The position numbers and the translations under genes are program-made. Of a stretch of 64,000 bases of DNA, positions 1-64,000 are shown in pieces. The notes under the pieces were generated by a model that saw nothing but the letters and a program-made list of their open reading frames with translations, was not told where the DNA came from and did not search any database. Within the stretch, counting starts at the first letter, position 1, and every line of letters starts with the position of its first letter. Source of the stretch: a virus. The stretch lies in UHGV virus genome UHGV-0248979; one strand, 5' to 3'.

Positions 1-238
1 AGAACAACGGTTGCGACGCAGCGATCAGTTCTTCAGGCTGTTCACGCGCAACACAAAGTAAGCGTATCAAATCAGGGTTAGAATCCGATAAAATATACCG
101 GCTGTAATTCGTATTTAGGAAAACAGACCCTGCACCCACAAACGGTTCTACAAAGGTTGTACGTTTAGGCAAGACCTTTTGTAATTCCCCTAAAACACGT
201 GTTTTCCCACCCATCCACTTAATAATTGGTTTCCGCAT
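1..238 (-). CDS. dam: DNA adenine methyltransferase (Dam-like), N-terminal part only; gene runs off the window start
   Basis: Minus-strand translation from ATG at 238 gives MRKPIIKWMGGKTRVLGELQKVLPKRTTFVEPFVGAGSVFLNTNYSRYILSDSNPDLI..., closely matching the N-terminus of E. coli Dam as recalled (KWAGGK, VEPFVGAGSVFLNT, SRYIL, DLI). Absent from ORF track because truncated. Overlaps the 3' end of the upstream gene. Confidence 0.8.
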   Translation of the reverse strand, partial: MRKPIIKWMGGKTRVLGELQKVLPKRTTFVEPFVGAGSVFLNTNYSRYILSDSNPDLIRLLCVAREQPEELIAASQPLF

Positions 239-1217
239 TATATCCGCCTTGTAACGATGATACTTCGTCGCCTAACACCAGCTCGACACGATTTTTCCGA
301 CGCTCCCAACTGACGACGTCATCGTCGCGCACTAAAACAAATTCGTACTCGTAGGACCGAAATTTAAATAATTCGACGACCAGGTGTCTAAATGCAGGGT
401 TGTTATTGAAACACCCTATCTCCAATGGTGCCGCTGTTGTCGATGCAATCTGCAGAGCACGGTATAACAAAGTCCGTCCGATACCACGCCCCCGATGTGT
501 TTCACTTACCGCAATGGCTTTTAATTCACACTCGTTAAGATTACGCAATTTAACTTGCACCACGCCCACAACATCGTTGCCGTCCATCCAAACGTAGGTG
601 TGGTGGTTGACGTGACGTACTAACTCCACCAACGTTTCGACTTGTGGCATGATTTGTCGTGAGCGGCCCACAGGGTCAGCGTTGATGTTTTCAACTACGC
701 TCGCGCCTAAAAGCAACATAAGCTGTTCTCGTTGTGCAGCGGTTAACTCTTTATAAAAATCACCAGAGATGTTCTTCACGTTCGTTGGTAGAGCGATATC
801 CAATAACGAGCGTGTACCTAAACGGTATGTGGTGTGGGTGTGTCTAAATCCTAAGTCATTAAGCTCAGAGATTTCTTCTACACCACTGGCGATTCGATTA
901 AGATACGTAAAACCGGTGTAGTCGAGTACCAGTAGTAGGTTCAGTTTGTTCAAACAACCTGGTACAATTTCATGCATATACAAGCAGTGTAACGTTGGAT
1001 CGCCGTAAATGTGTTTTGTGATGATAAACCCTTGAATTGTTTTTCCTTTTTGTAAAGAGAACGTATTCAGTTCACTATTGCACAACGCCTCACGAATCAC
1101 CGCACCGTTAGGGCCAGATAAACAAGCCTGAAGTTGAGGGTTGCGAATATCTCTACGTGCTAACCGACCTACTGTTAAATCCGTGGCGGTACGTTCTATA
1201 GTCTTCCTAAAAGCCAT
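219..1217 (-). CDS. Two-domain protein with C-terminal GNAT acetyltransferase domain
   Basis: 332-aa ORF; C-terminal part has GNAT motif A-like HRGRGIGRTLL; N-terminal ~200 aa unrecognised. SD AAGGAG upstream of ATG at 1217. Confidence 0.6.
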   Translation of the reverse strand: MAFRKTIERTATDLTVGRLARRDIRNPQLQACLSGPNGAVIREALCNSELNTFSLQKGKTIQGFIITKHIYGDPTLHCLYMHEIVPGCLNKLNLLLVLDYTGFTYLNRIASGVEEISELNDLGFRHTHTTYRLGTRSLLDIALPTNVKNISGDFYKELTAAQREQLMLLLGASVVENINADPVGRSRQIMPQVETLVELVRHVNHHTYVWMDGNDVVGVVQVKLRNLNECELKAIAVSETHRGRGIGRTLLYRALQIASTTAAPLEIGCFNNNPAFRHLVVELFKFRSYEYEFVLVRDDDVVSWERRKNRVELVLGDEVSSLQGGYNAETNY

Positions 1218-1265
1218 GTTAATTACTCCTTAAAAGGTCGTCTCAAAACAATACGCTAAAGCTGT

Positions 1266-1300
1266 AAAAACAAAAAAGAAAGGGGAACCGAAGTTCCCCA
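1266..1300 (-). terminator. intrinsic terminator
   Basis: Hairpin GGGGAAC-CGAA-GTTCCCC preceded on plus strand by an A-run; just downstream of stop at 1312. Confidence 0.6.
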
Positions 1301-1311
1301 ATTATTAAACA

Positions 1312-1968
1312 TCACGCAAAAGGGGCAGAGCTTGTGAAAGCAAGATTGGGTGTCATGCCAGCTTTCCCTAATTTTTCATACAGGTAATTGAAAAATCTGA
1401 GATGGACCTCGTAGTGGCCAGTCGCTACTCGCTGGCCGTAAACTTCTACCAAGTCAGGCGAAAACTTAATATGGCAGTTTTGTCTAGAGAACAAAGGTTG
1501 TTGCACCCCACCCTTAATTAAGATGCGATACTTTTTACCATCGTCTGTTACGGCGTGAAGAATATTTGTATTGAAATGGAAATAGATAGAAGGGTTAAAA
1601 CTCAACCAGTCGGCAGCATTGACTAGTAGGTCAGCTAACTTAACACCGATTTTGTCAAGTTCAGGCCCTTCAAACTTATGCATTAACCGCAGGAGAATTT
1701 CAGTAATAACCGTACCTGTAAGTAACTTGTCTCTATTAAGGCCAGGCGCAACCGCCAAAATGTCGCCATTATAAGTGCAGACAAGTGTGAATAAGTTGAA
1801 AGGCTGGTCTTGATAAAAATCGAAAACCAGGTCAGTATACGGATTAAAAGTTAAGAATTTCACCCCAATTATTTCATTAACGCAGGGTAAAAGTTCAACC
1901 TTCGCAGCCGGTTGAACTTCGTTGGCTTTAGTCTCGTTCTTTACAGTTTCTTTAGTTTTCGGTGCCAT
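1312..1968 (-). CDS. hypothetical protein
   Basis: 218-aa ORF, SD AGGAG upstream of ATG, hairpin terminator downstream; no motif recognised. Confidence 0.5.
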   Translation of the reverse strand: MAPKTKETVKNETKANEVQPAAKVELLPCVNEIIGVKFLTFNPYTDLVFDFYQDQPFNLFTLVCTYNGDILAVAPGLNRDKLLTGTVITEILLRLMHKFEGPELDKIGVKLADLLVNAADWLSFNPSIYFHFNTNILHAVTDDGKKYRILIKGGVQQPLFSRQNCHIKFSPDLVEVYGQRVATGHYEVHLRFFNYLYEKLGKAGMTPNLAFTSSAPFA

Positions 1969-1989
1969 GATATTACTCCTTCAGGTTGA

Positions 1990-2349
1990 TTAGTGTGTTA
2001 CAGTGTTAGTGATAAAACGCACATTCTTCTTGGTACGTTTAATGGACGTGTTTGCAACGTAGTCCAATGCGGACTCTACGTGAACGGTTACTGAGCAACG
2101 ACCCTTAACGGAATTAAAACTAATCTGATATTTCAGACGAATCGCATCAGCAACTTTCATCATAATCGGCAAGCTTAAACGTTCTACGCGTTCGTTCTTA
2201 ATAGATGAGATAACGGGTTGTGAAACTTTCGCAAGCTGGGCAAGCTCACGCTGGGTAATGTCTTTCGTGGTCAAATGACAAACTACGTAAGACAAATGAA
2301 GGCCAAATTTACGTTTTGCCAGAACGATGGAATTGTGATTGTAAGCCAC
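1990..2349 (-). CDS. XRE-type helix-turn-helix DNA-binding protein (candidate early regulator)
   Basis: 119-aa ORF with HTH-like ITQRELAQLAKVSQPVISSIKN; apparent GTG start at 2349 preceded by AGGAG; conserved upstream motif at 2398-2423. Confidence 0.55.
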   Translation of the reverse strand: MAYNHNSIVLAKRKFGLHLSYVVCHLTTKDITQRELAQLAKVSQPVISSIKNERVERLSLPIMMKVADAIRLKYQISFNSVKGRCSVTVHVESALDYVANTSIKRTKKNVRFITNTVTH

Positions 2350-2397
2350 GGTAATACTCCTTTAGGTTAACAAGTCGGTGTAAAGAGTTAATTGTAA

Positions 2398-2423
2398 CTC
2401 TCACCTAAGTAATATATATCTGA
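2398..2423 (-). promoter_or_regulatory. conserved promoter-like motif, copy 1 (candidate phage early promoter)
   Basis: Plus-strand CTCTCACCTAAGTAATATATATCTGA; on coding strand TCAGATATATATTACTTAGGTGAGAG, 48 nt upstream of start at 2349. Confidence 0.45.
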
Positions 2424-2462
2424 GAAAAAATAAAATATAGGTACCACCGTTGGGTGGTACCT
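2424..2462 (-). terminator. intrinsic terminator
   Basis: Hairpin GGTACCACC-GTTG-GGTGGTACC preceded by A-rich run; downstream of tmk stop. Confidence 0.6.
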
Positions 2463-2468
2463 AAGCGG

Positions 2469-3092
2469 TTAGTTTGCTAAAATGTACGTAACAATCTCTG
2501 CGGCTTTCAAACGGTAATCGTCATTCTGCGTTACCGGTAATAACGCGTGAAGACAACCGCCTTCTGTTAAGATGTGGTGCGCGAATCGATAACGGTCACG
2601 TAAACCATCCCAACATTGGTTGTCCTTTAGATACTTAACTGTAAGTACCTCATCATCCCAATTCTTACCTTGTTCTTCTACACGTTTCTTAAATCGTGTT
2701 AACGCTGTTGGGTAATCAACATCTGTCCAAACATAAAGGTCAGGAGTGTGGAAATGACGAGTTAGCTTACGTTGGAAAACCACATCCTTACCATCTGTCC
2801 CCTGATAAACGATCGTTGAAGGACAGAAGCGATCGAAAATAACGACATCGTACTCGTCAACAACATGGTCCAACGTGTGAAGGAAATCATCACACATCGC
2901 TTCAGCAATTTTTGTATTCGAAGCAGACTGTACAACCAAACTGCGTGCACGAATGCCCGCCTCGGTTTCAGATGTCGGATGGTTCCGAACGCAAACTTTT
3001 AATCCGGCGGATTCCAACATCGCTTTTACCATTTTACACAACGTTGATTTCCCAGAAAAGTCAGGACCATCAATAGACACTGTCTTAAGCAT
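2469..3092 (-). CDS. tmk: thymidylate (dTMP) kinase
   Basis: 207-aa ORF with N-terminal P-loop VSIDGPDFSGKSTL and downstream DRF motif, the thymidylate kinase arrangement; ATG at 3092 verified; terminator downstream. Confidence 0.7.
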   Translation of the reverse strand: MLKTVSIDGPDFSGKSTLCKMVKAMLESAGLKVCVRNHPTSETEAGIRARSLVVQSASNTKIAEAMCDDFLHTLDHVVDEYDVVIFDRFCPSTIVYQGTDGKDVVFQRKLTRHFHTPDLYVWTDVDYPTALTRFKKRVEEQGKNWDDEVLTVKYLKDNQCWDGLRDRYRFAHHILTEGGCLHALLPVTQNDDYRLKAAEIVTYILAN

Positions 3093-3161
3093 TATAGTTT
3101 TACCTTTTTACGCACGTTAAGTGAAACTTCTCACAATGAGGGTAACAGTTGTAATAATTTA

Positions 3162-3210
3162 CAATAAAAAAGAAACCCGCCCCTACCGTTAAGTAGGGGT
3201 AAGGTTTTAT
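3162..3210. terminator. hairpin terminator (bidirectional-looking)
   Basis: CCCCTAC-CGTTAA-GTAGGGG flanked by A-run and T-run. Confidence 0.5.
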
Positions 3211-3812
3211 TGGTGGTCAACAATCGGACCACTCCACACTTCTGACGTTTCCGGTGAGGTGAGGTTAGCAGCCTGTGCAGAAGTTACGCACAGCAAGACT
3301 AACCCTTGTTTAGCAAGATAATGTTGCATTCTTGCTGCCTGCACGGCGGTGTCCACAATAACGAGCTCAGCGTCACGTAGAAGCGTTAGAGCTGCTTGCC
3401 CCTCTTGCGGTGTGGTTAAAGCATCACTGTCGTCCAGAATGCGTTTAAGGCGGTTATACGCCAACCCAGTTACATTACTCCGACCTGCACGAAGATCAAC
3501 GACCATATTGCTGTATTCCCCCACCACTTGTTGCGTCGAGTTTGGATAAAATCGAAACGCAGCACGGCGACGTTTACGTCGCACCTCAGAAATCGCGCGT
3601 TGTAAAACCAGCAATACGTATTTCGGAGCCGCTTCGCTATTCGGTCGACGCATCTTGGCTAAACGTGCAGCTAAATCCAAAATTTTCGTTAAGGGATAGC
3701 GGTGTTTAAACCCGTCACGTTCGATAGTAACGCCACGTTTAGGCAACTTGCCTGTTTTGTTGATATACGATACTGTAATCAATAGTAATGAATCGAGAAT
3801 CATCTCTGACAT
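3207..3812 (-). CDS. hypothetical protein
   Basis: 201-aa ORF in co-directional block; no motif recognised. Confidence 0.5.
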   Translation of the reverse strand: MSEMILDSLLLITVSYINKTGKLPKRGVTIERDGFKHRYPLTKILDLAARLAKMRRPNSEAAPKYVLLVLQRAISEVRRKRRRAAFRFYPNSTQQVVGEYSNMVVDLRAGRSNVTGLAYNRLKRILDDSDALTTPQEGQAALTLLRDAELVIVDTAVQAARMQHYLAKQGLVLLCVTSAQAANLTSPETSEVWSGPIVDHQ

Positions 3813-3826
3813 TACAAGGCCCTCTC

Positions 3827-4198
3827 TTAGAACCCCTCAAGAACAGCTTTCACAAATTCGTAAACCGTGCGTCGGTGTTCTTCAAGCGGATAAACAAACT
3901 TAGAATAATCGTTGTTCCAGACAACCGGATAGAGGTCGCCATCACAACTTAAATAGCTCTTACGAACCATGTAATAATCTAAACCTACACGGAAGTTTAA
4001 CGACAGACTACCGTGTTTACTACAAACGTGTAGCTGGAGCGATTTCACACCGTCGTGAGTTGGCGATTCAATCGTTTCCGCATACAATACATCCGAACAC
4101 TGTTCTATAGCGCTAACGACATCTCTGAGGTTGTTGTCTGCATCGATGGTCGCTTTTCGGAGAGCGTCGGTGTATTGCTGAAGTTCTCGATAGAACAT
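3827..4198 (-). CDS. hypothetical protein
   Basis: 123-aa ORF; AGGAGA SD 8-9 nt upstream of ATG at 4198; overlaps 3' end of upstream gene. Confidence 0.45.
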   Translation of the reverse strand: MFYRELQQYTDALRKATIDADNNLRDVVSAIEQCSDVLYAETIESPTHDGVKSLQLHVCSKHGSLSLNFRVGLDYYMVRKSYLSCDGDLYPVVWNNDYSKFVYPLEEHRRTVYEFVKAVLEGF

Positions 4199-4737
4199 CC
4201 TGCTAATCTCCTGTCTCTACCGTAAGGTAGGGGAAATGCTTTGTGTTCATATTCTGCAACGACATACGCAGGATAGAACAAAAGGTATTTATAGAACGTA
4301 GACAACGTAACGTTTTTCTGGGTGGCTAAAAAGTAATTAAGATCGGGGTTGTCTGGAAAAGCAAAATGCAATCCTGTGTATACCTGACCTTTATACTCCC
4401 CATTAAAGGGTGTGACTGCACATCGTGGGTGTGTCGGCTCGACGTGTAACCAACGACTTCTTACGTGATAAACGCCACGGACTGTCGCGTTTCGTGTTTT
4501 ACCCAAATAACGACAACGAATATTCTTTTCCCACGCCGCACGTTGAGTGGGTGAACCCAGAGAAACAAACCGCGTTAAAGCTTCAGGTGTAAAGTAATCA
4601 AAAATGCCGGTCGGTAAACACCAACACGCTTTATCGATTCGTACCACTCTCCAACCAGGACGAAAACCCACAGCGTAACGCTCTACACCAAAAGTATATC
4701 TAGACCCGTCATGAAACGGTACTAATCTTGCAGCCAT
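4105..4737 (-). CDS. hypothetical protein
   Basis: 210-aa ORF immediately downstream of the GNAT gene; no motif recognised. Confidence 0.45.
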   Translation of the reverse strand: MAARLVPFHDGSRYTFGVERYAVGFRPGWRVVRIDKACWCLPTGIFDYFTPEALTRFVSLGSPTQRAAWEKNIRCRYLGKTRNATVRGVYHVRSRWLHVEPTHPRCAVTPFNGEYKGQVYTGLHFAFPDNPDLNYFLATQKNVTLSTFYKYLLFYPAYVVAEYEHKAFPLPYGRDRRLAGCSIENFSNTPTLSEKRPSMQTTTSEMSLAL

Positions 4738-4738
4738 T

Positions 4739-5206
4739 TTAGATTTCCTTTATCATTTCCCTGCATTCGGTACGGAATCCCATCTTCTCATACAAGGAGA
4801 TAGCTTTAACGTTGTTGTCTAACACATCCAGACTCATCCAACCACAGCCTTTGGACTTTCCGTATTCACGGACTTTGTCCATAAGCGCACGGCCTACCCC
4901 TTGAGAGCGTGCTTCAGGAACCACATAGTAATTCCCGATGTAAACAAACGTGTCCTTTGAGCAAGAACCCATTGAGAACGTCATAAATCCCAGAAGCTGT
5001 TCGTTGTCGTCCACCGCACACGCACAGAGATAATCTTGAGGCCAAATCTCTTCTAAACGTTCGATGGGGTTGAACGTGTCACGTCCGGTTAACTGACTAA
5101 TACGCACTTTCTCTTCTGCGAACAGCATGTTGTGCAGTTTGAGTACCTGGTCGCCGTATAACTTTCCGTATTTACTGTCGGGTTTGAGAATAATAGTAAT
5201 ACGCAT
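4739..5206 (-). CDS. GNAT family N-acetyltransferase
   Basis: 155-aa ORF with canonical GNAT motifs (VPEARSQGVGRALM; NNVKAISLYEKMGF); ATG at 5206 overlaps upstream stop (TAATG). Confidence 0.8.
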   Translation of the reverse strand: MRITIILKPDSKYGKLYGDQVLKLHNMLFAEEKVRISQLTGRDTFNPIERLEEIWPQDYLCACAVDDNEQLLGFMTFSMGSCSKDTFVYIGNYYVVPEARSQGVGRALMDKVREYGKSKGCGWMSLDVLDNNVKAISLYEKMGFRTECREMIKEI

Positions 5207-6339
5207 TATTTAACCTCAATCAGCGACAACCTGCACCATTCCAGTAAGCCCTCCGCAACACGCACCAACGAAGTAGTAAAGGCATCTTCTAAACGCAGCG
5301 CGTTTTTATACCGGACAGTAGCATCGCGTAACTCACGGCCATCTAACGATTTCAGCTCTTTTTTCATTCGCTGAACTTCATCGTAAATACCGGTATAACC
5401 AACACTACGTCGTTTCGTACCACGCTGACGTAACGCTCGGATAATGTTTCTAACAGCGTCTAGAGCTGAACCGATTTCGTGCAAGTTCAGAGATTTGATT
5501 GTGTGGCCAAAATCACCATCGCGGGCAATCGCCCACTCAATCTTACCGTTGTCGTGTTCAACGACCACCACGTTACCAGGCCACGGATACGCTTTCACCG
5601 TTTTAAACGGATCAATAATACCGAACAGTCCTGCGCTTCGTTTAATCGCCCAGTTCGTCGACCGACCCACTTTCTCCAAACCGCTCTCGGTAACTTTCTT
5701 GCTCTTACCGATAATAGTGCGTGTTTTAACGGTATACTCGTTGACCATCGCATCCATTGCGCTCAGGTTCTTACTGAATTCAATACATGCTTTTACGTTA
5801 GGCTTGTCTTCTAAACAAACTTTGGTTGTCCAACTTCCCGTGTCGCAGTCGACAGGCTTTAACGTGTCCTTGATGCCGAGTAAACTTAGCTTTGCGGTTA
5901 ACTTTTGCAGTTTGCGTTCTAAAGTCGTCGCTTTAGACGTCGCTTCTTTTAATTCCTTTATGACTTCTTTACCGGCGGCTTCCGCGAAGTCGACAAAACG
6001 TAACGCAAGTTGCTTAGAATGCTTACCTGCGAAGTTTCCAGTTGCCTTAGCCCCCGCTACCGCTGCCTTTCCAGCAACACGACTAGCCCCTTTAACCGCT
6101 CTGCCGGTCGCGCGTGCGACCGCTTTACCTACTCCTGCGTAAGGCTCAGTGTCCGCAACAAATTGCGCGCGTTCCATCATCGCTGCAGACTCTAGCGCAA
6201 CCTGCACATCGTCTAAAACCCACCGTTTTCGGATAGCGACAATCGCCGGATAATTGTCTTTAACATTAAGCGACTCTAACGCGACCAATCGATCGTAGTC
6301 ATCGCAAAGGACTTCTAAATCGGAATCTAATGTTGACAT
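5206..6339 (-). CDS. hypothetical protein
   Basis: 377-aa ORF; Ala/Lys-rich central region; no motif recognised. Confidence 0.5.
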   Translation of the reverse strand: MSTLDSDLEVLCDDYDRLVALESLNVKDNYPAIVAIRKRWVLDDVQVALESAAMMERAQFVADTEPYAGVGKAVARATGRAVKGASRVAGKAAVAGAKATGNFAGKHSKQLALRFVDFAEAAGKEVIKELKEATSKATTLERKLQKLTAKLSLLGIKDTLKPVDCDTGSWTTKVCLEDKPNVKACIEFSKNLSAMDAMVNEYTVKTRTIIGKSKKVTESGLEKVGRSTNWAIKRSAGLFGIIDPFKTVKAYPWPGNVVVVEHDNGKIEWAIARDGDFGHTIKSLNLHEIGSALDAVRNIIRALRQRGTKRRSVGYTGIYDEVQRMKKELKSLDGRELRDATVRYKNALRLEDAFTTSLVRVAEGLLEWCRLSLIEVK

Positions 6340-6389
6340 CCTTTACCCCATTTTAAGCTAAAGCGGGGAGAAGCCCGCCCTGACTAACT

Positions 6390-6938
6390 TCATAATAAGC
6401 GTAGGTCTTCTAACCACTTAGATGCATCCGTAACATGATAATAGCAAGGGATGTTCAGTGACTGCGCATAGCGGACACCCATTGCTGTACCACCTTTTGG
6501 ATTTCCCTTTTTATCGTGTTCAGCGTAATAATAGACCGCATCTACGGGGTTGTCTAAAGCGTCACCGGATACAATATTTAAGTTTCGTCCATGCAAAGCC
6601 CAAGCTATATCCGATAGCTTATCGGGATTAGGGTGAAGCGATGCCACAATCCCACGATAACGAATGTCTTGAGGGATAACGAGAAAGTCAACATTCGGAT
6701 GTAACTTACGTAACCACAACTTACGATCGTCGGGCAAATAGCAAATATGTGGACCTGGTTCAGTACGCGCTAACATAAACTGTAATTGGTCTGGCCCTTT
6801 ATAACAACCACCCGAACGGGTTTCGATTTTGTGCTGTTTATTACGAAGAATTTTGAACCCGCGTTGCAACACGTCCAACATTTCTTGCATCGTGTCTTCG
6901 GGAGTTTCTCGAGAACCAATAATAGCGATTTTATACAT
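6390..6938 (-). CDS. hypothetical protein, possibly Rossmann-fold SLOG/DprA-like
   Basis: 182-aa ORF starting MYKIAIIGSRE..., reminiscent of SLOG/DprA-type N-termini; assignment weak. Confidence 0.35.
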   Translation of the reverse strand: MYKIAIIGSRETPEDTMQEMLDVLQRGFKILRNKQHKIETRSGGCYKGPDQLQFMLARTEPGPHICYLPDDRKLWLRKLHPNVDFLVIPQDIRYRGIVASLHPNPDKLSDIAWALHGRNLNIVSGDALDNPVDAVYYYAEHDKKGNPKGGTAMGVRYAQSLNIPCYYHVTDASKWLEDLRLL

Positions 6939-6967
6939 TTGTCACCTCCATACTGAAGTTGTGAAGT

Positions 6968-7010
6968 GAAAAAAAGAAAGCAGGAGAGAACCCCGAAAAG
7001 GTTCTCTCCT
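6968..7010 (-). terminator. intrinsic terminator
   Basis: 10-bp stem GGAGAGAACC...GGTTCTCTCC preceded by A-run; downstream of stop at 7024. Confidence 0.6.
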
Positions 7011-7023
7011 ATCGTTGACGATA

Positions 7024-7686
7024 TCACTCTTCTAAACTACTTAAAACGGCAGTTTCGAGTAACGCTTTACCCATCCAGACATCCAACTCACCATCTAAGT
7101 CAGCTAAAGGGCGCTTATCCAGTTCGTTGTTGTAGTTAAGTCCGTCAAGGGTTTTATTCGTAATAATTTGCCCAATATGAAGCGGTAGAATAAAACGATT
7201 TCGTGCGCTATAAATAAACGAATCACATTCGTAAACTACCGCATAGCGCTCAAGATCGTCATCATACTCAACATGGCACTGCGAGCCAGTGTCCCATGCA
7301 CGTGACAAAACCATACCACGATCTTGACACATCTTCTCTACTGACGCTTTCGCGGACTTTGCCCATTTATCGTAATTTTTCGGTTGGCCGTTTTCGAAAT
7401 CGAACCAATCCAGATACTTACCGGGAATCTCAAGAAAGTCGTTTAGTTGAAGTTTTGTGTAAGATACCATCACCGCGTCATTAATATCGTTGCGGTTAGT
7501 TAACTTTACCCGATACCGACCTTCCGGTGTGGGTGCACCCATTAAAGAAACATCCACTTTCTCAGCCGAAAGCTTTTTACGTACACTGCCGTTATTACAG
7601 TAGCTGACGAGGTTGAGTAAGTTCTGTCTATGACCAACTTCAAAATCAATTACAAAAGACATACAAACTCCGCGGGGGTTAATCAC
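7024..7686 (-). CDS. hypothetical protein
   Basis: 220-aa ORF; terminator hairpin downstream (6968-7010). Confidence 0.5.
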   Translation of the reverse strand: MINPRGVCMSFVIDFEVGHRQNLLNLVSYCNNGSVRKKLSAEKVDVSLMGAPTPEGRYRVKLTNRNDINDAVMVSYTKLQLNDFLEIPGKYLDWFDFENGQPKNYDKWAKSAKASVEKMCQDRGMVLSRAWDTGSQCHVEYDDDLERYAVVYECDSFIYSARNRFILPLHIGQIITNKTLDGLNYNNELDKRPLADLDGELDVWMGKALLETAVLSSLEE

Positions 7687-8078
7687 TAATACCCGTATAA
7701 CGGGTAGCGTGCGGTGATCTCATCACCGACATAAAAAGTTAAACGTTGGATTTTAATACTTTTATTTACATAGGGTACAGTTTCTAACGTTACCTTTACA
7801 CCGGCAGAACAGCTTCCAGGATCAACAAACTGATATGTACGTCGTTTGATATTTACCAAATAGTAGCCACCCGCTGGGCACAGTTCGGTTTTGCCATAAT
7901 TTACCGTGGCAAACTCATCGTTTTGAACCGCAACGACTGGTTGGTCGGTAGATTTAAATACGACAGGTTTATCCCCTGGCACCGTAGGTTCAAAACGACT
8001 AATATCGTGCGGTTTAAATTCCGCTATCGCGGAAAATGAAAGTAACGTTAGAAAAAGGGTAATAACAGATCTTTTCAT
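7686..8078 (-). CDS. secreted/periplasmic protein with N-terminal signal peptide
   Basis: 130-aa ORF; N-terminus MKRSVITLFLTLLSFSAIA looks like a Sec signal peptide; ATG at 8078 verified. Confidence 0.5.
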   Translation of the reverse strand: MKRSVITLFLTLLSFSAIAEFKPHDISRFEPTVPGDKPVVFKSTDQPVVAVQNDEFATVNYGKTELCPAGGYYLVNIKRRTYQFVDPGSCSAGVKVTLETVPYVNKSIKIQRLTFYVGDEITARYPLYGY

Positions 8079-8554
8079 CAGTATACCTCATCAAGATGTT
8101 CGCGTAGCCATGGTTTCGACTCTAAGCGCGGAATCATGTTCCGCGTGTTCGGCGAAAACCATAACGCTTCGCGATATTTCTTTTTGAAACGTTCCCAGTG
8201 ATACGAGAATGGCTTGGGTGTAAAACCGCGCTCTTTTAGCACCTCCTCCCAAACCAAGTCTTTAATAAAATCATCCACTAAAATTAATACCAGCGCTTTC
8301 CATTTACTACGTCGGTAGTGCCGTGTAAAAGATTTGCGGAGATCAGAAAAGTCCTCTCGTCGCCGAGAACGTACTACTGGAGTTGCCTTCTCTTTAAATT
8401 GCGAACAAGGATTATGTTCTATTATCGTTACAGGAACACCCCGAACACGACCTGTACGCAAGTCAATCTCGTGAGCGGGGATAACTTCAACGCAACGTAA
8501 CACTTTTGCTTTATTGCCTTCCAAGCACCGCGTCTCATATTCGACACGAATCAT
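8078..8554 (-). CDS. hypothetical protein
   Basis: 158-aa basic ORF; stop overlaps downstream start. Confidence 0.5.
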   Translation of the reverse strand: MIRVEYETRCLEGNKAKVLRCVEVIPAHEIDLRTGRVRGVPVTIIEHNPCSQFKEKATPVVRSRRREDFSDLRKSFTRHYRRSKWKALVLILVDDFIKDLVWEEVLKERGFTPKPFSYHWERFKKKYREALWFSPNTRNMIPRLESKPWLREHLDEVY

Positions 8555-8573
8555 TTTGGGCTCTCAACCATTT

Positions 8574-9050
8574 CTAATAAATCTTATCCGCAACAGAGAG
8601 AAAGATGGGGGTGTTTTCAATAAAATCCACCAAATATCCTTCTTCTGGCGGGGTGTATGACGAATCAATGTTACTGTTCGTCATACGAAAATACCGACGG
8701 GAGTCACTGGCAATAAACCATCGGTCTATTTGGAAGCCTTTTTTGGAAAAGAAACACAGCCCGTCGATGTTTGAGGGATGAACACGACACATCACCATTT
8801 GACGATCTGAATTGAGTTGAACGTATTTCAGTAAAAAGGAACCTACACCACTGCGACGAGAACCCTCGGCCACCACCAGATAAATAAGATTCCCCGGTTC
8901 CCAGATTGCAACCCCATGTGTAATATCGTCTTCAACGGCCAAAGTGATTCTAACCGGCGTTTCACGAATCGAATTTAAGTCTTTCACATATTCGCACAAT
9001 TCAGGAAATTTAGCAGAGATTTTGTCTTCGGTAATATTTAACGGTTGCAT
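8574..9050 (-). CDS. GNAT-like acetyltransferase
   Basis: 158-aa ORF with GNAT motif A-like AEGSRRSGVGSFLL and motif B-like FFSKKGF. Confidence 0.55.
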   Translation of the reverse strand: MQPLNITEDKISAKFPELCEYVKDLNSIRETPVRITLAVEDDITHGVAIWEPGNLIYLVVAEGSRRSGVGSFLLKYVQLNSDRQMVMCRVHPSNIDGLCFFSKKGFQIDRWFIASDSRRYFRMTNSNIDSSYTPPEEGYLVDFIENTPIFLSVADKIY

Positions 9051-9712
9051 TATTGTTCCCCTATCGATAAAACATTTTTAACAAATTCATCCCACGTGGT
9101 GTTCCCACCAGAAGTAAATAAACTGCTAAGTGGGACGTTTCGATGTTGTGGAATAATTGCATCGAGTTTCGTTACTGGAACTTCGCTCCATAAAGCCCAA
9201 CCGTACAACCCTTCCACCGTTTTTCTCTCACCACGTAGGGTCGGCACCCACCAAGCAAACTGAATGAATCTTTTACCGCGACAGATTTTAAGGGCGGTAG
9301 TAAAACCGTGGTCTAACATCCGAACGTCGTCAAACTTACAATTAATCGAGAAAATACCATAGCGGGTGAGTAATCTCCTTATCTGAAGTCTTAGGTCATT
9401 CTGATACTCGTTCAATTCGACAGCGTCTACAAAAACCTGTCCCTTCCCAACCCCAAACCCTTTCTTTTCTAAGTGCTCCGCTATTAACGCAGACGTACTC
9501 CCCTCCACACCCGGACAATCTAAACTGCCGGATAAAGGCACTGCACGATAATAGCGATGGACCGTCTCTTGAAAAGCGGTCGTAACAATTTTTTCGTCTT
9601 TAACGAAATCAACAATTTCCCCATTAGAGGCGACCAACGGTCCAACCTTCAGCTCCTGAATAGGTATCAGCAACGTTCTGGTCATTAAGCGTAACGGTTC
9701 CACAATTAACAC
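9050..9712 (-). CDS. hypothetical protein
   Basis: 220-aa ORF; no motif recognised. Confidence 0.5.
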   Translation of the reverse strand: MLIVEPLRLMTRTLLIPIQELKVGPLVASNGEIVDFVKDEKIVTTAFQETVHRYYRAVPLSGSLDCPGVEGSTSALIAEHLEKKGFGVGKGQVFVDAVELNEYQNDLRLQIRRLLTRYGIFSINCKFDDVRMLDHGFTTALKICRGKRFIQFAWWVPTLRGERKTVEGLYGWALWSEVPVTKLDAIIPQHRNVPLSSLFTSGGNTTWDEFVKNVLSIGEQ

Positions 9713-9749
9713 TCCTTCTTTTAAGTCTCACACTATGTTTAAAAATTGT

Positions 9750-9800
9750 AAAAATAAAAAGAAGTAACCTCTACCCGAAGGTAGAGGTTAATATTATTTC
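9750..9800. terminator. hairpin terminator
   Basis: AACCTCTACC-CGAA-GGTAGAGGTT with A-rich and T-rich flanks. Confidence 0.55.
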
Positions 9801-10372
9801 GTTGTTGGGCTTTCTGTCTTCGACTTAAGCTGGCCTGATTTCTCAAGCTTCTTCTCAACAACTTTTGTGGCTATCTCAAGAGACTTATAAGCCAACGTTT
9901 TAATCGGCCAAGTCGCAAAAACAACCAATGCAAAGAACGGTACCAACGTCACAATCAGAACATCTAGACTGTCTTCTGGAAAATGTTGATGTGTGTCGTA
10001 ACCCAGGAACCCCGTTACAATAACCGTCGCCAACGTCAGAATGGCAATAATGAACTTCTGGGAAGCGGCTAATTTCGGCCATAAGGTTAGCATGGTTTCT
10101 TTACTAACCTCATCCCCGAGAGATTCCACAGCATCAGTTGCCTGCTGATGGAATTGTTCTGATAGTTTGCCTAAATTATCAATTAACGTCGGTCGTAAGT
10201 CGGAAAGAATCTTTGTTCCCGAACGGGTAACGTCAACATCGACTTCATCCCCATACGCCGCTTTCAAGAGTTTCGTTAACTGTTCAGATTGTTCTTTACT
10301 TAACTTTTTGTTTCCAGCTTGAATCAGCAAGTCAAGTATTTCAGTGGGTAGTGCTTGTGTGCTTGGTTCCAT
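9794..10372 (-). CDS. membrane protein (two predicted TM helices)
   Basis: 192-aa ORF; hydrophobic stretches FIIAILTLATVIVTGFLGY and VLIVTLVPFFALVVFATWPI; ATG at 10372 verified. Confidence 0.5.
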   Translation of the reverse strand: MEPSTQALPTEILDLLIQAGNKKLSKEQSEQLTKLLKAAYGDEVDVDVTRSGTKILSDLRPTLIDNLGKLSEQFHQQATDAVESLGDEVSKETMLTLWPKLAASQKFIIAILTLATVIVTGFLGYDTHQHFPEDSLDVLIVTLVPFFALVVFATWPIKTLAYKSLEIATKVVEKKLEKSGQLKSKTESPTTK

Positions 10373-11016
10373 TAACGTTTTCTCCGACGCCTTCTCCGCC
10401 TGGAGGTCTTAGTCGACTTTTGTTTAGGCGGTAGCAAGCTATTTAAGTTTAACAGATTTACCCTGACGAAAATATTTCCCACCGCCACAGCATCAATGCT
10501 GTGCTCATCTAACGTTGTAATATCAAACAAAGCATGTTCACGGTAGAGCTTGGTCACGGCCCGAAACATATCGGTTTTATCCGTCCCCTTCGCTTCCACC
10601 CCAACGAATGATTTTACAATGATAGGATTGAAGCCGTGTAAAATTTTCTCCGGGTAAATATCCCACAAAGTACGTCGCAACATTAATTGTAGTTCGACGC
10701 CAGATTCATAAGCGGAGAGTTTTGCTCTCCGCATGAACGGTGTCTCAGTTGCAACGAAAGTTGGGCAGGCAATCCGAAGAAATTCACGGTAACAAGCTTC
10801 GAGCTTAACTAAACGATCGTCACGTTTACCGACACACTCTGCGAACGCATTTGGATGCGTTGGGTCTAATACATGCATGGTATCAGCCCAAACCACTTCG
10901 GCTTGATCGCTGCCGTATTCCCAATCCAATACTGCCATACCAAGATGGCTCGTACCGGGGTCTATTGCCGCGATTCTTACCATCTTATCTGGAAGTCTCG
11001 GCTCGGGTATCAACAT
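10372..11016 (-). CDS. RuvC-like Holliday junction resolvase with poly-arginine C-terminal tail
   Basis: 214-aa ORF; N-terminal IAAIDPGTSHLGMAV resembles RuvC ILGIDPGSRVTGYGV, with later acidic residues in RuvC-like positions; C-terminus is RRRRRRRKR; ATG at 11016 verified. Confidence 0.7.
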   Translation of the reverse strand: MLIPEPRLPDKMVRIAAIDPGTSHLGMAVLDWEYGSDQAEVVWADTMHVLDPTHPNAFAECVGKRDDRLVKLEACYREFLRIACPTFVATETPFMRRAKLSAYESGVELQLMLRRTLWDIYPEKILHGFNPIIVKSFVGVEAKGTDKTDMFRAVTKLYREHALFDITTLDEHSIDAVAVGNIFVRVNLLNLNSLLPPKQKSTKTSRRRRRRRKR

Positions 11017-11903
11017 CAGTTAGCTGTCCCCAGGAAGAACGGCGCAGGTTGTCCGATGCGAATGGTCAAAGACAGTTTGTCATTCGTCTGTGCCAGGTTG
11101 GTAAACATCGAAATATAGTACAGCGCCTGGACCCCAATCGCCTCGTTATAGCTGAATTTAGACCCAGCTGCAGAATCCCCGGACGCTACCTGGTCTAACC
11201 CAGAACAGAGTGCCAGTTCAGAGATAATTGAACTACGCGGACTACCACGCATAATGCTCGTTACGTTCATGTATTCCTGAACATCAAAGTCTGTCCACGG
11301 AATAACCAGGTCAGCACCAGATTCGACATAACGTCCGTCTGGAATTGCGACAGTACCATCGTCATCGTAATCGTAATCCGGCAATACTTTCGGCACGGGG
11401 TTTAATTCCGTGTCTGTGTACACAAAGTCTTCGACCGTCTCAACGCCGTTCTCACGCTTGATATCGTAGTCTGACGTTTTTACAGCACGCATGTCGATAC
11501 GTTTTAAGTAATACGCCCAATACTGACGTTTATTGATGGTTTCCAGAGTACGGAAGGCGTATTTCTTACGCTGTTCGTCAGACAGATCATTGTCTTTTGT
11601 ACGCAGGACAAACGGAACGCGGGAAAACATCCCGGAAGCAATAGGTTCTTTACCTACAGGTACAACGTCAGCCACCACATCAGAGGTGTCGACCATATGA
11701 CCACGGTTGCCAATTGCCATGTACTGCAAATGAGGACGCGCTTTACCATCCGGCACTGGCGTTTGCATGAGTTTATAGAACTCATTCAGTGTGGATTTTT
11801 GTGGGTATTGCACGTCAGCACCGGTAATTAATGCGGTAGCTAAACGCATCGCATTAAGCGTTACCGTCGAGAGTTTACCGTCGTAAACTTTGACATTAGA
11901 CAT
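11016..11903 (-). CDS. hypothetical protein
   Basis: 295-aa ORF; no motif recognised. Confidence 0.5.
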   Translation of the reverse strand: MSNVKVYDGKLSTVTLNAMRLATALITGADVQYPQKSTLNEFYKLMQTPVPDGKARPHLQYMAIGNRGHMVDTSDVVADVVPVGKEPIASGMFSRVPFVLRTKDNDLSDEQRKKYAFRTLETINKRQYWAYYLKRIDMRAVKTSDYDIKRENGVETVEDFVYTDTELNPVPKVLPDYDYDDDGTVAIPDGRYVESGADLVIPWTDFDVQEYMNVTSIMRGSPRSSIISELALCSGLDQVASGDSAAGSKFSYNEAIGVQALYYISMFTNLAQTNDKLSLTIRIGQPAPFFLGTAN

Positions 11904-12423
11904 TGATTAATTCTCCTGGGCGGAACCCATCCAACGCCAATTTCGTCACAAGAGACGCCAATTTGCGTGGAGTGGAATCAGTAAATACGACCGGAATCGT
12001 TCCTTTAAAAGACAAATGATTCGGGACGAGACGAACATCATAAGAATCCAGTTCCTCTGAAATCGGCTCAATCATAATGTCGTCGGCACGCAGGTCGAGC
12101 CCTGTTTGTGCGACGATATAATCAGCCAACTCTTCGCTGGACGTTACTGCGCCTTTCGGTACACTCACCGGTTCATCGGCCAAGAACGTTGCCAAATCAA
12201 CGCGAGTTAAAATGAATTCCTGGTTACCGACAACGCCGTTACGGAAGACGGCAGCAACCTTTGATTCTAGTCCGTAACGTTGACGTTCTGCTAAGGTTAG
12301 CGGTTGAACGCCGTTTGCGTTAAACTCGATGTTATCAGCAGTATAGGATAGACTAAATACGTAGTTAATCCGGTCTACTAAAATTTGTTTAGGTGCTTTC
12401 GTTAAATCGACACGATATGCCAT
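11896..12423 (-). CDS. hypothetical protein
   Basis: 175-aa ORF; no motif recognised. Confidence 0.5.
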   Translation of the reverse strand: MAYRVDLTKAPKQILVDRINYVFSLSYTADNIEFNANGVQPLTLAERQRYGLESKVAAVFRNGVVGNQEFILTRVDLATFLADEPVSVPKGAVTSSEELADYIVAQTGLDLRADDIMIEPISEELDSYDVRLVPNHLSFKGTIPVVFTDSTPRKLASLVTKLALDGFRPGELINV

Positions 12424-12430
12424 GGTTTTC

Positions 12431-14614
12431 TCACTTAGGTAGCTGGTCTAACGTAAACCCTTCGAGATCGTTAATTTTCACCTGTTCGCTTAACGACCAG
12501 TCGTCAAGTGAAGACTTGACCTTAACAACCCCGGTGGTCGGTTCATTAATATTCACCACGACTTGCTGATTCACTCTCACACGGATACCCATGTAAATGT
12601 TCATCCGTAGTTTGATGTGTTGCGGCATGGACAGCTCTTTAATCACCGGCGCTGCGGGAAGCACTTTGTCCGTCGTCATGTGTTGATGTCGCGTAACTGA
12701 CTGTACGCCTAAGAGAGGTTCAATGATGGTAACTGTACCCTCCCCACTCATAGGGATATCCCCTAAGATTGGACAAAGCGGGTCCATAACGTCGTAAGAA
12801 TCTGACCCCATCCGCGCAGCAAAATGTACGGTATACGACGAAAGCTTGGTCATCAATCGAACCATCGCACGTTGTATTTCAGATTGCGAAATAGTTGCAC
12901 GCGTTTCGAGGTTTGTTGCGGTGTTCAATGCATCAGTTGCGATATCTTGCCACGTCTCTGCGGAGACCAGTGTGTAGTCTAAACCGAAGGTCTTAAAGAA
13001 CTCATCGTAGTTACGATACTTTAACTTTAAATCACATCGGTAATCGCGATAATGGTAATCGAACAACATTAGGCCCGCTGCACGGTCGGGAATTTTACGG
13101 CGGTTTTGGCTGTAACGCCAACGGCGTCGCTTCTGCAAAATAATTTCATTAACAGTGTCGTAAAGTTCATCGGCACTGAGAATGGTTCCGACTACCTCGG
13201 TGTGGGTGTCGGTGTAGTAGTTAATCAGTGCGTCGAAACGGTGTTCCCAACTCGGGATAAGATGTTGTTCCATTTCATCGAACGAAACCCATCGTTTAAT
13301 CAAAACATCAAAAACGTTAAATACCGGGATTTCTTCAAGAGCGACATCGGAGTAACCTTTGTACGCGGCGTACAAAAACAACGCCAACAGCTCTTTCGAA
13401 CTCATTTTTAACGTGTCGCCGTTGGTCGGGTTAAGAATCTCGTGGTAGATGCTGTATTTTCCCTTCGCGACCAAATGCACCCATTCATTAAAGAGGTTAT
13501 GTGTGTATTCAAAACGCTCAATAGCTTCTGGGTCAACAGCGGTGACTTCTACGAGTTTCGTCGTTAAGTTGGGGTATTGTGTCAGACTCAGTCGGGTGTC
13601 TAAGTCTTCTTGATACTCCGGTTCGTACGCCGGGTTATTATACGCTAACCCCACCTCTTTTTGGATTATGTCCGTAGTGGCAACAATATCCAAATCGCGT
13701 CCAGAGTCTTTCTCTGTGTAGTTTAAAGATTGCTGATAGCCGATAGGTAACGGTGTTAAGGAATTATCATCGTTATCTTTCGGTTCGTGAATCTGCTGTG
13801 CAACATTATACCCAACCGCAGGCATTCCCCAACCTGTCAATAGCGCATCGATTTGCCAATCGAAGATCTCCTCTTTCCCTGAATTGCGTTCCCAGTATCG
13901 GATATTCCGATAAAGAATGAATTTTTGTTTCTGAGTCAGATACGGCATAAACTCATGCAGTTCCTGATGCGAAGCTAAAAATTCGGTAACGAAGAAAGAG
14001 TGCGTTTCTGTCGTATGCTGTAAAGAAGAACGTATATAACCAATTATGCCTGGTAACTGAGGAAACAACATGCAATAGAAAGCTAACACAAACGCATCGT
14101 TGTGGACCTTCCAACCCTCAGCCATGTAACGGACATGTGCCGCACGAATTCTCGCTTCCAGTCGGCTAATCAATGACGTCTCTTGCGATTCTACTAACGA
14201 GCTGTCGTAATACAAAATAGAACAATCGTCTACACGTAAAGCGTATTTTAAATCGATTGGCGTAAAGACGCCGCGAATATAAATCGCGTATTCGGGATAA
14301 CTTGCGATCAACGCCTCGATGTACTCAGCATTCGAACGAAAAACGTTAGAGGTCTTTTTATGACGGGACAGGTTGGCTGTCGTTAATTCTATCTGCTCTT
14401 GCGTGTCGAGCGACGTTATGTAAATGGGTTTATCCATTTCGTGACGTTGTCCTGCTAAATGCAGGTAGTATCGCCACGTACTACGGTTATCGGAAACGAA
14501 ACCGCCGTTCTCGGTTATTGCCAGATTCATCTGTTGTGCGATTGATTCTGATTTAATAATCAGCGATTTCGCCAACGTGATGTTCTGATCACGAAATATG
14601 TTAAATCTCTGCAT
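12431..14614 (-). CDS. large hypothetical protein (possible virion protein)
   Basis: ~727-aa ORF; track start at 14626 is TTG, first ATG at 14614 preferred; divergent from the plus gene at 14626. Confidence 0.5.
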   Translation of the reverse strand: MQRFNIFRDQNITLAKSLIIKSESIAQQMNLAITENGGFVSDNRSTWRYYLHLAGQRHEMDKPIYITSLDTQEQIELTTANLSRHKKTSNVFRSNAEYIEALIASYPEYAIYIRGVFTPIDLKYALRVDDCSILYYDSSLVESQETSLISRLEARIRAAHVRYMAEGWKVHNDAFVLAFYCMLFPQLPGIIGYIRSSLQHTTETHSFFVTEFLASHQELHEFMPYLTQKQKFILYRNIRYWERNSGKEEIFDWQIDALLTGWGMPAVGYNVAQQIHEPKDNDDNSLTPLPIGYQQSLNYTEKDSGRDLDIVATTDIIQKEVGLAYNNPAYEPEYQEDLDTRLSLTQYPNLTTKLVEVTAVDPEAIERFEYTHNLFNEWVHLVAKGKYSIYHEILNPTNGDTLKMSSKELLALFLYAAYKGYSDVALEEIPVFNVFDVLIKRWVSFDEMEQHLIPSWEHRFDALINYYTDTHTEVVGTILSADELYDTVNEIILQKRRRWRYSQNRRKIPDRAAGLMLFDYHYRDYRCDLKLKYRNYDEFFKTFGLDYTLVSAETWQDIATDALNTATNLETRATISQSEIQRAMVRLMTKLSSYTVHFAARMGSDSYDVMDPLCPILGDIPMSGEGTVTIIEPLLGVQSVTRHQHMTTDKVLPAAPVIKELSMPQHIKLRMNIYMGIRVRVNQQVVVNINEPTTGVVKVKSSLDDWSLSEQVKINDLEGFTLDQLPK

Positions 14615-14625
14615 CGGAGACCCCA

Positions 14626-17343
14626 ATGGACGATATTAGTAAATTAACGGGCGACCCCGCCGTAGCTGCAATTCTTCGTAAAACTACGGGCCCAGCACCC
14701 CAGCAACAACGCGGTACGCGTAGCGAGGGTGGTTCTACGCCAACACGTCAGGAACTTGCAGGAATTGTAAGTTCGCGTATTCGTACTATCAAAAATGCGG
14801 AACGTATCTTTGATGCGTTACCTGAACTCGAAACGATTGTTACCATTGCAACTTCGAGCTTGCTGTCGACAAAAGACTTAATCAACACCACGTTGATTTA
14901 CGACAACATCGCAGACATTCCAATTGACTTACGTAATGACTTACTGACACCAACGCGTGATTATCATGATAACGTACGTCAATTACCTAAGAAATTATAT
15001 CAGTGGATTTACGACGCGTTAAAAACAAAAGGCGCAAGTCCAGTGATGATAATCTCGGACAATGGATTTGACCAGCTGTTCGGTTTAGACACCAAAATCG
15101 CTACCGAATCCATGCGTCGTTCTCAAGCCGCGTATTTCGAAGAACAACTCGGTATTCTCGGCCCAATCAACTCGCAAGATGACGGGCAACGCGTGGGTGT
15201 GGAATCTATTCTGAGTCGTGTCCGTGGACCTGTTAAAGGACCACAATCACTGAAAATCAATTTCAGTAACCATGATAAGATGTTCTCAGATAAGTTCGAA
15301 ATGGACATCTCGATTACCGACAACCCACGTATCACGTTACTGCCCCATGCTTATCGTCGAATCGCGCATGAGAACGCTCGTACTGGTCTCTACGGCCAAT
15401 TAGAGCAAGCCGCATATGAAAAGCCTGCCACACCGACAGGTGCTGCGCCGTATGAAGTTAATCAACAGTTTAACGATCGTCAGCGCGATGCGGCTGAAAA
15501 AGGTTTCATTAACTTAGGTGATCTGAACGAAGCGTACAAAAGTACACCAAAAACTCAGCTTTATGGTAACATCCCGATTATTTCGATGGATGAAAACAAC
15601 CAGATCGACTATTTCGAATGTTTACTCCCTGCTGAGTCTACCGCCCCGTTGGTTATTGGTGACGACGTTCGTAACCCTATTGGGTTTCTGACCATTATTG
15701 ACGATATGGGTAACTTCATCAACTCACGTTCCTCACTTTACGGGGACGCGAACTTTATGAACTACCTTAATAACGACGGCATGACAGACAGTATTATCAA
15801 CCGCTCTAATTTAGGCTTGGGTAATACCTCTCGTATAACGCCTGAAATCGCCAACCGTTTAAGTGCACGTTGCAGCGAGATTGCTGAGAACGAATTTACC
15901 CGCGCTTTAAGCCAGGCGTTGGGTGGTGCCGAAATCAGCATGAAAATTACCGAAACCTTCGGTCGTATTCTACTGGCACGTCACCTCGCAAAACGTCACA
16001 CACAGGTTGTCTATATCCCGGTTAATAACTTATGCTACTTTGCAACCGACTTTAACGAAGATGGTATCGGGGTGTCTATTACCGAACGTTCCTTTATCAT
16101 CTCCACGGTCAGGATGGCGCTGTTGTTCGCAACAATGAACTCTTCAGTGTTGAACTCAGCGCGTCACATGCAATATGACATTGAGCTATCGCCGGACGAT
16201 ATGAACGGTCAGAAAACAGTTGACCAAGTTAAATCGGATATCCTCAACTCCTATAATCGTCGTTTACCGATGTGGGGCGATATCAACGATGCCTGGTCAA
16301 TGGGGGCTAATGCCGGGATTGCATTTAACGTGACGGGTAACGAATACTACGCCAGTCATAAAGTGTCAGTTTCGGACACAACGCCTGAGTATAAAGTGCC
16401 CGATCAGCAAATCGATGAAAACTTACTCCGCCGTACTTGCCACATCGCGTGTGTAGACCCGGATCTTGTTTTGACACCAGAAAACCTGGAATTTGCTTCG
16501 CAGATTTATTCCAAGTCACTGCTGGTGACTCAACAAATCGTGAAGAAACAAGAAATCCTGTCTACGCCGTTAACACGCTACGTGACAAACAGTTTGCAAG
16601 CCTCTCCTAAGTTACAAGCAGAATTGATTCGTATTATCGTTGAGTATATTCGCAATCAAAATCCTAACGTAACAGGTGAAGACTTGACCAAGCAAACGTC
16701 AGAGTATCTGGCGAAGTTCATCAATGGCATGAAAGTCACCTTACCACCACCAGACACATCAGCTTCTTCTTCACAAGCGGATCTGTTCGATAAACGCTAT
16801 GAGTTCATTGAGAAACTGGCGGATCTGGTTGTTACCGACGACATTTCAAATATGCTTCAGAATGAAGGTATCGAAATGCAACCTGATGATCTCAAGACGA
16901 TGATTAAATCGTTCTATACGCGTAACTGGCTACGCAATCAGGGCATCGAAACCGATCTGTTTGATTTGATCTACGACGAAGATAAACGTGGCGAAAACGT
17001 CAAGATGATTTCTGATGAAATTGCATCGGCATCTAAAACGTTGATTCAGTTAGCAAAGCGTGCAACAGGTAAAGTTGAAACCTTAGCAAAAGCGGCTGAT
17101 TTGAATCCTGAGTACGCCAATAACTTCGGCGGGGGTAGCGACTTTGGTGGCGGGTCTGAAGACGACGGCGGCTTAGGTGGCGATGAGGACTTAGGTGGTG
17201 ACGATCTGGGTGGTGATGAAGACATGGACATGTCTGATGAAGAAACGACGGAAACCGATACGACAACGGAAGAAGACGTTTCTGCTGAAGACACGGACGA
17301 GACGGATACCGGTACAGACGACAACACCGACGAAACTCTCTAA
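14626..17343 (+). CDS. large hypothetical protein with acidic low-complexity C-terminal tail
   Basis: 905-aa ORF, ATG at 14626 verified; last ~70 aa are Gly/Asp/Glu/Thr-rich repeats; followed by bidirectional terminator. Confidence 0.55.
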   Translation: MDDISKLTGDPAVAAILRKTTGPAPQQQRGTRSEGGSTPTRQELAGIVSSRIRTIKNAERIFDALPELETIVTIATSSLLSTKDLINTTLIYDNIADIPIDLRNDLLTPTRDYHDNVRQLPKKLYQWIYDALKTKGASPVMIISDNGFDQLFGLDTKIATESMRRSQAAYFEEQLGILGPINSQDDGQRVGVESILSRVRGPVKGPQSLKINFSNHDKMFSDKFEMDISITDNPRITLLPHAYRRIAHENARTGLYGQLEQAAYEKPATPTGAAPYEVNQQFNDRQRDAAEKGFINLGDLNEAYKSTPKTQLYGNIPIISMDENNQIDYFECLLPAESTAPLVIGDDVRNPIGFLTIIDDMGNFINSRSSLYGDANFMNYLNNDGMTDSIINRSNLGLGNTSRITPEIANRLSARCSEIAENEFTRALSQALGGAEISMKITETFGRILLARHLAKRHTQVVYIPVNNLCYFATDFNEDGIGVSITERSFIISTVRMALLFATMNSSVLNSARHMQYDIELSPDDMNGQKTVDQVKSDILNSYNRRLPMWGDINDAWSMGANAGIAFNVTGNEYYASHKVSVSDTTPEYKVPDQQIDENLLRRTCHIACVDPDLVLTPENLEFASQIYSKSLLVTQQIVKKQEILSTPLTRYVTNSLQASPKLQAELIRIIVEYIRNQNPNVTGEDLTKQTSEYLAKFINGMKVTLPPPDTSASSSQADLFDKRYEFIEKLADLVVTDDISNMLQNEGIEMQPDDLKTMIKSFYTRNWLRNQGIETDLFDLIYDEDKRGENVKMISDEIASASKTLIQLAKRATGKVETLAKAADLNPEYANNFGGGSDFGGGSEDDGGLGGDEDLGGDDLGGDEDMDMSDEETTETDTTTEEDVSAEDTDETDTGTDDNTDETL

Positions 17344-17344
17344 A

Positions 17345-17408
17345 TAGCAAAAAAAAAATAATTCGAGCTTACTCCGACCCTTCTGGGGTCGGAGTAGCTT
17401 TTCTTTAT
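17345..17408. terminator. bidirectional terminator between convergent genes
   Basis: A10 run, ~12-bp stem TACTCCGACCC...GGGTCGGAGTA, then T-rich run. Confidence 0.7.
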
Positions 17409-17710
17409 TCGGACCATGCTATTTCGTCTTTATTAATAACATGGTCTAACATAATTCCTATCGCTAAAGGATCGTTATCAAACGCCATCAGTTTCGCTAA
17501 CAATTCTTGCTGACCTGATTTCTTGACGGCTTTCAGTAACTCATTACGTGCATTATAGTAGATAAGCCAGTATCTACCGCGATTGACTTTGGTGTTTGAA
17601 TGCTCTAAAAAGTAACGATTAAACTCCATGGTTGCATTGGTTTCAGGTAATTCGAAGCGAAAACGTGGACTACGTTCGTAGTTTACATTAATAACAACAT
17701 ATTTAATCAT
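17405..17710 (-). CDS. hypothetical protein
   Basis: 101-aa ORF; palindrome CACTATAGTG lies just upstream. Confidence 0.45.
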   Translation of the reverse strand: MIKYVVINVNYERSPRFRFELPETNATMEFNRYFLEHSNTKVNRGRYWLIYYNARNELLKAVKKSGQQELLAKLMAFDNDPLAIGIMLDHVINKDEIAWSE

Positions 17711-17798
17711 TTCCTCATTCCCTCACTATAGTGGGCGGCTATAATAAATTGGGGAATAAAAATAAAGGAGGAGAGCCGAAGCTCTCCTGTGGGGGCGA

Positions 17799-18047
17799 TT
17801 AAACAATAGCGGCAATGCGTTCTTCTAACAACAATTTCTCTGCGGCCATTACCTCCAGTTCCGCAGTGATCAGTTTCACTTGGCGTTCGTCAATGAAAAT
17901 TGGGCGTTTTTCAATGAGCTGTTCGCGTTCATGTATCCGAACTTGGAGTTGGTATAACTCCAGATTAAGTTGTTGTTTTAAACGTGCGGCGGTATCAATC
18001 TCCTTTAACTCAATTTTTGTTTTACTATAATCAACATAGGCTGCCAT
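17799..18047 (-). CDS. small coiled-coil protein
   Basis: 82-aa ORF with heptad-like, charged sequence; terminator hairpin downstream. Confidence 0.45.
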   Translation of the reverse strand: MAAYVDYSKTKIELKEIDTAARLKQQLNLELYQLQVRIHEREQLIEKRPIFIDERQVKLITAELEVMAAEKLLLEERIAAIV

Positions 18048-18091
18048 GATACTGTCCTGTGGTGTCTATAGATTAGGGGGCACGAAGCCCC

Positions 18092-19732
18092 TTAGTAACG
18101 CACCGGCGCGGTAATTTCACCATTGCTAAGCAGCGTGTACGATGCCGACGGCGTAGCCAGCTTCACAATAGCTTCAGGTGCGCGTTGGTTAATTGCTTCA
18201 TAGATACCGACGATAGGTTCAAACGCATTACCGAATGAGGAAATCTCTACGATATTGCGTCCTTTCGCAGACGGATAATCCGCAGGCAGCTGAATGGTGT
18301 ACGTTACGCGGCAAATTTCAATAGCATGATCGTTAGATTTCAGACGGAAATGTAGCTTACGAACAGAACGTGCGACCAGCAAGCACAGTTCGCGGAAGAA
18401 ATCCGCAGCCGTGGTTACGCCATTTTCACCGATGGTGCGCGGGAACAGAGTGTCACGGAAATATTCGAGATCGCTTAAGTTGCAATCGAATTGCACAAAT
18501 TTCGTACCTGGGATACCTTTACCGTAGTTTGTCGCAACAGAAATAGCGTTGTGAACCAAAACAGTGAGTGTTGCGTTAAACTGCTGACAGAACTCCACAC
18601 AGCTTTGTTTCAACGTTTCTGGCTCCTCAGCCTGGCTATTGAAATATTGCAGTAGGCATTCAGACATTTTACGGATGTGGAACACCATTTCGATAGTATT
18701 CTTCAGCATCTCTTCCGGATCGTCAATATCGCGAATGTCTTCAATACCATCAATTGCCTGACGGGTGGCGGTATAAAATTCTTGAAGGTAAGTTTTGCTC
18801 GAGTCCGTACTTACCATCGGGAACAATTTATACTCGCTTTCGGTTTTCACCATCACGTCCGCTTCATCATAGACGCAATAATCGATGTCTTTATTATCGA
18901 TGATTTCGTCAACCTTTTCAGACCAATTGCGGTGGCTTGAATACGGTGAATTTTTGATGCGTTCGTTGAGTTCTTTTGGCGTAAGAATGTTTTTCTTAAT
19001 CTGTTCTCTAAGTTCGTGATCTAAATAGTCTTCCACAATTTCTACCCGGAAATGATCGATGATAGGTTTATTGTAACGTTCGACAAGTTCTTCGATGGTT
19101 TTCTCGTCGAGCTCACGCGGCTTGTTAGCTTCCACCATAGAGTGCGAAACAGTCGGTTGTGGCTGTGCCTGTTGCACTGGTTGTTGTGCAGGCTGACCGA
19201 AGTTACCTTGCGGTTGCGCTGTTTGCTTCTGTTCCGCTGTGCGCGGATCGTAAGTTGACATTGGGATAGAACCCCCTTCTACCGCTGTTGCTGGTCGTGG
19301 GCTACCGTGGCCACTGCCTGTAAAGCTAGACGCGGGCATCGCTAAGCTCGGCGAAGCGGGCATTGTTGGGCCAGCGAAAGAGCTCGAATGTCCCATAAGC
19401 TGTTTAGCTTGTACCGCATACTGATTCGCCGTACGGAATTCCTGTTCCAGCTGGCTGTGAATACGCGGGTCCAATGGCTGCATACCACGCCCCAGTAAGT
19501 CACTATACAGCGTCGATTTAAATGTTGCCAGAATCGCCGATGCAGTTTCGTTATCTGGACGACGGTTGTATACAAACCACGTGGCGACGGTAACAGCATT
19601 ATCCATGTATTTGTCGTCATTCATTCCGGCAGCACGTGCTTGATTACAAAGGTATGATAAAAGTTCGTCGCGGCCACTAGAGATTGTGCTATAGATGTGG
19701 TTACGAATTGCGTCTTTATTGACAGTTGCCAT
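18092..19732 (-). CDS. hypothetical protein with Gln/Pro-rich linker
   Basis: 546-aa ORF; ATG at 19732 verified; internal QPQGNFGQPAQQPVQQAQPQP segment. Confidence 0.5.
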   Translation of the reverse strand: MATVNKDAIRNHIYSTISSGRDELLSYLCNQARAAGMNDDKYMDNAVTVATWFVYNRRPDNETASAILATFKSTLYSDLLGRGMQPLDPRIHSQLEQEFRTANQYAVQAKQLMGHSSSFAGPTMPASPSLAMPASSFTGSGHGSPRPATAVEGGSIPMSTYDPRTAEQKQTAQPQGNFGQPAQQPVQQAQPQPTVSHSMVEANKPRELDEKTIEELVERYNKPIIDHFRVEIVEDYLDHELREQIKKNILTPKELNERIKNSPYSSHRNWSEKVDEIIDNKDIDYCVYDEADVMVKTESEYKLFPMVSTDSSKTYLQEFYTATRQAIDGIEDIRDIDDPEEMLKNTIEMVFHIRKMSECLLQYFNSQAEEPETLKQSCVEFCQQFNATLTVLVHNAISVATNYGKGIPGTKFVQFDCNLSDLEYFRDTLFPRTIGENGVTTAADFFRELCLLVARSVRKLHFRLKSNDHAIEICRVTYTIQLPADYPSAKGRNIVEISSFGNAFEPIVGIYEAINQRAPEAIVKLATPSASYTLLSNGEITAPVRY

Positions 19733-19771
19733 TATTATACTCCTGTTACGTCTTTTCTATAATTTAATTCG

Positions 19772-21547
19772 TTAACGGCCAATCTTCGCAATGTCTTCTT
19801 CGGTTGCTTGGATCAAGTCGTTGAGTTTTGGATTACGTACCATCACCAGTTGGGTATTCGTCTTCATATACGGATTGAGAATGCCCGATTTGAACGGTGA
19901 TGATTTCGGAATGTAATACACGTTACCACATTCCAGATGAGATGCAGAGGCATGTTTTGTCCGGTCGTTAAGGTTAACCGTCTTACCGCCCTTGCTGCTA
20001 CGTTTTGATTCTGTTTCTGTCTGGCTGATAGCATGGGTTGAAACCCCCAGCACCATAGACTCTGTAGAAGCGTTGAAATAACTTACACCGCCGTTACCGG
20101 TAATGTTCCGCAATACCAGGCTGGTTACAATGTCTTTATTCAACGCACTGCGTATCATGTTCGCACAAGACTCCGGTGTTCTATTCTCCGTTTGTCCCAA
20201 GTGAAAACGAATCGCAGCAATGGTAGGTGTAAAACCACGCTCACCTAATAACAGGTAATCTGTTACGGTCAGACGTTTTCCATACATTGACGGAATATCG
20301 CCTTGTTTCGTGAGACGCGTTCTCACCATCAACTTCGTCGCGTACCAGAAGAAATCAAACATATCCATATCGTCCGGGATATCGGGATCTGACATCATTA
20401 ACTCGCCACGGAATGTTGAGTTAACGTAGCGTTCACACTCCGTATAGTGTTTCGTCATGCTGTGTGCCAGTTCAATATCAGACGGTTTAAGTCCAACAAT
20501 ACTTCTCCCCAAAATCTCCCGCCAAATTGCGGAGGAATTCAGGTTTACAACATCGTCCTCCATTGCAAGTTCATTAATAGCGGTAAACAACGGCGGTAAA
20601 GGAACAACGTTGCCGTTTTTAATCGCTTGTTTTCCGCAATAATAGTGCGCTGCTTTAAAGAATGCAGAAATCGCTACGAGTAATAAGTGTTCGTTTTGAT
20701 CCCATCCCGCTTTATCGAGATTCGGTAAAGCCTCTGCAGGAACCGTCACTACGTACATAATCGCCCGATTATGCTTAGGTTCACCTGAACCGATTACTAC
20801 TTTTTTATCGAGATCGATTTCAGGTACTTTGAATGCAGGATATATCTCTACATCCACACCAGTATAACGTTTGATGGCTTCCTTAAATCCATAACGTCCG
20901 AATAACCAGTACATTAACGGTTTCTCGTCCGTATCAGGATGTGTGGCGTTTTTGGCTTTAAACAAATTGTTTGTTCCGGGCAAGAACAACTCTTCTTTCT
21001 TCCCATTCACTAAAATACGTACCGGGTGCTTACAGAATTTTAGTGACGCTTTACGTTTAAAGTCAAAATTAACAAACACCCCGCCATGCTCACGACAGAT
21101 ACCCGGCTGATGAATAACAGGCGCAACGTGGTACGTTGTCCCGTAATAGTTCATCAACCCACCACGACGAATGAATGGCAAGTTAATCGGTCTTGAGATC
21201 GGCCTTGAGTCGCCAGGAATACGGAACGACGACATGACCATATACGCATCGGTATTCGCTATAGACATCACCCCACGACGTTTATCCATTCTGCTGCTCT
21301 CTGAGCGAGACAACTTGTAGATAAAAGTTTCGAACGGCGACATTAAACGAACACCCAATACAGCCAAGCCTTCAGGAACACGCGGATTCTCTACAGGATG
21401 GTAATCTAGCTCACGTTTCAAGATACGATGCACACGATCGTGAATACCATCTTTGGCTTGTGTATATCCGACTCCTTCCGCAATCGCGCGGTTAAAGGGT
21501 ACTATTTTACCACTCTCTTTAAGCTTTTTGATTGCATCTTTAAACAC
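19772..21547 (-). CDS. hypothetical protein
   Basis: 591-aa ORF; apparent GTG start at 21547 with AAGGAG 6 nt upstream. Confidence 0.5.
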   Translation of the reverse strand: MFKDAIKKLKESGKIVPFNRAIAEGVGYTQAKDGIHDRVHRILKRELDYHPVENPRVPEGLAVLGVRLMSPFETFIYKLSRSESSRMDKRRGVMSIANTDAYMVMSSFRIPGDSRPISRPINLPFIRRGGLMNYYGTTYHVAPVIHQPGICREHGGVFVNFDFKRKASLKFCKHPVRILVNGKKEELFLPGTNNLFKAKNATHPDTDEKPLMYWLFGRYGFKEAIKRYTGVDVEIYPAFKVPEIDLDKKVVIGSGEPKHNRAIMYVVTVPAEALPNLDKAGWDQNEHLLLVAISAFFKAAHYYCGKQAIKNGNVVPLPPLFTAINELAMEDDVVNLNSSAIWREILGRSIVGLKPSDIELAHSMTKHYTECERYVNSTFRGELMMSDPDIPDDMDMFDFFWYATKLMVRTRLTKQGDIPSMYGKRLTVTDYLLLGERGFTPTIAAIRFHLGQTENRTPESCANMIRSALNKDIVTSLVLRNITGNGGVSYFNASTESMVLGVSTHAISQTETESKRSSKGGKTVNLNDRTKHASASHLECGNVYYIPKSSPFKSGILNPYMKTNTQLVMVRNPKLNDLIQATEEDIAKIGR

Positions 21548-21557
21548 GCCATGCTCC

Positions 21558-22568
21558 TTACGTTAGCATCCCTATAAATGCGACACCCGCCGCCAAATAC
21601 GCAGGGACAGATTTAAATAGGTCTGAGCCGTCCTTACGAATGTAAGAACGCGTCTCGTAGAATTCTTTACGCGCCTCAGCCCGTGACTTCGCTTCCAATT
21701 CCTGTTGTTTGAATGCTAAAGTCAATCGCTCCTTTTCTAAAGCCATGCTCTGTAGTTGTTTCTTGTGTTCCAATTCTAGCTTGTCTTTTGCCGAATCCAA
21801 GCTTTCTAATTTTTCTTTGTACTGCTCCTCTAAACGTTGCTTAATCTCAAAGAGACCGGGAACTGCTTCTTGCCATCGAAACGCGTCCGCCGCTGCCTCA
21901 TCCTTAAATAATCTAAATGGTGAAGTAATGTCGTCAAATTCAAAATGAATCATACGACTCCCTTCCACCCTCGTACCACCTCCTATTATCATGTAAACGC
22001 CTGGTTCATAATAGCGAGACGTTATTGGCTCGATTTTCATTTTCGTGCCGTAGAAACGTAGCCACCGATAGTTGTCAGGCTCATCGTAGCGCTGCACAAC
22101 AACAACACCCAATGTAAATTCAGTGCGCTCACCTCCAGGGCGCGTGGTCGGGGGTTTACTATCTAAGCGTATTGGTGTTGTTGAGAAAGCAAAGCCTAAC
22201 TGCTTTAGTACAACCAAATCTCCTCGCAGCAACGCACCAACATCGTTTACTGCATACTCTAACGTCACCTCCCCTTTTTCTTTCAATTGGTCGCAAAAGC
22301 GAGAAAATTGTTTTCCCGGCAACAGTTCAGCAAACCCATTGAGATTCGCACATCTTCCGTACGATTGATACGTCACGTAAACGATAACCCCATGCTCATC
22401 AGCGGGGTTTTTCGAAGCATTTAAAATAAAGCTACCGCCACTGGTTTCAGTGACGTGAATAGGTACGCCAGTGTTATTTTCAAACGTAACGAGTTTCCTC
22501 AATCCAGACGTTTGATACAACGAGCGTTCAGAGATACTGGGCACCACATCGATATCAAGACGTTTCAT
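21558..22568 (-). CDS. hypothetical protein with coiled coil and C-terminal membrane anchor
   Basis: 336-aa ORF; charged coiled-coil segment then C-terminal hydrophobic VPAYLAAGVAFIGMLT; ATG at 22568 verified. Confidence 0.5.
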   Translation of the reverse strand: MKRLDIDVVPSISERSLYQTSGLRKLVTFENNTGVPIHVTETSGGSFILNASKNPADEHGVIVYVTYQSYGRCANLNGFAELLPGKQFSRFCDQLKEKGEVTLEYAVNDVGALLRGDLVVLKQLGFAFSTTPIRLDSKPPTTRPGGERTEFTLGVVVVQRYDEPDNYRWLRFYGTKMKIEPITSRYYEPGVYMIIGGGTRVEGSRMIHFEFDDITSPFRLFKDEAAADAFRWQEAVPGLFEIKQRLEEQYKEKLESLDSAKDKLELEHKKQLQSMALEKERLTLAFKQQELEAKSRAEARKEFYETRSYIRKDGSDLFKSVPAYLAAGVAFIGMLT

Positions 22569-22699
22569 GGGTGACCCAAGCTAAATTTTAATGATGTTAC
22601 ATATCTTTAGTTTAAACTGTATTTTTTCCATACATACTCCTTTAAAGCCAACTGACTGTCTCCCTTTAATAATATCTATCCAAAAAATAATAGAAAGAA

Positions 22700-22742
22700 A
22701 AAAATAAAAGGTCTAAGCCCCGAAGGGCTTAGACTCTTTTTA
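22700..22742. terminator. terminator downstream of the capsid candidate
   Basis: A-rich run, hairpin GTCTAAGCCC-CGAA-GGGCTTAGAC, then T-run. Confidence 0.7.
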
Positions 22743-22749
22743 AGCAAGA

Positions 22750-25044
22750 TTACTTACCGGCAGCAGCTTTGCCTTCGCCAGCAACGTTACCTGCTACACC
22801 ACCTTCGGTTTGTTTCTGACCGTTCTGTTCAACAGAAACATTGTAAGCCAGTTTTTCTTCAACCAGTTTGGTGATGCCTTTAACCCAGATCAGACCAGTG
22901 ATCGGGCAGTGGCAGATGTGCGCGTTACGCGGCTGTACGGCCAGCTCTTTAGAGGTAGAGCCGTTACGCTGAATGTTGATGTTAGTAACCATGATCGGAG
23001 ACCAGAAGTGGTTACCCCAGTTCAGCACGTTGTAGGAACCATCGTCCGCAGTCGGAACTTTCAGGAACCATTGCAGACGACGAGTCCAGGAACCGTCAGC
23101 TGCGTTGTAGATACGCCAGCGGTCATCGTTGGTGGTGATCACTTCGTATTCGTAGCGATCGCCCAGCAGACGTTGGTCGCCCTGTACCAGCAGCAGCATG
23201 GATGCAGTCGGTTCGTCGGTTGCAATAACAACCTTCGGCAGAATGTCCGGATCAGCAGTGTACAGACGCAGCGCAGGAATGAAGCGAGATTCCTGGATAG
23301 CCTGAGTTACCTGATTACCGATACGCTGTACCAGACCCTGACGAGCGTTGATCAGTGCTTCTTTGGTATCCAGGGACTGTACAACTTTATCAACGTTGTA
23401 GTCAGACTCTTTGAACCACGGAGCAACCCAGTGACGGCCCAGACCACGAATGGCCGGTTTGTCCCACGGAGTGATCATGCTTGCAGCAGCGTTACGTACC
23501 GCTTCGGTGTAAGACAGTGTCTGAGTGATAGCCAACTGTTCGTTACGGATGTTAACTGCGGAAATCAGGTCGTCCAGACGCTCGGTATCGTCGTATTCAA
23601 CGCCAACCGGAGACTTGGTCAGAATCGGAGAACCGTATTGCAGCTTGTAGTTTTCTTGTTCCCAGATTGGGTCGAGCAGCAGACCCTGGGTACGACGGTT
23701 TTCGTTGGTACGAGTACCATCGAAACGCCAGCCGATCAGTTCAAGTTTCAGATTTTCCAGGACAGCTTTGCCGGTACCAGTCTTAATATCAACTTTGTTA
23801 CCGGTAGCGTCGTACAGACCTTCGATTTCCAGTTTGTGACCAGCGATGTCAACTTTACCACCGAACTGACCGGTAGTGAACAGAGACATGTTGATGGTGA
23901 TCACATAACGCAGGGTGTAGGAGTTCTGTTCCAGTGTTTTCAGAGCCGGAATAGCTTCGCCTTTCCAGTCGGTAGTTTTCGCGTTCAGAGAGAACGCAGT
24001 ACGACGGAATTGCAGTACCAGCTCACGGCCATCACCTTCAGCAGGGCGCTGGAAGGTTGCGAACTGCATGTCGCGAACGTGCAGTTTAATGAATTTACCT
24101 GCTTTTGCATCTTCAGCCGCTTTACGTACGGAAATCAGCAGGCTGCCCAGAGCACAGCCCGGCGCGATTTCATCAGTTTCGTCGTAACCTTCGATTACGA
24201 TACCCGGATGCGCGGACAGCTGGAACAGGTTCAGAGTGTCTTTAGCAAAGCTCAGGTAGTTAGTCGGGTACGGAGGTACACGACCCAGACGAACAGATTC
24301 GTTCGGTACCAGATCTTCGCTTACGAAGTATTCAGCGTTTTCACCGGTTTCCATTACGTAAGGAACGATGTTGATCGCTTCGTCCTGGAGAACAGTGTGG
24401 TCAGTCAGCGCTTCATGTAAGTTACGACGATGATCTTCAACAACGTCTTTGCTCAGCAGTGCGTTCATTACACCGCGAGAAACGGTGGTCACTTTGGTAC
24501 GTACGGTAATACCAACATCGTTAGTGTCAACAGTGATGGTCGGGAACAGAGTCTCAGCAAAACGAGACTGGGTTTCCAGAGCACGTACGTTCAGCGTCCA
24601 GGTCAGACCCAGGTTTTTGTCGTAGTCTTTGTTGGTGTAGTATTCCTGAGCGACAACCATACGCTCTTTGCCCCAGTCGCCGTTACCAGCTTGGGAGCCA
24701 GGAATCGCAACGTCCAGGTTAAAACGGCTATGGAATTCCGGTTTAGCGTATTCTTGAGCTACTTTTTCTTGCAGGTCCATACCGTGACCAGCAGCACCCA
24801 GAATCATTGCAGAAGCAACTTCCGCAGCGTGGGACATTTTCTTACCGCCAGCAAACGCGTTTGCGTAGTGCTGTGCAGCGTCGTCACGCAGGGTACCAAA
24901 AACTTTAGTGTTGCTACGTACAGATTCACCAGCAACGATGGTGTTCCACATTTCGCCAGCAGTGTTGTTACTAATGACGCTTTGTACCAGCGAGTTACCA
25001 GCTTGTACGAGTTTCTCCAGATTAGAGATTCGGGTATCTTTCAT
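22750..25044 (-). CDS. major capsid protein candidate
   Basis: 764-aa ORF, in the size range recalled for jumbo-phage capsid proteins; codon usage visibly host-optimised, unlike neighbours; strong terminator downstream; N-terminal region has repeated A-Q-E motifs. No direct homology check. Confidence 0.45.
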   Translation of the reverse strand: MKDTRISNLEKLVQAGNSLVQSVISNNTAGEMWNTIVAGESVRSNTKVFGTLRDDAAQHYANAFAGGKKMSHAAEVASAMILGAAGHGMDLQEKVAQEYAKPEFHSRFNLDVAIPGSQAGNGDWGKERMVVAQEYYTNKDYDKNLGLTWTLNVRALETQSRFAETLFPTITVDTNDVGITVRTKVTTVSRGVMNALLSKDVVEDHRRNLHEALTDHTVLQDEAINIVPYVMETGENAEYFVSEDLVPNESVRLGRVPPYPTNYLSFAKDTLNLFQLSAHPGIVIEGYDETDEIAPGCALGSLLISVRKAAEDAKAGKFIKLHVRDMQFATFQRPAEGDGRELVLQFRRTAFSLNAKTTDWKGEAIPALKTLEQNSYTLRYVITINMSLFTTGQFGGKVDIAGHKLEIEGLYDATGNKVDIKTGTGKAVLENLKLELIGWRFDGTRTNENRRTQGLLLDPIWEQENYKLQYGSPILTKSPVGVEYDDTERLDDLISAVNIRNEQLAITQTLSYTEAVRNAAASMITPWDKPAIRGLGRHWVAPWFKESDYNVDKVVQSLDTKEALINARQGLVQRIGNQVTQAIQESRFIPALRLYTADPDILPKVVIATDEPTASMLLLVQGDQRLLGDRYEYEVITTNDDRWRIYNAADGSWTRRLQWFLKVPTADDGSYNVLNWGNHFWSPIMVTNINIQRNGSTSKELAVQPRNAHICHCPITGLIWVKGITKLVEEKLAYNVSVEQNGQKQTEGGVAGNVAGEGKAAAGK

Positions 25045-25056
25045 TTGTTTAATACC

Positions 25057-25581
25057 TTAATGAGATAAATGACATGCGTATAATTGCGTCAGCACTTCGT
25101 TAGCGGCAAACTGCGTTGAGGTACTGAAGCAGTCATCCACGACGCGAGTCTTGGTACGCATATATTTAAAAAGTTCTGCGCAGAACATCTTTTTCGCAGC
25201 GTGGTCTTCACCCGAAGAAAAACCCGAACCGGACTTTGCTTCTGCAAATGACGCCACAATCGTATCACCACGTTGAGTAAACACCCAACGTACGCGACAA
25301 GGAATTGTTTCCCCATATAAATCGTCAAGGGAAACCTTTTCGCCTGATTCGACCAGACGTAACACCTGATCATAATATTTACCTGGAAGCACAGGCGGAG
25401 CCATCAGTGCTTTATAAATAGCAGAACGACTTACTTCAGGTAAGATGATAGAACTGAAACCATTCGGACAGTCATATAACCAGTTAAAGAACCCTGCCTG
25501 GAGCAATTCTATACTTTTAACGGCAGCGCCTTTATCTATGTTAGGTTGAACTTCCCACGGTGGACTAAAACGAATTTGCAT
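25057..25581 (-). CDS. hypothetical protein
   Basis: 174-aa ORF directly upstream of the capsid candidate; ATG at 25581 verified. Confidence 0.45.
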   Translation of the reverse strand: MQIRFSPPWEVQPNIDKGAAVKSIELLQAGFFNWLYDCPNGFSSIILPEVSRSAIYKALMAPPVLPGKYYDQVLRLVESGEKVSLDDLYGETIPCRVRWVFTQRGDTIVASFAEAKSGSGFSSGEDHAAKKMFCAELFKYMRTKTRVVDDCFSTSTQFAANEVLTQLYACHLSH

Positions 25582-25594
25582 TTAAGGATGCTCC

Positions 25595-27157
25595 ATGAAT
25601 AACAAAATGATGTTGATAACCGCCTTAGCCACATTATACGCTGAAAGTCTTCTGACCGATCCTGAAAAGGACCACGACATCATAAGAAAAGTGCTGTTAG
25701 AGGCTAAGCTTCCTGATTACGCAGAGGAAGGTGACGAACGTGCCGCCCTCGTCGAAATCAAGGATATCATCACATCCATCATAGACGGCGGTATGCCTTA
25801 CGACCACACAAACGTCATGAAACGTTTGAAACTGGCCACTACGCAAATACGTCCTCTATACGATACGATTACCAAATTCCTGGAAGATGATATTCCAGAA
25901 GAACCAGAAGCACGCATCGAGCATCTTAATCGCCAAGTAGCACAATACTACTTTCAGTTACGTCAAGCTATTCAAGGCGTACAACTGAAACAAAAATTGG
26001 GTCGTACGTTAGGCGCACTGAACGGTACCGAAACGCGCGTTGATTTACAAACGGCGCTCAACGACCTTAAGGATACCTTATCCACGTTCAGTGAACGCTC
26101 TCATAATAAGATTCCTTCTCTGGTAGGGGAATTGATTACTGATAATAAAGCACCTTTCGTGCACGTTTTCGACTCTATCAGTAAGAAAGCGGCAGGGAAC
26201 GGGTTGCGTACAGGCTGGAAAGCAATTAACCAGATGCTCGGTTGTAACAAAGGGATCACCGAAGAACTCTGGCTGATGCCTGCTCTCCCCTTTAACTGTA
26301 AGTCATTATTCAGTTTATTGCTCTCTATTAGCATTCCTGTTTTCAACACCCCAGAAAAAGTGATGGCGAATGTTAAAGGTGATCTACAACCGGTTATTCT
26401 AGATTTAAGTTTAGAAAACGAATTGGATGTTAACTTGGCTTACGCGTATCAGGCACTTTACGGACACTTTGAAGGTACAGCCCCGGTGATGGTTGCGCCA
26501 GAAACCGCAACTGACGAAGAAAAAGCGTCACATAATGCACAAATGTCAGACTACCTCTGTAGTAAGATGCGGGCGAACGGTTGGGAGTATATTTTCCAAA
26601 AACACACAAACTCCGATTTTAAAATTCACTATTTGAACGATTTGATTTTAGATTTAAAACGTCGAGGTTATCATGTAGCTGGAATACGCGGAGACTATTT
26701 CGGTACTATCAGCAAAGCAGGGCACGGTAACGGCATTGCGGGTAGCGACATTAAAGAAATTTATCGTATCGCACGAAACATCCAAGTGGTACGTAATCGT
26801 GGTTTCCTGTTAGCACCACACCAAATCTCACCAGAAGGCAAAAAATTAAAAGCACTCGACCCAGCAAGTTTCTGTAAGAACTTACCTGGTCGTGGTCTTT
26901 ACGACAACTGCTCTAGCTTAGACAACGAAGCTGACGGTGAGATGTATTTTAACAAACGTGTCGTCAACGGTCACAGCTATTTAGAAGTACAACGCGGTAA
27001 ACACCGTACCATTATCGATACCAAAGAAGCTTATCATTATACTGTAATACCTTTCCGTGATGTTGGCATTTTGCCATGGGATTGTGATAAAGAAGAAACT
27101 GTAACAGCCTCGTCGATTAACGTATTTACCGGCGGCATGGGTGACGAACTCTTTTGA
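25595..27157 (+). CDS. hypothetical protein
   Basis: 520-aa ORF; ATG at 25595 with AAGGA SD; isolated plus-strand gene followed by hairpins. Confidence 0.5.
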   Translation: MNNKMMLITALATLYAESLLTDPEKDHDIIRKVLLEAKLPDYAEEGDERAALVEIKDIITSIIDGGMPYDHTNVMKRLKLATTQIRPLYDTITKFLEDDIPEEPEARIEHLNRQVAQYYFQLRQAIQGVQLKQKLGRTLGALNGTETRVDLQTALNDLKDTLSTFSERSHNKIPSLVGELITDNKAPFVHVFDSISKKAAGNGLRTGWKAINQMLGCNKGITEELWLMPALPFNCKSLFSLLLSISIPVFNTPEKVMANVKGDLQPVILDLSLENELDVNLAYAYQALYGHFEGTAPVMVAPETATDEEKASHNAQMSDYLCSKMRANGWEYIFQKHTNSDFKIHYLNDLILDLKRRGYHVAGIRGDYFGTISKAGHGNGIAGSDIKEIYRIARNIQVVRNRGFLLAPHQISPEGKKLKALDPASFCKNLPGRGLYDNCSSLDNEADGEMYFNKRVVNGHSYLEVQRGKHRTIIDTKEAYHYTVIPFRDVGILPWDCDKEETVTASSINVFTGGMGDELF

Positions 27158-27261
27158 GTCTGGGGAGCTTCGGCTCCCCCTATAACCCCTTATGCGTCTC
27201 GAAAAGCAAAAAAAAACAGAAGGCTATTAATTATGAACGGAAAACAACTACCGAACTAAGT

Positions 27262-27290
27262 AGGGGGTGTTGCTACCACCCCCTTTATTA
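27262..27290 (+). terminator. hairpin plus T-run (H3-type)
   Basis: GGGGGTG-TTGCTAC-CACCCCC followed by TTTATT; ~105 nt downstream of the plus gene stop and abutting small ORF copy 1 stop. Confidence 0.5.
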
Positions 27291-27299
27291 GTTAGTAAC

Positions 27300-27461
27300 T
27301 TATCTCCTTAGAGGTGGTTGCTGAACATTGTGGTTGTTAACCGTTTTCGGTGCCGCAACGAGGCCGAGACGAACATATTCGTCCATGCGTTGGTTAAACT
27401 GAATTTGTTTTTCACGATTTCGCATCGCGGTATTGAACATCTGTATTTGATATTCGTTCAT
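27300..27461 (-). CDS. small protein, copy 1 of a tandem paralogue family (53 aa)
   Basis: Below ORF-track size cutoff. MNEYQIQMFNTAMRNREKQIQFNQRMDEYVRLGLVAAPKTVNNHNVQQPPLRR; AAAGG SD upstream; H3-type hairpin right after the stop. Confidence 0.4.
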   Translation of the reverse strand: MNEYQIQMFNTAMRNREKQIQFNQRMDEYVRLGLVAAPKTVNNHNVQQPPLRR

Positions 27462-27520
27462 TTTTCATTACCTTTCGTAATGTTGTAAAAACGTCAACAA
27501 CTTTATGTGTTGACACCGTA

Positions 27521-27610
27521 CAGCAGAGACTGGCGGAACAGCCTCTGCTGCTTTAACTTCTCTTTCGAAAAGTTAAAGCTATGAAAAGGGGTGGTGGTGC
27601 ACCCCTTTTT
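27521..27610. repeat. three-hairpin module, copy A (candidate structured RNA / regulatory element)
   Basis: H1 27521-27550 (CAGCAGAG...CTCTGCTG), H2 27550-27579 (GCTTTAACTT-loop CTCTTTCGAA-AAGTTAAAGC), H3 27584-27609 (AAAAGGGGTG...CACCCCTTTT). Confidence 0.45.
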
Positions 27611-27685
27611 ATTATACCTACGACCACCATCTCGGCAGGTTACTGTACGAGGAGGAGAGGCGTGTCAGCGCCTCTCCTTTATTTG

Positions 27686-27859
27686 TTAGTAGTGTTCACT
27701 CCTCTTTTCGGTGAATATCTGCGTGAAACGGTTGGTAGACGGTTTTAACCGTTTATCCATGCCGAGCTGACTATACTTGTAGATACGTTGCTGTAAATTG
27801 GTCTTTGCTGCACTCTGTTCTGCAAGCATTTTGTCAGTAAAGTAGTAACCATTGTTCAT
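27686..27859 (-). CDS. small protein, copy 2 of tandem paralogue family (57 aa)
   Basis: MNNGYYFTDKMLAEQSAAKTNLQQRIYKYSQLGMDKRLKPSTNRFTQIFTEKRSEHY; AAGAGGG SD upstream; hairpin 27654-27677 right after stop; shares C-terminal consensus with copy 3. Confidence 0.45.
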   Translation of the reverse strand: MNNGYYFTDKMLAEQSAAKTNLQQRIYKYSQLGMDKRLKPSTNRFTQIFTEKRSEHY

Positions 27860-27949
27860 GGTAGGCCCTCTTTGTAGGGTGATTAAAGAAATCCACTACG
27901 GAAACGTAATGGTGTTGTAAAGGGGTGTGACAGCACCCCTTTATTTTAT

Positions 27950-28120
27950 TTAGTAGTTACTTCTCCTTTCGGTGAAGATTTGTACTCGAGGATTATTAGA
28001 AGGTTTAAGCCTTTTATTTAATCCTAGCTGTTGAACTTCTCTTAATCGTTCATTAAACCTCGCTTGTTCTGCATAGCTGTTTGAAATAGAAGTAAAGATA
28101 CGTGAATTGTTGTTAGTCAT
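27950..28120 (-). CDS. small protein, copy 3 of tandem paralogue family (56 aa)
   Basis: MTNNNSRIFTSISNSYAEQARFNERLREVQQLGLNKRLKPSNNPRVQIFTERRSNY; GAGG SD upstream; hairpin 27919-27942 right after stop. Confidence 0.45.
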   Translation of the reverse strand: MTNNNSRIFTSISNSYAEQARFNERLREVQQLGLNKRLKPSNNPRVQIFTERRSNY

Positions 28121-28175
28121 GTTAAAACCTCACACGAGTTGGGGATTAAGCTATTACGTGACTGTAATAGCGACA

Positions 28176-28264
28176 AGTAGGGACTGCTGGTACAGCCCCT
28201 ACTGCTTTATCTTCTCTTTCGAAAAGATAAAGCGCCTAAGGGGAGTGCGCCAACACACCCCTTT
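28176..28264. repeat. three-hairpin module, copy B
   Basis: H1 28176-28203 (AGTAGGG...CCCTACT, loop ACTGCTGGTACAGC), H2 28204-28233 (GCTTTATCTT-same loop-AAGATAAAGC), H3 28238-28264; same order and spacing as copy A with compensatory stem changes. Confidence 0.45.
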
Positions 28265-28270
28265 AGGTTG

Positions 28271-28321
28271 TTACCTTCTTTCAACTATCAACTGGATGTT
28301 TCTTGGGTATGCAACCTTGGG
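28271..28321 (-). pseudogene. decayed fourth copy of the small-protein family (C-terminal remnant)
   Basis: Minus frame ending at stop 28271-28273 reads ...PKVAYPRNIQLIVERR, matching the family C-terminus (PRVQIFTERR); no in-frame start, upstream frames disrupted; stop abuts an H3-type hairpin. Confidence 0.3.
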
Positions 28322-28449
28322 CTACGTTAACGTTGGTCGCGGTATTGCACTAACCCTTCGCTGAAACTCAAGTTGTTTTGTTGACAACTCGTTTAACCGT
28401 CGAAACAGCAGTTCATGTTTCGTGAACTCATCTCCTATGTCGAATTTGC

Positions 28450-28493
28450 GAAAATAAATAAAGTGTACCCCTAATCCCGAAAAGGATTAGGGG
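28450..28493 (-). terminator. intrinsic terminator
   Basis: CCCCTAATCC-CGAAAA-GGATTAGGGG preceded by A-rich run; immediately downstream of stop at 28500. Confidence 0.6.
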
Positions 28494-28499
28494 TTGCTT

Positions 28500-29315
28500 T
28501 TATTTAGTCGCTACGTATTGAACATGGCCACATTCCTTACATTCCACGTTGGCTTTCGGGATTGTCAGGCCGGTTAAAGGAACACGTATTTGATACTGTG
28601 CTCCACATTCTTCACAAACAAAATCGTATTCTGGATAAACACGACCTTCTAATTTCTCTTCTTTCCTTAGTGTGCCTGCTAAGAACAGCATTGCGCCTAA
28701 CGCTTCATTAATCTGCTGTTCCCATTCTCCGTCTAACGGGTAAGCGAACGCGCGAGTCAACGTTTCCACCATCTCTGGAGTATTACTTACATAAACGTGT
28801 TTCAGTTCAAACTCAACACGTTCTAAACCAAACAATACGCGCGCCGTCACCGTAACATTATCCAACGTTTGTGCAAACACAACGGGATTATCGTCACCGT
28901 GCATTGCGAATAACGCAGCACGTTCGTATTCGATATCACTCCACTCGATTAGTTCTACAGATTTAATCGCTTCCGCAATCTCAGCATTACCGAACGTTTC
29001 GTGTTCCAATAATCCGACGATAACTTCATTCAACGATTTCAATTGCTGTAATCGAATCGTAGGATCGGTATTCACGATAAGTAAACGATGCATTCTGGAT
29101 TTCAACCAGTTAATCGTTCCTTCTACACCGCCCCTAAACGAGCAGATGCTTATCACTTCAGGTTCACGAAGGATAAGAGTAGATTTTCCTGCTGCCGTAC
29201 TCAAGTAGAGTTTAAAAGACTTATCGTTAGACTCTGCAACGATGGCAATGTCTTCAGTTGGAACGAAGTTTTCATTGCTCAGCCCACGCGGAAAATAATC
29301 TTTAATAGTAATCAT
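28500..29315 (-). CDS. hypothetical protein with C-terminal CxxC...CxxC zinc ribbon and degenerate P-loop
   Basis: 271-aa ORF; C-terminus CEECG...CKECG; N-terminal LSTAAGKST resembles a non-canonical Walker A; terminator directly downstream. Confidence 0.5.
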   Translation of the reverse strand: MITIKDYFPRGLSNENFVPTEDIAIVAESNDKSFKLYLSTAAGKSTLILREPEVISICSFRGGVEGTINWLKSRMHRLLIVNTDPTIRLQQLKSLNEVIVGLLEHETFGNAEIAEAIKSVELIEWSDIEYERAALFAMHGDDNPVVFAQTLDNVTVTARVLFGLERVEFELKHVYVSNTPEMVETLTRAFAYPLDGEWEQQINEALGAMLFLAGTLRKEEKLEGRVYPEYDFVCEECGAQYQIRVPLTGLTIPKANVECKECGHVQYVATK

Positions 29316-29369
29316 CTTTTATGCTCCAATTAATAAAAAAATTAAGGGCACCCGAAGGTGCCTTATACA

Positions 29370-29513
29370 TTAACCACGACCAGTGCACTGTGCAACGGAA
29401 TTACCGTTGTCGATGCAAGTGTCGTAGCCTTTGTCGATATCCAGGTACAGGCAACCCAGAACAACAGCGATAACAACAGCGAAGATAGCTTTTTTGTGTT
29501 TTACAGAAATCAT
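29370..29513 (-). CDS. small lipoprotein (47 aa precursor)
   Basis: Below track cutoff. MISVKHKKAIFAVVIAVVLGCLYLDIDKGYDTCIDNGNSVAQCTGRG: signal peptide with lipobox VLGC; AGGAG SD 8 nt upstream; terminator downstream; conserved promoter-like motif upstream. Confidence 0.5.
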   Translation of the reverse strand: MISVKHKKAIFAVVIAVVLGCLYLDIDKGYDTCIDNGNSVAQCTGRG

Positions 29514-29558
29514 GATATAACTCCTAATTAGGTATTCGATAAATGAGTATTACGTAAA

Positions 29559-29584
29559 CTCTCACCTAGGTAATATATATCTGA
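29559..29584 (-). promoter_or_regulatory. conserved promoter-like motif, copy 2
   Basis: Plus-strand CTCTCACCTAGGTAATATATATCTGA, 45 nt upstream of the lipoprotein start (29513). Confidence 0.45.
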
Positions 29585-29702
29585 AATCTTTTTGAATCCA
29601 TATACCCTCTAGAACGCTCTAAAACGCATTCTAACGCAATTTTCTTTTTAAAGGGTAATTAGTCGTCTTAATGGAGAAATGACTTCTGTGTGGCGTTTAG
29701 GG

Positions 29703-29748
29703 ATAAATAAAAGGTATTCCCGTTACCCACAGAGGTAACGGGAAGTTT
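29703..29748. terminator. hairpin terminator
   Basis: 11-bp stem TTCCCGTTACC...GGTAACGGGAA with A-rich and T-rich flanks; adjacent to stop at 29749. Confidence 0.6.
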
Positions 29749-30549
29749 TTACAGACCTTGCATCTTATCCATTACAGCGATTTCAGGATCGCTAATGCCC
29801 GTCTTCGAAGAAATCATAAAGCGCTTATCGCTAATAGCTTCTACGGATTCGCGAATAAACAATGACTTTTCTTCCGCAACAGGAAGAATAGAATCGTTAT
29901 CCTGCGGACCCACAAGCTGGCAACTGAAAGGTACATAGCTGTTGAAGGTCACATAAGGACCTAACTGCAAGACCGGATACACTTCATTGAAGTTATTTGA
30001 TGTGCCACTGTCTGTAGAAATAACAGAATAGCGCACCACCGCACGCACAGCCGTGGTATATTCAGGGTCGCGGGCTTCACCCACTACGGTAAAACGAAAC
30101 GCATTGAAGTCATAGTCTTCCGACTCACTAAAGTGTGAAGGGAGAATACGTTCAATATACTGAGGATAGGTTTCCTGTTGCCCTGGGGTAACCGCTGCAG
30201 CCAATTTCTGAGCATAGAAGTAACAATAAGCAAAGCCGTATTGCGCTTCTAAAGCACCAGACACCACAGCAGTTGTGATCGCGTGCAGGAACAACAAATG
30301 ACCTAACGTCCCTTTTTCTTCGATTGATAATAAGCGACAATTCTGTACACCGTCTACGGTATAGATAACAGAAATCGTTTTGTCAGCACTGGACGCCATG
30401 ATGTAATCCAACTGGCGTTGTTCGCCACCAGGAATAACATTAAGGCAACGTTCTAACAACTTCGACGGTTTCGAAAAATTCTCTTCTTCGAATTTGTCGA
30501 TTTGAATTAACGTTTGACCAGACATTCTGAAAGTAAGTAGATTACTCAT
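29749..30549 (-). CDS. hypothetical protein
   Basis: ORF 29749-30555 in track (TTG start); ATG at 30549 preceded by AAGGA preferred; terminator downstream. Confidence 0.5.
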   Translation of the reverse strand: MSNLLTFRMSGQTLIQIDKFEEENFSKPSKLLERCLNVIPGGEQRQLDYIMASSADKTISVIYTVDGVQNCRLLSIEEKGTLGHLLFLHAITTAVVSGALEAQYGFAYCYFYAQKLAAAVTPGQQETYPQYIERILPSHFSESEDYDFNAFRFTVVGEARDPEYTTAVRAVVRYSVISTDSGTSNNFNEVYPVLQLGPYVTFNSYVPFSCQLVGPQDNDSILPVAEEKSLFIRESVEAISDKRFMISSKTGISDPEIAVMDKMQGL

Positions 30550-30581
30550 TAACAAATCCTTTAGGTTACGGACAACATAAT

Positions 30582-31901
30582 TTACGTAGCGGTTGTAAAT
30601 TTTTCATTAGTCAACCACAACGTCAATTGACTAATGGTATTAAATTGTGGGGACGCCATCGAACCGCCATCAACGGCAGCTTGGAAAACTTCACCAACCA
30701 ACGTCCCATAACGAGTGTATACACCGTAATTATTCGCATACAGATATTTTACTGCCATACCCGGCTGTAATAAACCGTACGCCGAACGGTTCCAGGTCGT
30801 TGCGGTAAGTGTCCCTCTAGCGGCAGCCAACTTAGAACGACGGGGTTTATCTGTGTCGCTGAAGTGTTCGTTTGGATCAATAGGCGCATTAACAACACCA
30901 CCAGGGTACTGTGTAGGGTCTGCCGCTGAAACAAACGAATCTGACGTCGTTGCCGAAACATCGCCTGGAGAGAAAGAACTTGCACGTCCATCTAAGGCAC
31001 GGATTGAACCCACACGGTAACCCGTTCCCTGATTTAGCGCAAGGGCGTCTTTGTCTTCGAAGGTGTGAACATCGCCACCACAAATCAGATAAATGACGTC
31101 ACCTGCAATGTGACACGTTTTATCTAAATAGGCAACCTTCTCTCTTGGAAGGTTAATTACCACCAGTTTCTTTTTCGCCGTAGAGAATTTCTTAGAGTCC
31201 CACGGCTGAAAGATATGCCAACGGTGTTTATACAAGAAGACACCTAATCCTTGGCTATACACACCGTAACGGTTCTGAATGAAATCGAAAACCGAAAGAA
31301 AACTTTGCGAATCGGGAATCAAAATGTCACGATAAGGCTGTTGTTCTTCTTCCTCGTATTCCACACCAACCAACTGACCTTCTGGTGCATCCCCAGTAGG
31401 TAACGTATCAGCAAGTAATGCACGAACGACACTTAATCCATCCGTCTCGTGGTAAATCCCTCCTACCTGCCGACAGCGAAGGAACCACATCGATTCGTCC
31501 ATCAGTTCCAGCGTCACCACGCCCAACCCTTTTTGATCAGACTCACCCAAGAACATCGTGGGCGATTCCATATCAGGATCGTGATTGTTAACCACGATTC
31601 CTCGGTAGTTCAGCTGAGCAATGGTTTTCTTGTTCATTGTCCGCATCAGGATTTTAACTGATAAATCCCCTTCTGCCGACGACGTAAGAATACGTTGCTG
31701 GCTCAGTGGAATTACCACACTGAGATGTGTGATAGTCGTTAAATCCTGAGCGAAATTACTGGCATGGATTATCGACATGGTTTTGTAAACGTCGATCGTC
31801 ACCCCACGAACTGTAATAAGGGGTACGTAGTCGATGGCCGGTAATCCCGCCGCTTGTGCAATGTGCACGTTTGCTATGTTCTGTAACCGACCAAACGACA
31901 T
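30582..31901 (-). CDS. hypothetical protein
   Basis: 439-aa ORF; ATG at 31901 overlaps upstream stop. Confidence 0.5.
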   Translation of the reverse strand: MSFGRLQNIANVHIAQAAGLPAIDYVPLITVRGVTIDVYKTMSIIHASNFAQDLTTITHLSVVIPLSQQRILTSSAEGDLSVKILMRTMNKKTIAQLNYRGIVVNNHDPDMESPTMFLGESDQKGLGVVTLELMDESMWFLRCRQVGGIYHETDGLSVVRALLADTLPTGDAPEGQLVGVEYEEEEQQPYRDILIPDSQSFLSVFDFIQNRYGVYSQGLGVFLYKHRWHIFQPWDSKKFSTAKKKLVVINLPREKVAYLDKTCHIAGDVIYLICGGDVHTFEDKDALALNQGTGYRVGSIRALDGRASSFSPGDVSATTSDSFVSAADPTQYPGGVVNAPIDPNEHFSDTDKPRRSKLAAARGTLTATTWNRSAYGLLQPGMAVKYLYANNYGVYTRYGTLVGEVFQAAVDGGSMASPQFNTISQLTLWLTNEKFTTAT

Positions 31902-32455
31902 TACAGAATTCCTCCACGTCTACGGTATATCTGTTCAATACGGTGCATAATCGTATCGTTGAACTGATGCCGTTCTGTTTCCAATCGGACTTCGCCAAAT
32001 AACGCTTGTACGGAAACCACCATGGTTACTTCAGGTTTCTTAAAGTAACCGTAACGGTTCGCTACCGGGAACAGTTTACGCGCTAACGCATTAAACTGAC
32101 GCAACCCCTCCATAGGGACTTTACGTATTGTTAAGTGTGGGGTCTGCATGTAATTTAGCCAATCGGCTAAGTGCTCCATGATATACCCGTACACGATAAT
32201 CCCGTCATGTGGGTCGTGGACGTCTAATGCCGCACCCGTTTCTGCATAAACCGCAACTTCGAAAGGTCGCATGTATACGGTCTTTTTATTTAGCAGTATC
32301 GCGCGTGCTTTTTTCTCGTCTTCCGGTAAGAACAACCCATGTTCCTGAGACATATACGTTGAAATCGTCGTCCATTCAGGAACACGCCATCCTACCCACT
32401 TGTGAAACAGCATAAATGCTGCGCTACGTTTTTCAGCCACGTTAATCCCTCGCAT
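31901..32455 (-). CDS. hypothetical protein (start uncertain)
   Basis: Track ORF 31901-32542 starts with TTG and overlaps upstream gene by ~100 nt; internal ATG at 32455 or 32413 more likely. Confidence 0.4.
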   Translation of the reverse strand: MRGINVAEKRSAAFMLFHKWVGWRVPEWTTISTYMSQEHGLFLPEDEKKARAILLNKKTVYMRPFEVAVYAETGAALDVHDPHDGIIVYGYIMEHLADWLNYMQTPHLTIRKVPMEGLRQFNALARKLFPVANRYGYFKKPEVTMVVSVQALFGEVRLETERHQFNDTIMHRIEQIYRRRGGIL

Positions 32456-33812
32456 ACCGTAACAACAAATACACCATCGGGATGTAATAGAATTGCGCAT
32501 CCTTCGGCAAACGGTAAACTTCTTCAAACAACCGCAACGCAATTACTGTCGACAGTGGACGTTTATTCAGATAGAGATATAAACCGTATTCTAATAACGA
32601 ACTGTACGAGCCCTCGTAAAACGTTGGGCTTAACAAATACGGCTTGTAGGTCAGCGGTAAAAACGCAGGGATCGATTCGCCTTCGTTACCCCGATAGTTC
32701 TCCACTTCAACCGGTTCAAACTCCGTCCACTTCGGCCACTGTCCAGGAAAACGTTGTGCCATCCCATAACCTGGTTTTAATTCATCGGTAAAGAATCGGG
32801 TATCCGAAATTAATGACCAGGTCACAGAATTCCGATGCTGCATCGTGCGGAAGGTTTTTACCTGCCAGACACTGGAATCACGTTTGTAATCCGCTAAGAA
32901 CGTTGGCGATTGATTTAACAATGCTGTCCAGACCGTTTCAATATCTTCCACACGCATCGGCGGGTGCGGGTAGATTTGAATATCTTTACCGACGGTCCGT
33001 AAGCCTACAGAGCGTACAAACTGTGCCAAGAACACATCGTAATACGCTCGACTACGCAGCCCATCACTGTGACGATCGTGGGGGAAAAGCAACGTTGCCG
33101 TTTCCCCATCGTAAAACCGTTTTACGTAAGTCTGTTCAATATCCGCAATCGCATCAACAACTTTCAAAAACGCACGGTATTCTTTCGGTGTCAGTAACGT
33201 ATCACCGCCCGTCCAGGCACGTTCAGAAACGTAATAATACTCACGAACCGTACAGCGACGAATGGTTTCTGCAACGCCCGGATCAACTTCAAACAGCAAT
33301 GTATACTCGATGTTATATGTTGCAATTTTGTTATTGGACATCCGCACGACGTTAGTGACGTTGAACAACGCAAACCGTCCGTCTCCAATCGGGGCAACGA
33401 AAAAACACCCTTCATTGGGAATCACCGAGTTCGCCATTGTTGCGGCACCGGACATGGTGAACGTTTTGTTTGTTGTGTCCTGAGAACGATCTAACGGTGT
33501 AGTGACACGCAATTCTAACCCGATGATTTTCTCTACTTGCTGGTCAGGCGTAAGCACCTTCGAATCGAAGAATTTCTTCGCGTCGTTACGTCCTTTCAAG
33601 AAGTTAAAGAAATCAACAGTCCAGGAAGACCCTTCCAGGTATTTCATCAGGTACTGCTTCGGTATACGCTCTAAATCCGTCACCGTTGTACGGGTCGGCT
33701 GTGTCACCACGTTCGTGGTTTCCTTCACGCCGTCTTGCGGTTTATTCAACTCAGGTATCGGGCGTTCCACCGGTTCGAAAGAAGACGGTTTATCACGCTT
33801 CGCTTTGAGCAT
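32442..33812 (-). CDS. hypothetical protein
   Basis: 456-aa ORF; no motif recognised. Confidence 0.5.
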   Translation of the reverse strand: MLKAKRDKPSSFEPVERPIPELNKPQDGVKETTNVVTQPTRTTVTDLERIPKQYLMKYLEGSSWTVDFFNFLKGRNDAKKFFDSKVLTPDQQVEKIIGLELRVTTPLDRSQDTTNKTFTMSGAATMANSVIPNEGCFFVAPIGDGRFALFNVTNVVRMSNNKIATYNIEYTLLFEVDPGVAETIRRCTVREYYYVSERAWTGGDTLLTPKEYRAFLKVVDAIADIEQTYVKRFYDGETATLLFPHDRHSDGLRSRAYYDVFLAQFVRSVGLRTVGKDIQIYPHPPMRVEDIETVWTALLNQSPTFLADYKRDSSVWQVKTFRTMQHRNSVTWSLISDTRFFTDELKPGYGMAQRFPGQWPKWTEFEPVEVENYRGNEGESIPAFLPLTYKPYLLSPTFYEGSYSSLLEYGLYLYLNKRPLSTVIALRLFEEVYRLPKDAQFYYIPMVYLLLRYARD

Positions 33813-35301
33813 TCTCTGTTCCTCGCATGGTAATAATGGTCGAGTTCAGCACCGTCAGTAACACACGGGCTTCTACGTTCGGAATCAGTTTATTAATGTC
33901 ATCGATAACACTCGGCGGTAACACCGGCTTATCCCACCACCAATCAGGAACGTCCCATTTCGGGAACAACCATTCAATTAACACTTTCGCTGCCTGCGGA
34001 TATAACTGTAATGGCCAGAGGTTCATTCCACGCCAGTCAAACATAACCGATTCGGTTAAGTAATAACCCTTATTTACTTTCAGGTCACGACCTTTAAGCG
34101 AAAACGTATTTCCTTCCCAATGGTAGAAACGCGGTTCGATAATCTGTCCCTCTTCGAACAGCTCGACACGGAATACGCCCGTCTGTCCTGTCGGGTCTAT
34201 CGCACGACAATGTTCGATATACGGCAGCAACGCTTCGTTCCACTCGTAGGGTAAATCTTCCGTAGACATCACCTTCGGCGATAACATGTTGTCCGGTTCA
34301 AAAACAACATCTGTACCAAAAATCGGTAAGAGTTTATCTTTAAGCGGAGAGTGTGTACGATGGAACTGTTCCGTGGGGGATAACAAATACGGGAGACGAA
34401 TATACTGACGAGTTTCGTTAATCCACCAGGTCGAATCCAGATTGCGTTGCTGAGAATGGCGGTAAACTAACTCCTCGTTAGATACCCACGGAGGATCTAT
34501 CTCCGGCCAATATTCATCAGGCAGTGGTGTCTGATTGATGATATACGGATACGAAACCACAATCTCTTCAGGGCGCTGATAAGAGAAACGGATAACGAAC
34601 GTTGCTTCCCAGCGGTTTTCATCTTTATCCCAGGCCGGTGTTTGAACGTCATATACCGTTTCTAAACGCGTAGGTGCGTAACGTACCGCAATGGTTTCCT
34701 GACCGCCAGCAACATTAGCTGCCCGAAATACATCGGGCGTAAAATACGCTTTCAAATAGGCTTTAAAATCGTCAAACGTTGATACTCGCGTTCCCGCAGC
34801 AACGTAGCAGGCATTCAACAATTTTAAAGCAGGTTTAGGGATATAATAGAACGCTTCTGACTCCGTCATGGTCGAATATCGACCCATGTCCACTAACGAG
34901 TCTAAACGGTTCGTCCAGCGCAATAACTCATCACGTGAGGCACTGGTACGTCGTAACGTTACTGTTACGTTATACATCGTTCTAACGGGCCAGGCGCGTA
35001 CCTGATCGACACGGTTCTCAAAGAAGTACGGTTCAGCCTGCTGACCAACCTGACGGTTGATTCTTGCCCACTCATCGCGTTCTTCTTCTACTTCAACGTA
35101 AACCTTTTCAGGTGAACTGTACTCTACATCAGTACCGTCACCTAACGTGGAATCTGGTTGATGGGCGCTATTGAATTCATCGAGGAAAACAACCGCTGCT
35201 GTATCGATACCAGACTCATTAAGTACACGTTGTATAACACCATCGATTATTGGTTTGCGAATGGTCGCGTCTAACGACGGAATTTCAAAATACTGTTGCA
35301 T
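33793..35301 (-). CDS. hypothetical protein
   Basis: 502-aa ORF; ATG at 35301 verified. Confidence 0.5.
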   Translation of the reverse strand: MQQYFEIPSLDATIRKPIIDGVIQRVLNESGIDTAAVVFLDEFNSAHQPDSTLGDGTDVEYSSPEKVYVEVEEERDEWARINRQVGQQAEPYFFENRVDQVRAWPVRTMYNVTVTLRRTSASRDELLRWTNRLDSLVDMGRYSTMTESEAFYYIPKPALKLLNACYVAAGTRVSTFDDFKAYLKAYFTPDVFRAANVAGGQETIAVRYAPTRLETVYDVQTPAWDKDENRWEATFVIRFSYQRPEEIVVSYPYIINQTPLPDEYWPEIDPPWVSNEELVYRHSQQRNLDSTWWINETRQYIRLPYLLSPTEQFHRTHSPLKDKLLPIFGTDVVFEPDNMLSPKVMSTEDLPYEWNEALLPYIEHCRAIDPTGQTGVFRVELFEEGQIIEPRFYHWEGNTFSLKGRDLKVNKGYYLTESVMFDWRGMNLWPLQLYPQAAKVLIEWLFPKWDVPDWWWDKPVLPPSVIDDINKLIPNVEARVLLTVLNSTIITMRGTENAQSEA

Positions 35302-35390
35302 TGGCTTGTTCCTTCGTTATAGTCATATCACAGGCGCGAAATGAAAAAAAAATAAAAGGGAACCGAAGTCCCCTTTTACGGTTAAACTAC

Positions 35391-35690
35391 CTATAACAGA
35401 TAAGGTATACCTTCAAAGATAATCTCGTCGTTAGCGAAGCCAACAGACGCTTCCTCGCCCCCAGATGTGGTTGCCCAAATCTCTGCCGCAAAACTCTGAT
35501 TGTTAATCAACAGCCCACGGTTGTTTTCGAACAACACTATCAAGACCAGCCTGACACTTTTCTCTTGATGTAAACGACGTATGAACGCGTGTTTTGCAGG
35601 GGAAGGATACCAAGTGAAGCGCGCTATTTTCCTTTTCGCAACGCTACCTAAAAAGAGCTTTTCTAAGGTTGCAAACTCAGTGCCCATCTC
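35391..35690 (-). CDS. hypothetical protein (start uncertain)
   Basis: Track ORF 35391-35723 overlaps DHFR 3' end; internal ATG at 35690 preceded by GGAAAAGAG preferred. Confidence 0.35.
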   Translation of the reverse strand, partial: EMGTEFATLEKLFLGSVAKRKIARFTWYPSPAKHAFIRRLHQEKSVRLVLIVLFENNRGLLINNQSFAAEIWATTSGGEEASVGFANDEIIFEGIPYLL

Positions 35691-36213
35691 TTTTCCAAAT
35701 CTGATAATGCCAACGTGGAACATCGCTATCCGGTTTGGAAGCGTGCGTTAAGTTATAAACCAGTCCAAACTTGTTACGATCGATTTCAGGAAAGAACGCA
35801 TCTGCACCATCGACTTTAACTTCTACACGTGACAAGTAAATCTTATCCACGTAAGGTAACGCCTGACGGTAAATTTCTGCGCCGCCGATAATAAAGATTT
35901 CCTTAGGATAACCCTTTTTCTCAACCTCGGTTTTGAGGAATTCAATAATCGAACCCATTTCACCCTTAAGGTTAAGCACCCCGTCTATATCGGGCACACC
36001 GCCAGGTCTTCTCGTTAACACAACGTGGTGACGATTGGGTAGGGGTTTATACCCTAACGATTCCCATGTCTTGCTTCCCATCACGATAACTTTACCTGAT
36101 GTAAGTGCCTTAAAATTCTTTAAGTCATCAGGAATACGCCACGGTAGTTTATTGTCTTTCCCGATTTCGTTATTCAACCCAGCAGCAGCTATCATCGAAA
36201 CTGTAATTGTCAT
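35677..36213 (-). CDS. folA: dihydrofolate reductase
   Basis: 178-aa ORF: MIAAAGLNNEIGKDNKLPW...VIVMGSKTWESLG...FIIGGAEIYRQALP matches the DHFR fold signature (compare E. coli FolA LIAALAVDRVIGMENAMPW, VIMGRHTWESIG, VIGGGRVYEQFLP); ATG at 36213 verified. Confidence 0.9.
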   Translation of the reverse strand: MTITVSMIAAAGLNNEIGKDNKLPWRIPDDLKNFKALTSGKVIVMGSKTWESLGYKPLPNRHHVVLTRRPGGVPDIDGVLNLKGEMGSIIEFLKTEVEKKGYPKEIFIIGGAEIYRQALPYVDKIYLSRVEVKVDGADAFFPEIDRNKFGLVYNLTHASKPDSDVPRWHYQIWKRDGH

Positions 36214-36515
36214 TTCTCTATCTCCAGTGAGCCCCTTAAATGCCGTATAAAATCTCTTCGGGTATACCGGCTCGTTTTGTATTGATCGGCCAAATGGTAA
36301 ACGGTGATGTACCGCCCTTTGGCTTCCATGTGCAAATGCGTTATATTACCATCGTTCGTAGGAAGTGGTCTGATCAGTGGAATCATCAAATCCCCATTCC
36401 AACCAGGTTCATTAAGTCTCGGTATCAGTAATCGGATGTCTAGCCGTTTTACGCAATACACCACATTACTTTCCGGCAACTTAACAACACATATCGCATC
36501 GGCTTTGAGTTTCAT
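36210..36515 (-). CDS. hypothetical protein
   Basis: 101-aa ORF overlapping DHFR start by 4 nt. Confidence 0.45.
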   Translation of the reverse strand: MKLKADAICVVKLPESNVVYCVKRLDIRLLIPRLNEPGWNGDLMIPLIRPLPTNDGNITHLHMEAKGRYITVYHLADQYKTSRYTRRDFIRHLRGSLEIEK

Positions 36516-36516
36516 T

Positions 36517-37068
36517 TTAACCTTCCTGATATTGTCTAATTCCGTAATCAGGTAGAATGTTTTCTACTGTGGCTTTCGGTACAACTGAAAGTTGGTTGTA
36601 TAGATTCAACAAATCCTCACGCAGTAACTTCTGCTCGATATCAAGTTTATAGCAAGCCATTTCTTTTTCTAGCGGTTTAAGTAATACAACACGGGTTTGA
36701 AAACCGTCAATAGGCTCAGGAACACGATAACTACGACGACGATAGAACGTTTCCAGCTTCGAATAATCACGAATGTATGTTTTCGTCAGTGTAGAATAAC
36801 CTGCGTCTAACATAAACTTGTAGAACGGGCGTAAAGCGATGAAGCGATTATATTCCAAGTGCTCTGGAATATAGAATTCGTAATTGCCGTAAGTGAGCGT
36901 AGAGAGTTGAGAACCATTACAATGCACACAGTTAATAAAAATAGCCAGTCCAATCATTACCGGGCGTGGGACGATAAGAGTTTTATCGCCAAACTGAATA
37001 CGAAAGATTTCCTGCTGTAGGCTGGTTTCAGATACGACTTCAGCGTCTAAGATATTAAATTTGTTCAT
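36517..37068 (-). CDS. hypothetical protein
   Basis: 183-aa ORF; ATG at 37068 with AGGAG SD; terminator downstream. Confidence 0.5.
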   Translation of the reverse strand: MNKFNILDAEVVSETSLQQEIFRIQFGDKTLIVPRPVMIGLAIFINCVHCNGSQLSTLTYGNYEFYIPEHLEYNRFIALRPFYKFMLDAGYSTLTKTYIRDYSKLETFYRRRSYRVPEPIDGFQTRVVLLKPLEKEMACYKLDIEQKLLREDLLNLYNQLSVVPKATVENILPDYGIRQYQEG

Positions 37069-37121
37069 TTCTATTCTCCTAAAGGTCGAAAAAAATAAAG
37101 CCCTCCGAAGAGGGCTTTAAC

Positions 37122-37763
37122 TTACAAGTTTTCAAAGAAAGTAACAACTGCTTCCGAAAGGCTAAGTTCAAATAGTCCGAACGTGTTCTCTTCTTCGAAT
37201 TCTTTACTGGCTATTAGGGGTAATAATTTAAAACAATCGATAGCACCATCAGTAACTTTCAACACACGTGGGATTCTTTTCATCCCTTCTACAAGTTCTG
37301 ATACCGTTTCCATAACAGCTTCCGCCGATTTTTCAATGGTATTATACACAGCATCGTTCTCTGTTGGTGCAATTAAATGAAAGAAACAAACAGAATCGTA
37401 CATTCCATTTTCTTTTTCACGCAACGCTACGTGGCTATCAAGAAATGCATGGTACGTTACTCCGTCGTATTCGGCACTCCCGATCCCGTTGGTTTTAAGT
37501 TTGGCGTTCAGTTCGTTAGCAAAGCTGTCCAGTTTATCTTGGTTTATGGCTTTGAAAACAAACTCGCGTGTACCGACTAATAAGCCACCCTTCGTTTGCT
37601 CTTTAGGTTTCTTACCAGAAAGTAAGCGCAACCAGGTAGAAATAGAAATCACTTCTACCGGATTTAAAGTAACAACTTTACTGTTCGGTGCCACCATCGT
37701 AACGACACCTTTCTCCATAGACACAACACCATCAACAAAATCAGTTAAATTAATGCGGCTCAT
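37122..37763 (-). CDS. hypothetical protein (candidate early gene)
   Basis: Track gives 37122-37790 (TTG); ATG at 37763 preceded by AGGAGA preferred; conserved promoter-like motif at 37815-37838. Confidence 0.5.
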   Translation of the reverse strand: MSRINLTDFVDGVVSMEKGVVTMVAPNSKVVTLNPVEVISISTWLRLLSGKKPKEQTKGGLLVGTREFVFKAINQDKLDSFANELNAKLKTNGIGSAEYDGVTYHAFLDSHVALREKENGMYDSVCFFHLIAPTENDAVYNTIEKSAEAVMETVSELVEGMKRIPRVLKVTDGAIDCFKLLPLIASKEFEEENTFGLFELSLSEAVVTFFENL

Positions 37764-37814
37764 GATATTTCTCCTAAACGTAATAAACAAGTCGTAAAGA
37801 GATTATTGTATAAT

Positions 37815-37838
37815 CCCACCTAGGTAATATATATCTGA
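37815..37838 (-). promoter_or_regulatory. conserved promoter-like motif, copy 3
   Basis: Plus-strand CCCACCTAGGTAATATATATCTGA, 51 nt upstream of ATG 37763; flanking CAAGTCG / TAAAGAG / ATTGTA blocks shared with copy 1. Confidence 0.45.
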
Positions 37839-37852
37839 AATTATTTTTAATC

Positions 37853-37900
37853 GAAAAAAAAAAGAAAAGAGAGAACCACCCTGTAATAGGGTGGTTCTCT
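37853..37900 (-). terminator. intrinsic terminator downstream of paralogue A
   Basis: A-run then 13-bp stem AGAGAACCACCCT...AGGGTGGTTCTCT. Confidence 0.65.
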
Positions 37901-37917
37901 TACTAAACAATCAGAGA

Positions 37918-39183
37918 TTATTTAGATTTTTCGTAAGCAGCGATACCTGCGGAGATATAGCCGTTCAGACCGCCAGCCAGATGTTTCTGAGTAGAAGCAA
38001 TAACTTTCTCACCCAGAGACAGGGCCTGGTTAATGCTGGTGATGTAACGACGGGCAGCACGTACAGCTTCGGTCAGTTCCGGTTTTTCGTCGATCTTAAC
38101 TTTATCGACTTCTTTCAGGAGCTTATCGATATTATCTTCAAAAGTTTTCCGCGCACTTTCGACTTTACGATAATCCTGAACGTTCTTCTCAATCTGTTTG
38201 CCCACTTCATTGAAGAAGGCGTTGATTTTAGCCAATTCGCCAGCAGACGGAGTTTTCACACTAGTTTCAACGCTATTTTCTGCTGCAACAAAGGTGGAGC
38301 TGAAACCGCCTTCGTTGTCATACTCGGTTTTCAACGCCATGTTACCGAGTTTGAAGTTTTGTTGACTGTCTTTTTCGGCCAGTTCGGTAAAGTCGGCTTT
38401 CAGTTTTTCAACTTTAGCACCATTACCTTTGGTAACATCGGAAACCATTTCAGCAGCTTTAGCGGCCATGGAAGGCATCTTAGTGCTATAGAATGTGGAA
38501 ACCTGGCTAAGGATACCTTTCAGTTTCGGAATATTATCGCCGACGAACTTGCCATCGATAGACAGAGACTTGATAAACCCACCAGAGATCTCATCTTTCT
38601 TCTGTTTGCCCAGCTTACGAATAACTTCATCGTATTTCTTAGCACGCGCCTGGATAGATTTACCCTGGTTGGAGAATTTCAGCCAACGATCTTTGATCTT
38701 ACGGCCTTGTTCTTTCAGCCATTCCCAGATACGACCCAGGAAGGCTTTAATGTCTTCCCACAGGGATTCACGAGCCACCTGGCGACGGTTACGAGAACCG
38801 TAGGATTCGTGTGCAACGGAAGAACGGTGATCGAAGTTCCAACGAGAACGGATAGATTCCTGAGCAACGTCCAGCGCGGTCGCAGCGTCGTCCGGCATAT
38901 CTTCTTCGGCGTCCATCGGGTCTTCGCCGTCTTCGCCAGCACCTTCACCGTCAGCAGCGGCCTGAGCTTCATCCAGAACATCCAGCTGAGCGTCAGTTTC
39001 GTCGCCGTCTTCTGCCAGCAGTTCAGCGTCAGCGTCCAGGGCTTCGATCGGTTTGGTGTCATGCTCGATATCGGCCAGAGTGCCTTCTACGGATTCTGCT
39101 GGCAGTTCGATGCCGTCTGGAACTACAGTAGCGGTAGACTCCATAGACTCACGAGCAATTTTGTTTTTGTAGAAATTCGCCAT
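37918..39183 (-). CDS. abundant virion protein candidate, paralogue A (acidic N-terminal region)
   Basis: 421-aa ORF, ATG at 39183 verified; host-optimised codon usage; shares MANF N-terminus, VAQESI after the acidic region, LGKQKKDEISGGFI core and AYEKSK C-terminus with paralogue B; strong terminator downstream. Confidence 0.6.
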   Translation of the reverse strand: MANFYKNKIARESMESTATVVPDGIELPAESVEGTLADIEHDTKPIEALDADAELLAEDGDETDAQLDVLDEAQAAADGEGAGEDGEDPMDAEEDMPDDAATALDVAQESIRSRWNFDHRSSVAHESYGSRNRRQVARESLWEDIKAFLGRIWEWLKEQGRKIKDRWLKFSNQGKSIQARAKKYDEVIRKLGKQKKDEISGGFIKSLSIDGKFVGDNIPKLKGILSQVSTFYSTKMPSMAAKAAEMVSDVTKGNGAKVEKLKADFTELAEKDSQQNFKLGNMALKTEYDNEGGFSSTFVAAENSVETSVKTPSAGELAKINAFFNEVGKQIEKNVQDYRKVESARKTFEDNIDKLLKEVDKVKIDEKPELTEAVRAARRYITSINQALSLGEKVIASTQKHLAGGLNGYISAGIAAYEKSK

Positions 39184-39265
39184 TTTAAGCTTTTCCTCTA
39201 AGGGGAACGCGTTGTTCCCCTGATGATTTATTTCAAGAACTGTACGGAACTACGAATCTAAATTA

Positions 39266-40537
39266 TTATTTAGATTTTTCGTAAGCACCGATACCAGCAC
39301 CCAGGTAACCATTCAGACCGCTAATAACGGTGTTAGCAACATAGCTAACGGCGCGGTTCAGGGTCTGGTAGTTCTTAACAGACCAATCAGCAGCTTGACG
39401 TGCGTTACGCAGGCCATCCCATTTGCTTTCGTCTTTCTCGTTATTCAGCTCTTTGGTTGCTTTTTCAGCAGCCTGTTGCAGTTTCACGATTTCAGAATCG
39501 TAAGCACGGAAATCTTTCAGTACGGCTTCGAAGCCTTTACCGATTGCTTCCAGAGCAGAAGCAGCACCAGCCATTTCAGAAACAGACGGAGTTTTCACGT
39601 CTTTATCGTCAGAAGCGTCACCGGTGCTCATGAAAGCAATTGCGGTGAACTTGTGGCCGCCAGCCAGTTCTTTAGTACCAGCCTGAATGTATGCGTTGCC
39701 TGGCAGTGCCAGCAGTTTAGACGCATCGCCTTTTTCAAAATTCGGCAGAGAATGCAGTTTAGACGCTGCTTTACCGAACAGGTCTACAGGCTGATCGCCG
39801 CGCATTGCTTTGAAGGAATCGTCGTCACCCTTGCTCACAGCAGTTACAGCTTCACCGGCCTGTTTTTCCAGAGCACTGATGGAACCTTTAGCTTTACCAG
39901 CGGTAACTTCTTTCGCAATAGCGATAGAGCCAGCAGCATCGAATTTACCTTCGATAGACAGCTTGGTGATAAACCCACCAGAGATCTCATCTTTCTTCTG
40001 TTTGCCCAGCTTACGCAGCATTTCCTGATATTTCTTCGCACGTTTCTGTGCGGTCTTACCGACGTTGAAATATTTCAGTTTCAGGTCTTTGATCTTCGCA
40101 ATCACTTCTTTACAGAACTGAATGAAACGATCGTAAAGATCTTTCAGGGTTTCTTTCCAACCTTCCTGGGCAGCAGCAGTCATACCACGACCACGGCGAT
40201 AGGATTCGCGAGCCAGTTTAGTACGTTCCAGGCACCAACGACGTGCGATGGATTCCTGTGCCACTTCGTGCAGGGCAACCGCTTCTTCCGGCATTTCTTC
40301 ACCGTTAGCAACGGCTTCTTCCGCCTGTTCGATAGCGTCTTCAGTACGCTCGGTATCGGCAGCCAGGGTTTCACCGTCGGTTTCCAGCTGATCGAGCTGA
40401 CCGTCGATAGATGCAACGTCCGCAAGTTGGACGTCCAGGTTCTCTTCTGCCGGTTCAACGTTGCTGATACCGTCGATTACTTCATCGGCCGCTTCCATCG
40501 ATTCACGAGCGGCGCGAGTTTTTGCGAAATTTGCCAT
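39266..40537 (-). CDS. abundant virion protein candidate, paralogue B (acidic N-terminal region)
   Basis: 423-aa ORF, ATG at 40537 verified with AAGGAAA SD; same conserved blocks as paralogue A. Confidence 0.6.
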   Translation of the reverse strand: MANFAKTRAARESMEAADEVIDGISNVEPAEENLDVQLADVASIDGQLDQLETDGETLAADTERTEDAIEQAEEAVANGEEMPEEAVALHEVAQESIARRWCLERTKLARESYRRGRGMTAAAQEGWKETLKDLYDRFIQFCKEVIAKIKDLKLKYFNVGKTAQKRAKKYQEMLRKLGKQKKDEISGGFITKLSIEGKFDAAGSIAIAKEVTAGKAKGSISALEKQAGEAVTAVSKGDDDSFKAMRGDQPVDLFGKAASKLHSLPNFEKGDASKLLALPGNAYIQAGTKELAGGHKFTAIAFMSTGDASDDKDVKTPSVSEMAGAASALEAIGKGFEAVLKDFRAYDSEIVKLQQAAEKATKELNNEKDESKWDGLRNARQAADWSVKNYQTLNRAVSYVANTVISGLNGYLGAGIGAYEKSK

Positions 40538-40596
40538 TTCGTTTATTTCCTTTGGTTATATAACCCAATTACACGCCCCTAGAATGAGGGGCCCCC

Positions 40597-41157
40597 TTAG
40601 GGACGTGCGATTTTCAAAAACACTGCTAACGACGAGATCATGTCGGACAACCCGTTCGGGCGTGTCATCCAGCGTGCCAGCAGTTCATGGTCTGCATAAG
40701 ATAAAAGACGTTTGCTACACTCAATGGATTGGTGAGCGGAGCCCATATTACGTACAGTACCTCGGCGACCAAACGCAGCAGCTAACAGACGCGAGCCTAA
40801 TGCACCCGTCTGTTCAACATTCTTCGTGTTACGAACATCGTTCATATACGACGACAGCAAAGTCGACCACTGCCCTAACGTCACATTACGTCGCTTACCA
40901 TCCAGCAGGAAGGCTACGCTTTCGTTATAAAACGTATTAAAGGTAAATCCGACCTGCGGATATTCGTCATATAATACCTGCTGCAATGAGTCAGCAGCCA
41001 TCAGACGAAAATACGGTAAAAGAACGGCAGCCGCTTCCAATGTTTTGTGAATAACTTCGTCATCGTGTGTGTCGATTGGGTTCTTCGATAAAATCGACAT
41101 GTAGGATTTAATGCGCTCTACAGCAACACTAAATTCTGGACTATCGTGCTCAAACAT
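40597..41157 (-). CDS. hypothetical protein
   Basis: 186-aa ORF; no motif recognised. Confidence 0.5.
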   Translation of the reverse strand: MFEHDSPEFSVAVERIKSYMSILSKNPIDTHDDEVIHKTLEAAAVLLPYFRLMAADSLQQVLYDEYPQVGFTFNTFYNESVAFLLDGKRRNVTLGQWSTLLSSYMNDVRNTKNVEQTGALGSRLLAAAFGRRGTVRNMGSAHQSIECSKRLLSYADHELLARWMTRPNGLSDMISSLAVFLKIARP

Positions 41158-41174
41158 TCGCCTCTCCTAACGGT

Positions 41175-42110
41175 TTACGCTAAACCGTATTTCTTTTCAA
41201 GACGCTCACGCTTGTGCTTGAGTTCCATCAGATGCTTTTCACTGATTTCAATCAGTTTCTCAATGTGGGCATCACCCTTACCTTCTGCGACTTGCTTTTT
41301 GTAAAGTAAGATACGCAGTTCCGCCGCTTTCGCCGCTTCTACACACTCGTCGTACTTATCCATCTGCCGTTCAGCGATATTTAAACGTACGCGCAGTATC
41401 AGTGAGATTGGGAACGGTACACTGCTCATTCCCAGTGGGTCAACGGAGCTCGAACCGAACTGTTGCGCCAACTCACCGTAAGTTTCGTCGTTAAAGATCG
41501 CTTCAGGAATTTCCGCATAATCCGCTTTCAGTTTATTCAGCGGCGTTGCCAGCACACGGACAGCAATGCAGTAAGAAATAGAACGAGTATTGAGGTATTG
41601 AAGGTCATTCGGACCGACGCCTTTTACTTCAATATTCGAGCCTTCTACGGCGGCTATTTCTTCTGCGGTTACGTAGTTAAGTAAGGTGGCACTGTAGCCT
41701 GTAAAGAAATCAATCAGGTCAAGCAGTCTGAGCACCGTTAATTTATTAAACGTCATTGAAGACGTGACTAACGCTTTACCAATGTCACGTGTAATACATT
41801 GGTCTAAGAAAGAACGCAATTGTAGCGTGTTTTCCATCGAGGCAACGATGTATTCCAGCATCGAAGGATTACGGAGACCTTTGGCTTCCAGACCGGAATT
41901 CCGCAGGTACTTAACCAAATCATCCGACATGTCCTGCACCGTTTTCGATTTGAACGGCTTGCCTTCTTTCGACGCTACCAGCTCTTGCAGAGACTGGAAA
42001 CGCGGTAAAAGTTGTTCACCAATCGCATCACAGTTTGATGAGAGCTGGTTTTTCAAGTTTGTTGCTTCAAAGCTCGGCAACAACATAGCGAGCATATTCG
42101 GGATTGCCAT
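41175..42110 (-). CDS. hypothetical protein
   Basis: 311-aa ORF; no motif recognised. Confidence 0.5.
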   Translation of the reverse strand: MAIPNMLAMLLPSFEATNLKNQLSSNCDAIGEQLLPRFQSLQELVASKEGKPFKSKTVQDMSDDLVKYLRNSGLEAKGLRNPSMLEYIVASMENTLQLRSFLDQCITRDIGKALVTSSMTFNKLTVLRLLDLIDFFTGYSATLLNYVTAEEIAAVEGSNIEVKGVGPNDLQYLNTRSISYCIAVRVLATPLNKLKADYAEIPEAIFNDETYGELAQQFGSSSVDPLGMSSVPFPISLILRVRLNIAERQMDKYDECVEAAKAAELRILLYKKQVAEGKGDAHIEKLIEISEKHLMELKHKRERLEKKYGLA

Positions 42111-42120
42111 GCCTTACCCC

Positions 42121-43227
42121 TTAAAGAACTGGCTGAGCGCCAGAGCGATACGCTTCGATGATTTTATTCACATCGGCGCTACCAGACTTCGATTTACTAA
42201 AGTCAGATTTATCGAGTTCCTGAGAGCCATTCTGACCACGGGTATAAATAGTGACACGATTCCAGGTGGTGTCCACAACAACATAGTAGACAGTCAGGGT
42301 GTCTTTGAATACACGTTGACGGATATTGAAATCGTCGAATTCGCCACCTAGCTGTGCGGTCAAGCCGTCGATTGTGTCTTGAGAAACCACCATGACGGAA
42401 GAAGCGTTATTGATAGACGGTGCCAGAGACAGCAAACCAGATAACCAGTTACCGTTCTTCTTCTCCATCATCTTACGGTAATAGCCGGACTTATCGCGAT
42501 AACGGTTCTTACGATATTCTTCTACCAGGTCGTTACAGAACGCGATGTCTTTTACGTAACTCAACGCACCAACACGTGCACGCAGCCAACGTTCCCAGAA
42601 TGTTTTCGTCTGGTCACTGAACGCAATCAGCGTTTCAATTTGTTCGGTCGGTAAGGATTTCACATCCAAACGTAGGCGCATTGGGAGTTCGACTTTATTA
42701 CCGTCACGTTCGAATGTTACTGAGAACATTTTCCCGTTGGACAACCCTTCTTGATCGAAAAGCAGTTTAATCGGTTCACCTTTCCCGCCACTGACCGAAC
42801 CTTTTGATTCCTGGGCGACCCGTCGGGCAGATTCGCCGACTGCAATGCCGATTTTATCGTATGATGGTAAACCATAACGGGCAGATTCGCCGACTGCAAG
42901 CGCTGCTAAGCGGGAACCGGTGCGGACTGCGTTATCAAGCGCACTACGACGTGTGCTGACCTGATCCAGGGTACCGATAATGTCAACATCCGGTACACCG
43001 GTTAACAGTGAGATAGCCGTTAATTGGTTTCCTGCCAGCAAAATTTGGATTTTCTCCAGAATTCCCGGAAGGTAATCTAAACCCAGCAGGCTTTGTTCGA
43101 CTAAGGTAATGTGCTCGTTATAGAGCACTGAGTTAAATTCCTCCATCGACTCCGCACGCGAACGAAACAGCATGGGAAGTCTGGAGAGGAAAGAGACAAC
43201 GCTTGTCTCAAACGTTTTTTCTAACAT
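42121..43227 (-). CDS. hypothetical protein with internal 18-codon duplication
   Basis: 368-aa ORF; 22-nt exact direct repeat at 42824-42845 and 42878-42899 encodes repeated AVGESAR segments. Confidence 0.5.
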   Translation of the reverse strand: MLEKTFETSVVSFLSRLPMLFRSRAESMEEFNSVLYNEHITLVEQSLLGLDYLPGILEKIQILLAGNQLTAISLLTGVPDVDIIGTLDQVSTRRSALDNAVRTGSRLAALAVGESARYGLPSYDKIGIAVGESARRVAQESKGSVSGGKGEPIKLLFDQEGLSNGKMFSVTFERDGNKVELPMRLRLDVKSLPTEQIETLIAFSDQTKTFWERWLRARVGALSYVKDIAFCNDLVEEYRKNRYRDKSGYYRKMMEKKNGNWLSGLLSLAPSINNASSVMVVSQDTIDGLTAQLGGEFDDFNIRQRVFKDTLTVYYVVVDTTWNRVTIYTRGQNGSQELDKSDFSKSKSGSADVNKIIEAYRSGAQPVL

Positions 43228-43253
43228 TTTCCTAATGAACTCCGGAGTTAAAG

Positions 43254-44552
43254 ATGAGTGACGAGACAGATAAGAACGATCCGGGGTATGACCCGAATAC
43301 TGACTACGACGATTCTCTCCACAATCCGAATAACGCGGACGCGGTGCCTTCGGTCGCAGGATATTTCGACGGACGGATTAGTAATGCTAACCCCCCGACG
43401 CCTTACGACGCTAATACTGAACTTACGGCATGGAACGATCGTATCCGTCTTACTGTAGGTTTGGGTCTTGCTGCGCAGCGTTTGACCAACCCCTACATGG
43501 GGTTCAACCATATGATGGCGTCTAACCCCACGCCAATCAACCGAGAATACGGTGGACTAACTTTTATTACCCGGCCCGATTTTAACCTGTGCTACGACAA
43601 CATTGCTAAGTCACGTAAAATGTCGAACATGGCAATGCAGCCAAAGGACTCCATAGATTATTCGATTTTAGCTGCGCTTGACCCTGATTTTGAACTCGGG
43701 TTTACAGACGCACCTATGGAAAACGGTAGACGAAAGAATCGCTTAGGTACGCCGTTTATGCCTCAAGTAAAATTCGATAATCTACAAGCGTTCATACCAA
43801 TACTCAGTACGCAACTGATCAGCCTTAGTGGTGCACCCGATCAATCGATTGATAACTGGATGGCAAGTGAAGGTTTAATGCGTGAACAATGGGGGATGGT
43901 TGACTCTACCCACGAAGTTAACAATAGCTTTTCCATCAGCATGTCATTAAACAACCCTTATGGCGACCCGTTAATGAAAATGATGGGCGTGTGGCTAGAG
44001 TATATGTCTGGCGTGAAGATGGGTAAATTCCGTCCGAAGATGCGCAACTCCATTCAACGCAGAATCGATTATCAGTCACGAATTTACGGGATGCGTTACG
44101 ATGCTCTGGGAAACATCACCCGCTTCTGGACGATTTGTGTCGCGTGGCCAATGAACGATAACGCAGGACAAATGGCGAACGTTGATAACTCCAAACCGCA
44201 GTTAAACGACGACGTTACGATTACTATTAACTGGCAAGCTATCGGAGCACGGTTTAACGATCCACTATACATGGAAATGTTTAACCGCACCGTCTCCATT
44301 TTTAATCCGGATATGCTCCCACAGCCAGGCTCTATTCAATCGGGCAACTTCATCCCGATTGCTAGTGACCAATTAGTGCCCATCGCGCCACAATTACTGC
44401 CGTTATTCAACTATTACGGTTATCCGCACATCGATTCCGTACGACGCAAACTTACCTGGTATGTTTACCAGGCAGACTACCAACATATTCTCAAGAAAGC
44501 GGGATTACTGGATAATGCTAATGCCGCTTCACTACCGACAGGTAATAACTGA
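43254..44552 (+). CDS. hypothetical protein (possible structural protein)
   Basis: 432-aa ORF; stop overlaps next start (TGATG at 44550-44554). Confidence 0.5.
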   Translation: MSDETDKNDPGYDPNTDYDDSLHNPNNADAVPSVAGYFDGRISNANPPTPYDANTELTAWNDRIRLTVGLGLAAQRLTNPYMGFNHMMASNPTPINREYGGLTFITRPDFNLCYDNIAKSRKMSNMAMQPKDSIDYSILAALDPDFELGFTDAPMENGRRKNRLGTPFMPQVKFDNLQAFIPILSTQLISLSGAPDQSIDNWMASEGLMREQWGMVDSTHEVNNSFSISMSLNNPYGDPLMKMMGVWLEYMSGVKMGKFRPKMRNSIQRRIDYQSRIYGMRYDALGNITRFWTICVAWPMNDNAGQMANVDNSKPQLNDDVTITINWQAIGARFNDPLYMEMFNRTVSIFNPDMLPQPGSIQSGNFIPIASDQLVPIAPQLLPLFNYYGYPHIDSVRRKLTWYVYQADYQHILKKAGLLDNANAASLPTGNN

Positions 44553-47506
44553 TGAGTTCTACGACTTACGATACTTTGGCAAAGAACATATTGTTGTTTG
44601 CCCACCATCCGGCAGCGATGCAAACACTGCTCTTGAATCAGCTTCTGGATGTAGAAGACGCCGAAGGCCAAATAGTGTTACGTGACCCAACAGACCCTGT
44701 TGTTTACTTGGCGGAAATGGGGACAATGTTAGGTCATGCGACGCTCATGGGTTTGCAAGAATCGGTACCAAAGACTTTTCCATCGATGGCGCAAACGTAC
44801 GATGACCTGTTCCGACATATGTCTGATGTAGACTATGTTGATGTGTTCGCCCAACCTTCGACCACCGAGTTGTTGTTATTAATCGACGTTGACAGTTTAA
44901 TCTCCAAGGCGTACCCTTTGCAAATAGCGGGTGTGCGTAAGGTTGTTATCCCTCGAGACACAATTTTCACGGTTTCAGGTTACACCTTCGCCATCCAATA
45001 CCCGATTGAAATCAGGGTACTTCCTTACGGCACCAATGAAAACCCAGCTTTTCAGGTTCTATGGATTACCGAAACACAGTCACCTATTTCTCCTGTCTCA
45101 ACGAATGCGCTGGACTGGGAATTGACATCGTCTAACACCACGGCTTCGCAACTGCTGGCAATCCATATCCCCGTCATGCAGTATGCGGTGAAGAACGAAA
45201 GCGACACCGTTGCGGGGAAAAATACCTTTGTCATGACCCGCCACTACACTAACAAATTTTTCTACGTAAGGGTGTGGATGAAATCAACCAACGATAACAA
45301 GTGGGTTGAGATTCAGCATACGCACAGTCGTGACGTTTACGACCCCAACACCCCAACGGCGTTGATTCAGGTCGGTGACGGTGTTATACGGTGTACCATC
45401 CCTTCGATCTACATGGCGAAGAATTTGGTAAGTGGCGAAATTCGCATGGATATCTACACGACCTTAGGGCCTTTGAGTGTCGATATCTCGGCTTATCCGT
45501 CTGATGAATACACGTTCACATTGCGCGATTTAAACGGCGAATATGACGAAAACTACGTTAACCCGATTAAGAGTTTTTCCATCAAACAGATGGCTGCAAA
45601 AGCGGGTAAAATGTTATCAGGTGGCCGTAGCCAGCTCACGTTCGAAGATTTGCGTACACGTGTGGTCAATAACGCTGTAGGTGCACGAAAACTCCCTGTT
45701 ACGGAGAAGCAATTAGAAGCAACGGTTTCCGATTACGGCCTAACGTTGTCGAAACCAAACGACTATGTTACCAGTCGTACATACTTCTTAACGGCACCGA
45801 TGCTCGATTCGACAATCCCCAACGTCAGTTCTCCCATCGGGACAATCACGGCACCGTTCTATTTCTCTTGGAATGAATTGGTTAATCTGCCGACGGTAAA
45901 GGTTAACGGTAATCGTCTGACGATTCTTCCTGATACACTTTATCGATTCACCGACACCAGCCTGACGGTTGATGCGGAAATGACGGTCTTAGCAAAAACC
46001 ATGCGTAAAGAAGATTTGATTAACGCGGCCAACGCTAATCGTTATCTCTTTACGCCATTCCATTACGTTGTGGATATCAACAATAAAGCCATTGACGTTC
46101 GTATTTATCAATTAGATAAACCGACGTTAAACTCCAAACGCTTTATTGCTACTAACGTAAGCACGGAACTCAGTGTGGTAACGGCCGACTACACTATCGA
46201 AAAGACCGAAGCAGGTTATGTTTTGCGTACCGTAACGAAGTCGGAGGCACCTTATCAAGCACTGACTGACGACCAAGTTTTTGCGCAGCTATCGTTCCGT
46301 CCGCGTAACGCAGACAACACTTTAGCGTACATCAACGGTACGTTAGTCGGTAAGCAGGGTAGCGAACGTGTATGGGAGTTCCTACTGGAAACCAACCTGG
46401 ACGTTGACCGTAATGACGAATTGGTACTAACGAATACGCGTATTAGTAGTAGCACGCCCACGGAAACGCCTGTGCCGCTGACAACAGACTTCAACCTGTT
46501 CTACGGCTGCACGGGTTACTACCCTGGCAATTACGAACGTGCGGAAATGGATGCGTTAATCACTGCCCCATCACGTGATGCGATTGGTATTACCCATGAA
46601 ATTTTCAAAATCGAATTGGGTAAAGCAATGACGTACTACTGGCGTAAAGCGCGTGCTGTTACTGACAGCATTAACTACCAGTATTACGAACAAGACGTGA
46701 TGGCAACGTGGGAGATCGATGTTGTTAAACGCGATGAGAATGGTGTACCAATCTATACTTACGATGCAGGCCGCACACCACCACTTCAGATTACGTACGA
46801 GCATCGTAAAGGCGATCCTAAACTCGACGAAGCTGGAGAACAGATCGTCCTACATCGTGAAGGCGACTTAGTTAAAGACGAGTTTGGTAATCCGAAAATT
46901 GCGAAATCACGTTCTATCAAATTCCGGAGTGAGATGGCAGTGTTCGATGCGCGATATAAATTCGCGACGACACCTTCTGCGAAATCGTATCTGAATGAAG
47001 TTATCGAAAACATCGTTAACTACGTCACGGTAATACTCCCGACTTTGAAGCCTATGTTGTTAGAACGCACCGAAGGTTACTTTGTGCCGATTACAACAAT
47101 GGGGTATATCGACGCTCGTACAGAGGACGGGGTAGTAACACCTGTCCCTGCGGAAAACCAGTTCACAGTACGCTATTACCTAACGGCTGCTAACCGTAAT
47201 AACACCGAGCTCTTAACGCAGATTCGTAAGAAAACTTCTCAGGTTATCAACGATTACTTGGGTAGCCATCTAACAATCTCTGCAACCGAAATCGGTAATG
47301 CGTTGAGTGAAACCCTCGATGCGTCTATTATCGGTGTTGAACTCGATGCTATGGGGCCAGATAAAGACATGCGTCTCTTTACCGTTGTCTCAGAAGCATC
47401 AAGAGCAACTATAGGTAAAAAGCTGGACATTGAGGCCAGCGGCGACATCGGACTTAAAGACGATATCGTTATTGTTTATAACCGCCACGATACTACCGCC
47501 GATTAA
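44552..47506 (+). CDS. large hypothetical protein (possible tail/baseplate component)
   Basis: 984-aa ORF, ATG at 44552; strong bidirectional terminator at 47507-47560; function not recognised. Confidence 0.55.
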   Translation: MSSTTYDTLAKNILLFAHHPAAMQTLLLNQLLDVEDAEGQIVLRDPTDPVVYLAEMGTMLGHATLMGLQESVPKTFPSMAQTYDDLFRHMSDVDYVDVFAQPSTTELLLLIDVDSLISKAYPLQIAGVRKVVIPRDTIFTVSGYTFAIQYPIEIRVLPYGTNENPAFQVLWITETQSPISPVSTNALDWELTSSNTTASQLLAIHIPVMQYAVKNESDTVAGKNTFVMTRHYTNKFFYVRVWMKSTNDNKWVEIQHTHSRDVYDPNTPTALIQVGDGVIRCTIPSIYMAKNLVSGEIRMDIYTTLGPLSVDISAYPSDEYTFTLRDLNGEYDENYVNPIKSFSIKQMAAKAGKMLSGGRSQLTFEDLRTRVVNNAVGARKLPVTEKQLEATVSDYGLTLSKPNDYVTSRTYFLTAPMLDSTIPNVSSPIGTITAPFYFSWNELVNLPTVKVNGNRLTILPDTLYRFTDTSLTVDAEMTVLAKTMRKEDLINAANANRYLFTPFHYVVDINNKAIDVRIYQLDKPTLNSKRFIATNVSTELSVVTADYTIEKTEAGYVLRTVTKSEAPYQALTDDQVFAQLSFRPRNADNTLAYINGTLVGKQGSERVWEFLLETNLDVDRNDELVLTNTRISSSTPTETPVPLTTDFNLFYGCTGYYPGNYERAEMDALITAPSRDAIGITHEIFKIELGKAMTYYWRKARAVTDSINYQYYEQDVMATWEIDVVKRDENGVPIYTYDAGRTPPLQITYEHRKGDPKLDEAGEQIVLHREGDLVKDEFGNPKIAKSRSIKFRSEMAVFDARYKFATTPSAKSYLNEVIENIVNYVTVILPTLKPMLLERTEGYFVPITTMGYIDARTEDGVVTPVPAENQFTVRYYLTAANRNNTELLTQIRKKTSQVINDYLGSHLTISATEIGNALSETLDASIIGVELDAMGPDKDMRLFTVVSEASRATIGKKLDIEASGDIGLKDDIVIVYNRHDTTAD

Positions 47507-47560
47507 GAAAAAATAATAAAAGTTACCCTACTCCTCCGGGAGTAGGGTAATCTTTTTTTA
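47507..47560. terminator. bidirectional terminator between convergent genes
   Basis: A-rich run, stem TTACCCTACTCC...GGAGTAGGGTAA, T-run; stem nearly identical to the 52871-52920 terminator. Confidence 0.7.
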
Positions 47561-49228
47561 ATCAACTAATTTATTGAACTTCCCGCCTTTTACAAGTGGG
47601 TTGGACTTGGCGCGTTTCAACACCGTTGCCATAGACCCTGCAGCCTTGCACCACATGTTAATCATATTTGCACTGTGCGCAACAGAATCCCAGACATTAC
47701 GGTCAGGGTTTAACACCATCATCGTGGTCAATTCACGACCGTGAATGTTAAAATTTTCCCTTCGCGTCACCTGGTCTTTAAACGCCTGTTCCATCGCCTG
47801 CCATTTCTCAGTGTCAACACCAGAACGTGACTGACGCGCCATCTCTTTCAGCGTTTTTACAACCTGATCGACACGTTTTTCCAACACTTTATACTTGTCC
47901 AGCGCAGTATTCGCCACACCGTCCGAGATACCACTACGTGCCAGCGTAATCAGACATGCTAACAGCTCACGATAGTCGCCGTTACTTAAGCTCAACTCCT
48001 GGCGCATCATCTCCAGGTTTGTTGTGGAGCCAAAGAAAGAGTTAACACCGACTGATGCAATCATCCAACCGTTGTCTAATTCACGTGTGGTATAACCGAG
48101 AAGCTCAACCTTGTCTTTTACACGCAAAATTGGGCCCGGGCTACCTTTCTGTCGACCGAACTCCGTGGCAGTAAATTCAATTCGGCCATTGATCTCACCT
48201 AACGCACGGACCAGATGCACCGCAGCAACTTGGTTCTCTTGCGACGTGCCTACCTTCGGGTTATTTGACAGGTAGTAAGTTTTGATATCTTTCAGCGACT
48301 GGTCTAAGTCCTGAAGCGCACGAGCAAAACTGTCAAGAATCATGCTCATTAGGTTGAACTGGGTATCTGACGGAATGTTCACCCCAGCACGTTTCACATC
48401 AGGTGGCAAGCCATTATAGACTTCCTCAGCAACCCCGAAATCAAATACACCGTAACCGATGTTCGTCCGTAGCAGCGTATCTAGCAGATCCTGAATAACC
48501 TGCAGCTCATTCTGACGTCGTTTAAGGTGGTTCTTAAACGTATCGATAAACGGCGATTTCCCTAACGCGGCAGCGAGTTTATTTAGAAACTCTTCAGCTT
48601 CCATGTTCACGAAAACATCGTCGGCCAGTGAAAGAGATAACTCCAGGTTGCTTAACTCGCTGTCTTTCAAACCTTTTGACAGTACCAGATAAACTTCTTT
48701 CAGTACAGTAGTTTTCAAGCGCTCTGTGAAAGGAACATCGGCCAGCTTCTCTTCCAGTTTCTCGCGATAGTCGTTCCCGTCAATGTTCGCAGCGCCCGCA
48801 AAAGGAACAGCGTTGCTGATAATCCAACTGAGGATTTTCATTATCCCCATCATCACCATCACGATAAGGCTAATCTTACCGAAATTAGCGTAAGACTCTA
48901 ATGCCACCACCGTTTCTTTCTGGTGTGTTTTGGAATAATTCGACGTCAGTACACTTTGTACAGCCTTCGGGATCGTGCCAGGACGCAAAGATTCAGTCGC
49001 TACAGCAACATCACGGTTCAATCCTGCTTTACGGATTTCACGCAGAATCGCTTCAATCTGTGCGATAAGACGAGAACCGTAGATCAGGTCTGCTTCATTA
49101 CGCTGCATGTAGAGATTGAGTTGGCTAACAGAATCGATTCGTTCTTCCATACGTTGTTCTAATAACGCAGGAAGTTCATCGAGTTTCCACTGCGGTTGCG
49201 CAATGTTTGCCATCATCTCCATGCTCAT
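47558..49228 (-). CDS. hypothetical protein with one hydrophobic segment
   Basis: 556-aa ORF, ATG at 49228 verified; hydrophobic ISLIVMVMMGIMKILSWIISNAV. Confidence 0.5.
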   Translation of the reverse strand: MSMEMMANIAQPQWKLDELPALLEQRMEERIDSVSQLNLYMQRNEADLIYGSRLIAQIEAILREIRKAGLNRDVAVATESLRPGTIPKAVQSVLTSNYSKTHQKETVVALESYANFGKISLIVMVMMGIMKILSWIISNAVPFAGAANIDGNDYREKLEEKLADVPFTERLKTTVLKEVYLVLSKGLKDSELSNLELSLSLADDVFVNMEAEEFLNKLAAALGKSPFIDTFKNHLKRRQNELQVIQDLLDTLLRTNIGYGVFDFGVAEEVYNGLPPDVKRAGVNIPSDTQFNLMSMILDSFARALQDLDQSLKDIKTYYLSNNPKVGTSQENQVAAVHLVRALGEINGRIEFTATEFGRQKGSPGPILRVKDKVELLGYTTRELDNGWMIASVGVNSFFGSTTNLEMMRQELSLSNGDYRELLACLITLARSGISDGVANTALDKYKVLEKRVDQVVKTLKEMARQSRSGVDTEKWQAMEQAFKDQVTRRENFNIHGRELTTMMVLNPDRNVWDSVAHSANMINMWCKAAGSMATVLKRAKSNPLVKGGKFNKLVD

Positions 49229-49668
49229 ACCAGTTTGCCTCGCGTTTCATCCATATAGAATTTCACCGTTTCCATGAAGCGTTCCAGCCACAGGTTAACG
49301 GTATCCCATACATCATCGCCCAGCGCTTCATTGAAAATCTCACGAACAGAGAAATTCTCAATAGCGCGACGACCGCCCCAAGCACTGTCGTAACGGTTAC
49401 AGAATAGCCCAACGGTCAAATCTTCGATGCTGCCCAGGTCGACACAATAGAGTTCATTCACATCGGACACAACGTTTTTCATCAGCGGACGAAGTTTAAG
49501 TTGTGCTACCTCATTCGCTCCCAGTGGTCCATTATCGGGCATATCGGCGTTATACGCCAGTGTGAATGCAACCAGGCCAGTCAGAGCACGTTGTGCCTGT
49601 ACTCCCTTACCCTCGTTCGTACGTTTAAAGTCCAGAACTAAGGAGTTTAAAGAAACTTTATGCGTCAT
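49225..49668 (-). CDS. hypothetical protein
   Basis: 147-aa ORF overlapping downstream start by 4 nt. Confidence 0.45.
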   Translation of the reverse strand: MTHKVSLNSLVLDFKRTNEGKGVQAQRALTGLVAFTLAYNADMPDNGPLGANEVAQLKLRPLMKNVVSDVNELYCVDLGSIEDLTVGLFCNRYDSAWGGRRAIENFSVREIFNEALGDDVWDTVNLWLERFMETVKFYMDETRGKLV

Positions 49669-49682
49669 GATTTTACCTTTAC

Positions 49683-51017
49683 TTATTCGACATTAAACAT
49701 GGCTGAAGCAATACGAAGGTCGTTCGACATGTACTTCCCGATTGCACGCTGATAGTCCACAGCAGCACGTGAACGACGACCCTTCGGCGTCAAGGTATTC
49801 CAGATAAACTGATACAGATTATCTTTGTCTTTTACCGTTTCTAACAACTTGTCGATAACCGCAATACCATCCAGAATACGTTTACGTTGTTCGTTAGCAG
49901 CTTTCGTATTCTTGTCTTTAATCGTATTGAGTTCTTCAACGAGTGTACGACGCATCGCCTCAAAACGCTGCTGCGGCGGATCGTAAATGGTGTTATCCGG
50001 GTCATTTAAGATCATTCCGAACGTCACAGAGATCACCGGAATAATTGGAATCGTAGAAGAAACTATCAGCGCAGTCACGCGGAAAAGCTCCAGTGTCAAA
50101 TGGACACCCATGTTCATATACGCTGAGTTCCGCAGCAAATAGAACGGACTGGTTTCCATTTTATACAGTGCCGAGGCCAGATAAGGAGCGCCGCCAAAGC
50201 GGGAAGCAAAATCATCCGCAGCACGTTCCCATGTCCTGTTAGCAAAGCCTTGACTGCCGCTAATGTACGGACGATCTAATAACAGCTGTGTGACTAGGTG
50301 CATATAGACGTTTTCTTTTTTGTACTCAGTACAAATCGTTTCCGGCTGATTCACTTTCGTGTTCAGCATCTTTTCCACGTCTTTAACGATACGCAGGCGG
50401 ACAGTTTGGTCTTCCGTTTCCATAATGCGGTTAGCCGCAGCATCTGCCAGCAAATCAGTCACTACAGTGCGCATCAGCGTACGGAAATAATAGTAGATGT
50501 GGCCCACCTCGTGAAGAACCACCGAAGCGATCTCCAGATCGGCCAAGTTTAGTTTTTCCAGCAGCACCGGGGTAAGGTAAAGCGGAGAACCCACTTTGCT
50601 CAGGTCACCACTGATTTTTGCACTGCTGTCATCGATTGTTGTGTTTAACTCGTTTTCTTTGATGAACTTACTGTACATATCCAGGTCTTTGTTACCTGCG
50701 TACAGTGCACGAGTCATCGATGCGATGATTGGGCTGTTTGCATCCAATTTCGGTGGTTCTACACCTGCAAAAGCAACGTCAGCAAGACCCAGTTCGCTAC
50801 CGTTCTTAAAGTGAATCGTAATGCCGATATTCTTAAATACCCAATCCGAAACCCCGGCACTTTCGTAGCCCGCAGGACTGAAATCGCCTGCCCCACGAAA
50901 CTTAGCAATAACATCAGCCAATTCTGCCAGCTTCTTTTTGTCTTGGAATTTAATCGATTCTGCGGCTACAACCTTTGCATCCGCAACTGATGCAATGTGA
51001 TTTTGCCAATATCCCAT
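49683..51017 (-). CDS. hypothetical protein with HExxH motif (possible zinc metallopeptidase)
   Basis: Track ORF 49683-51050 (GTG); ATG at 51017 preceded by AAGGAA preferred; contains VVLHEVGHIYY and a C-terminal hydrophobic stretch. Confidence 0.4.
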   Translation of the reverse strand: MGYWQNHIASVADAKVVAAESIKFQDKKKLAELADVIAKFRGAGDFSPAGYESAGVSDWVFKNIGITIHFKNGSELGLADVAFAGVEPPKLDANSPIIASMTRALYAGNKDLDMYSKFIKENELNTTIDDSSAKISGDLSKVGSPLYLTPVLLEKLNLADLEIASVVLHEVGHIYYYFRTLMRTVVTDLLADAAANRIMETEDQTVRLRIVKDVEKMLNTKVNQPETICTEYKKENVYMHLVTQLLLDRPYISGSQGFANRTWERAADDFASRFGGAPYLASALYKMETSPFYLLRNSAYMNMGVHLTLELFRVTALIVSSTIPIIPVISVTFGMILNDPDNTIYDPPQQRFEAMRRTLVEELNTIKDKNTKAANEQRKRILDGIAVIDKLLETVKDKDNLYQFIWNTLTPKGRRSRAAVDYQRAIGKYMSNDLRIASAMFNVE

Positions 51018-51088
51018 TTGTGTTTCCTTTTGAGAAATTACATTACCCACAAATCAGTATAGCAGCCGCTAGATTTGAGAGTGAAATC

Positions 51089-52870
51089 ATGAATAACTAT
51101 TACGCACCGGAAGACGTTATTGCCAAGGAGTGCAAGTTTGTTTCTTACGCAACCGATCAGCAGAAAGAAAACGACTTCGTGCTCATAAAGGAGGTCGTCC
51201 ATACTAAAGATGGCAGATATATCCCACGAATTGTCATGCGTGAAAATCTGAAACGTCCCATCTACATTACTTTACCACAACATCGTAACCACAAGGAAAA
51301 GAAGGAATACGAGGAACGTAGTAAGTGTCAGGAATATTTAACAACGGATGTAATGATGTCCTCAACCATACAGATGGGTTTGGGGATTCGTTTTCCCGAC
51401 AAAAAGAAACCACTCCGCCAAGTTTGTACTTCACCGTTTGTTTACTGGGCCGATTTGCCCATTACGAGCTGGATTAAAGAAAAGTACACGCGTAAGTGGC
51501 CTAATGCTGTTTCACCCAACCGCATCTGTGTATACGACGTGGAAACTCGAGAAGAAGACAAATCTCGAGACCCCTGGATTATGAGTTTTGTTTTAGACGA
51601 CGAGATTCATTTCTTTGCTACGAAAGACTATGTCACACGCTGCGGACGTGAAAACTTTGAAGCGCGACTCGTCAATCGTGCTCAGGAATTGCTTTCTAAA
51701 ATCGCTTTTCGTGGGAAAGACGAGGACGACAATCCTATCGTTAAATACAAAAACGTTATCGACGGTTACAAAATCTTCGTTTACGAATGTCTCAATTCGG
51801 GTTGTTGTATTCAACGGATGTTTGAGGAAATTCACCCTCGTCTCCCTGACTTACTCGTCGCATGGAACCACGAGTTCGATATTTCACGTATGTTAGAAGC
51901 TTTAGAAGCAGCGGGCATTCCACCGGAAGACGTCTTCTGTCATCCAGACGTGCCGAAACAGTACCGTCGCGTCTACTTTAAGAAAGACGAAGCATCGAAG
52001 AAAACGGAATCAAAGTCACTAACAAAAGCACCTTCACAGCAGTGGCACATTCTTTATTGCACGGCGTCATTCTACTGTGTAGATGCGATGTGTCTATTCC
52101 GTTCATTGCGTGTACACGAAGGGCAACGTCCTTCTTACAAACTTAACGCGATACTGGAAACCGAGTTGGGTTTAAACAAGTTAGACTTACCGGATTTACC
52201 CTACGAGGAAAGATTGGAATGGCACTTAAAGGCACAGAAAGATTTCCCGTTAGAATACTGCGTTTATAACATCTTCGATAACCTGATGATTGTTCTGCTT
52301 GATAAAAAGACGAACGATCTGTCTTCTGCTATTTCAGTGTTGGCAGGTTATTCGATGTACGATATCTTCCCTTCTCTGCCGAAGCGAATCTGTATTGCGT
52401 ACACGTACTACCTCTATGAACAAGGTCTGGTTATCGGCTGTGTGGGTAGCGCGATGCGTAACGATTTTGACAATGAAGTCATTGGGACAGACGGTTGGAT
52501 TGTTACATTGACCGCGTGTATGAACGCAGAGAATGGCCTACGAAACATCATCAAGGAGGTTGATGATTTCTACACGGCTTTCCGTGGTCAAACCGCAGAT
52601 GCTGACTTAACCCAGGCATACCCATCCGCAACAAACATGATGAACCAGTCTCGTGAGACGACGTTAATCGAGTTATTAAGCATTCACGGTGTTCCTGAAG
52701 AAGTACGGCGTCGCGTCGGTATTAACCTTACTGCAGGTCGCGTTAACGCAATGGAGATCGCGACAGATTTCTTCCTATTACCCGATAAAAACGACGTCTT
52801 AGAAGCCTTTCTACGTCGACAAGGAGAAGCAATTACCGATCCTTTTGAATACATCAAAGCCGCAAAGTAA
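51089..52870 (+). CDS. family-B DNA polymerase fragment: 3'-5' exonuclease domain plus motif A
   Basis: Track ORF 50975-52870; ATG at 51089 preferred. Exo I-like YDVETRE, Exo II-like WNHEFDISRM, Exo III-like YNIFD, motif A-like DLTQAYPS; ORF stops before motifs B/C and is followed by a terminator. Confidence 0.6.
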   Translation: MNNYYAPEDVIAKECKFVSYATDQQKENDFVLIKEVVHTKDGRYIPRIVMRENLKRPIYITLPQHRNHKEKKEYEERSKCQEYLTTDVMMSSTIQMGLGIRFPDKKKPLRQVCTSPFVYWADLPITSWIKEKYTRKWPNAVSPNRICVYDVETREEDKSRDPWIMSFVLDDEIHFFATKDYVTRCGRENFEARLVNRAQELLSKIAFRGKDEDDNPIVKYKNVIDGYKIFVYECLNSGCCIQRMFEEIHPRLPDLLVAWNHEFDISRMLEALEAAGIPPEDVFCHPDVPKQYRRVYFKKDEASKKTESKSLTKAPSQQWHILYCTASFYCVDAMCLFRSLRVHEGQRPSYKLNAILETELGLNKLDLPDLPYEERLEWHLKAQKDFPLEYCVYNIFDNLMIVLLDKKTNDLSSAISVLAGYSMYDIFPSLPKRICIAYTYYLYEQGLVIGCVGSAMRNDFDNEVIGTDGWIVTLTACMNAENGLRNIIKEVDDFYTAFRGQTADADLTQAYPSATNMMNQSRETTLIELLSIHGVPEEVRRRVGINLTAGRVNAMEIATDFFLLPDKNDVLEAFLRRQGEAITDPFEYIKAAK

Positions 52871-52920
52871 AAAAAATAAACGTTACCCTACTCCCGATGG
52901 GAGTAGGGTAATACTTTTAT
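52871..52920. terminator. bidirectional terminator between convergent genes
   Basis: A-rich run, stem GTTACCCTACTCC...GGAGTAGGGTAAT, T-rich run. Confidence 0.7.
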
Positions 52921-53426
52921 GCCGCGTTGAAGCAGTAAGCCAGTAAGTGTTGCAGCTCTGGATCGGTCACACGTTGTACCAAACGACCAACGTTGTCACG
53001 CTGAGCGAAGTTTGCTTTATCCTGGGAATTTGCGAAACGTACTAACATATTGATGAACACGACGTATGTTTCACGTTCGGCGGAATCGTAAAACCAATCT
53101 AAATGGTAGTTCACATTCGGATAGTAGAAGATACCGCGCTTGTGTTTAATTGCAGCTTCAACGAACACGTTGAAAGCATCAACGAACGCCTGACCGCGTA
53201 GTTCAAATAACGAACGGAACGATTGATGCAGCTTACGGAAAGCATCGTCAGCTTCTGGAGTATCTTTCGGTTTATTTTGGCTAATTGCCGCGCCAGCCTC
53301 ATCGAGCTGGGTAGCAATAAGTCGCACCTGGTACGCGTCATCTTGGCTGTAATTTACCGCATTTTCCTCAGCACGTCTTACAGCTGACGGACGCTCGTCT
53401 TGTGTCGAAATATCTTTAGTTGCCAT
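52917..53426 (-). CDS. hypothetical protein
   Basis: 169-aa ORF; terminator downstream. Confidence 0.45.
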   Translation of the reverse strand: MATKDISTQDERPSAVRRAEENAVNYSQDDAYQVRLIATQLDEAGAAISQNKPKDTPEADDAFRKLHQSFRSLFELRGQAFVDAFNVFVEAAIKHKRGIFYYPNVNYHLDWFYDSAERETYVVFINMLVRFANSQDKANFAQRDNVGRLVQRVTDPELQHLLAYCFNAA

Positions 53427-53439
53427 TGGCTAATAATCC

Positions 53440-54759
53440 TTACGTAATGTGGATCGATGGATTAAATTCGTGTACCACAGTCTCTTTACCGTGCATCGCG
53501 GCCATTGCCACGGACATAACGTTAGAGAACGCCGAGGATATATCCGCAGCGATTGCACGAGGTTCTTCCCCTTTATTCGCAGACGAACACGCTGTGCAGG
53601 TGTCGATGTGGCCATACTGACATAAGATGGGTCGGCGTAACCGCACCACCTTACCTAACTGCTGCTTTAAATATTCTTCAGACAGTGGTGTCAGTTTACC
53701 ATTAACCATCGCATTCATCCCAACGTAACGTTTTACGTTATCTTCGGTAATCACAACCGGGTACGTTAGTTTCGTTCCGCAGTCGCCAGGGACGATTCGG
53801 TGGTTCTGGAAAATCATCTGGATAATACGTACCTGCTCACCCCCTTTCGCTGTTTCCGCACCACGAGAGAATGAACCTTCACGAATAGAGTTGAATTTCG
53901 CAACCAGGTTTTCCATCCCCGCCTTATCAACCTCAACTAACGCGTTCGGAATGAGCGTATAATGCCCCCCTTCCTGAAAAGACGATTCAATACCGTACAT
54001 CAGCATTAATTTACGTCGACGCATCCGTGATTTCGGCGAGTTATAAAACTCAATAGATTGGTCACCTGACAACCACTCTTTGTCTAACTCATCCAACGCT
54101 TTTTCAATCTTAACGATAACGGCAGGATCGTCTAATTCATCCTTGTGCTTCAACAGCAACGCATCGCGGATTTTATACGCATCAGGATGCACCGTAAGGC
54201 TTCGTAACGTACCGGTTGGTGCAATACCTGACGTGAGTGGAGCGAGTTCGTGTAAGCCGCTTACGAAGCGTTCGATCATACTCGGTCGAATCGCACCTTC
54301 GTTTTCTGGCTCATCGGATTCATGGTCTAAACAACGCCGATGCATCTCTTTGCGGTATTCCAACGGGTTTTGTGAAATCGCCAGATAGGGTAAACGTGTA
54401 CCGAAAGCATACCAGATAACAATCCAGTTAAAAACGTATCGTCCTACTGTCGTGGGGATAGGACCTTCTAAACCGGGATAGTCGTCGGGACGGAGTTCGA
54501 ACTGTTCTTCAGGAATAAACAGCTCCTGATCCTTTACACCATCGGTAATCGGTTCCCAACTGCCCTTGCCGTCTTCTACAGCGTAATAATGCGGTAAGCC
54601 GTCAATGTACGTAATATCAAACGCTTCGGGTTCTTCACGCCCAGTTGGAAACACCGACATGTTAAAGATAGCAATACGCCAGACCAAGCGACGCCATGCT
54701 TCGGCTTTACATGCCGCTACTAAGAACTCAAACCTCGTCATCGTGCTCTGCCTCCTCAA
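53440..54759 (-). CDS. hypothetical protein
   Basis: 439-aa ORF; contains KLMLMYG, faintly like polymerase motif B, but no YGDTDS-like motif C. Confidence 0.5.
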   Translation of the reverse strand: MRRQSTMTRFEFLVAACKAEAWRRLVWRIAIFNMSVFPTGREEPEAFDITYIDGLPHYYAVEDGKGSWEPITDGVKDQELFIPEEQFELRPDDYPGLEGPIPTTVGRYVFNWIVIWYAFGTRLPYLAISQNPLEYRKEMHRRCLDHESDEPENEGAIRPSMIERFVSGLHELAPLTSGIAPTGTLRSLTVHPDAYKIRDALLLKHKDELDDPAVIVKIEKALDELDKEWLSGDQSIEFYNSPKSRMRRRKLMLMYGIESSFQEGGHYTLIPNALVEVDKAGMENLVAKFNSIREGSFSRGAETAKGGEQVRIIQMIFQNHRIVPGDCGTKLTYPVVITEDNVKRYVGMNAMVNGKLTPLSEEYLKQQLGKVVRLRRPILCQYGHIDTCTACSSANKGEEPRAIAADISSAFSNVMSVAMAAMHGKETVVHEFNPSIHIT

Positions 54760-55594
54760 CCCGATAAATTACCCGTAGGCTTTTTAATGCAGGTTGTAAA
54801 ACAGTAATGGGTTGTAACCCATTATTATTAAGTTTCTCTAAGTTCGTCGAAAGATCAGCATACGCGTCATCGAAGTCATCGTTATCGATAATCGAAAGTC
54901 CTACCGTATACATCTCGAGCAATTCTGTTTCGCTGTAATCCTCGACGTCAAAGACTAACGATTGTTGGACAACCGTCAAATCAGGATCTTCAGGTAAGTT
55001 TAAGAATACGAACGCAGAGGGGTTTTGCGGATAAAGACGCAAGTATTCTGCAATACGCGTCAGACGTACATCGTTACCTACAGCGAGTTGCTCATCCACA
55101 ACCATAGCTGAGAGATAATTACGCATCACTGTCATTACACGGGGTGAAACACGAATGACCAAATCTTCAAAATGGATATTATCGTCGCCGTACACGTAAC
55201 GGCAGATACTTTCCAGGATAAACTCTGGCGTTTCTCCAGACATCACGAGACCGTATAACGTATCGGTGTCTTCGAACTCTTCGAATTTAGACGTAATGCC
55301 GTCTAGAATACGTACGGTCTCTTTCGGTTTACGGAAAACTTCTTGTGGGTTTAAAGCAACGCCTAAACGGTTACCTAACGCCACTGCGCATTTTACAATA
55401 ATCCCTTCCAGTCTTACGGTTTCGTCGGCAGGATCAGACGACGGTTGCCAATACACATCGCTTAACGCAACATCGTAACCGTAATCCATGCACAGCGTTA
55501 CTAAGTCCAGGAAAGGCGCAGCACGTTCTTCCGCACGATTGACGGTAAGAACGGCAGCGTAATCGGTATAAATGTCAATCATAGCCTTTTCCAA
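54728..55594 (-). CDS. hypothetical protein (acidic)
   Basis: 288-aa ORF; no motif recognised. Confidence 0.45.
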   Translation of the reverse strand: MEKAMIDIYTDYAAVLTVNRAEERAAPFLDLVTLCMDYGYDVALSDVYWQPSSDPADETVRLEGIIVKCAVALGNRLGVALNPQEVFRKPKETVRILDGITSKFEEFEDTDTLYGLVMSGETPEFILESICRYVYGDDNIHFEDLVIRVSPRVMTVMRNYLSAMVVDEQLAVGNDVRLTRIAEYLRLYPQNPSAFVFLNLPEDPDLTVVQQSLVFDVEDYSETELLEMYTVGLSIIDNDDFDDAYADLSTNLEKLNNNGLQPITVLQPALKSLRVIYRVEEAEHDDEV

Positions 55595-55616
55595 TACAAG
55601 GGGTTCATACCAAAGC

Positions 55617-55658
55617 GAAAAAAAAAAGAAAAAGCTAAGGGAGTCGTAAAGACTCCCT
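55617..55658 (-). terminator. intrinsic terminator
   Basis: A-run then AAGGGAGTC-GTAAA-GACTCCCTT; adjacent to stop at 55664. Confidence 0.6.
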
Positions 55659-55663
55659 TATAC

Positions 55664-55969
55664 TTAATTTTTCAGCTTAAGTTCTTTCTCCAAACCTTGT
55701 AGCTCTGGATCACCGGCAGTAACGTCACTCATGACTTTCTTAATCGCGGCTTTACGTCGATTAAGCACACGGAGCATCATCAAAATCTCCCACCGTGGTC
55801 GATTTAACCACTCGTCGAAGGTCATTCTGAAATGCTCACCTATCTGCTCGCGCAGATACACTTCCATCCAGATTTCATACAGACTCCCATATTCGGGGTT
55901 TTCGAAATCTGATAAGCCAACATGTCTCGTCCCGGTATCTAGTCCGACCGATAAATCGTACGCACCCAA
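55664..55969 (-). CDS. hypothetical protein
   Basis: 101-aa ORF with terminator directly downstream. Confidence 0.4.
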   Translation of the reverse strand: MGAYDLSVGLDTGTRHVGLSDFENPEYGSLYEIWMEVYLREQIGEHFRMTFDEWLNRPRWEILMMLRVLNRRKAAIKKVMSDVTAGDPELQGLEKELKLKN

Positions 55970-56085
55970 AAGCTCATCGTGGGCTTCCTGATAAGTTATC
56001 GGGCGCGTGCTACGTTGTTTGAACAGTGAGGTGGTATCAAGCTTAAGCGTATTAATGACGTGATCCGAAGGAATCTCGTTCGGGT

Positions 56086-58044
56086 CTAGCCAATAACGGC
56101 GTATTGATCCCTCAGATACCGCTGAATCTCGGACACCACTCGAGATAGCTCGAAAAAAACGCGGTCCGGTGAGATCGTCACGATACCACGGTAAGTGCCT
56201 TCTTTCTCGCCTTCATGCGTTTTGCCGCACGACGGACATTTCTGTCCCATATATCCGAACACCGCCAAACGACTACGTTCGTTATAGTTCGCCGCAGCCG
56301 CCTCAAACTCATACACATAATGACGATCGGAAGACAGCTCCTCCAGAATCTGGATAATCTTATCGGTATCCGTTTCTGTGGTGCTTACCTCACGAACTTC
56401 ATCGTCCTGCACAACTTCTTCAGTTACTGTAATGGATTCCACCATATACGCATAACGTGTTAGGCGACGTGCTTCGGTAATGAGACGAAGATGATCTTCA
56501 CGCTCACGTTCGGTACCTTTCTCAGCCAATGCAGATGTAGACGCGGTGTTGTTCTCTTCGACCCAACGTTCCGTATTGTCAAAGAACTTACCTAACGTCG
56601 AACGGCCGAATTTAACGGTAATACCATCGCTTACGAATGTCGCAGACGGATCTTTCAGATGTTCTTCAACAAACTTACGTTGCTCCAAACGACTGATCGT
56701 AACGTCTTCTTTACCGCGCTGCTGGGCCCACAGGCTACGCTGCATATCGGTGTAAAGTGACGTACCCATACGGATACAACGAGCCAGGTTCAGACGAATG
56801 TCTTCCTGATAGCCGCAACCCTCATGGCCACAGATTAACGTCCACGGCAAACCACCCGGATATTTCGCTTGCATCACGCCAATCAGCAACAGCCAATAAT
56901 CCGCAAGATCGATAGTATCCAACAGCACAGTCTTCATGTCGTTCCCTTCGCAATCCAACGTGCAGTCGGTGACGAAGCGTAACGCAAATTCAACCATATG
57001 GCTTAAATAGATACCCGAAGACGCAGATAACATCAGACCGTAAGTCTGCATACCGATTTTTGCAGTTTCCAGGGTCAGCTGAATATCAAAATCACAGATT
57101 TCGCGTTCTAACGGTGCGCGGAAACCTACGAAGATGCCCGTTGCGGGTAACCATACCCAGTTAGGGATACCTGACTTACGGCGACGACGAAGTGCCGCAA
57201 TGGCACCAGTGTGCTGGCTGTTACGTGGCGTAATGAAGCCAACCGGCTTAGACATTCCCGGCAACTGCACACGCTGTTCCCAGGCGGTATCTTCACGAGA
57301 CAATGCACCATCGAACGCTTGCTGTTGGTTTTGTAAACGCGGCGGCATCATGTTCAATGCACGATACAAACGCTCGTACAGATCGCGCTGTTCTTCCGAT
57401 TTAAACAAGAGTCGACCGTCATTACCACGCGGAACGCTGGAAAAGAATTTCTTCAGCTCGCTACCGATGAGATTAGGGTCTTCACGTAAACCAATCAGTG
57501 TATTGAACTCTGTCAGAACTCGACCTGGGTCGTCTTCGGGCAATTCACTGATCTCTTCGTGCGGTGGTTGCGTACCGAAATTCACATGGTGTTCAGCCGG
57601 TTGTTCTTTCACTGCCGGTGACGCTTCAGGTTCGTGATCAGCGGCAATCTGCGAACCTTCAATCGCCTGAGGAACGTAAGGTTCTTCGACTTTCTTTTCT
57701 ACCGCAGGCTCAGGTTTGTGTACGGCAGGGGCAGCATCGGTTTGCTGAATAACCGGTTCAACGACGACGGGTTCTGGCTCGGTAATTGTCACTACCGGAG
57801 CAGGTTCTTCTTCATAAACCGGTTTAGGTAGAACGGGTTCTTCAGCAGGTTTCGCTTTTACGAGATTGTGATACATCTCTTCTGCTTGAGCAAATGAAAA
57901 TTGGGGATTACTGCGCTTGATTGCCATAATCCCATCGTCGGCGGACATCGTAGACAAGTCAACCTCGGGCACGACGACATGAGGTGCGTCTTCCTGAGCC
58001 CGACGACGCCCATTGCCTGGGCGTTGGTCTAAAGTATCTGACAT
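56086..58044 (-). CDS. hypothetical protein with Pro/Glu-rich N-terminal region and Cys clusters
   Basis: 652-aa ORF; N-terminal PEPV-type low complexity; CGHEGCG and CPSCGKTHEG cysteine clusters. Confidence 0.5.
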   Translation of the reverse strand: MSDTLDQRPGNGRRRAQEDAPHVVVPEVDLSTMSADDGIMAIKRSNPQFSFAQAEEMYHNLVKAKPAEEPVLPKPVYEEEPAPVVTITEPEPVVVEPVIQQTDAAPAVHKPEPAVEKKVEEPYVPQAIEGSQIAADHEPEASPAVKEQPAEHHVNFGTQPPHEEISELPEDDPGRVLTEFNTLIGLREDPNLIGSELKKFFSSVPRGNDGRLLFKSEEQRDLYERLYRALNMMPPRLQNQQQAFDGALSREDTAWEQRVQLPGMSKPVGFITPRNSQHTGAIAALRRRRKSGIPNWVWLPATGIFVGFRAPLEREICDFDIQLTLETAKIGMQTYGLMLSASSGIYLSHMVEFALRFVTDCTLDCEGNDMKTVLLDTIDLADYWLLLIGVMQAKYPGGLPWTLICGHEGCGYQEDIRLNLARCIRMGTSLYTDMQRSLWAQQRGKEDVTISRLEQRKFVEEHLKDPSATFVSDGITVKFGRSTLGKFFDNTERWVEENNTASTSALAEKGTEREREDHLRLITEARRLTRYAYMVESITVTEEVVQDDEVREVSTTETDTDKIIQILEELSSDRHYVYEFEAAAANYNERSRLAVFGYMGQKCPSCGKTHEGEKEGTYRGIVTISPDRVFFELSRVVSEIQRYLRDQYAVIG

Positions 58045-58047
58045 TAA

Positions 58048-58620
58048 TTAACCCTCTGCTTCAACGACGGTGTCTGGTTGTTTTACAGCCTGCTCGGCCT
58101 GCTGTAGAAGTTCGTACGCTTCAGCGAACGTGCTACCTTGCTGCATTGCACGTTTTACGAAATCGGCGCGACTATTGTACAGTGACAAGATCTCAATCGC
58201 GGCACCCTGGATATCTTTACCCAGGAACATCGCATCGGTTTCCAGGTTAGTCACCAGCAAAGTATCCAGTTCATATTGCTCTTTGACGTTGGACCAATTC
58301 GTGCTTTCCAACATCGTTTTGGTTTTGGTTGCCACTTCATCGATCGCAATCAATTTGGCACCCAGCTTTTCTTTCCCCTCTGCCATCAGACCCACGAAAG
58401 CCGCTTTCGCTTCATCTAACGCGTTAATGGCAAATTCTTTATATTCTGGTTCTTGCAGCGCGTCCAGAATTTCGCGTTCTTTGTCGATACGCTCAGCCAA
58501 AATTTTCATTTGGTCTTCGAACAGAATGACCAGTTTATACACGTTCTTCACGCTTTCACGAAGGGTTTTCTTCGCCAGAGCACGTGGGTTATAAGCGGGT
58601 TTCTTTTTACGACGTGACAT
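58048..58620 (-). CDS. hypothetical protein
   Basis: 190-aa ORF, basic N-terminus; terminator downstream. Confidence 0.5.
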   Translation of the reverse strand: MSRRKKKPAYNPRALAKKTLRESVKNVYKLVILFEDQMKILAERIDKEREILDALQEPEYKEFAINALDEAKAAFVGLMAEGKEKLGAKLIAIDEVATKTKTMLESTNWSNVKEQYELDTLLVTNLETDAMFLGKDIQGAAIEILSLYNSRADFVKRAMQQGSTFAEAYELLQQAEQAVKQPDTVVEAEG

Positions 58621-58682
58621 TTTTTATATTCCTTTAGCAAAAAAAGAAAGGGTGTACACATTATACACCCGTTCTGTTCTTT

Positions 58683-59066
58683 TTAACCGTTATCATGAGG
58701 AACGGTTACCCAACTGTGCCATTTCTCGGAGTATAACCGATAAGCCACTTTCGGGTTTTGGTCTACGTTACCTGCGGGGTTTTCAGACCACAGAACCCAG
58801 CTGTACAATTCATAAGACGAGGTATTACGAATACTGGAGTTACGTGTGATGTAATAACATTTACCACGTTGGAAAATCTGCATTCCTGCGAAGTGTTCAT
58901 TCACCATGTAATAGTGAAATGCGCCACCCATTACAGGATCAGTGCAGAGTTTATTTACGACGTCTAAAACGTCGGGATACGCCTTTAAAACTTTTTCGAG
59001 AAAACTTGCTAAGTTCAGACCGGCATACGGCGCGGTTGGCTCTGTTGGCTGCGGCGGTAGTAACAT
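58683..59066 (-). CDS. hypothetical protein (start uncertain)
   Basis: 127-aa ORF overlapping helicase 3' end by ~116 nt; internal ATG near 58931 may be the real start. Confidence 0.35.
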   Translation of the reverse strand: MLLPPQPTEPTAPYAGLNLASFLEKVLKAYPDVLDVVNKLCTDPVMGGAFHYYMVNEHFAGMQIFQRGKCYYITRNSSIRNTSSYELYSWVLWSENPAGNVDQNPKVAYRLYSEKWHSWVTVPHDNG

Positions 59067-60660
59067 CAGCTTTCCTTACAATATACGGTGAAGTGGCTAT
59101 CTTAAACGACAACACGGAATCACTCAGTGATTTTTGACGCGCATTCAAGTAATTACAATGCTTCGGTATCGAGTAAGAATGGAATAACCACACAACGGGA
59201 TCGAGTTCACCCCAGTCGTTGTGGAGGATCTTACGTGGGCGTCCGGCCATCTGACGGTTTAACTGCTGGTCTTCCACAGGGGTGGTAATGTACATGTGAA
59301 CCAAGCCCGGTTTGTCAACCGCAGTACCCGCTTTCCCTGGTGTTGAAATAGAGAAATCCGCTTGAATGAAGTCGTCATACGAATCCCCCGCGTTATATTT
59401 CGCAACCATCAAAGCGTGGAACTTATCGGATTGTGCAAGCTTCTCTCGCACATACTCCGTAAAGAACTCGCACATCGCGACAGTTGCAAACAACACCAAC
59501 ACTTTCTGACCAGGTTGATACCCTGCCAGATACGTGCGTTCTATTACATCCCAGACCATATCCGCGTACGACTGATGAAGGTTTTCGCTAATCAACTTCC
59601 CTTCAAATAGTTTGTGGTTGTACGGGGTCATTTTCGATGCCCACCACGCAAACCGTTTATTCTCAATCCGGTAATACAACGCTTTCACGTGTACCGCAGG
59701 AATAATCGGAATGGTGATACGTGCCCCTTGTGGGAAACGTTCTTTATACCGTTCTGCCAAGAACGCTTTCGATTCACCCGGTTGGAGTGTAGCCGACATT
59801 TCAACAGAGGGTGGCGGATTCAACATAATTCCAGCCATGTACACCAAGTGGAAATGTTCGTGCACTTCATCCATCGATAAAAACCCAACACCTAACGTGT
59901 TATAGAAATCATCGATATTCACCGGATTAGTCGCGGCGGTATTGATATACTCTTTCAAAAACCGCTGTAGCGTCACTGTAGAGACGATAATAACTTTGAT
60001 GCCACGTTTATCCAACTCACCACTTTCACCCATTTCTAGCGCTTCGTAGACCGCTTGTACGCCCTGTATAACCAAGACGTCTTCTTTCGATTCGCGAAGT
60101 CCGGTGGGATCTTCCGTTAAGTCGAATAACCATTTAGAAATGTACGTGGGTCGATGGATCAATAACGTTCTTACCCCTTTACGAACCATCACTTTCATGT
60201 TCGTCTTCGACTTACCCATCCCTGTACCAATCTCAAAGATGGTTTGCAGCCGGTTCGGCTGGCACGCCGTTTCTACAACGCCGTTCTGATAAAAGAAGCG
60301 CGACGACTCATCTTCTTCTATCATCTTAAAGCCGTAGTTTTCAAACGTACAGCGGTAAGGTGTTCCCTGGGTTAAGTGGTGCTCGTAAAGTTTGAAATCG
60401 ATTGCAAACTCGGCAGCCGTTCGGTTAATAATGATTCGTAAACGTTCGGAAAAATTCCGATGGAATATAAAGGTACGGATAGAAGGTATATGCGCGTAAT
60501 ACGGATCGCCACGTTCAGTGATGATTCTTCCGTACTGTTTGCCCATCTTCGGGGCGTGCATATTCTCTTCTGCCCACTTTAAAATTGCCGACTCTATAGG
60601 TCGACAAGGGACTTCGACCCTCACGCCCATACTCGTAAAGGTCATGTGGAATTCGTACAT
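58951..60660 (-). CDS. superfamily-2 (DExH-type) helicase
   Basis: 569-aa ORF, ATG at 60660 verified; Walker A GTGMGKS, DExH-like DEVHEHF, motif VI-like QMAGRPRK. Confidence 0.65.
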   Translation of the reverse strand: MYEFHMTFTSMGVRVEVPCRPIESAILKWAEENMHAPKMGKQYGRIITERGDPYYAHIPSIRTFIFHRNFSERLRIIINRTAAEFAIDFKLYEHHLTQGTPYRCTFENYGFKMIEEDESSRFFYQNGVVETACQPNRLQTIFEIGTGMGKSKTNMKVMVRKGVRTLLIHRPTYISKWLFDLTEDPTGLRESKEDVLVIQGVQAVYEALEMGESGELDKRGIKVIIVSTVTLQRFLKEYINTAATNPVNIDDFYNTLGVGFLSMDEVHEHFHLVYMAGIMLNPPPSVEMSATLQPGESKAFLAERYKERFPQGARITIPIIPAVHVKALYYRIENKRFAWWASKMTPYNHKLFEGKLISENLHQSYADMVWDVIERTYLAGYQPGQKVLVLFATVAMCEFFTEYVREKLAQSDKFHALMVAKYNAGDSYDDFIQADFSISTPGKAGTAVDKPGLVHMYITTPVEDQQLNRQMAGRPRKILHNDWGELDPVVWLFHSYSIPKHCNYLNARQKSLSDSVLSFKIATSPYIVRKADVTTAAANRANRAVCRSELSKFSRKSFKGVSRRFRRRK

Positions 60661-60672
60661 GCTCCCCTCTTA

Positions 60673-60700
60673 CAAAAAAAGAGGGGCGCAGGCCCCTCTC
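60673..60700 (-). terminator. intrinsic terminator downstream of beta-prime homologue
   Basis: A-run then GC-rich hairpin GAGGGGC...GCCCCTC. Confidence 0.5.
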
Positions 60701-60702
60701 GT

Positions 60703-62802
60703 TTACTCAATGATAGTCGCGGCCACCGTATTGTCGTATAACGACGCCGGACGTTTACGCGACGTGTAGAAACGCACGTTGTCCAGGTTTTTCTGTTGGC
60801 CTTCGAATAACAACATCGGTACAGCTGAACGCATCGCAATCAACGTATTGTGATCCTCGAAACGTTTGCCATCCATCACATCAGCATCTTCACTATCAAA
60901 CCCAACCGCCGGGAAAGGATTGGTCGGTGATTCAACGCGTGATATCGCCAGCATAATCGCGATGTGTGTCATCGGAATACCACCGAGCTTACGTTGGATA
61001 TATTTAAACACATCAAATAACGCGTGCGTGCATTGCTTTTCTGTAGCACCACGCATCTGAACCAGTGTCGTTGGTTTTACCTTACCCGACTTCTTGCTCA
61101 AGCGCATTGAGTCATCAGAGAACTGTTCGAAAGTATCCGATTTATCAGACGCAACCGAACGAAGTTTCAATTCTAACCCTGCTACAAACTCCGCCATAGA
61201 TTCAGACCGATTCGTATAAATTAGTATCGGCCAACTCGGCTTCCAACCTTTCAGAGGAATCCGTACCAGTTTCTTCGACGGAAACGTAATGTTATCACGC
61301 TGCTTCAGGAAGAAATGCAAGAAGGCTTTCGAGAAGTTACCACAAACGCCCATACGGACATCAATGGGATCTTCGGCCAGCACATTCCCGGCTTCGTCCA
61401 ATCGCAAAAAGGTCAGTTCGTTAATCTCCGGCAATGCCGTTTCGTCGATCACTTCCAAATCGTCATGATAGGCGATTTGGCTGATTTCAGAATAGACTTC
61501 ATCAGAAATAACGAGTTGGTATTCATCCCAATTACCGTACTGCGGTTTCTCTCGTAAACTCAACCCTTTTACGGAGTTGTGTTTATACTCCCCAAGATAA
61601 TCCCGCATTCTTGGAGTCAGCACCAGGTTCAGCAGATAGCGTAAGAAGTCCAGGTGTTTCGTTGAGAGAATCCCCTGTGTACCCTTTTCAGATATCGAGG
61701 TTGAGGCCAAGTGACCTGGGGACGTTCCCGGCGAAAGGTTATAAATCAAATCACCCATACACGTAGCACAAATACTTTGACGTGCCATCCCCTTACAACA
61801 CATCGCACTACGAAACTCAATAGGTTTGCCTAAGACTTTCTCAAACTCCCCTTTCTCGAATCGTAACCACGGACCGCCCACGCCTTCAAAACGATAACGC
61901 ATTCCCACCATCGCATCGTACTTCTTACGCTCCAGTTTACTTTCTGTAAACGTGTGACGGTGAACATGATGCGTACCACAATCGTCGTATTCGAAATACA
62001 TTAACACGTTAGCTGCTAACTGTAGCTTACGTGACGCATATTCCGCATCGGCGATTTTATCGGTGTTATACAGGTGAGAACGTGACGTTGCACCTGCTTC
62101 TTTCAGACGGCTAATTACAGAATGTAGGCCCGTGAAGAAACCTTCCCATACCTGGTTAGAATAAACACGAGAATCAATCTCTGATGTTTTCCCGCGTATA
62201 TACGCCTGAAGAACCTGGTTCATTTTGATGGTCTTATCCAAGACCGACATCACCACAGGGTTTAAACGAAGTTGTGGGTCTTTGAAGATATCTTCGATAA
62301 GAAGATACGCTTCCTCAACCATATCCCGACCTTCTTCGTCGTATCCAGTAGGATACATTTGTGCCCACTGATGAATCTGCGTAAAGTTTCGGTGTTGGTA
62401 AATTTCCATCATCGTATCGTAGTCAATCGTGACGCAATACGATAACAGATTTTTCACCGATAAGTTAAACGCATCCGCATAAACGTGCTGCTGTAATAAA
62501 TAACGGGTGTCTGCTAAATCCACACCCGCTTTACGAGCCGCTACAGCTGCCAATGACATAAACTTCAGATGTGCGTCGTCTGTAGCGGTGTCACCATGTT
62601 TATACGCCATTTGCGAACTGATTGGGATCTGCGGATAAAACCGTGTTAGCCCCCAATAAGGCCAACTGATTTTAATGTGACGTCCTGACATGTTTAAGGT
62701 TACCCCGTCATCAAACGTCACTTCATATCTGCCGCGCAATAGCCACACCTGATCCGAGTTCAGCTTACACAGATCACGCACGTGAACTGGAGTGCCCTTC
62801 AT
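60703..62802 (-). CDS. multisubunit RNA polymerase beta-prime homologue, C-terminal half
   Basis: 699-aa ORF; DDCGTH matches beta-prime region G (E. coli EDDCGTHEG); CATCMGDL...ASTSISEKGTQGILSTKH parallels CAHCYGRDL...AAQSIGEPGTQLTMRTFH; ATG at 62802 overlaps upstream stop. Confidence 0.65.
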   Translation of the reverse strand: MKGTPVHVRDLCKLNSDQVWLLRGRYEVTFDDGVTLNMSGRHIKISWPYWGLTRFYPQIPISSQMAYKHGDTATDDAHLKFMSLAAVAARKAGVDLADTRYLLQQHVYADAFNLSVKNLLSYCVTIDYDTMMEIYQHRNFTQIHQWAQMYPTGYDEEGRDMVEEAYLLIEDIFKDPQLRLNPVVMSVLDKTIKMNQVLQAYIRGKTSEIDSRVYSNQVWEGFFTGLHSVISRLKEAGATSRSHLYNTDKIADAEYASRKLQLAANVLMYFEYDDCGTHHVHRHTFTESKLERKKYDAMVGMRYRFEGVGGPWLRFEKGEFEKVLGKPIEFRSAMCCKGMARQSICATCMGDLIYNLSPGTSPGHLASTSISEKGTQGILSTKHLDFLRYLLNLVLTPRMRDYLGEYKHNSVKGLSLREKPQYGNWDEYQLVISDEVYSEISQIAYHDDLEVIDETALPEINELTFLRLDEAGNVLAEDPIDVRMGVCGNFSKAFLHFFLKQRDNITFPSKKLVRIPLKGWKPSWPILIYTNRSESMAEFVAGLELKLRSVASDKSDTFEQFSDDSMRLSKKSGKVKPTTLVQMRGATEKQCTHALFDVFKYIQRKLGGIPMTHIAIMLAISRVESPTNPFPAVGFDSEDADVMDGKRFEDHNTLIAMRSAVPMLLFEGQQKNLDNVRFYTSRKRPASLYDNTVAATIIE

Positions 62803-64000
62803 TATTCATCGCCCCTTTTCATTTTCACCAATTCAAACCCTTCACAGTTGTGGATGTTTTTCATCATCCTGTCAATCTGCGAATCCCCTAACGGGAATTT
62901 ATTCCGGTCTACTAATGGACCCGGATTAGATGGGGTTTGAGATCGATAAAGCCCTACTAAAATCTCACGATGTACCGCAGGGTTATTTGCCCTATCGTGA
63001 ACTTCTTCGTAGTTACCTGGACCATAACCCGCTAACAGTCGTTCTTCCGAAGGACCAGCCCATTTTAGCGTTTTATAGTTTATCGGATACGAGCCACGAC
63101 CTTGGTTAGACGCGTCTATCGTACCCAGATAATTCAGATACATTGACGAGATACTGGAAAACTCACGACCTGTTTTATCCAGACGCAATGTTTCCACACC
63201 ACCTACGTAAAATTCATCTTTTGTCCATTCCTGCTTACCATCGAAGTTAGTAAGTAGAAGTTTTGATTTACGTGGTTTAAATTCACCCAACCGTTCACTG
63301 ATATCGACTGGCGTGTCGTCAAGTTCATGTGGCAAGTAAATACGTATTGTAAAATCGTAAATCTCTTTAAAGAGTTCGCGTTGTAAATCCTCCGTAGGAT
63401 GTGTTACCTGTAGTGTGTTGGCCCATTCAGGATTATAACGTGACAGATAATCCATCAGGATTTCCCAACATTCACTGATACGGCCTTCGTCCAGCATTGG
63501 TTTAAGACGCATCTTCAACTGCTCAGACGCAGCTGACCAATACATGTGGAATAGTGCTGCATAAGTCGAGCGACGAATTACAGCGTTCATCGAACGTAAA
63601 ACGTGAACACGTTCACCGAATTCGTTAATCGGCATCTGTTCAACGGGTAACACGCGTCCAACAATCCCTTTCGTACCCGAACGGTCAGTAATCTTAGACG
63701 ACACCGTTACCGGGATCGGATAACGAACAGCAATACGAATGGTATACGTGTTGATGGGATCGCTGAGTCCACGCTGTACTGGTGCGGTCAACTTAGAAAG
63801 AATTTGCTGACTGACATTTTCTTTACCATATTCACCACGACGAATCGCTTCATCAATCACCACGCGAATCTCTTCACGAAACTCGTGATAGACTTCGTAC
63901 GTTTCGGAAGCGAAGGCTTTTTCCAACAGCACACACGCCTTCGGCGACCAAATAATATTTTTGTCACGAGACATCGAGAAATAGAAACGTACAATGGCAT
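62802..64000 (-). CDS. multisubunit RNA polymerase beta homologue, C-terminal region (5' end may lie beyond window)
   Basis: ITDRSGTKGIVGRVLPVEQMP...GERVHVLRSMN parallels E. coli RpoB [21 protein letters not shown]...GTPVDIVLNPLGVPSRMN; later SNQGRGSYP parallels HARSTGSYS. Frame stays open upstream of the first ATG (63974) to the window edge. Confidence 0.65.
   Translation of the reverse strand, partial: AIVRFYFSMSRDKNIIWSPKACVLLEKAFASETYEVYHEFREEIRVVIDEAIRRGEYGKENVSQQILSKLTAPVQRGLSDPINTYTIRIAVRYPIPVTVSSKITDRSGTKGIVGRVLPVEQMPINEFGERVHVLRSMNAVIRRSTYAALFHMYWSAASEQLKMRLKPMLDEGRISECWEILMDYLSRYNPEWANTLQVTHPTEDLQRELFKEIYDFTIRIYLPHELDDTPVDISERLGEFKPRKSKLLLTNFDGKQEWTKDEFYVGGVETLRLDKTGREFSSISSMYLNYLGTIDASNQGRGSYPINYKTLKWAGPSEERLLAGYGPGNYEEVHDRANNPAVHREILVGLYRSQTPSNPGPLVDRNKFPLGDSQIDRMMKNIHNCEGFELVKMKRGDE

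What the first reader, a model, noticed from the sequence alone, without database searches (positions are those of the whole stretch)
37918..40537. Tandem paralogous high-expression proteins with acidic N-terminal regions ending in a shared A-Q-E motif
Two ~420-aa paralogues share MANF N-termini, long acidic regions ending in VAQE-SI, a conserved LGKQKKDEISGGFI block and identical AYEKSK C-termini, with codon usage matching the capsid candidate. An acidic propeptide ending in A-x-E fits the S/A/G-x-E cleavage motif I recall for phiKZ-type prohead proteases, suggesting abundant processed internal head proteins.
Basis: inference. Interest (0 to 1): 0.55.

Follow-up and report, generated by a model that had tools for sequence, protein, structure and literature searches.

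The report
Jumbo-phage internal head protein pair
These two neighbouring genes encode the well-known, very abundant "internal head" proteins of a phiKZ/SPN3US-type giant phage, which the phage's own protease trims during head assembly; this is an ordinary new member of a studied family.

Summary
Two minus-strand genes, A (37918..39183, 421 aa) and B (39266..40537, 423 aa), are paralogues (35% identity, E 8e-56). They share the MANF start, an acidic N-terminal region ending in VAQE|SI, the LGKQKKDEISGGFI block, the AYEKSK end, and codon usage that only the major capsid gene shares.

Both are strong members of Pfam PF12699 (phiKZ internal head proteins). By synteny and 58–68% identity they are the orthologues of Salmonella phage SPN3US gp54 (A) and gp53 (B). 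In SPN3US these are the most abundant internal head/ejection proteins (>600 copies each). Published mass spectrometry shows that prohead protease gp245 cleaves them after A-x-E.

VAQE|SI is one of four conserved A-x-E|S sites. By homology the maturation cut lies 30 residues downstream, at ARE-139|SLWEDIK in A and AQE-125|GWKETLK in B. This leaves basic 31–32 kDa mature proteins (pI 9.3–9.4).

No processing data exist for this phage, and the protease gene lies outside the window. The finding is a new member of a known kind and of low interest.

The parts
39266..40537 (-). Gene B: internal head (ejection) protein precursor, 423 aa, orthologue of SPN3US gp53
   Evidence: ORF. PF12699 at 245 bits. 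PHROG 2497 at E 5e-148. Syntenic with SPN3US 53606..54883. 68% identity to the SPN3US-type cluster P0044.
37918..39183 (-). Gene A: internal head (ejection) protein precursor, 421 aa, orthologue of SPN3US gp54
   Evidence: ORF. PF12699 at 206 bits. PHROG 2497 at E 3.5e-123. 64% identity in the alignment (58% by tblastn) to SPN3US 54961..56220.
40163..40537 (-). B propeptide, residues 1-125 (net charge -19), with four conserved cleavage motifs: ARE-12|S, AQE-95|S, ARE-111|S, AQE-125|G
   Evidence: Sites listed and charges. Conservation across 47 non-redundant homologues is 47/47, 41/47 (+6 S/G/T-x-E), 46/47 and 40/47. The numbering is identical to the MS-mapped SPN3US gp53 sites ARE-12, AQE-95 and AQE-125 (PMC10052503 Table 2).
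38767..39183 (-). A propeptide, residues 1-139 (net charge -27), with four conserved cleavage motifs: ARE-12|S, AQE-109|S, AHE-126|S, ARE-139|S
   Evidence: All four sites are kept in 12/12 non-redundant gp54-type homologues. AHE-126 and ARE-139 align with the MS-mapped SPN3US gp54 sites AQE-124 and ARE-137.
40247..40264 (-).
   Evidence: Coordinates verified. The equivalent site AQE-95 of SPN3US gp53 is detected as cleaved by MS.
38851..38868 (-).
   Evidence: Coordinates verified. The motif is invariant in the family. Cleavage at the equivalent gp54 site is not reported in SPN3US, so this is inferred from the paralogue.
40142..40171 (-). Predicted maturation cleavage site of B: AQE-125|GWKETLK
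   Evidence: It is identical in context to the SPN3US gp53 semi-tryptic peptide (E)GWKETLKDLFER, which defines the mature N-terminus.
38746..38775 (-). Predicted maturation cleavage site of A: ARE-139|SLWEDIK
   Evidence: It matches the SPN3US gp54 semi-tryptic peptide (E)SLWDDIK, which defines the mature N-terminus at ARE-137.
39269..40162 (-). Mature B, residues 126-423: 32.2 kDa, pI 9.30, net charge +10; predicted bundle of long helices plus a small beta subdomain; contains the basic conserved block LGKQKKDEISGGFI (39968..40009)
   Evidence: AlphaFold2 model with mean pLDDT 83.2 and pTM 0.81.
37921..38766 (-). Mature A, residues 140-421: 31.4 kDa, pI 9.43, net charge +11; contains LGKQKKDEISGGFI (38572..38613)
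37870..37900 (-). Intrinsic terminator-like hairpin (13-bp stem followed by a T-run) 18 nt after the stop codon of gene A; probable end of the transcript carrying B and A
   Evidence: It is the top-ranked hairpin in both scans.
39201..39221 (.). GC-rich hairpin without a T-run in the 82-nt spacer between B and A
   Evidence: Its function was not tested.
40597..41157 (-). Upstream neighbour, a PhiKZ_gp91-like vertex-binding protein (SPN3US gp52 position). It anchors the conserved head module: gp89-like 42121..43227, gp90-like 41175..42110, gp91-like, then the PF12699 genes
   Evidence: Pfam PF25618 at 30.4 bits. Similarity to phiKZ gp89 at E 2e-35 and to gp90 at E 9e-13.

Best explanation
A and B are the two major internal head ('ejection') proteins of an SPN3US-like jumbo myovirus. 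They belong to the phiKZ internal head protein family (PF12699) and are the orthologues of SPN3US gp54 and gp53.

Proposed mechanism, with the basis for each step:
1. Both are made late and in very large amounts as ~46 kDa precursors. This is inferred from MCP-like codon usage, and from SPN3US, where each is present at more than 600 copies per head.
2. The precursors carry a strongly acidic N-terminal propeptide and assemble inside the prohead. In protease-deficient SPN3US they form a T=1 inner shell under the T=27 capsid.
3. The phage's S80-family prohead protease (the gp245/gp175 type, encoded outside this window) cuts after Glu at four conserved (V/A)-A-x-E|S sites: ARE-12, VAQE-95/109, A(R/H)E-111/126 and A(Q/R)E-125/139.
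4. This chops the propeptide into pieces of about 12, 83-97, 16-17 and 13-14 residues.
5. The basic (pI 9.3-9.4), helix-rich 31-32 kDa C-terminal domains stay in the DNA-filled head and are probably ejected into the host with the genome. This has been shown for phiKZ gp93 and Goslar gp58.

What was shown here: paralogy, family membership, orthology, site conservation and register, charge asymmetry, codon bias and the predicted fold. What is inferred by homology: the cleavage itself, copy number, location in the head and ejection.
For: - Paralogy: 35% identity, E 8e-56.
- Family: PF12699 at 206 and 245 bits against a gathering score of 27; PHROG 2497.
- Orthology: colinear gene order with SPN3US and Asesino, running DHFR, three small ORFs, two IHP genes, gp52-like, gp51-like, gp50-like, then the tail tube gene on the opposite strand. 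Six-sequence alignment at 64% identity to the respective orthologues.
- Published experiments on the orthologues: abundance and A-x-E processing (PMC5694885); site table giving gp53 ARE-12/AQE-95/AQE-125 and gp54 AQE-124/ARE-137 (PMC10052503); inner T=1 shell made of gp53/gp54 (PMC7552025).
- Site conservation: the four N-terminal A-x-E|S sites are kept in 85-100% of 47 gp53-type and 12/12 gp54-type non-redundant homologues. A-x-E occurrences in the mature part are mostly not conserved.
- The sites fit the gp245 logo: P4 V/A, P3 A, P1 E, P1' S.
- phiKZ gp93 aligns to the family profile at 95.9% probability, with SLE-13|S, GME-119|S, ALE-137|N and SLE-156|D in register with the four sites.
- The same protease logic is preserved elsewhere in the window. 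All 7 MS-mapped gp245 sites in the orthologues of gp45, gp47, gp50, MCP gp75 and portal gp81 are retained as A-x-E.
- A 91%-identical relative (NZ_CP134650.1) encodes an S80 protease 81% identical to gp245.
- Charge: propeptides net -19 and -27; mature parts net +10 and +11, pI 9.3-9.4.
- Codon usage clusters only with the MCP gene.
- The AF2 model is a helix-rich bundle, consistent with the 'alpha-helix-rich fold' reported for PF12699 proteins.
Against: - There are no proteomic or structural data for this phage, so all processing, abundance and location claims rest on orthologues at 58-68% identity.
- The protease gene is not in the window.
- Cleavage at the VAQE|S site has been observed only in gp53, not in gp54.
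- Seven of 47 gp53-type homologues lack A-x-E at the maturation position, so site usage may vary.
- Ejection into the host has been shown for phiKZ and Goslar family members but is only assumed for SPN3US gp53/gp54.
- The molecular role of the mature domain is unknown even in the model phages. The 2026 Goslar preprint calls it 'a key unsolved mystery'.
Confidence: 0.9

Rival explanations
1. The proteins are classical scaffold/core proteins. They build the prohead interior and are then degraded and expelled entirely, like T4 gp22 or P22 gp8, so no mature product remains in the virion.
For: They form an inner shell in protease-deficient SPN3US capsids, and that shell disappears on maturation. 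They have multiple protease sites and an elongated helical predicted fold typical of scaffolds.
Against: The mature C-terminal fragments of the orthologues are among the three most abundant proteins of purified SPN3US virions and tailless heads. The conserved A-x-E|S sites are confined to the first 125-139 residues, and the rest of each protein carries no conserved site. A partial scaffold-like role for the precursor is compatible with the best explanation.
Confidence: 0.05
2. One reading: a single maturation cleavage at VAQE|SI removes only the acidic region, residues 1-95 in B and 1-109 in A. The mature proteins then begin SIARRW.../SIRSRW....
For: The acidic stretch ends precisely at VAQE. 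The motif is invariant in both lineages. The site is cleaved in SPN3US gp53 as AQE-95.
Against: In SPN3US the dominant mature N-termini are (E)GWKETLK for gp53 after E125 (57 PSMs) and (E)SLWDDIK for gp54 after E137. Both lie 30 residues downstream and agree with the gel mobilities. These sequences are conserved in B and A, and two further A-x-E|S sites between VAQE and the maturation site are 98-100% conserved.
Confidence: 0.05
3. Division-of-labour variant: the large acidic fragment released between ARE-12|S and VAQE|S (B 13-95, A 13-109) is not discarded. It stays bound to the inner face of the capsid lattice as a cementing fibre, as phiKZ gp93 residues 14-84 do. Only the C-terminal domain becomes free internal/ejected protein.
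For: In the phiKZ capsid cryo-EM structure, gp93 residues 14-84 start exactly at the SLE-13|S14 cut and bridge neighbouring hexamers. That segment aligns with B residues 13 to about 69 in the profile comparison. SPN3US mass spectrometry found unexpectedly many peptides from the gp53 propeptide region in heads.
Against: Sequence similarity in this segment is weak. AF2 predicts one long helix here (34-77) rather than the arm/helix-loop-helix/arm seen in phiKZ. At more than 600 copies each, most fragments could not find a capsid site if only about 180 such sites exist, as in phiKZ (three per asymmetric unit). For most SPN3US substrates the propeptides were not detected in heads.
Confidence: 0.25

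Closest known systems
Salmonella phage SPN3US gp53 and gp54 ('paralog family A', high-abundance ejection proteins)
   Same: Same genomic position and order, and the same lengths (425/419 aa against 423/421 aa). The N-terminal ARESxE and C-terminal AYEKSK are identical or nearly so. The four A-x-E|S sites are the same; B has identical numbering and A is offset by 2. The acidic-propeptide/basic-mature layout matches, as does the roughly 35% divergence between the two paralogues.
   Different: Identity to the orthologues is only 58-68%. The middle third of the proteins (about residues 215-330) is poorly conserved. The second site in A is AHE rather than AQE. Nothing has been measured experimentally for this phage.
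Pseudomonas phage phiKZ gp93 (and paralogues gp92, 94-97, 162, 163): inner-body proteins, Pfam PF12699
   Same: Same Pfam family. Same gene neighbourhood downstream of the gp89/gp90/gp91 homologues. N-terminal cleavage after x-x-E|S at residue 12/13, with further [S/A/G]-x-E motifs in register. Helix-rich C-terminal domain.
   Different: phiKZ has 7-8 paralogues at about 100-200 copies each, whereas this phage has two dominant ones plus one distant relative. The phiKZ protease accepts S/A/G at P3, while the sites here are almost all Ala, as in SPN3US. Similarity is detectable only at profile level. phiKZ forms a visible inner body, which has not been reported for SPN3US-type heads.
Phage T4 internal proteins IPI/IPII/IPIII and the gp21 prohead protease system
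   Same: Same logic: small basic proteins packaged with the DNA, targeted to the prohead by an N-terminal sequence, trimmed after Glu by a prohead serine protease, and ejected into the host (established knowledge; the parallel is drawn in PMC5694885).
   Different: There is no sequence or fold relationship. T4 propeptides are about 10 residues long, not 125-139. The T4 motif is (L/I)-x-E. Copy numbers and sizes also differ.
phiKZ gp86 (PDB 8y6v chain G), an inner vertex-complex protein

Membership tests
Pfam PF12699 phiKZ_IP (phiKZ-like internal head proteins) / PHROG 2497 | Whole-protein match to the family HMM above the curated gathering score | tested here: met
   A scores 206 bits (E 1.4e-60) and B 245.3 bits (E 1.6e-72) against a cut-off of 27, covering profile positions 2-387 of 387. 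PHROG 2497 matches at E 3.5e-123 and 5.1e-148.
Pfam PF12699 phiKZ_IP (phiKZ-like internal head proteins) / PHROG 2497 | Located in the conserved head-gene module, downstream of the gp89/gp90/gp91 homologues, as a tandem paralogue array | tested here: met
   Upstream neighbours match phiKZ gp91 (Pfam PF25618), gp90 (E 9e-13) and gp89 (E 2e-35). The order is identical to SPN3US and Asesino.
Pfam PF12699 phiKZ_IP (phiKZ-like internal head proteins) / PHROG 2497 | Alpha-helix-rich C-terminal domain | tested here: met
   The AF2 model (pLDDT 83, pTM 0.81) has helices 119-175, 201-236, 319-366 and 371-417, plus a small beta subdomain. This is a prediction, not a solved structure, and no family member has a solved helix-rich domain.
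Pfam PF12699 phiKZ_IP (phiKZ-like internal head proteins) / PHROG 2497 | Physically inside the capsid at high copy number and ejected with the DNA | not testable with these tools
   Only indirect support is available: codon usage clusters with the MCP gene alone, and there are published data on the orthologues.
Substrates of S80-family prohead protease (SPN3US gp245 / phiKZ gp175) | N-terminal propeptide carrying the protease's recognition motif (A-x-E in SPN3US, S/A/G-x-E in phiKZ) at the positions mapped by mass spectrometry in the orthologues | tested here: met
   B has ARE-12, AQE-95 and AQE-125, the same numbers as gp53. A has AHE-126 and ARE-139, matching gp54 AQE-124 and ARE-137. The sites are conserved in 85-100% of homologues and fit the P4 V/A and P1' S preferences.
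Substrates of S80-family prohead protease (SPN3US gp245 / phiKZ gp175) | The cognate protease is encoded by the same genome | tested here: inconclusive
   tblastn of gp245 against the window finds nothing (best E 2.4). This is expected from synteny, since gp245 lies about 165 kb away in SPN3US. A 91%-identical relative encodes an S80 protease 81% identical to gp245. All 7 mapped sites of five other substrates in the window keep A-x-E.
Substrates of S80-family prohead protease (SPN3US gp245 / phiKZ gp175) | Actual cleavage in vivo, shown by semi-specific peptides or a mobility shift | not testable with these tools
   This needs virion mass spectrometry or in-vitro digestion with the recombinant protease.
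ClyA/Hbl/Nhe-type alpha-pore-forming toxins (considered because of weak Foldseek hits) | Significant structural match, plus a hydrophobic beta-tongue or head segment | tested here: not met

The most novel reading that the evidence does not exclude
The conserved four-site layout may encode a division of labour rather than simple propeptide disposal. The two short basic linkers are discarded. The basic helical domain is released to travel with the DNA. The VAQE|S site would then be a functional boundary between a structural capsid component and an ejected cargo protein, both made from one gene.
Probability: 0.25. Interest if true: 0.35.

Novelty: new member of a known kind. Interest (0 to 1): 0.12.

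Why it matters
It matters little beyond annotation. These exact proteins, and dozens of close variants, sit in public Salmonella, Shigella, E. coli and Enterobacter assemblies labelled 'hypothetical protein'. NCBIfam has no model for the family. They can now be named confidently as internal head (ejection) protein precursors with predicted maturation sites.

The family's molecular function after ejection remains an open question in jumbo-phage biology. This locus adds no new way to test it. Its only contribution is a clean example showing that four protease sites, not one, are under selection in both paralogue lineages.

Tried and rejected
2. Sequence search of all PDB chains with the family profile gave only a chance prefoldin hit at E 0.43. 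The phiKZ capsid entry was found only by fold (gp86), not through gp93.
3. Prohead protease in the window: none found.
4. Further close paralogues in the window by tblastn: none. A distant third family member was found only by HMM.
5. Absence of sigma70-like promoters in 37.0-43.4 kb (0 found against 7.4 +/- 2.7 expected). The effect is not sustained over 20-40 kb (23 against 30.3 +/- 4.7), so I did not interpret it.
6. The C-terminal AYE|KSK also fits A-x-E. However, the Glu is conserved in only 20/47 gp53-type homologues, P1' is Lys, and no such cleavage is reported, so I do not consider it a site.
7. The phiKZ proteolysis paper (Thomas et al. 2012) could not be retrieved. The mapped gp93 sites other than E13|S14 therefore could not be checked against the alignment.
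8. The site numbers printed in PMC10052503 for gp50 (ATE-127) and for the second gp47 site (ALE-111) do not match my count on the RefSeq ORFs (145 and 107). For gp50 the gap would be closed by a start at Met19; for gp47 I could not explain it. I therefore compared those two sites by sequence context only.
Full report
**1. Observation**

The window holds two adjacent minus-strand ORFs at exactly the stated coordinates: A (37918..39183, 421 aa) and B (39266..40537, 423 aa). An 82-nt spacer separates them. Each has a Shine-Dalgarno-like GGA/GAGGA 8-10 nt before its ATG. BLASTP of A against B gives 35% identity over the full length, E = 8e-56.

- the MANF N-terminus;
- VAQESI at A 38851..38868 and B 40247..40264;
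- LGKQKKDEISGGFI at A 38572..38613 and B 39968..40009;
- the C-terminus GLNGY..AGI.AYEKSK.

The segment up to VAQE is very acidic. A 1-109 is 32% D+E with net charge -31, and B 1-95 is 29% D+E with net charge -24. The next 30 residues are basic, with pI above 11.

The codon-usage claim also holds. Of 56 ORFs of at least 100 aa in the window, A and B are the only genes whose synonymous codon usage resembles that of the major capsid gene (22750..25044). Their correlations are 0.91 and 0.93, against 0.73 or less for every other gene.

**2. What the proteins are**

Both match Pfam PF12699 ('phiKZ-like phage internal head proteins') end to end, at 206 and 245 bits against a gathering score of 27. 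Both also match PHROG 2497 'internal head protein'.

The window comes from an SPN3US-like jumbo myovirus. Its nearest phage records are Erwinia phages phiEaH2, Stratton and Asesino and Salmonella phage SPN3US, at only about 75% DNA identity. Gene order around the pair is identical to SPN3US and Asesino:
- DHFR and three small ORFs;
- two 'internal head protein' genes;
- a gp52-like gene, then two virion structural genes;
- the tail tube gene on the opposite strand.

In a six-sequence alignment, A groups with SPN3US gp54 and Asesino gp71 at 64% identity. B groups with SPN3US gp53 and Asesino gp70. The duplication therefore predates the split of these phages.

The module is also recognisable in phiKZ. 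The three genes upstream of B match phiKZ gp91 (Pfam PF25618), gp90 (E 9e-13) and gp89 (E 2e-35). In phiKZ these precede the gp92-gp97 PF12699 array.

**3. What is known about the orthologues**

| Source | Finding |
|---|---|
| PMC5694885 | gp53 and gp54 are, with the MCP, the most abundant virion proteins (more than 600 copies each). They lie inside the capsid.
| PMC10052503 | Sites mapped by mass spectrometry: gp53 at ARE-12, AQE-95 and AQE-125; gp54 at AQE-124 and ARE-137. The mature N-termini are (E)GWKETLKDLFER and (E)SLWDDIK. Recombinant gp245 cleaves gp53 in vitro. |
| PMC7552025 | In protease-deficient capsids, uncleaved gp53/gp54 form a T=1 inner shell that is remodelled on maturation. 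|
| PMC11297242 | In phiKZ, gp93 residues 14-84 remain bound to the inner capsid surface. |
| bioRxiv 2024 and 2026 | gp93 is injected into the host, as is Goslar gp58. |

**4. Mapping this onto the window**

B carries ARE-12|S, AQE-95|S, ARE-111|S and AQE-125|G, the same residue numbers as SPN3US gp53. A carries ARE-12|S, AQE-109|S, AHE-126|S and ARE-139|S, which is gp54 numbering plus 2.

I collected 128 homologues and reduced them to 47 gp53-type and 12 gp54-type sequences below 92% identity. Conservation of the four sites:

| Site (B numbering) | Kept as A-x-E in gp53 type (of 47) | Kept in gp54 type (of 12) |
|---|---|---|
| ARE-12 | 47 | 12 |
| AQE-95 | 41, plus 6 as S/G/T-x-E | 12 |
| ARE-111 | 46 | 12 |
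| AQE-125 | 40 | 12 |

P1' is Ser in nearly all cases. By contrast, A-x-E triplets in the mature region are mostly not conserved. All eight sites fit the published gp245 logo of P4 V/A, P3 A, P1 E and P1' S.

A profile comparison places phiKZ gp93 on the family alignment at 95.9% probability. Its SLE-13|S, GME-119|S, ALE-137|N and SLE-156|D fall in register with the four sites.

However, it lies inside the propeptide. The predicted maturation cuts are 30 residues further on:
- AQE-125|GWKETLK in B (40142..40171);
- ARE-139|SLWEDIK in A (38746..38775).

The predicted products are basic proteins of 32.2 kDa (pI 9.30) and 31.4 kDa (pI 9.43). The propeptides carry net charges of -19 and -27.

**5. 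Is the protease system present in this phage?**

The protease gene is not in the window. This is expected, because gp245 lies about 165 kb from gp53 in SPN3US. Two lines of evidence suggest the system is intact.

First, the window contains orthologues of five other mapped gp245 substrates. All seven of their mapped sites are retained as A-x-E:

| SPN3US substrate | SPN3US site | Window site |
|---|---|---|
| MCP gp75 | ATE\|YYTNKD | AQE\|YYTNKD |
| gp50 | VATE\|S | VAQE\|S |
| gp47 | AVE\|SSRPG | ATE\|SLRPG |
| gp47 | ALE\|S | ALE\|S |
| gp45 | ASE-20\|SIGF | AAE\|SIKF |
| portal gp81 | ATE-161\|S | ATE-161\|S |
| portal gp81 | AQE-254\|NARTGL | AHE\|NARTGL |

Second, a 91%-identical relative deposited as a 222-kb 'plasmid' of Enterobacter ludwigii encodes an S80 protease 81% identical to gp245.

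**6. Structure**

An AlphaFold2 model of B, built from a 59-sequence alignment, is confident (mean pLDDT 83, pTM 0.81). It shows very long helices at 34-77 (in the acidic propeptide), 84-100, 119-175, 319-366 and 371-417, with a small beta subdomain at about 276-315.

**7. Mechanism and rivals**

The best explanation has confidence about 0.9. A and B are made late in large amounts as acidic-headed precursors. They are built into the prohead interior and cut at four A-x-E|S sites by the S80 prohead protease. Their basic helical domains are retained with the DNA and probably ejected.

The rivals are:
- A pure scaffold that is fully removed. The virion abundance of the orthologues' mature fragments contradicts this.
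The mapped N-termini of the orthologues contradict this.
- A division-of-labour variant, in which the 13-95/13-109 fragment stays on the capsid wall like phiKZ gp93 14-84. This is possible and is consistent with the excess gp53 propeptide peptides seen in SPN3US heads, but it is untested.

**8. Novelty and verdict**

The family, its processing and even the individual sites are already documented for close relatives. This is a new, previously unannotated member of a known kind.

Interest is low (0.12). The residual value is better annotation, and the observation that all four sites, not only VAQE, are under purifying selection in both paralogue lineages.

Noticed in passing
window 5206..6339 (-): This is a third, distant member of the same family, 377 aa long. 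It matches PF12699 at 29.2 bits, just above the cut-off of 27, and PHROG 2497 at E 1.9e-73. It is 59% identical to the SPN3US protein encoded at 89362..90495, which is gp94 by gene count. It has no long acidic region. It does carry an 'IRKRW...VALE|S' module resembling the 'ESIRKRW...VAxE|S' part of the A/B propeptides. The SPN3US papers count only gp53/gp54 as PF12699 paralogues, but they mention gp94 as a possible additional gp245 substrate.
   Followed up: partly
whole window (tested with 37918..40537 and 22750..25044): The exact A, B and MCP protein sequences occur on ~220-227 kb contigs in isolate assemblies labelled Shigella flexneri, Shigella sonnei, many Salmonella serovars, E. coli and Enterobacter, always as 'hypothetical protein'. 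Relatives at 91% identity are deposited as ~222 kb 'plasmids' in complete genomes of E. coli strain 98232 (NZ_CP173450.1) and Enterobacter ludwigii (NZ_CP134650.1). No record in the phage collection exceeds about 77% DNA identity over more than a third of the tested 3-kb region. So an undescribed SPN3US-like jumbo phage lineage is recurrently co-assembled with enterobacterial isolates. The cause could be a carrier state, pseudolysogeny or contamination; I did not determine which.
   Followed up: partly
window 22750..25044, 37918..39183, 39266..40537: The MCP gene and the two internal head protein genes form a separate codon-usage class. Their mutual RSCU correlation is 0.91-0.93, while none of the other 53 ORFs exceeds 0.73. 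This suggests translational selection acts only on the three most abundant virion proteins.
   Followed up: yes
window 20000..39999 and 37000..43400: Intrinsic-terminator-like hairpins are about twice as frequent as in shuffled sequence (36 against 19.8 +/- 3.6, and 13 against 6.7 +/- 2.4). Strong ones sit directly after gene A (37900..37870) and after the MCP gene (a bidirectional hairpin at 22710..22735). Sigma70-like promoters are absent from 37.0-43.4 kb (0 against 7.4 +/- 2.7) but are not significantly depleted over 20 kb.
   Followed up: partly
window 14626..17343, 22750..25044, 42121..43227, 47558..49228, 49683..51050: These are the orthologues of the other SPN3US prohead-protease substrates: portal gp81, MCP gp75, gp50, gp47 and gp45. 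All are present, at 41-81% identity, and all keep A-x-E at the seven mapped cleavage positions. The listed GTG start of 49683..51050 probably over-extends the gene by 11 codons relative to the SPN3US gp45 start, MGHWQ/MGYWQ.
   Followed up: yes
window 39201..39221: A GC-rich 9-bp hairpin (GGGGAACAACGCGTTCCCC) without a T-run lies in the spacer between genes B and A. It could be an RNA processing or stability element, or a partial terminator that tunes the ratio of B to A. I did not check whether it is conserved in relatives.
   Followed up: no

Follow-up and report, generated by a model that had tools for sequence, protein, structure and literature searches.

A split DNA polymerase is a known hallmark of the chimalliviruses, the phiKZ-like, nucleus-forming jumbo phages. 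In the Salmonella jumbo phage SPN3US, which carries both genes, gp44 and gp18 have been described as a "split subunit DNA polymerase" (PMC5694885; also PMC5105663). For PhiKZ, a 2026 preprint (Basu et al., PMC13648687) reports a stable 1:1 complex of the subunits DNAP-N and DNAP-C, which has a family-B architecture and was solved by cryo-EM at 2.1 A. Kazlauskas & Venclovas 2011 (PMC3201878) and Iyer et al. 2021 (PMC7824862) treated the gp44-type protein as a separate exonuclease and placed both catalytic aspartates on its partner.

Divided family-B polymerases are also known from other systems. In some T4-like phages (Aeromonas 44RR, 31, 25 and 65, Acinetobacter 133) gp43 is naturally split, and Pfu polymerase has been split by engineering (467/468); both are broken between motifs A and B, in the finger tip, and their fragments form an active 1:1 complex (PMC3061061); thus, the family-B fold tolerates a break between these motifs. 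In Methanothermobacter thermautotrophicus, two polypeptides of genes 85 kb apart make up one family-B enzyme (PMC3061061, PMC7776575), which is divided within the palm, some 83 residues further towards the C-terminus than the finger split of Pfu (PMC3061061).

Here we analysed a gene at positions 51089-52870 of a viral genome (UHGV-0248979), of which a stretch of 64 kb, in the following called the window, was available. We conclude that its product is very likely DNAP-N, the N-terminal subunit of the replicative family-B DNA polymerase that chimalliviruses build from two chains. This reading rests on the homology of the protein itself, motif conservation, fold, synteny and co-occurrence, whereas the 1:1 complex is taken from the PhiKZ literature. 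The features of the locus are collected in Table 1.

Table 1. Features of the DNAP-N gene and its immediate surroundings, in positions of the window.
Feature	Position	Strand	Basis or remark
DNAP-N gene (SPN3US gp44 ortholog)	51089..52870	+	593 aa, split family-B DNA polymerase N-terminal subunit (very likely)
Shine-Dalgarno-like GAGAG	51077..51081	+	7 nt upstream of ATG, read from the sequence
N-terminal domain and 3'-5' exonuclease domain, residues 1-450	51089..52438	+	AF2 model, Foldseek
Exo I, ICVYDVETREE (D150, E152)	51524..51556	+	Aligned to RB69 Exo I region
Exo II, LLVAWNHEFDISRM, including WNHEFD (N260, D264)	51851..51892	+	Aligned to RB69 'GWNVESFDIPY'
Exo III, EYCVYNIFDNLM, including YNIFD (Y393, D397)	52253..52288	+	Aligned to RB69 'YISYNIIDV'
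Polymerase motif A region, TAFRGQTADADLTQAYPSATNMMNQSRETTLI (D504, D506, Y511, P512)	52574..52669	+	Collinear with RB69 405-432
Conserved C-terminal tail, residues 528-593, with about four predicted helices	52670..52867	+	AF2, alignment
Bidirectional hairpin terminator	52882..52912	both	Convergent genes, stops 52870 (+) / 52917 (-)

The open reading frame starts with an ATG at 51089 and stops at 52868-52870. The program-made frame reaches back to a TTG at 50975; the homologs start at 51089, as does the gene called at 8523-10304 of an identical metagenome contig of 49,459 bp (ENA ERZ27264761 k141_660), whose product is the identical protein. The GAGAG ahead of the ATG may act as a ribosome-binding signal, judging by its sequence. 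Over 590 aa the protein shares 75% identity with SPN3US gp44 in an alignment without gaps, and its match to phrog_3011 ('DNA polymerase') is full-length, with residues 3-583 aligned to positions 2-573 of the 576-position profile (E 5.6e-249). The nearest isolated phage is Erwinia phage Asesino, with 79% identity, and a phage contig from assemblies of Salmonella and E. coli reaches 94%. The gene also lies in the orthologous position: the window is collinear over its whole length with 30-96 kb of SPN3US, and in both genomes a single gene that runs opposite to its neighbours adjoins a fragment of the virion RNA polymerase (vRNAP) beta subunit. In length, motif set and neighbourhood the gene thus resembles PhiKZ DNAP-N and SPN3US gp44; we find no difference in kind and regard it as a new sequence variant.

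Residues 1-450 of the protein form the N-terminal and exonuclease module. The earlier note, made from the letters alone, had proposed Exo I/II/III-like motifs followed by a motif A-like DLTQAYPS, and these assignments are confirmed by alignment to RB69 gp43. Conservation was counted in 29 homologs, with identity down to 24%: D150 and E152 of Exo I (DxE) and Y393 and D397 of Exo III (Yx3D) are invariant (29/29), and N260 and D264 of Exo II (Nx2-3[FY]D) are each kept in 28. In the AF2 model, pLDDT is mostly above 90 over residues 1-450, which adopt the family-B N-terminal and exonuclease fold. The top Foldseek matches in the PDB are all RB69 gp43 or Pol epsilon, with RB69 gp43 first (E 6e-13, about 470 aligned columns). 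With hhalign, the protein aligns to residues 185-432 of RB69 gp43 in a single continuous stretch that takes in Exo II through motif A (probability 96.9%, E 1.5e-10), and a profile search against the PDB detected RB69 gp43 in three collinear stretches (E 2e-5) as well as KOD polymerase. The resemblance to RB69 gp43 is thus far beyond chance. A Pfam scan of the protein gave nothing relevant at E <= 1 and phmmer gave no match in the PDB, so that the family-B relationship is revealed only by profiles and structure.

Motif A is genuine. It reads DADLTQAYPS...NQSRET, has the form of the family-B motif A (DxxSLYPS) and follows the exonuclease domain in the same order as in RB69 gp43: D506-LTQA-Y511-P512-S513 is collinear with RB69 D411-S418, and the likeness reaches on to 'NxSxET'. 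All 29 homologs keep D504, D506, Y511 and P512. Among the best 150 representatives of clusters at 50% identity, 141 contain DxDxxxx[YF]P, and the nine without motif A all end at or just before it. We also considered a loss of motif A in the homologs of ~480-525 aa; the one checked (P0042/L004) retains the motif, in frame, in exon 2 beyond a group I intron that interrupts the gene.

The earlier note had placed the end of the gene right after motif A. The chain does end before motifs B and C, but only 81 residues later, with a conserved C-terminal extension. In this tail, E528 and N553 are invariant, a block 'GINLTxGxxNAxEI' is conserved, and helices are predicted at 537-543, 551-562, 567-577 and 585-592 (AF2, pLDDT 43-72). 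We propose that the extension may serve as the docking surface for the partner subunit.

Introns in the same gene of relatives raise the question of a truncated or interrupted gene (by frameshift, intron or assembly error) with its remainder immediately downstream. This is extremely improbable: 593 aa is a typical length for the family (mode of about 560-600 aa among the best 150 cluster representatives), the alignment to SPN3US gp44 has no gaps, no plus-strand motif B or C lies within a few kb downstream, and the gene is directly followed by a terminator and then a convergent gene. As had been noted from the letters, the terminator is strong and the next genes lie on the opposite strand. The hairpin has a 14-bp stem with seven G-C pairs, scores on both strands and folds with dG -24.8 kcal/mol (z -6.0; 0/200 shuffles fold as well), and minus-strand genes flank the DNAP-N gene on both sides.

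The rest of the polymerase is not encoded in the window. Neither motif B (Kx3NSxYG) nor motif C (DTDS) occurs on the 51089-52870 polypeptide or in any frame of the window, tblastn with SPN3US gp18 did not find the partner there, and the HMM of the partner family gave nothing in the six frames of the window (best E 0.11). Two candidates within the window were rejected. The ORF at 53440-54759, which has a weak 'KLMLMYG' segment and had been suggested as a possible place for the palm/thumb fragment, encodes a fragment of the vRNAP beta subunit (phrog_2962, E 2e-168; ortholog of SPN3US gp42). The ORF at 19772-21562 carries the annotation 'polymerase' in SPN3US. It is no DNA polymerase: its homolog is PHIKZ123, one of the nvRNAP subunits (PDB 7OGP chain E, E 2e-17). 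By synteny, the partner gene, which should encode about 770 aa, would lie ~16-19 kb past the right edge of the window, which corresponds to about 37-40 kb on contig k141_660. As the window holds no copy, the presence of the partner in this genome is deduced from synteny and from its universal co-occurrence in relatives. The DNAP-N and DNAP-C families contain 300 and 302 phage records, respectively, with identical genus counts and always at separate loci, and for six DNAP-N/DNAP-C pairs the longest contigs are of equal size. No unsplit relative is present among the best 150 hits (1.84 billion representatives searched); longer homologs (P0189, 894 aa) were considered as unsplit forms, and their C-terminal extensions are acidic and unrelated to the partner. 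Together with the orthology to gp44 and the literature on gp44 and gp18, the co-occurrence bears out the suggestion that the polymerase is split into separately encoded polypeptides.

In the relatives, the partner family matches Pfam PF20286, and PF00136 aligns to its fingers region. Invariant residues mark motif B (K157, N160, N161, S164, G165), motif C (S422-T427), a KHY motif and the N-terminus (F7, Y14, R16). The AF2 model of the partner also matches RB69 gp43 best; both finger helices (H115-139, H143-161) lie on it, and motifs B and C are separated by an all-helical, confidently modelled insert of about 200 aa. The two chains very likely divide the labour as follows. DNAP-N carries the N-terminal domain, an active 3'-5' exonuclease for proofreading and an initial segment of the palm. 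This segment holds motif A, with the metal-binding D506 and the sugar-gate (steric-gate) Y511, and is followed by a lineage-specific helical tail. DNAP-C (PF20286, 'divDNApol', ortholog of SPN3US gp18) carries the fingers, where motif B lies, as well as the thumb and the remaining palm, which has motif C (SDTDST) and the KxY motif; its gene lies about 27 kb away in relatives and hence would fall outside the window. By analogy to PhiKZ, the two chains would act as a 1:1 complex.

We think it likely that the palm itself is divided, with the motif A strand (D506, Y511) supplied in trans by the exonuclease subunit and motifs B and C by the partner, such that neither chain is complete alone. Motif A is invariant on DNAP-N and has no equivalent on the partner; thus, the catalytic palm is probably built from both chains. 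The argument draws on conservation and on the low-confidence regions of the single-chain models: the poorly modelled parts of the isolated chains are the motif A segment of DNAP-N (pLDDT about 30-50) and the end of motif B and motif C of the partner (pLDDT 48-65). If the composite reading is true, it contradicts the placement of both catalytic aspartates on the partner in 2011 and also corrects the description of DNAP-N as a mere stand-alone exonuclease. The PhiKZ structure at 2.1 A very probably already shows the divided palm.

According to the published descriptions (PMC3201878, PMC7824862), the protein would instead be a stand-alone, epsilon-like proofreading exonuclease with a vestigial motif A-like segment, and the partner would hold the complete polymerase site; an exonuclease-only derivative had also been one of two options in the earlier note. 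The invariant D288 of the partner, in 'VYxGDxxHL', is superficially motif A-like and is the sole invariant Asp between motifs B and C. However, it comes after motif B, which is the wrong order, and sits between two helices of the confidently modelled insert. The same position, after motif B and within the helical insert, excludes the 2011 candidate EL D229 as a substitute, the column of which is mixed (aspartate in 22 sequences, asparagine in 9 and glutamate in 1). No invariant acidic residue precedes motif B on the partner, and the N-terminal 'RDIDV..AYY' was rejected as a second motif A since its acidic positions are not conserved. A vestigial segment also fits poorly with the invariance of D504, D506, Y511 and P512, with the presence of the motif in most cluster representatives and with an RB69 likeness that extends beyond the exonuclease domain in collinear order. 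As motif A is invariant on DNAP-N and the partner has none, we consider the exonuclease-only alternative improbable.

A further possibility is that the two halves are joined post-translationally by a split intein, so that the mature enzyme is one chain, as in Nanoarchaeum PolB or the PolB of PA5oct/MIJ3-type phages. Split-intein PolBs do occur in other jumbo phages (PMC6892783), and the motif regions are common insertion sites of inteins and introns. The sequences bear none of the marks of trans-splicing: Pfam detects no intein or Hint domain at E <= 1, the tail has neither a conserved Cys/Ser/Thr junction residue nor a TxxH block, and the N-terminus of the partner has no conserved HN[CST]. 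Moreover, the PhiKZ enzyme is reported as a stable two-subunit complex (PMC13648687). We thus give the split intein hardly any probability and retain the reading of two separate subunits.

When comparing the two-subunit polymerase to the known systems, DNAP-N shares with the single-chain RB69/T4 gp43 the fold of its N-terminal and exonuclease domains, together with Exo I-III and then motif A ('DLTxxYPS....NxSxET') in the same order and at similar spacing. In contrast to gp43, DNAP-N breaks off once the first segment of the palm is complete; a separate protein provides the fingers, motif C and the thumb, and this partner carries the insert between motifs B and C. As in the split T4-like gp43 and split Pfu, the break lies between motifs A and B; however, those break in the finger tip, whereas here the break comes ahead of the fingers, with about 130 additional residues around the junction. 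The genes are also arranged differently: the T4-like ORFs are separated by 2 bp to 3 kb, whereas in the relatives studied here the two genes lie on opposite strands at a distance of about 27 kb or more. Thus, the locus is not a bicistronic gp43 with adjacent cistrons. It resembles the split PolB of M. thermautotrophicus in that two polypeptides of distant genes would form one family-B enzyme; as the archaeal split is further C-terminal, its large fragment extends further than DNAP-N.

The importance of this finding beyond correct annotation is small. The proper label for the protein is 'DNA polymerase, N-terminal (exonuclease + motif A) subunit' and not 'hypothetical protein', 'T4-like DNA polymerase' or 'exonuclease'. 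What we add, of modest value, is that motif A is strictly conserved on DNAP-N and absent from its partner. If the active site is assembled in trans, both genes would be jointly essential, and a mutation of D506 or Y511 would cleanly separate polymerase activity from proofreading.

In an uncharacterised phage of the SPN3US type, the polymerase gene flagged in the earlier note is the ortholog of DNAP-N, as follows from the literature on split polymerases of the gp18/gp44 type and on DNAP-N and DNAP-C of PhiKZ. Megablast and tblastn put the window into the group of SPN3US-like jumbo phages that infect Salmonella and Erwinia (~74% nucleotide identity), and the nearest isolated phage for the DNAP-N gene was Erwinia phage Asesino (79% amino-acid identity). 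The entire window is collinear with ~30-96 kb of SPN3US in reversed orientation (ORF-by-ORF tblastn), and among its products are the major head protein, several pieces of RNA polymerases and a helicase that is a divergent relative of DnaB. The helicase is a second replisome component of this phage family inside the window. Furthermore, the database clusters of one N subunit (P0001, 94% identical to the window ORF; 467 members) and one partner subunit (P0069; 733 members) derive from contigs of ~220-226 kb in assemblies labelled Salmonella enterica (Enteritidis, Chester, Thompson, Kentucky), E. coli and Shigella. A jumbo phage close to the window is thus co-assembled with many enterobacterial isolates, which could be due to a carrier state, pseudolysogeny or contamination.

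The locus had been described as an ORF followed by a strong terminator and opposite-strand genes, and this is accurate, as we found the ORF, minus-strand genes on both sides and a hairpin scoring as a terminator in both directions. The hairpin has a folding energy of -24.8 kcal/mol (z = -6.0), and 0 of 200 shuffled sequences were equally stable. The ATG is preceded at a distance of 7 nt by GAGAG, a Shine-Dalgarno-like site; the mechanical ORF list extends the ORF upstream to a TTG at 50975, and the homologs start at 51089, as does the gene called on a metagenome contig of identical sequence (ENA ERZ27264761 k141_660). That the gene is truncated or interrupted is excluded: its length is typical of the family, its alignment to SPN3US gp44 is gap-free, the terminator and then a convergent neighbour follow directly 3', and sequence coding for motif B or C was found in no frame of the window.

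Features of the window discussed in the text
Feature	Position	Strand	Details
Divergent DnaB-like replicative helicase	25586-27157	+	PF20307 divDNAB, E 1e-125; 84% identical to SPN3US ortholog
Upstream neighbour of DNAP-N gene	49683-51050	-	
DNAP-N ORF	51089-52870	+	ATG start, 593 codons
Hairpin, 14-bp stem	52882-52912		Within 46-nt gap 3' of DNAP-N stop codon; terminator score on both strands
Downstream neighbour of DNAP-N gene	52917-53426	-	
Virion RNA polymerase beta-subunit piece	53440-54759	-	phrog_2962, E 2e-168; SPN3US gp42 ortholog

Searches of DNAP-N against Pfam and, with phmmer, against the PDB gave no match, and such blank results are typical of this divergent clade. In PHROGs, the protein matches phrog_3011 'DNA polymerase' end to end (E 5.6e-249). 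In an alignment of 29 N subunits with identities down to 24%, the residues of Exo I (D150, E152), Exo II (N260, D264), Exo III (Y393, D397) and motif A (D504, D506, Y511, P512) are invariant or nearly so. Three collinear stretches of the profile of this alignment matched RB69 gp43, a single-chain family-B polymerase, and archaeal PolBs in the PDB; the third of these places 'gqtaDaDitqaYPsatvvlnvskeTtl' against RB69 405-431. With hhalign, one unbroken alignment to RB69 gp43 covers Exo II through motif A (RB69 residues 185-432; probability 96.9%, E 1.5e-10). The AF2 model has a pLDDT above 90 at residues 1-450, and its first Foldseek match is again RB69 gp43 (E 6e-13, ~470 columns). Because of these profile, hhalign and structure matches, the motifs assigned in the earlier note hold. 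The protein does not end right after motif A as had been stated; it continues for 81 conserved residues with about four predicted helices, in which T524, E528 and N553 are invariant.

SPN3US encodes the ortholog of DNAP-N as gp44 (41224-43008, minus strand) and a second 'DNA polymerase', gp18 (11544-13823), 27 kb away. The gp18 family corresponds to Pfam PF20286 'Divergent Family B DNA polymerase', and PF00136 aligned to its fingers region. Among 32 aligned members of this partner family (DNAP-C), motif B (K157, N160, N161, S164, G165 in 'KTLNNGMSG'), motif C (S422-D-T-D-S-T427) and KHY at 501-503 are invariant. The partner AF2 model (pLDDT 80) shows two long finger helices, palm strands and a thumb, with an all-helical insert of ~200 residues separating motifs B and C, and its best structural match is also RB69 gp43. 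The partner was not found in the window, neither with gp18 in tblastn nor with the family HMM against every ORF of at least 30 aa in six frames (best E 0.11). From synteny, its expected place is ~16-19 kb beyond the right end. The gene at 53440-54759, previously named as a place to look for the missing half, instead encodes a virion RNA polymerase beta fragment, and its product has no sequence relative in the PDB. Another candidate, 19772-21562 (minus strand), whose SPN3US ortholog is labelled only 'polymerase' (phrog_2943), was rejected as a homolog of the non-virion RNAP subunit PHIKZ123 (PDB 7OGP chain E, E 2e-17). Immediately 5' of the DNAP-C gene of P0069, a small SH3-fold protein is encoded (PF20287 SH3DP, L008 2487-2900), which agrees with the conserved neighbourhood of Iyer et al. 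2021 (PMC7824862).

Both halves occur together: of 50,697 phage records, 300 gave a tblastn match to the N subunit and 302 one to the partner, with equal counts for both in Pseudomonas (81), Erwinia (62), Vibrio (23), Serratia (21), Aeromonas (20), Klebsiella (16) and Ralstonia (13) phages. In these records, the two genes are at separate loci without exception, for instance at 43.5 vs 13.5 kb in pEa_SNUABM_8, 205.8 vs 242.2 kb in SL2 and 85.9 vs 43.0 kb in 201phi2-1 (N subunit vs partner). In six metagenomic pairs of N subunit and partner, the longest contigs are of equal size. Among 1.84 billion cluster representatives, the N-subunit profile found 756 clusters at E < 1e-30; the best 150 of these contain proteins of ~470-900 aa, without a fusion to partner sequence in any of them. 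One of the family, P0189 (894 aa), carries an acidic, alanine-rich C-terminal extension of ~330 extra residues that has no similarity to the partner.

In the literature, Kazlauskas & Venclovas 2011 described the divergent PolB of phiKZ-like phages with exonuclease and polymerase on separate chains (PMC3201878), and Iyer et al. 2021 a polymerase without a fused exonuclease (PMC7824862). SPN3US gp44 together with gp18 is on record as a split-subunit DNA polymerase (PMC5694885). According to the preprint of Basu et al. (1 October 2026; PMC13648687), DNAP-N and DNAP-C of PhiKZ form the core polymerase as a stable 1:1 complex; it gives 2.1 A resolution and homology to family-B polymerases, and names a third protein that raises activity, Rhc, which combines an RNase H domain with a clamp-like domain. 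Motifs B and C in the partner family, the co-occurrence and this reported complex thus support the earlier suggestion of a polymerase split into separate polypeptides. Joining of the halves by split-intein trans-splicing is disfavoured by that reported two-subunit complex and by the absence of intein signatures in the Pfam search and in the alignments of the N-subunit tail and the partner.

Published computational accounts treat the DNAP-N-type protein as the exonuclease, and Kazlauskas & Venclovas assigned both catalytic aspartates to the partner chain, D229 and D398 of phage EL (PMC3201878). When EL gp021 is aligned to the partner family, D398 is the second Asp of SDTD in motif C. The D229 column lies past motif B within the helical insert, and of the 32 members 22 have D there, 9 have N and 1 has E. 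We also considered partner D288 ('VYxGDxxHL') as the motif A equivalent and rejected it, as it lies between two helices of the insert (pLDDT above 90) and not on a strand. It is the sole invariant Asp between motifs B and C (Y285 and N296 in 'VYxGDxxHxxKxN' are invariant too), and its position and order are incompatible with motif A. The first 84 residues of the aligned partners contain no invariant acidic residue. On the N subunit, motif A is invariant in the alignment and present in 141 of 150 representatives; the other nine are ORFs that break off at the motif or shortly before it. This conservation speaks against a mere exonuclease accessory whose motif A is vestigial, which we therefore disfavour. 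The poorly predicted pieces of the single-chain models are those of the active site, namely DNAP-N residues 454-553 (pLDDT ~30-50) and, in the partner, the end of motif B, motif C and residues 481-490. Together, the invariant motif A, which is kept also in a homolog with an intron (below), the lack of an invariant acidic residue at the partner N-terminus, the misplacement of D229 and D288 and these pieces argue against both aspartates being on the partner. They are explained most simply by a composite active site, to which DNAP-N would contribute the palm strand that comes first, bearing D506 and the steric-gate Y511, and the partner would contribute motifs B and C.

The cut-off ORFs (P0225, P0298, P0299, P0303, P0305, P0312, P0320, P0321, P0325) have ends such as '...HVGDLDVAAS', '...SADLD' and '...HVAD'. 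Introns or other mobile elements seem to insert recurrently at the codons for motif A. In the short homolog P0042 (locus L004, JGI 3300035493 Ga0376446_000006), exon 1 ends '...MTQWI' and is followed by a group I intron (7443-7864; Rfam RF00028, 51.4 bits, E 4.8e-12), after which exon 2 resumes 'VTLPAHM...RAQTADDDITQAYPTGEV...'. This intron lies ~25 codons 5' of motif A, and exon 2 keeps motif A and the C-terminal helices. Similar interruptions are suggested by phage-record matches in three pieces in PhiPA3 and two in 201phi2-1 and phiKZ-like phages.

Other split PolBs are known. In the T4-like phages 133, 44RR, 31, 25 and 65, gp43 is split at the finger tip and the two cistrons are separated by 2 bp to 3 kb. 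Pfu engineered with a split at 467/468 forms a fully active 1:1 complex, and the break in M. thermautotrophicus PolB lies further along, in the palm, between genes that are 85 kb from each other (PMC3061061). Like the T4-like break, that of the chimalliviruses lies between motifs A and B, but it comes before the fingers, has ~130 lineage-specific residues beside it and separates two unlinked genes. A much more distant N-subunit-like protein, P0063 (L011 8001-9833; ENA ERZ27060504 NODE_4, 281.7 kb; 24% identity, Pfam PF03104), ends ~85 residues past its motif A 'MDYDMGAFYPS' and is followed by a gyrase B-like gene, not a polymerase half; thus, a second lineage of jumbo phages may have its polymerase broken at this point too. 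The split polymerase has already been described, is now experimentally supported and is an ordinary hallmark of this phage family. The evidence for a palm assembled in trans is a modest addition, which would correct the older motif assignment.
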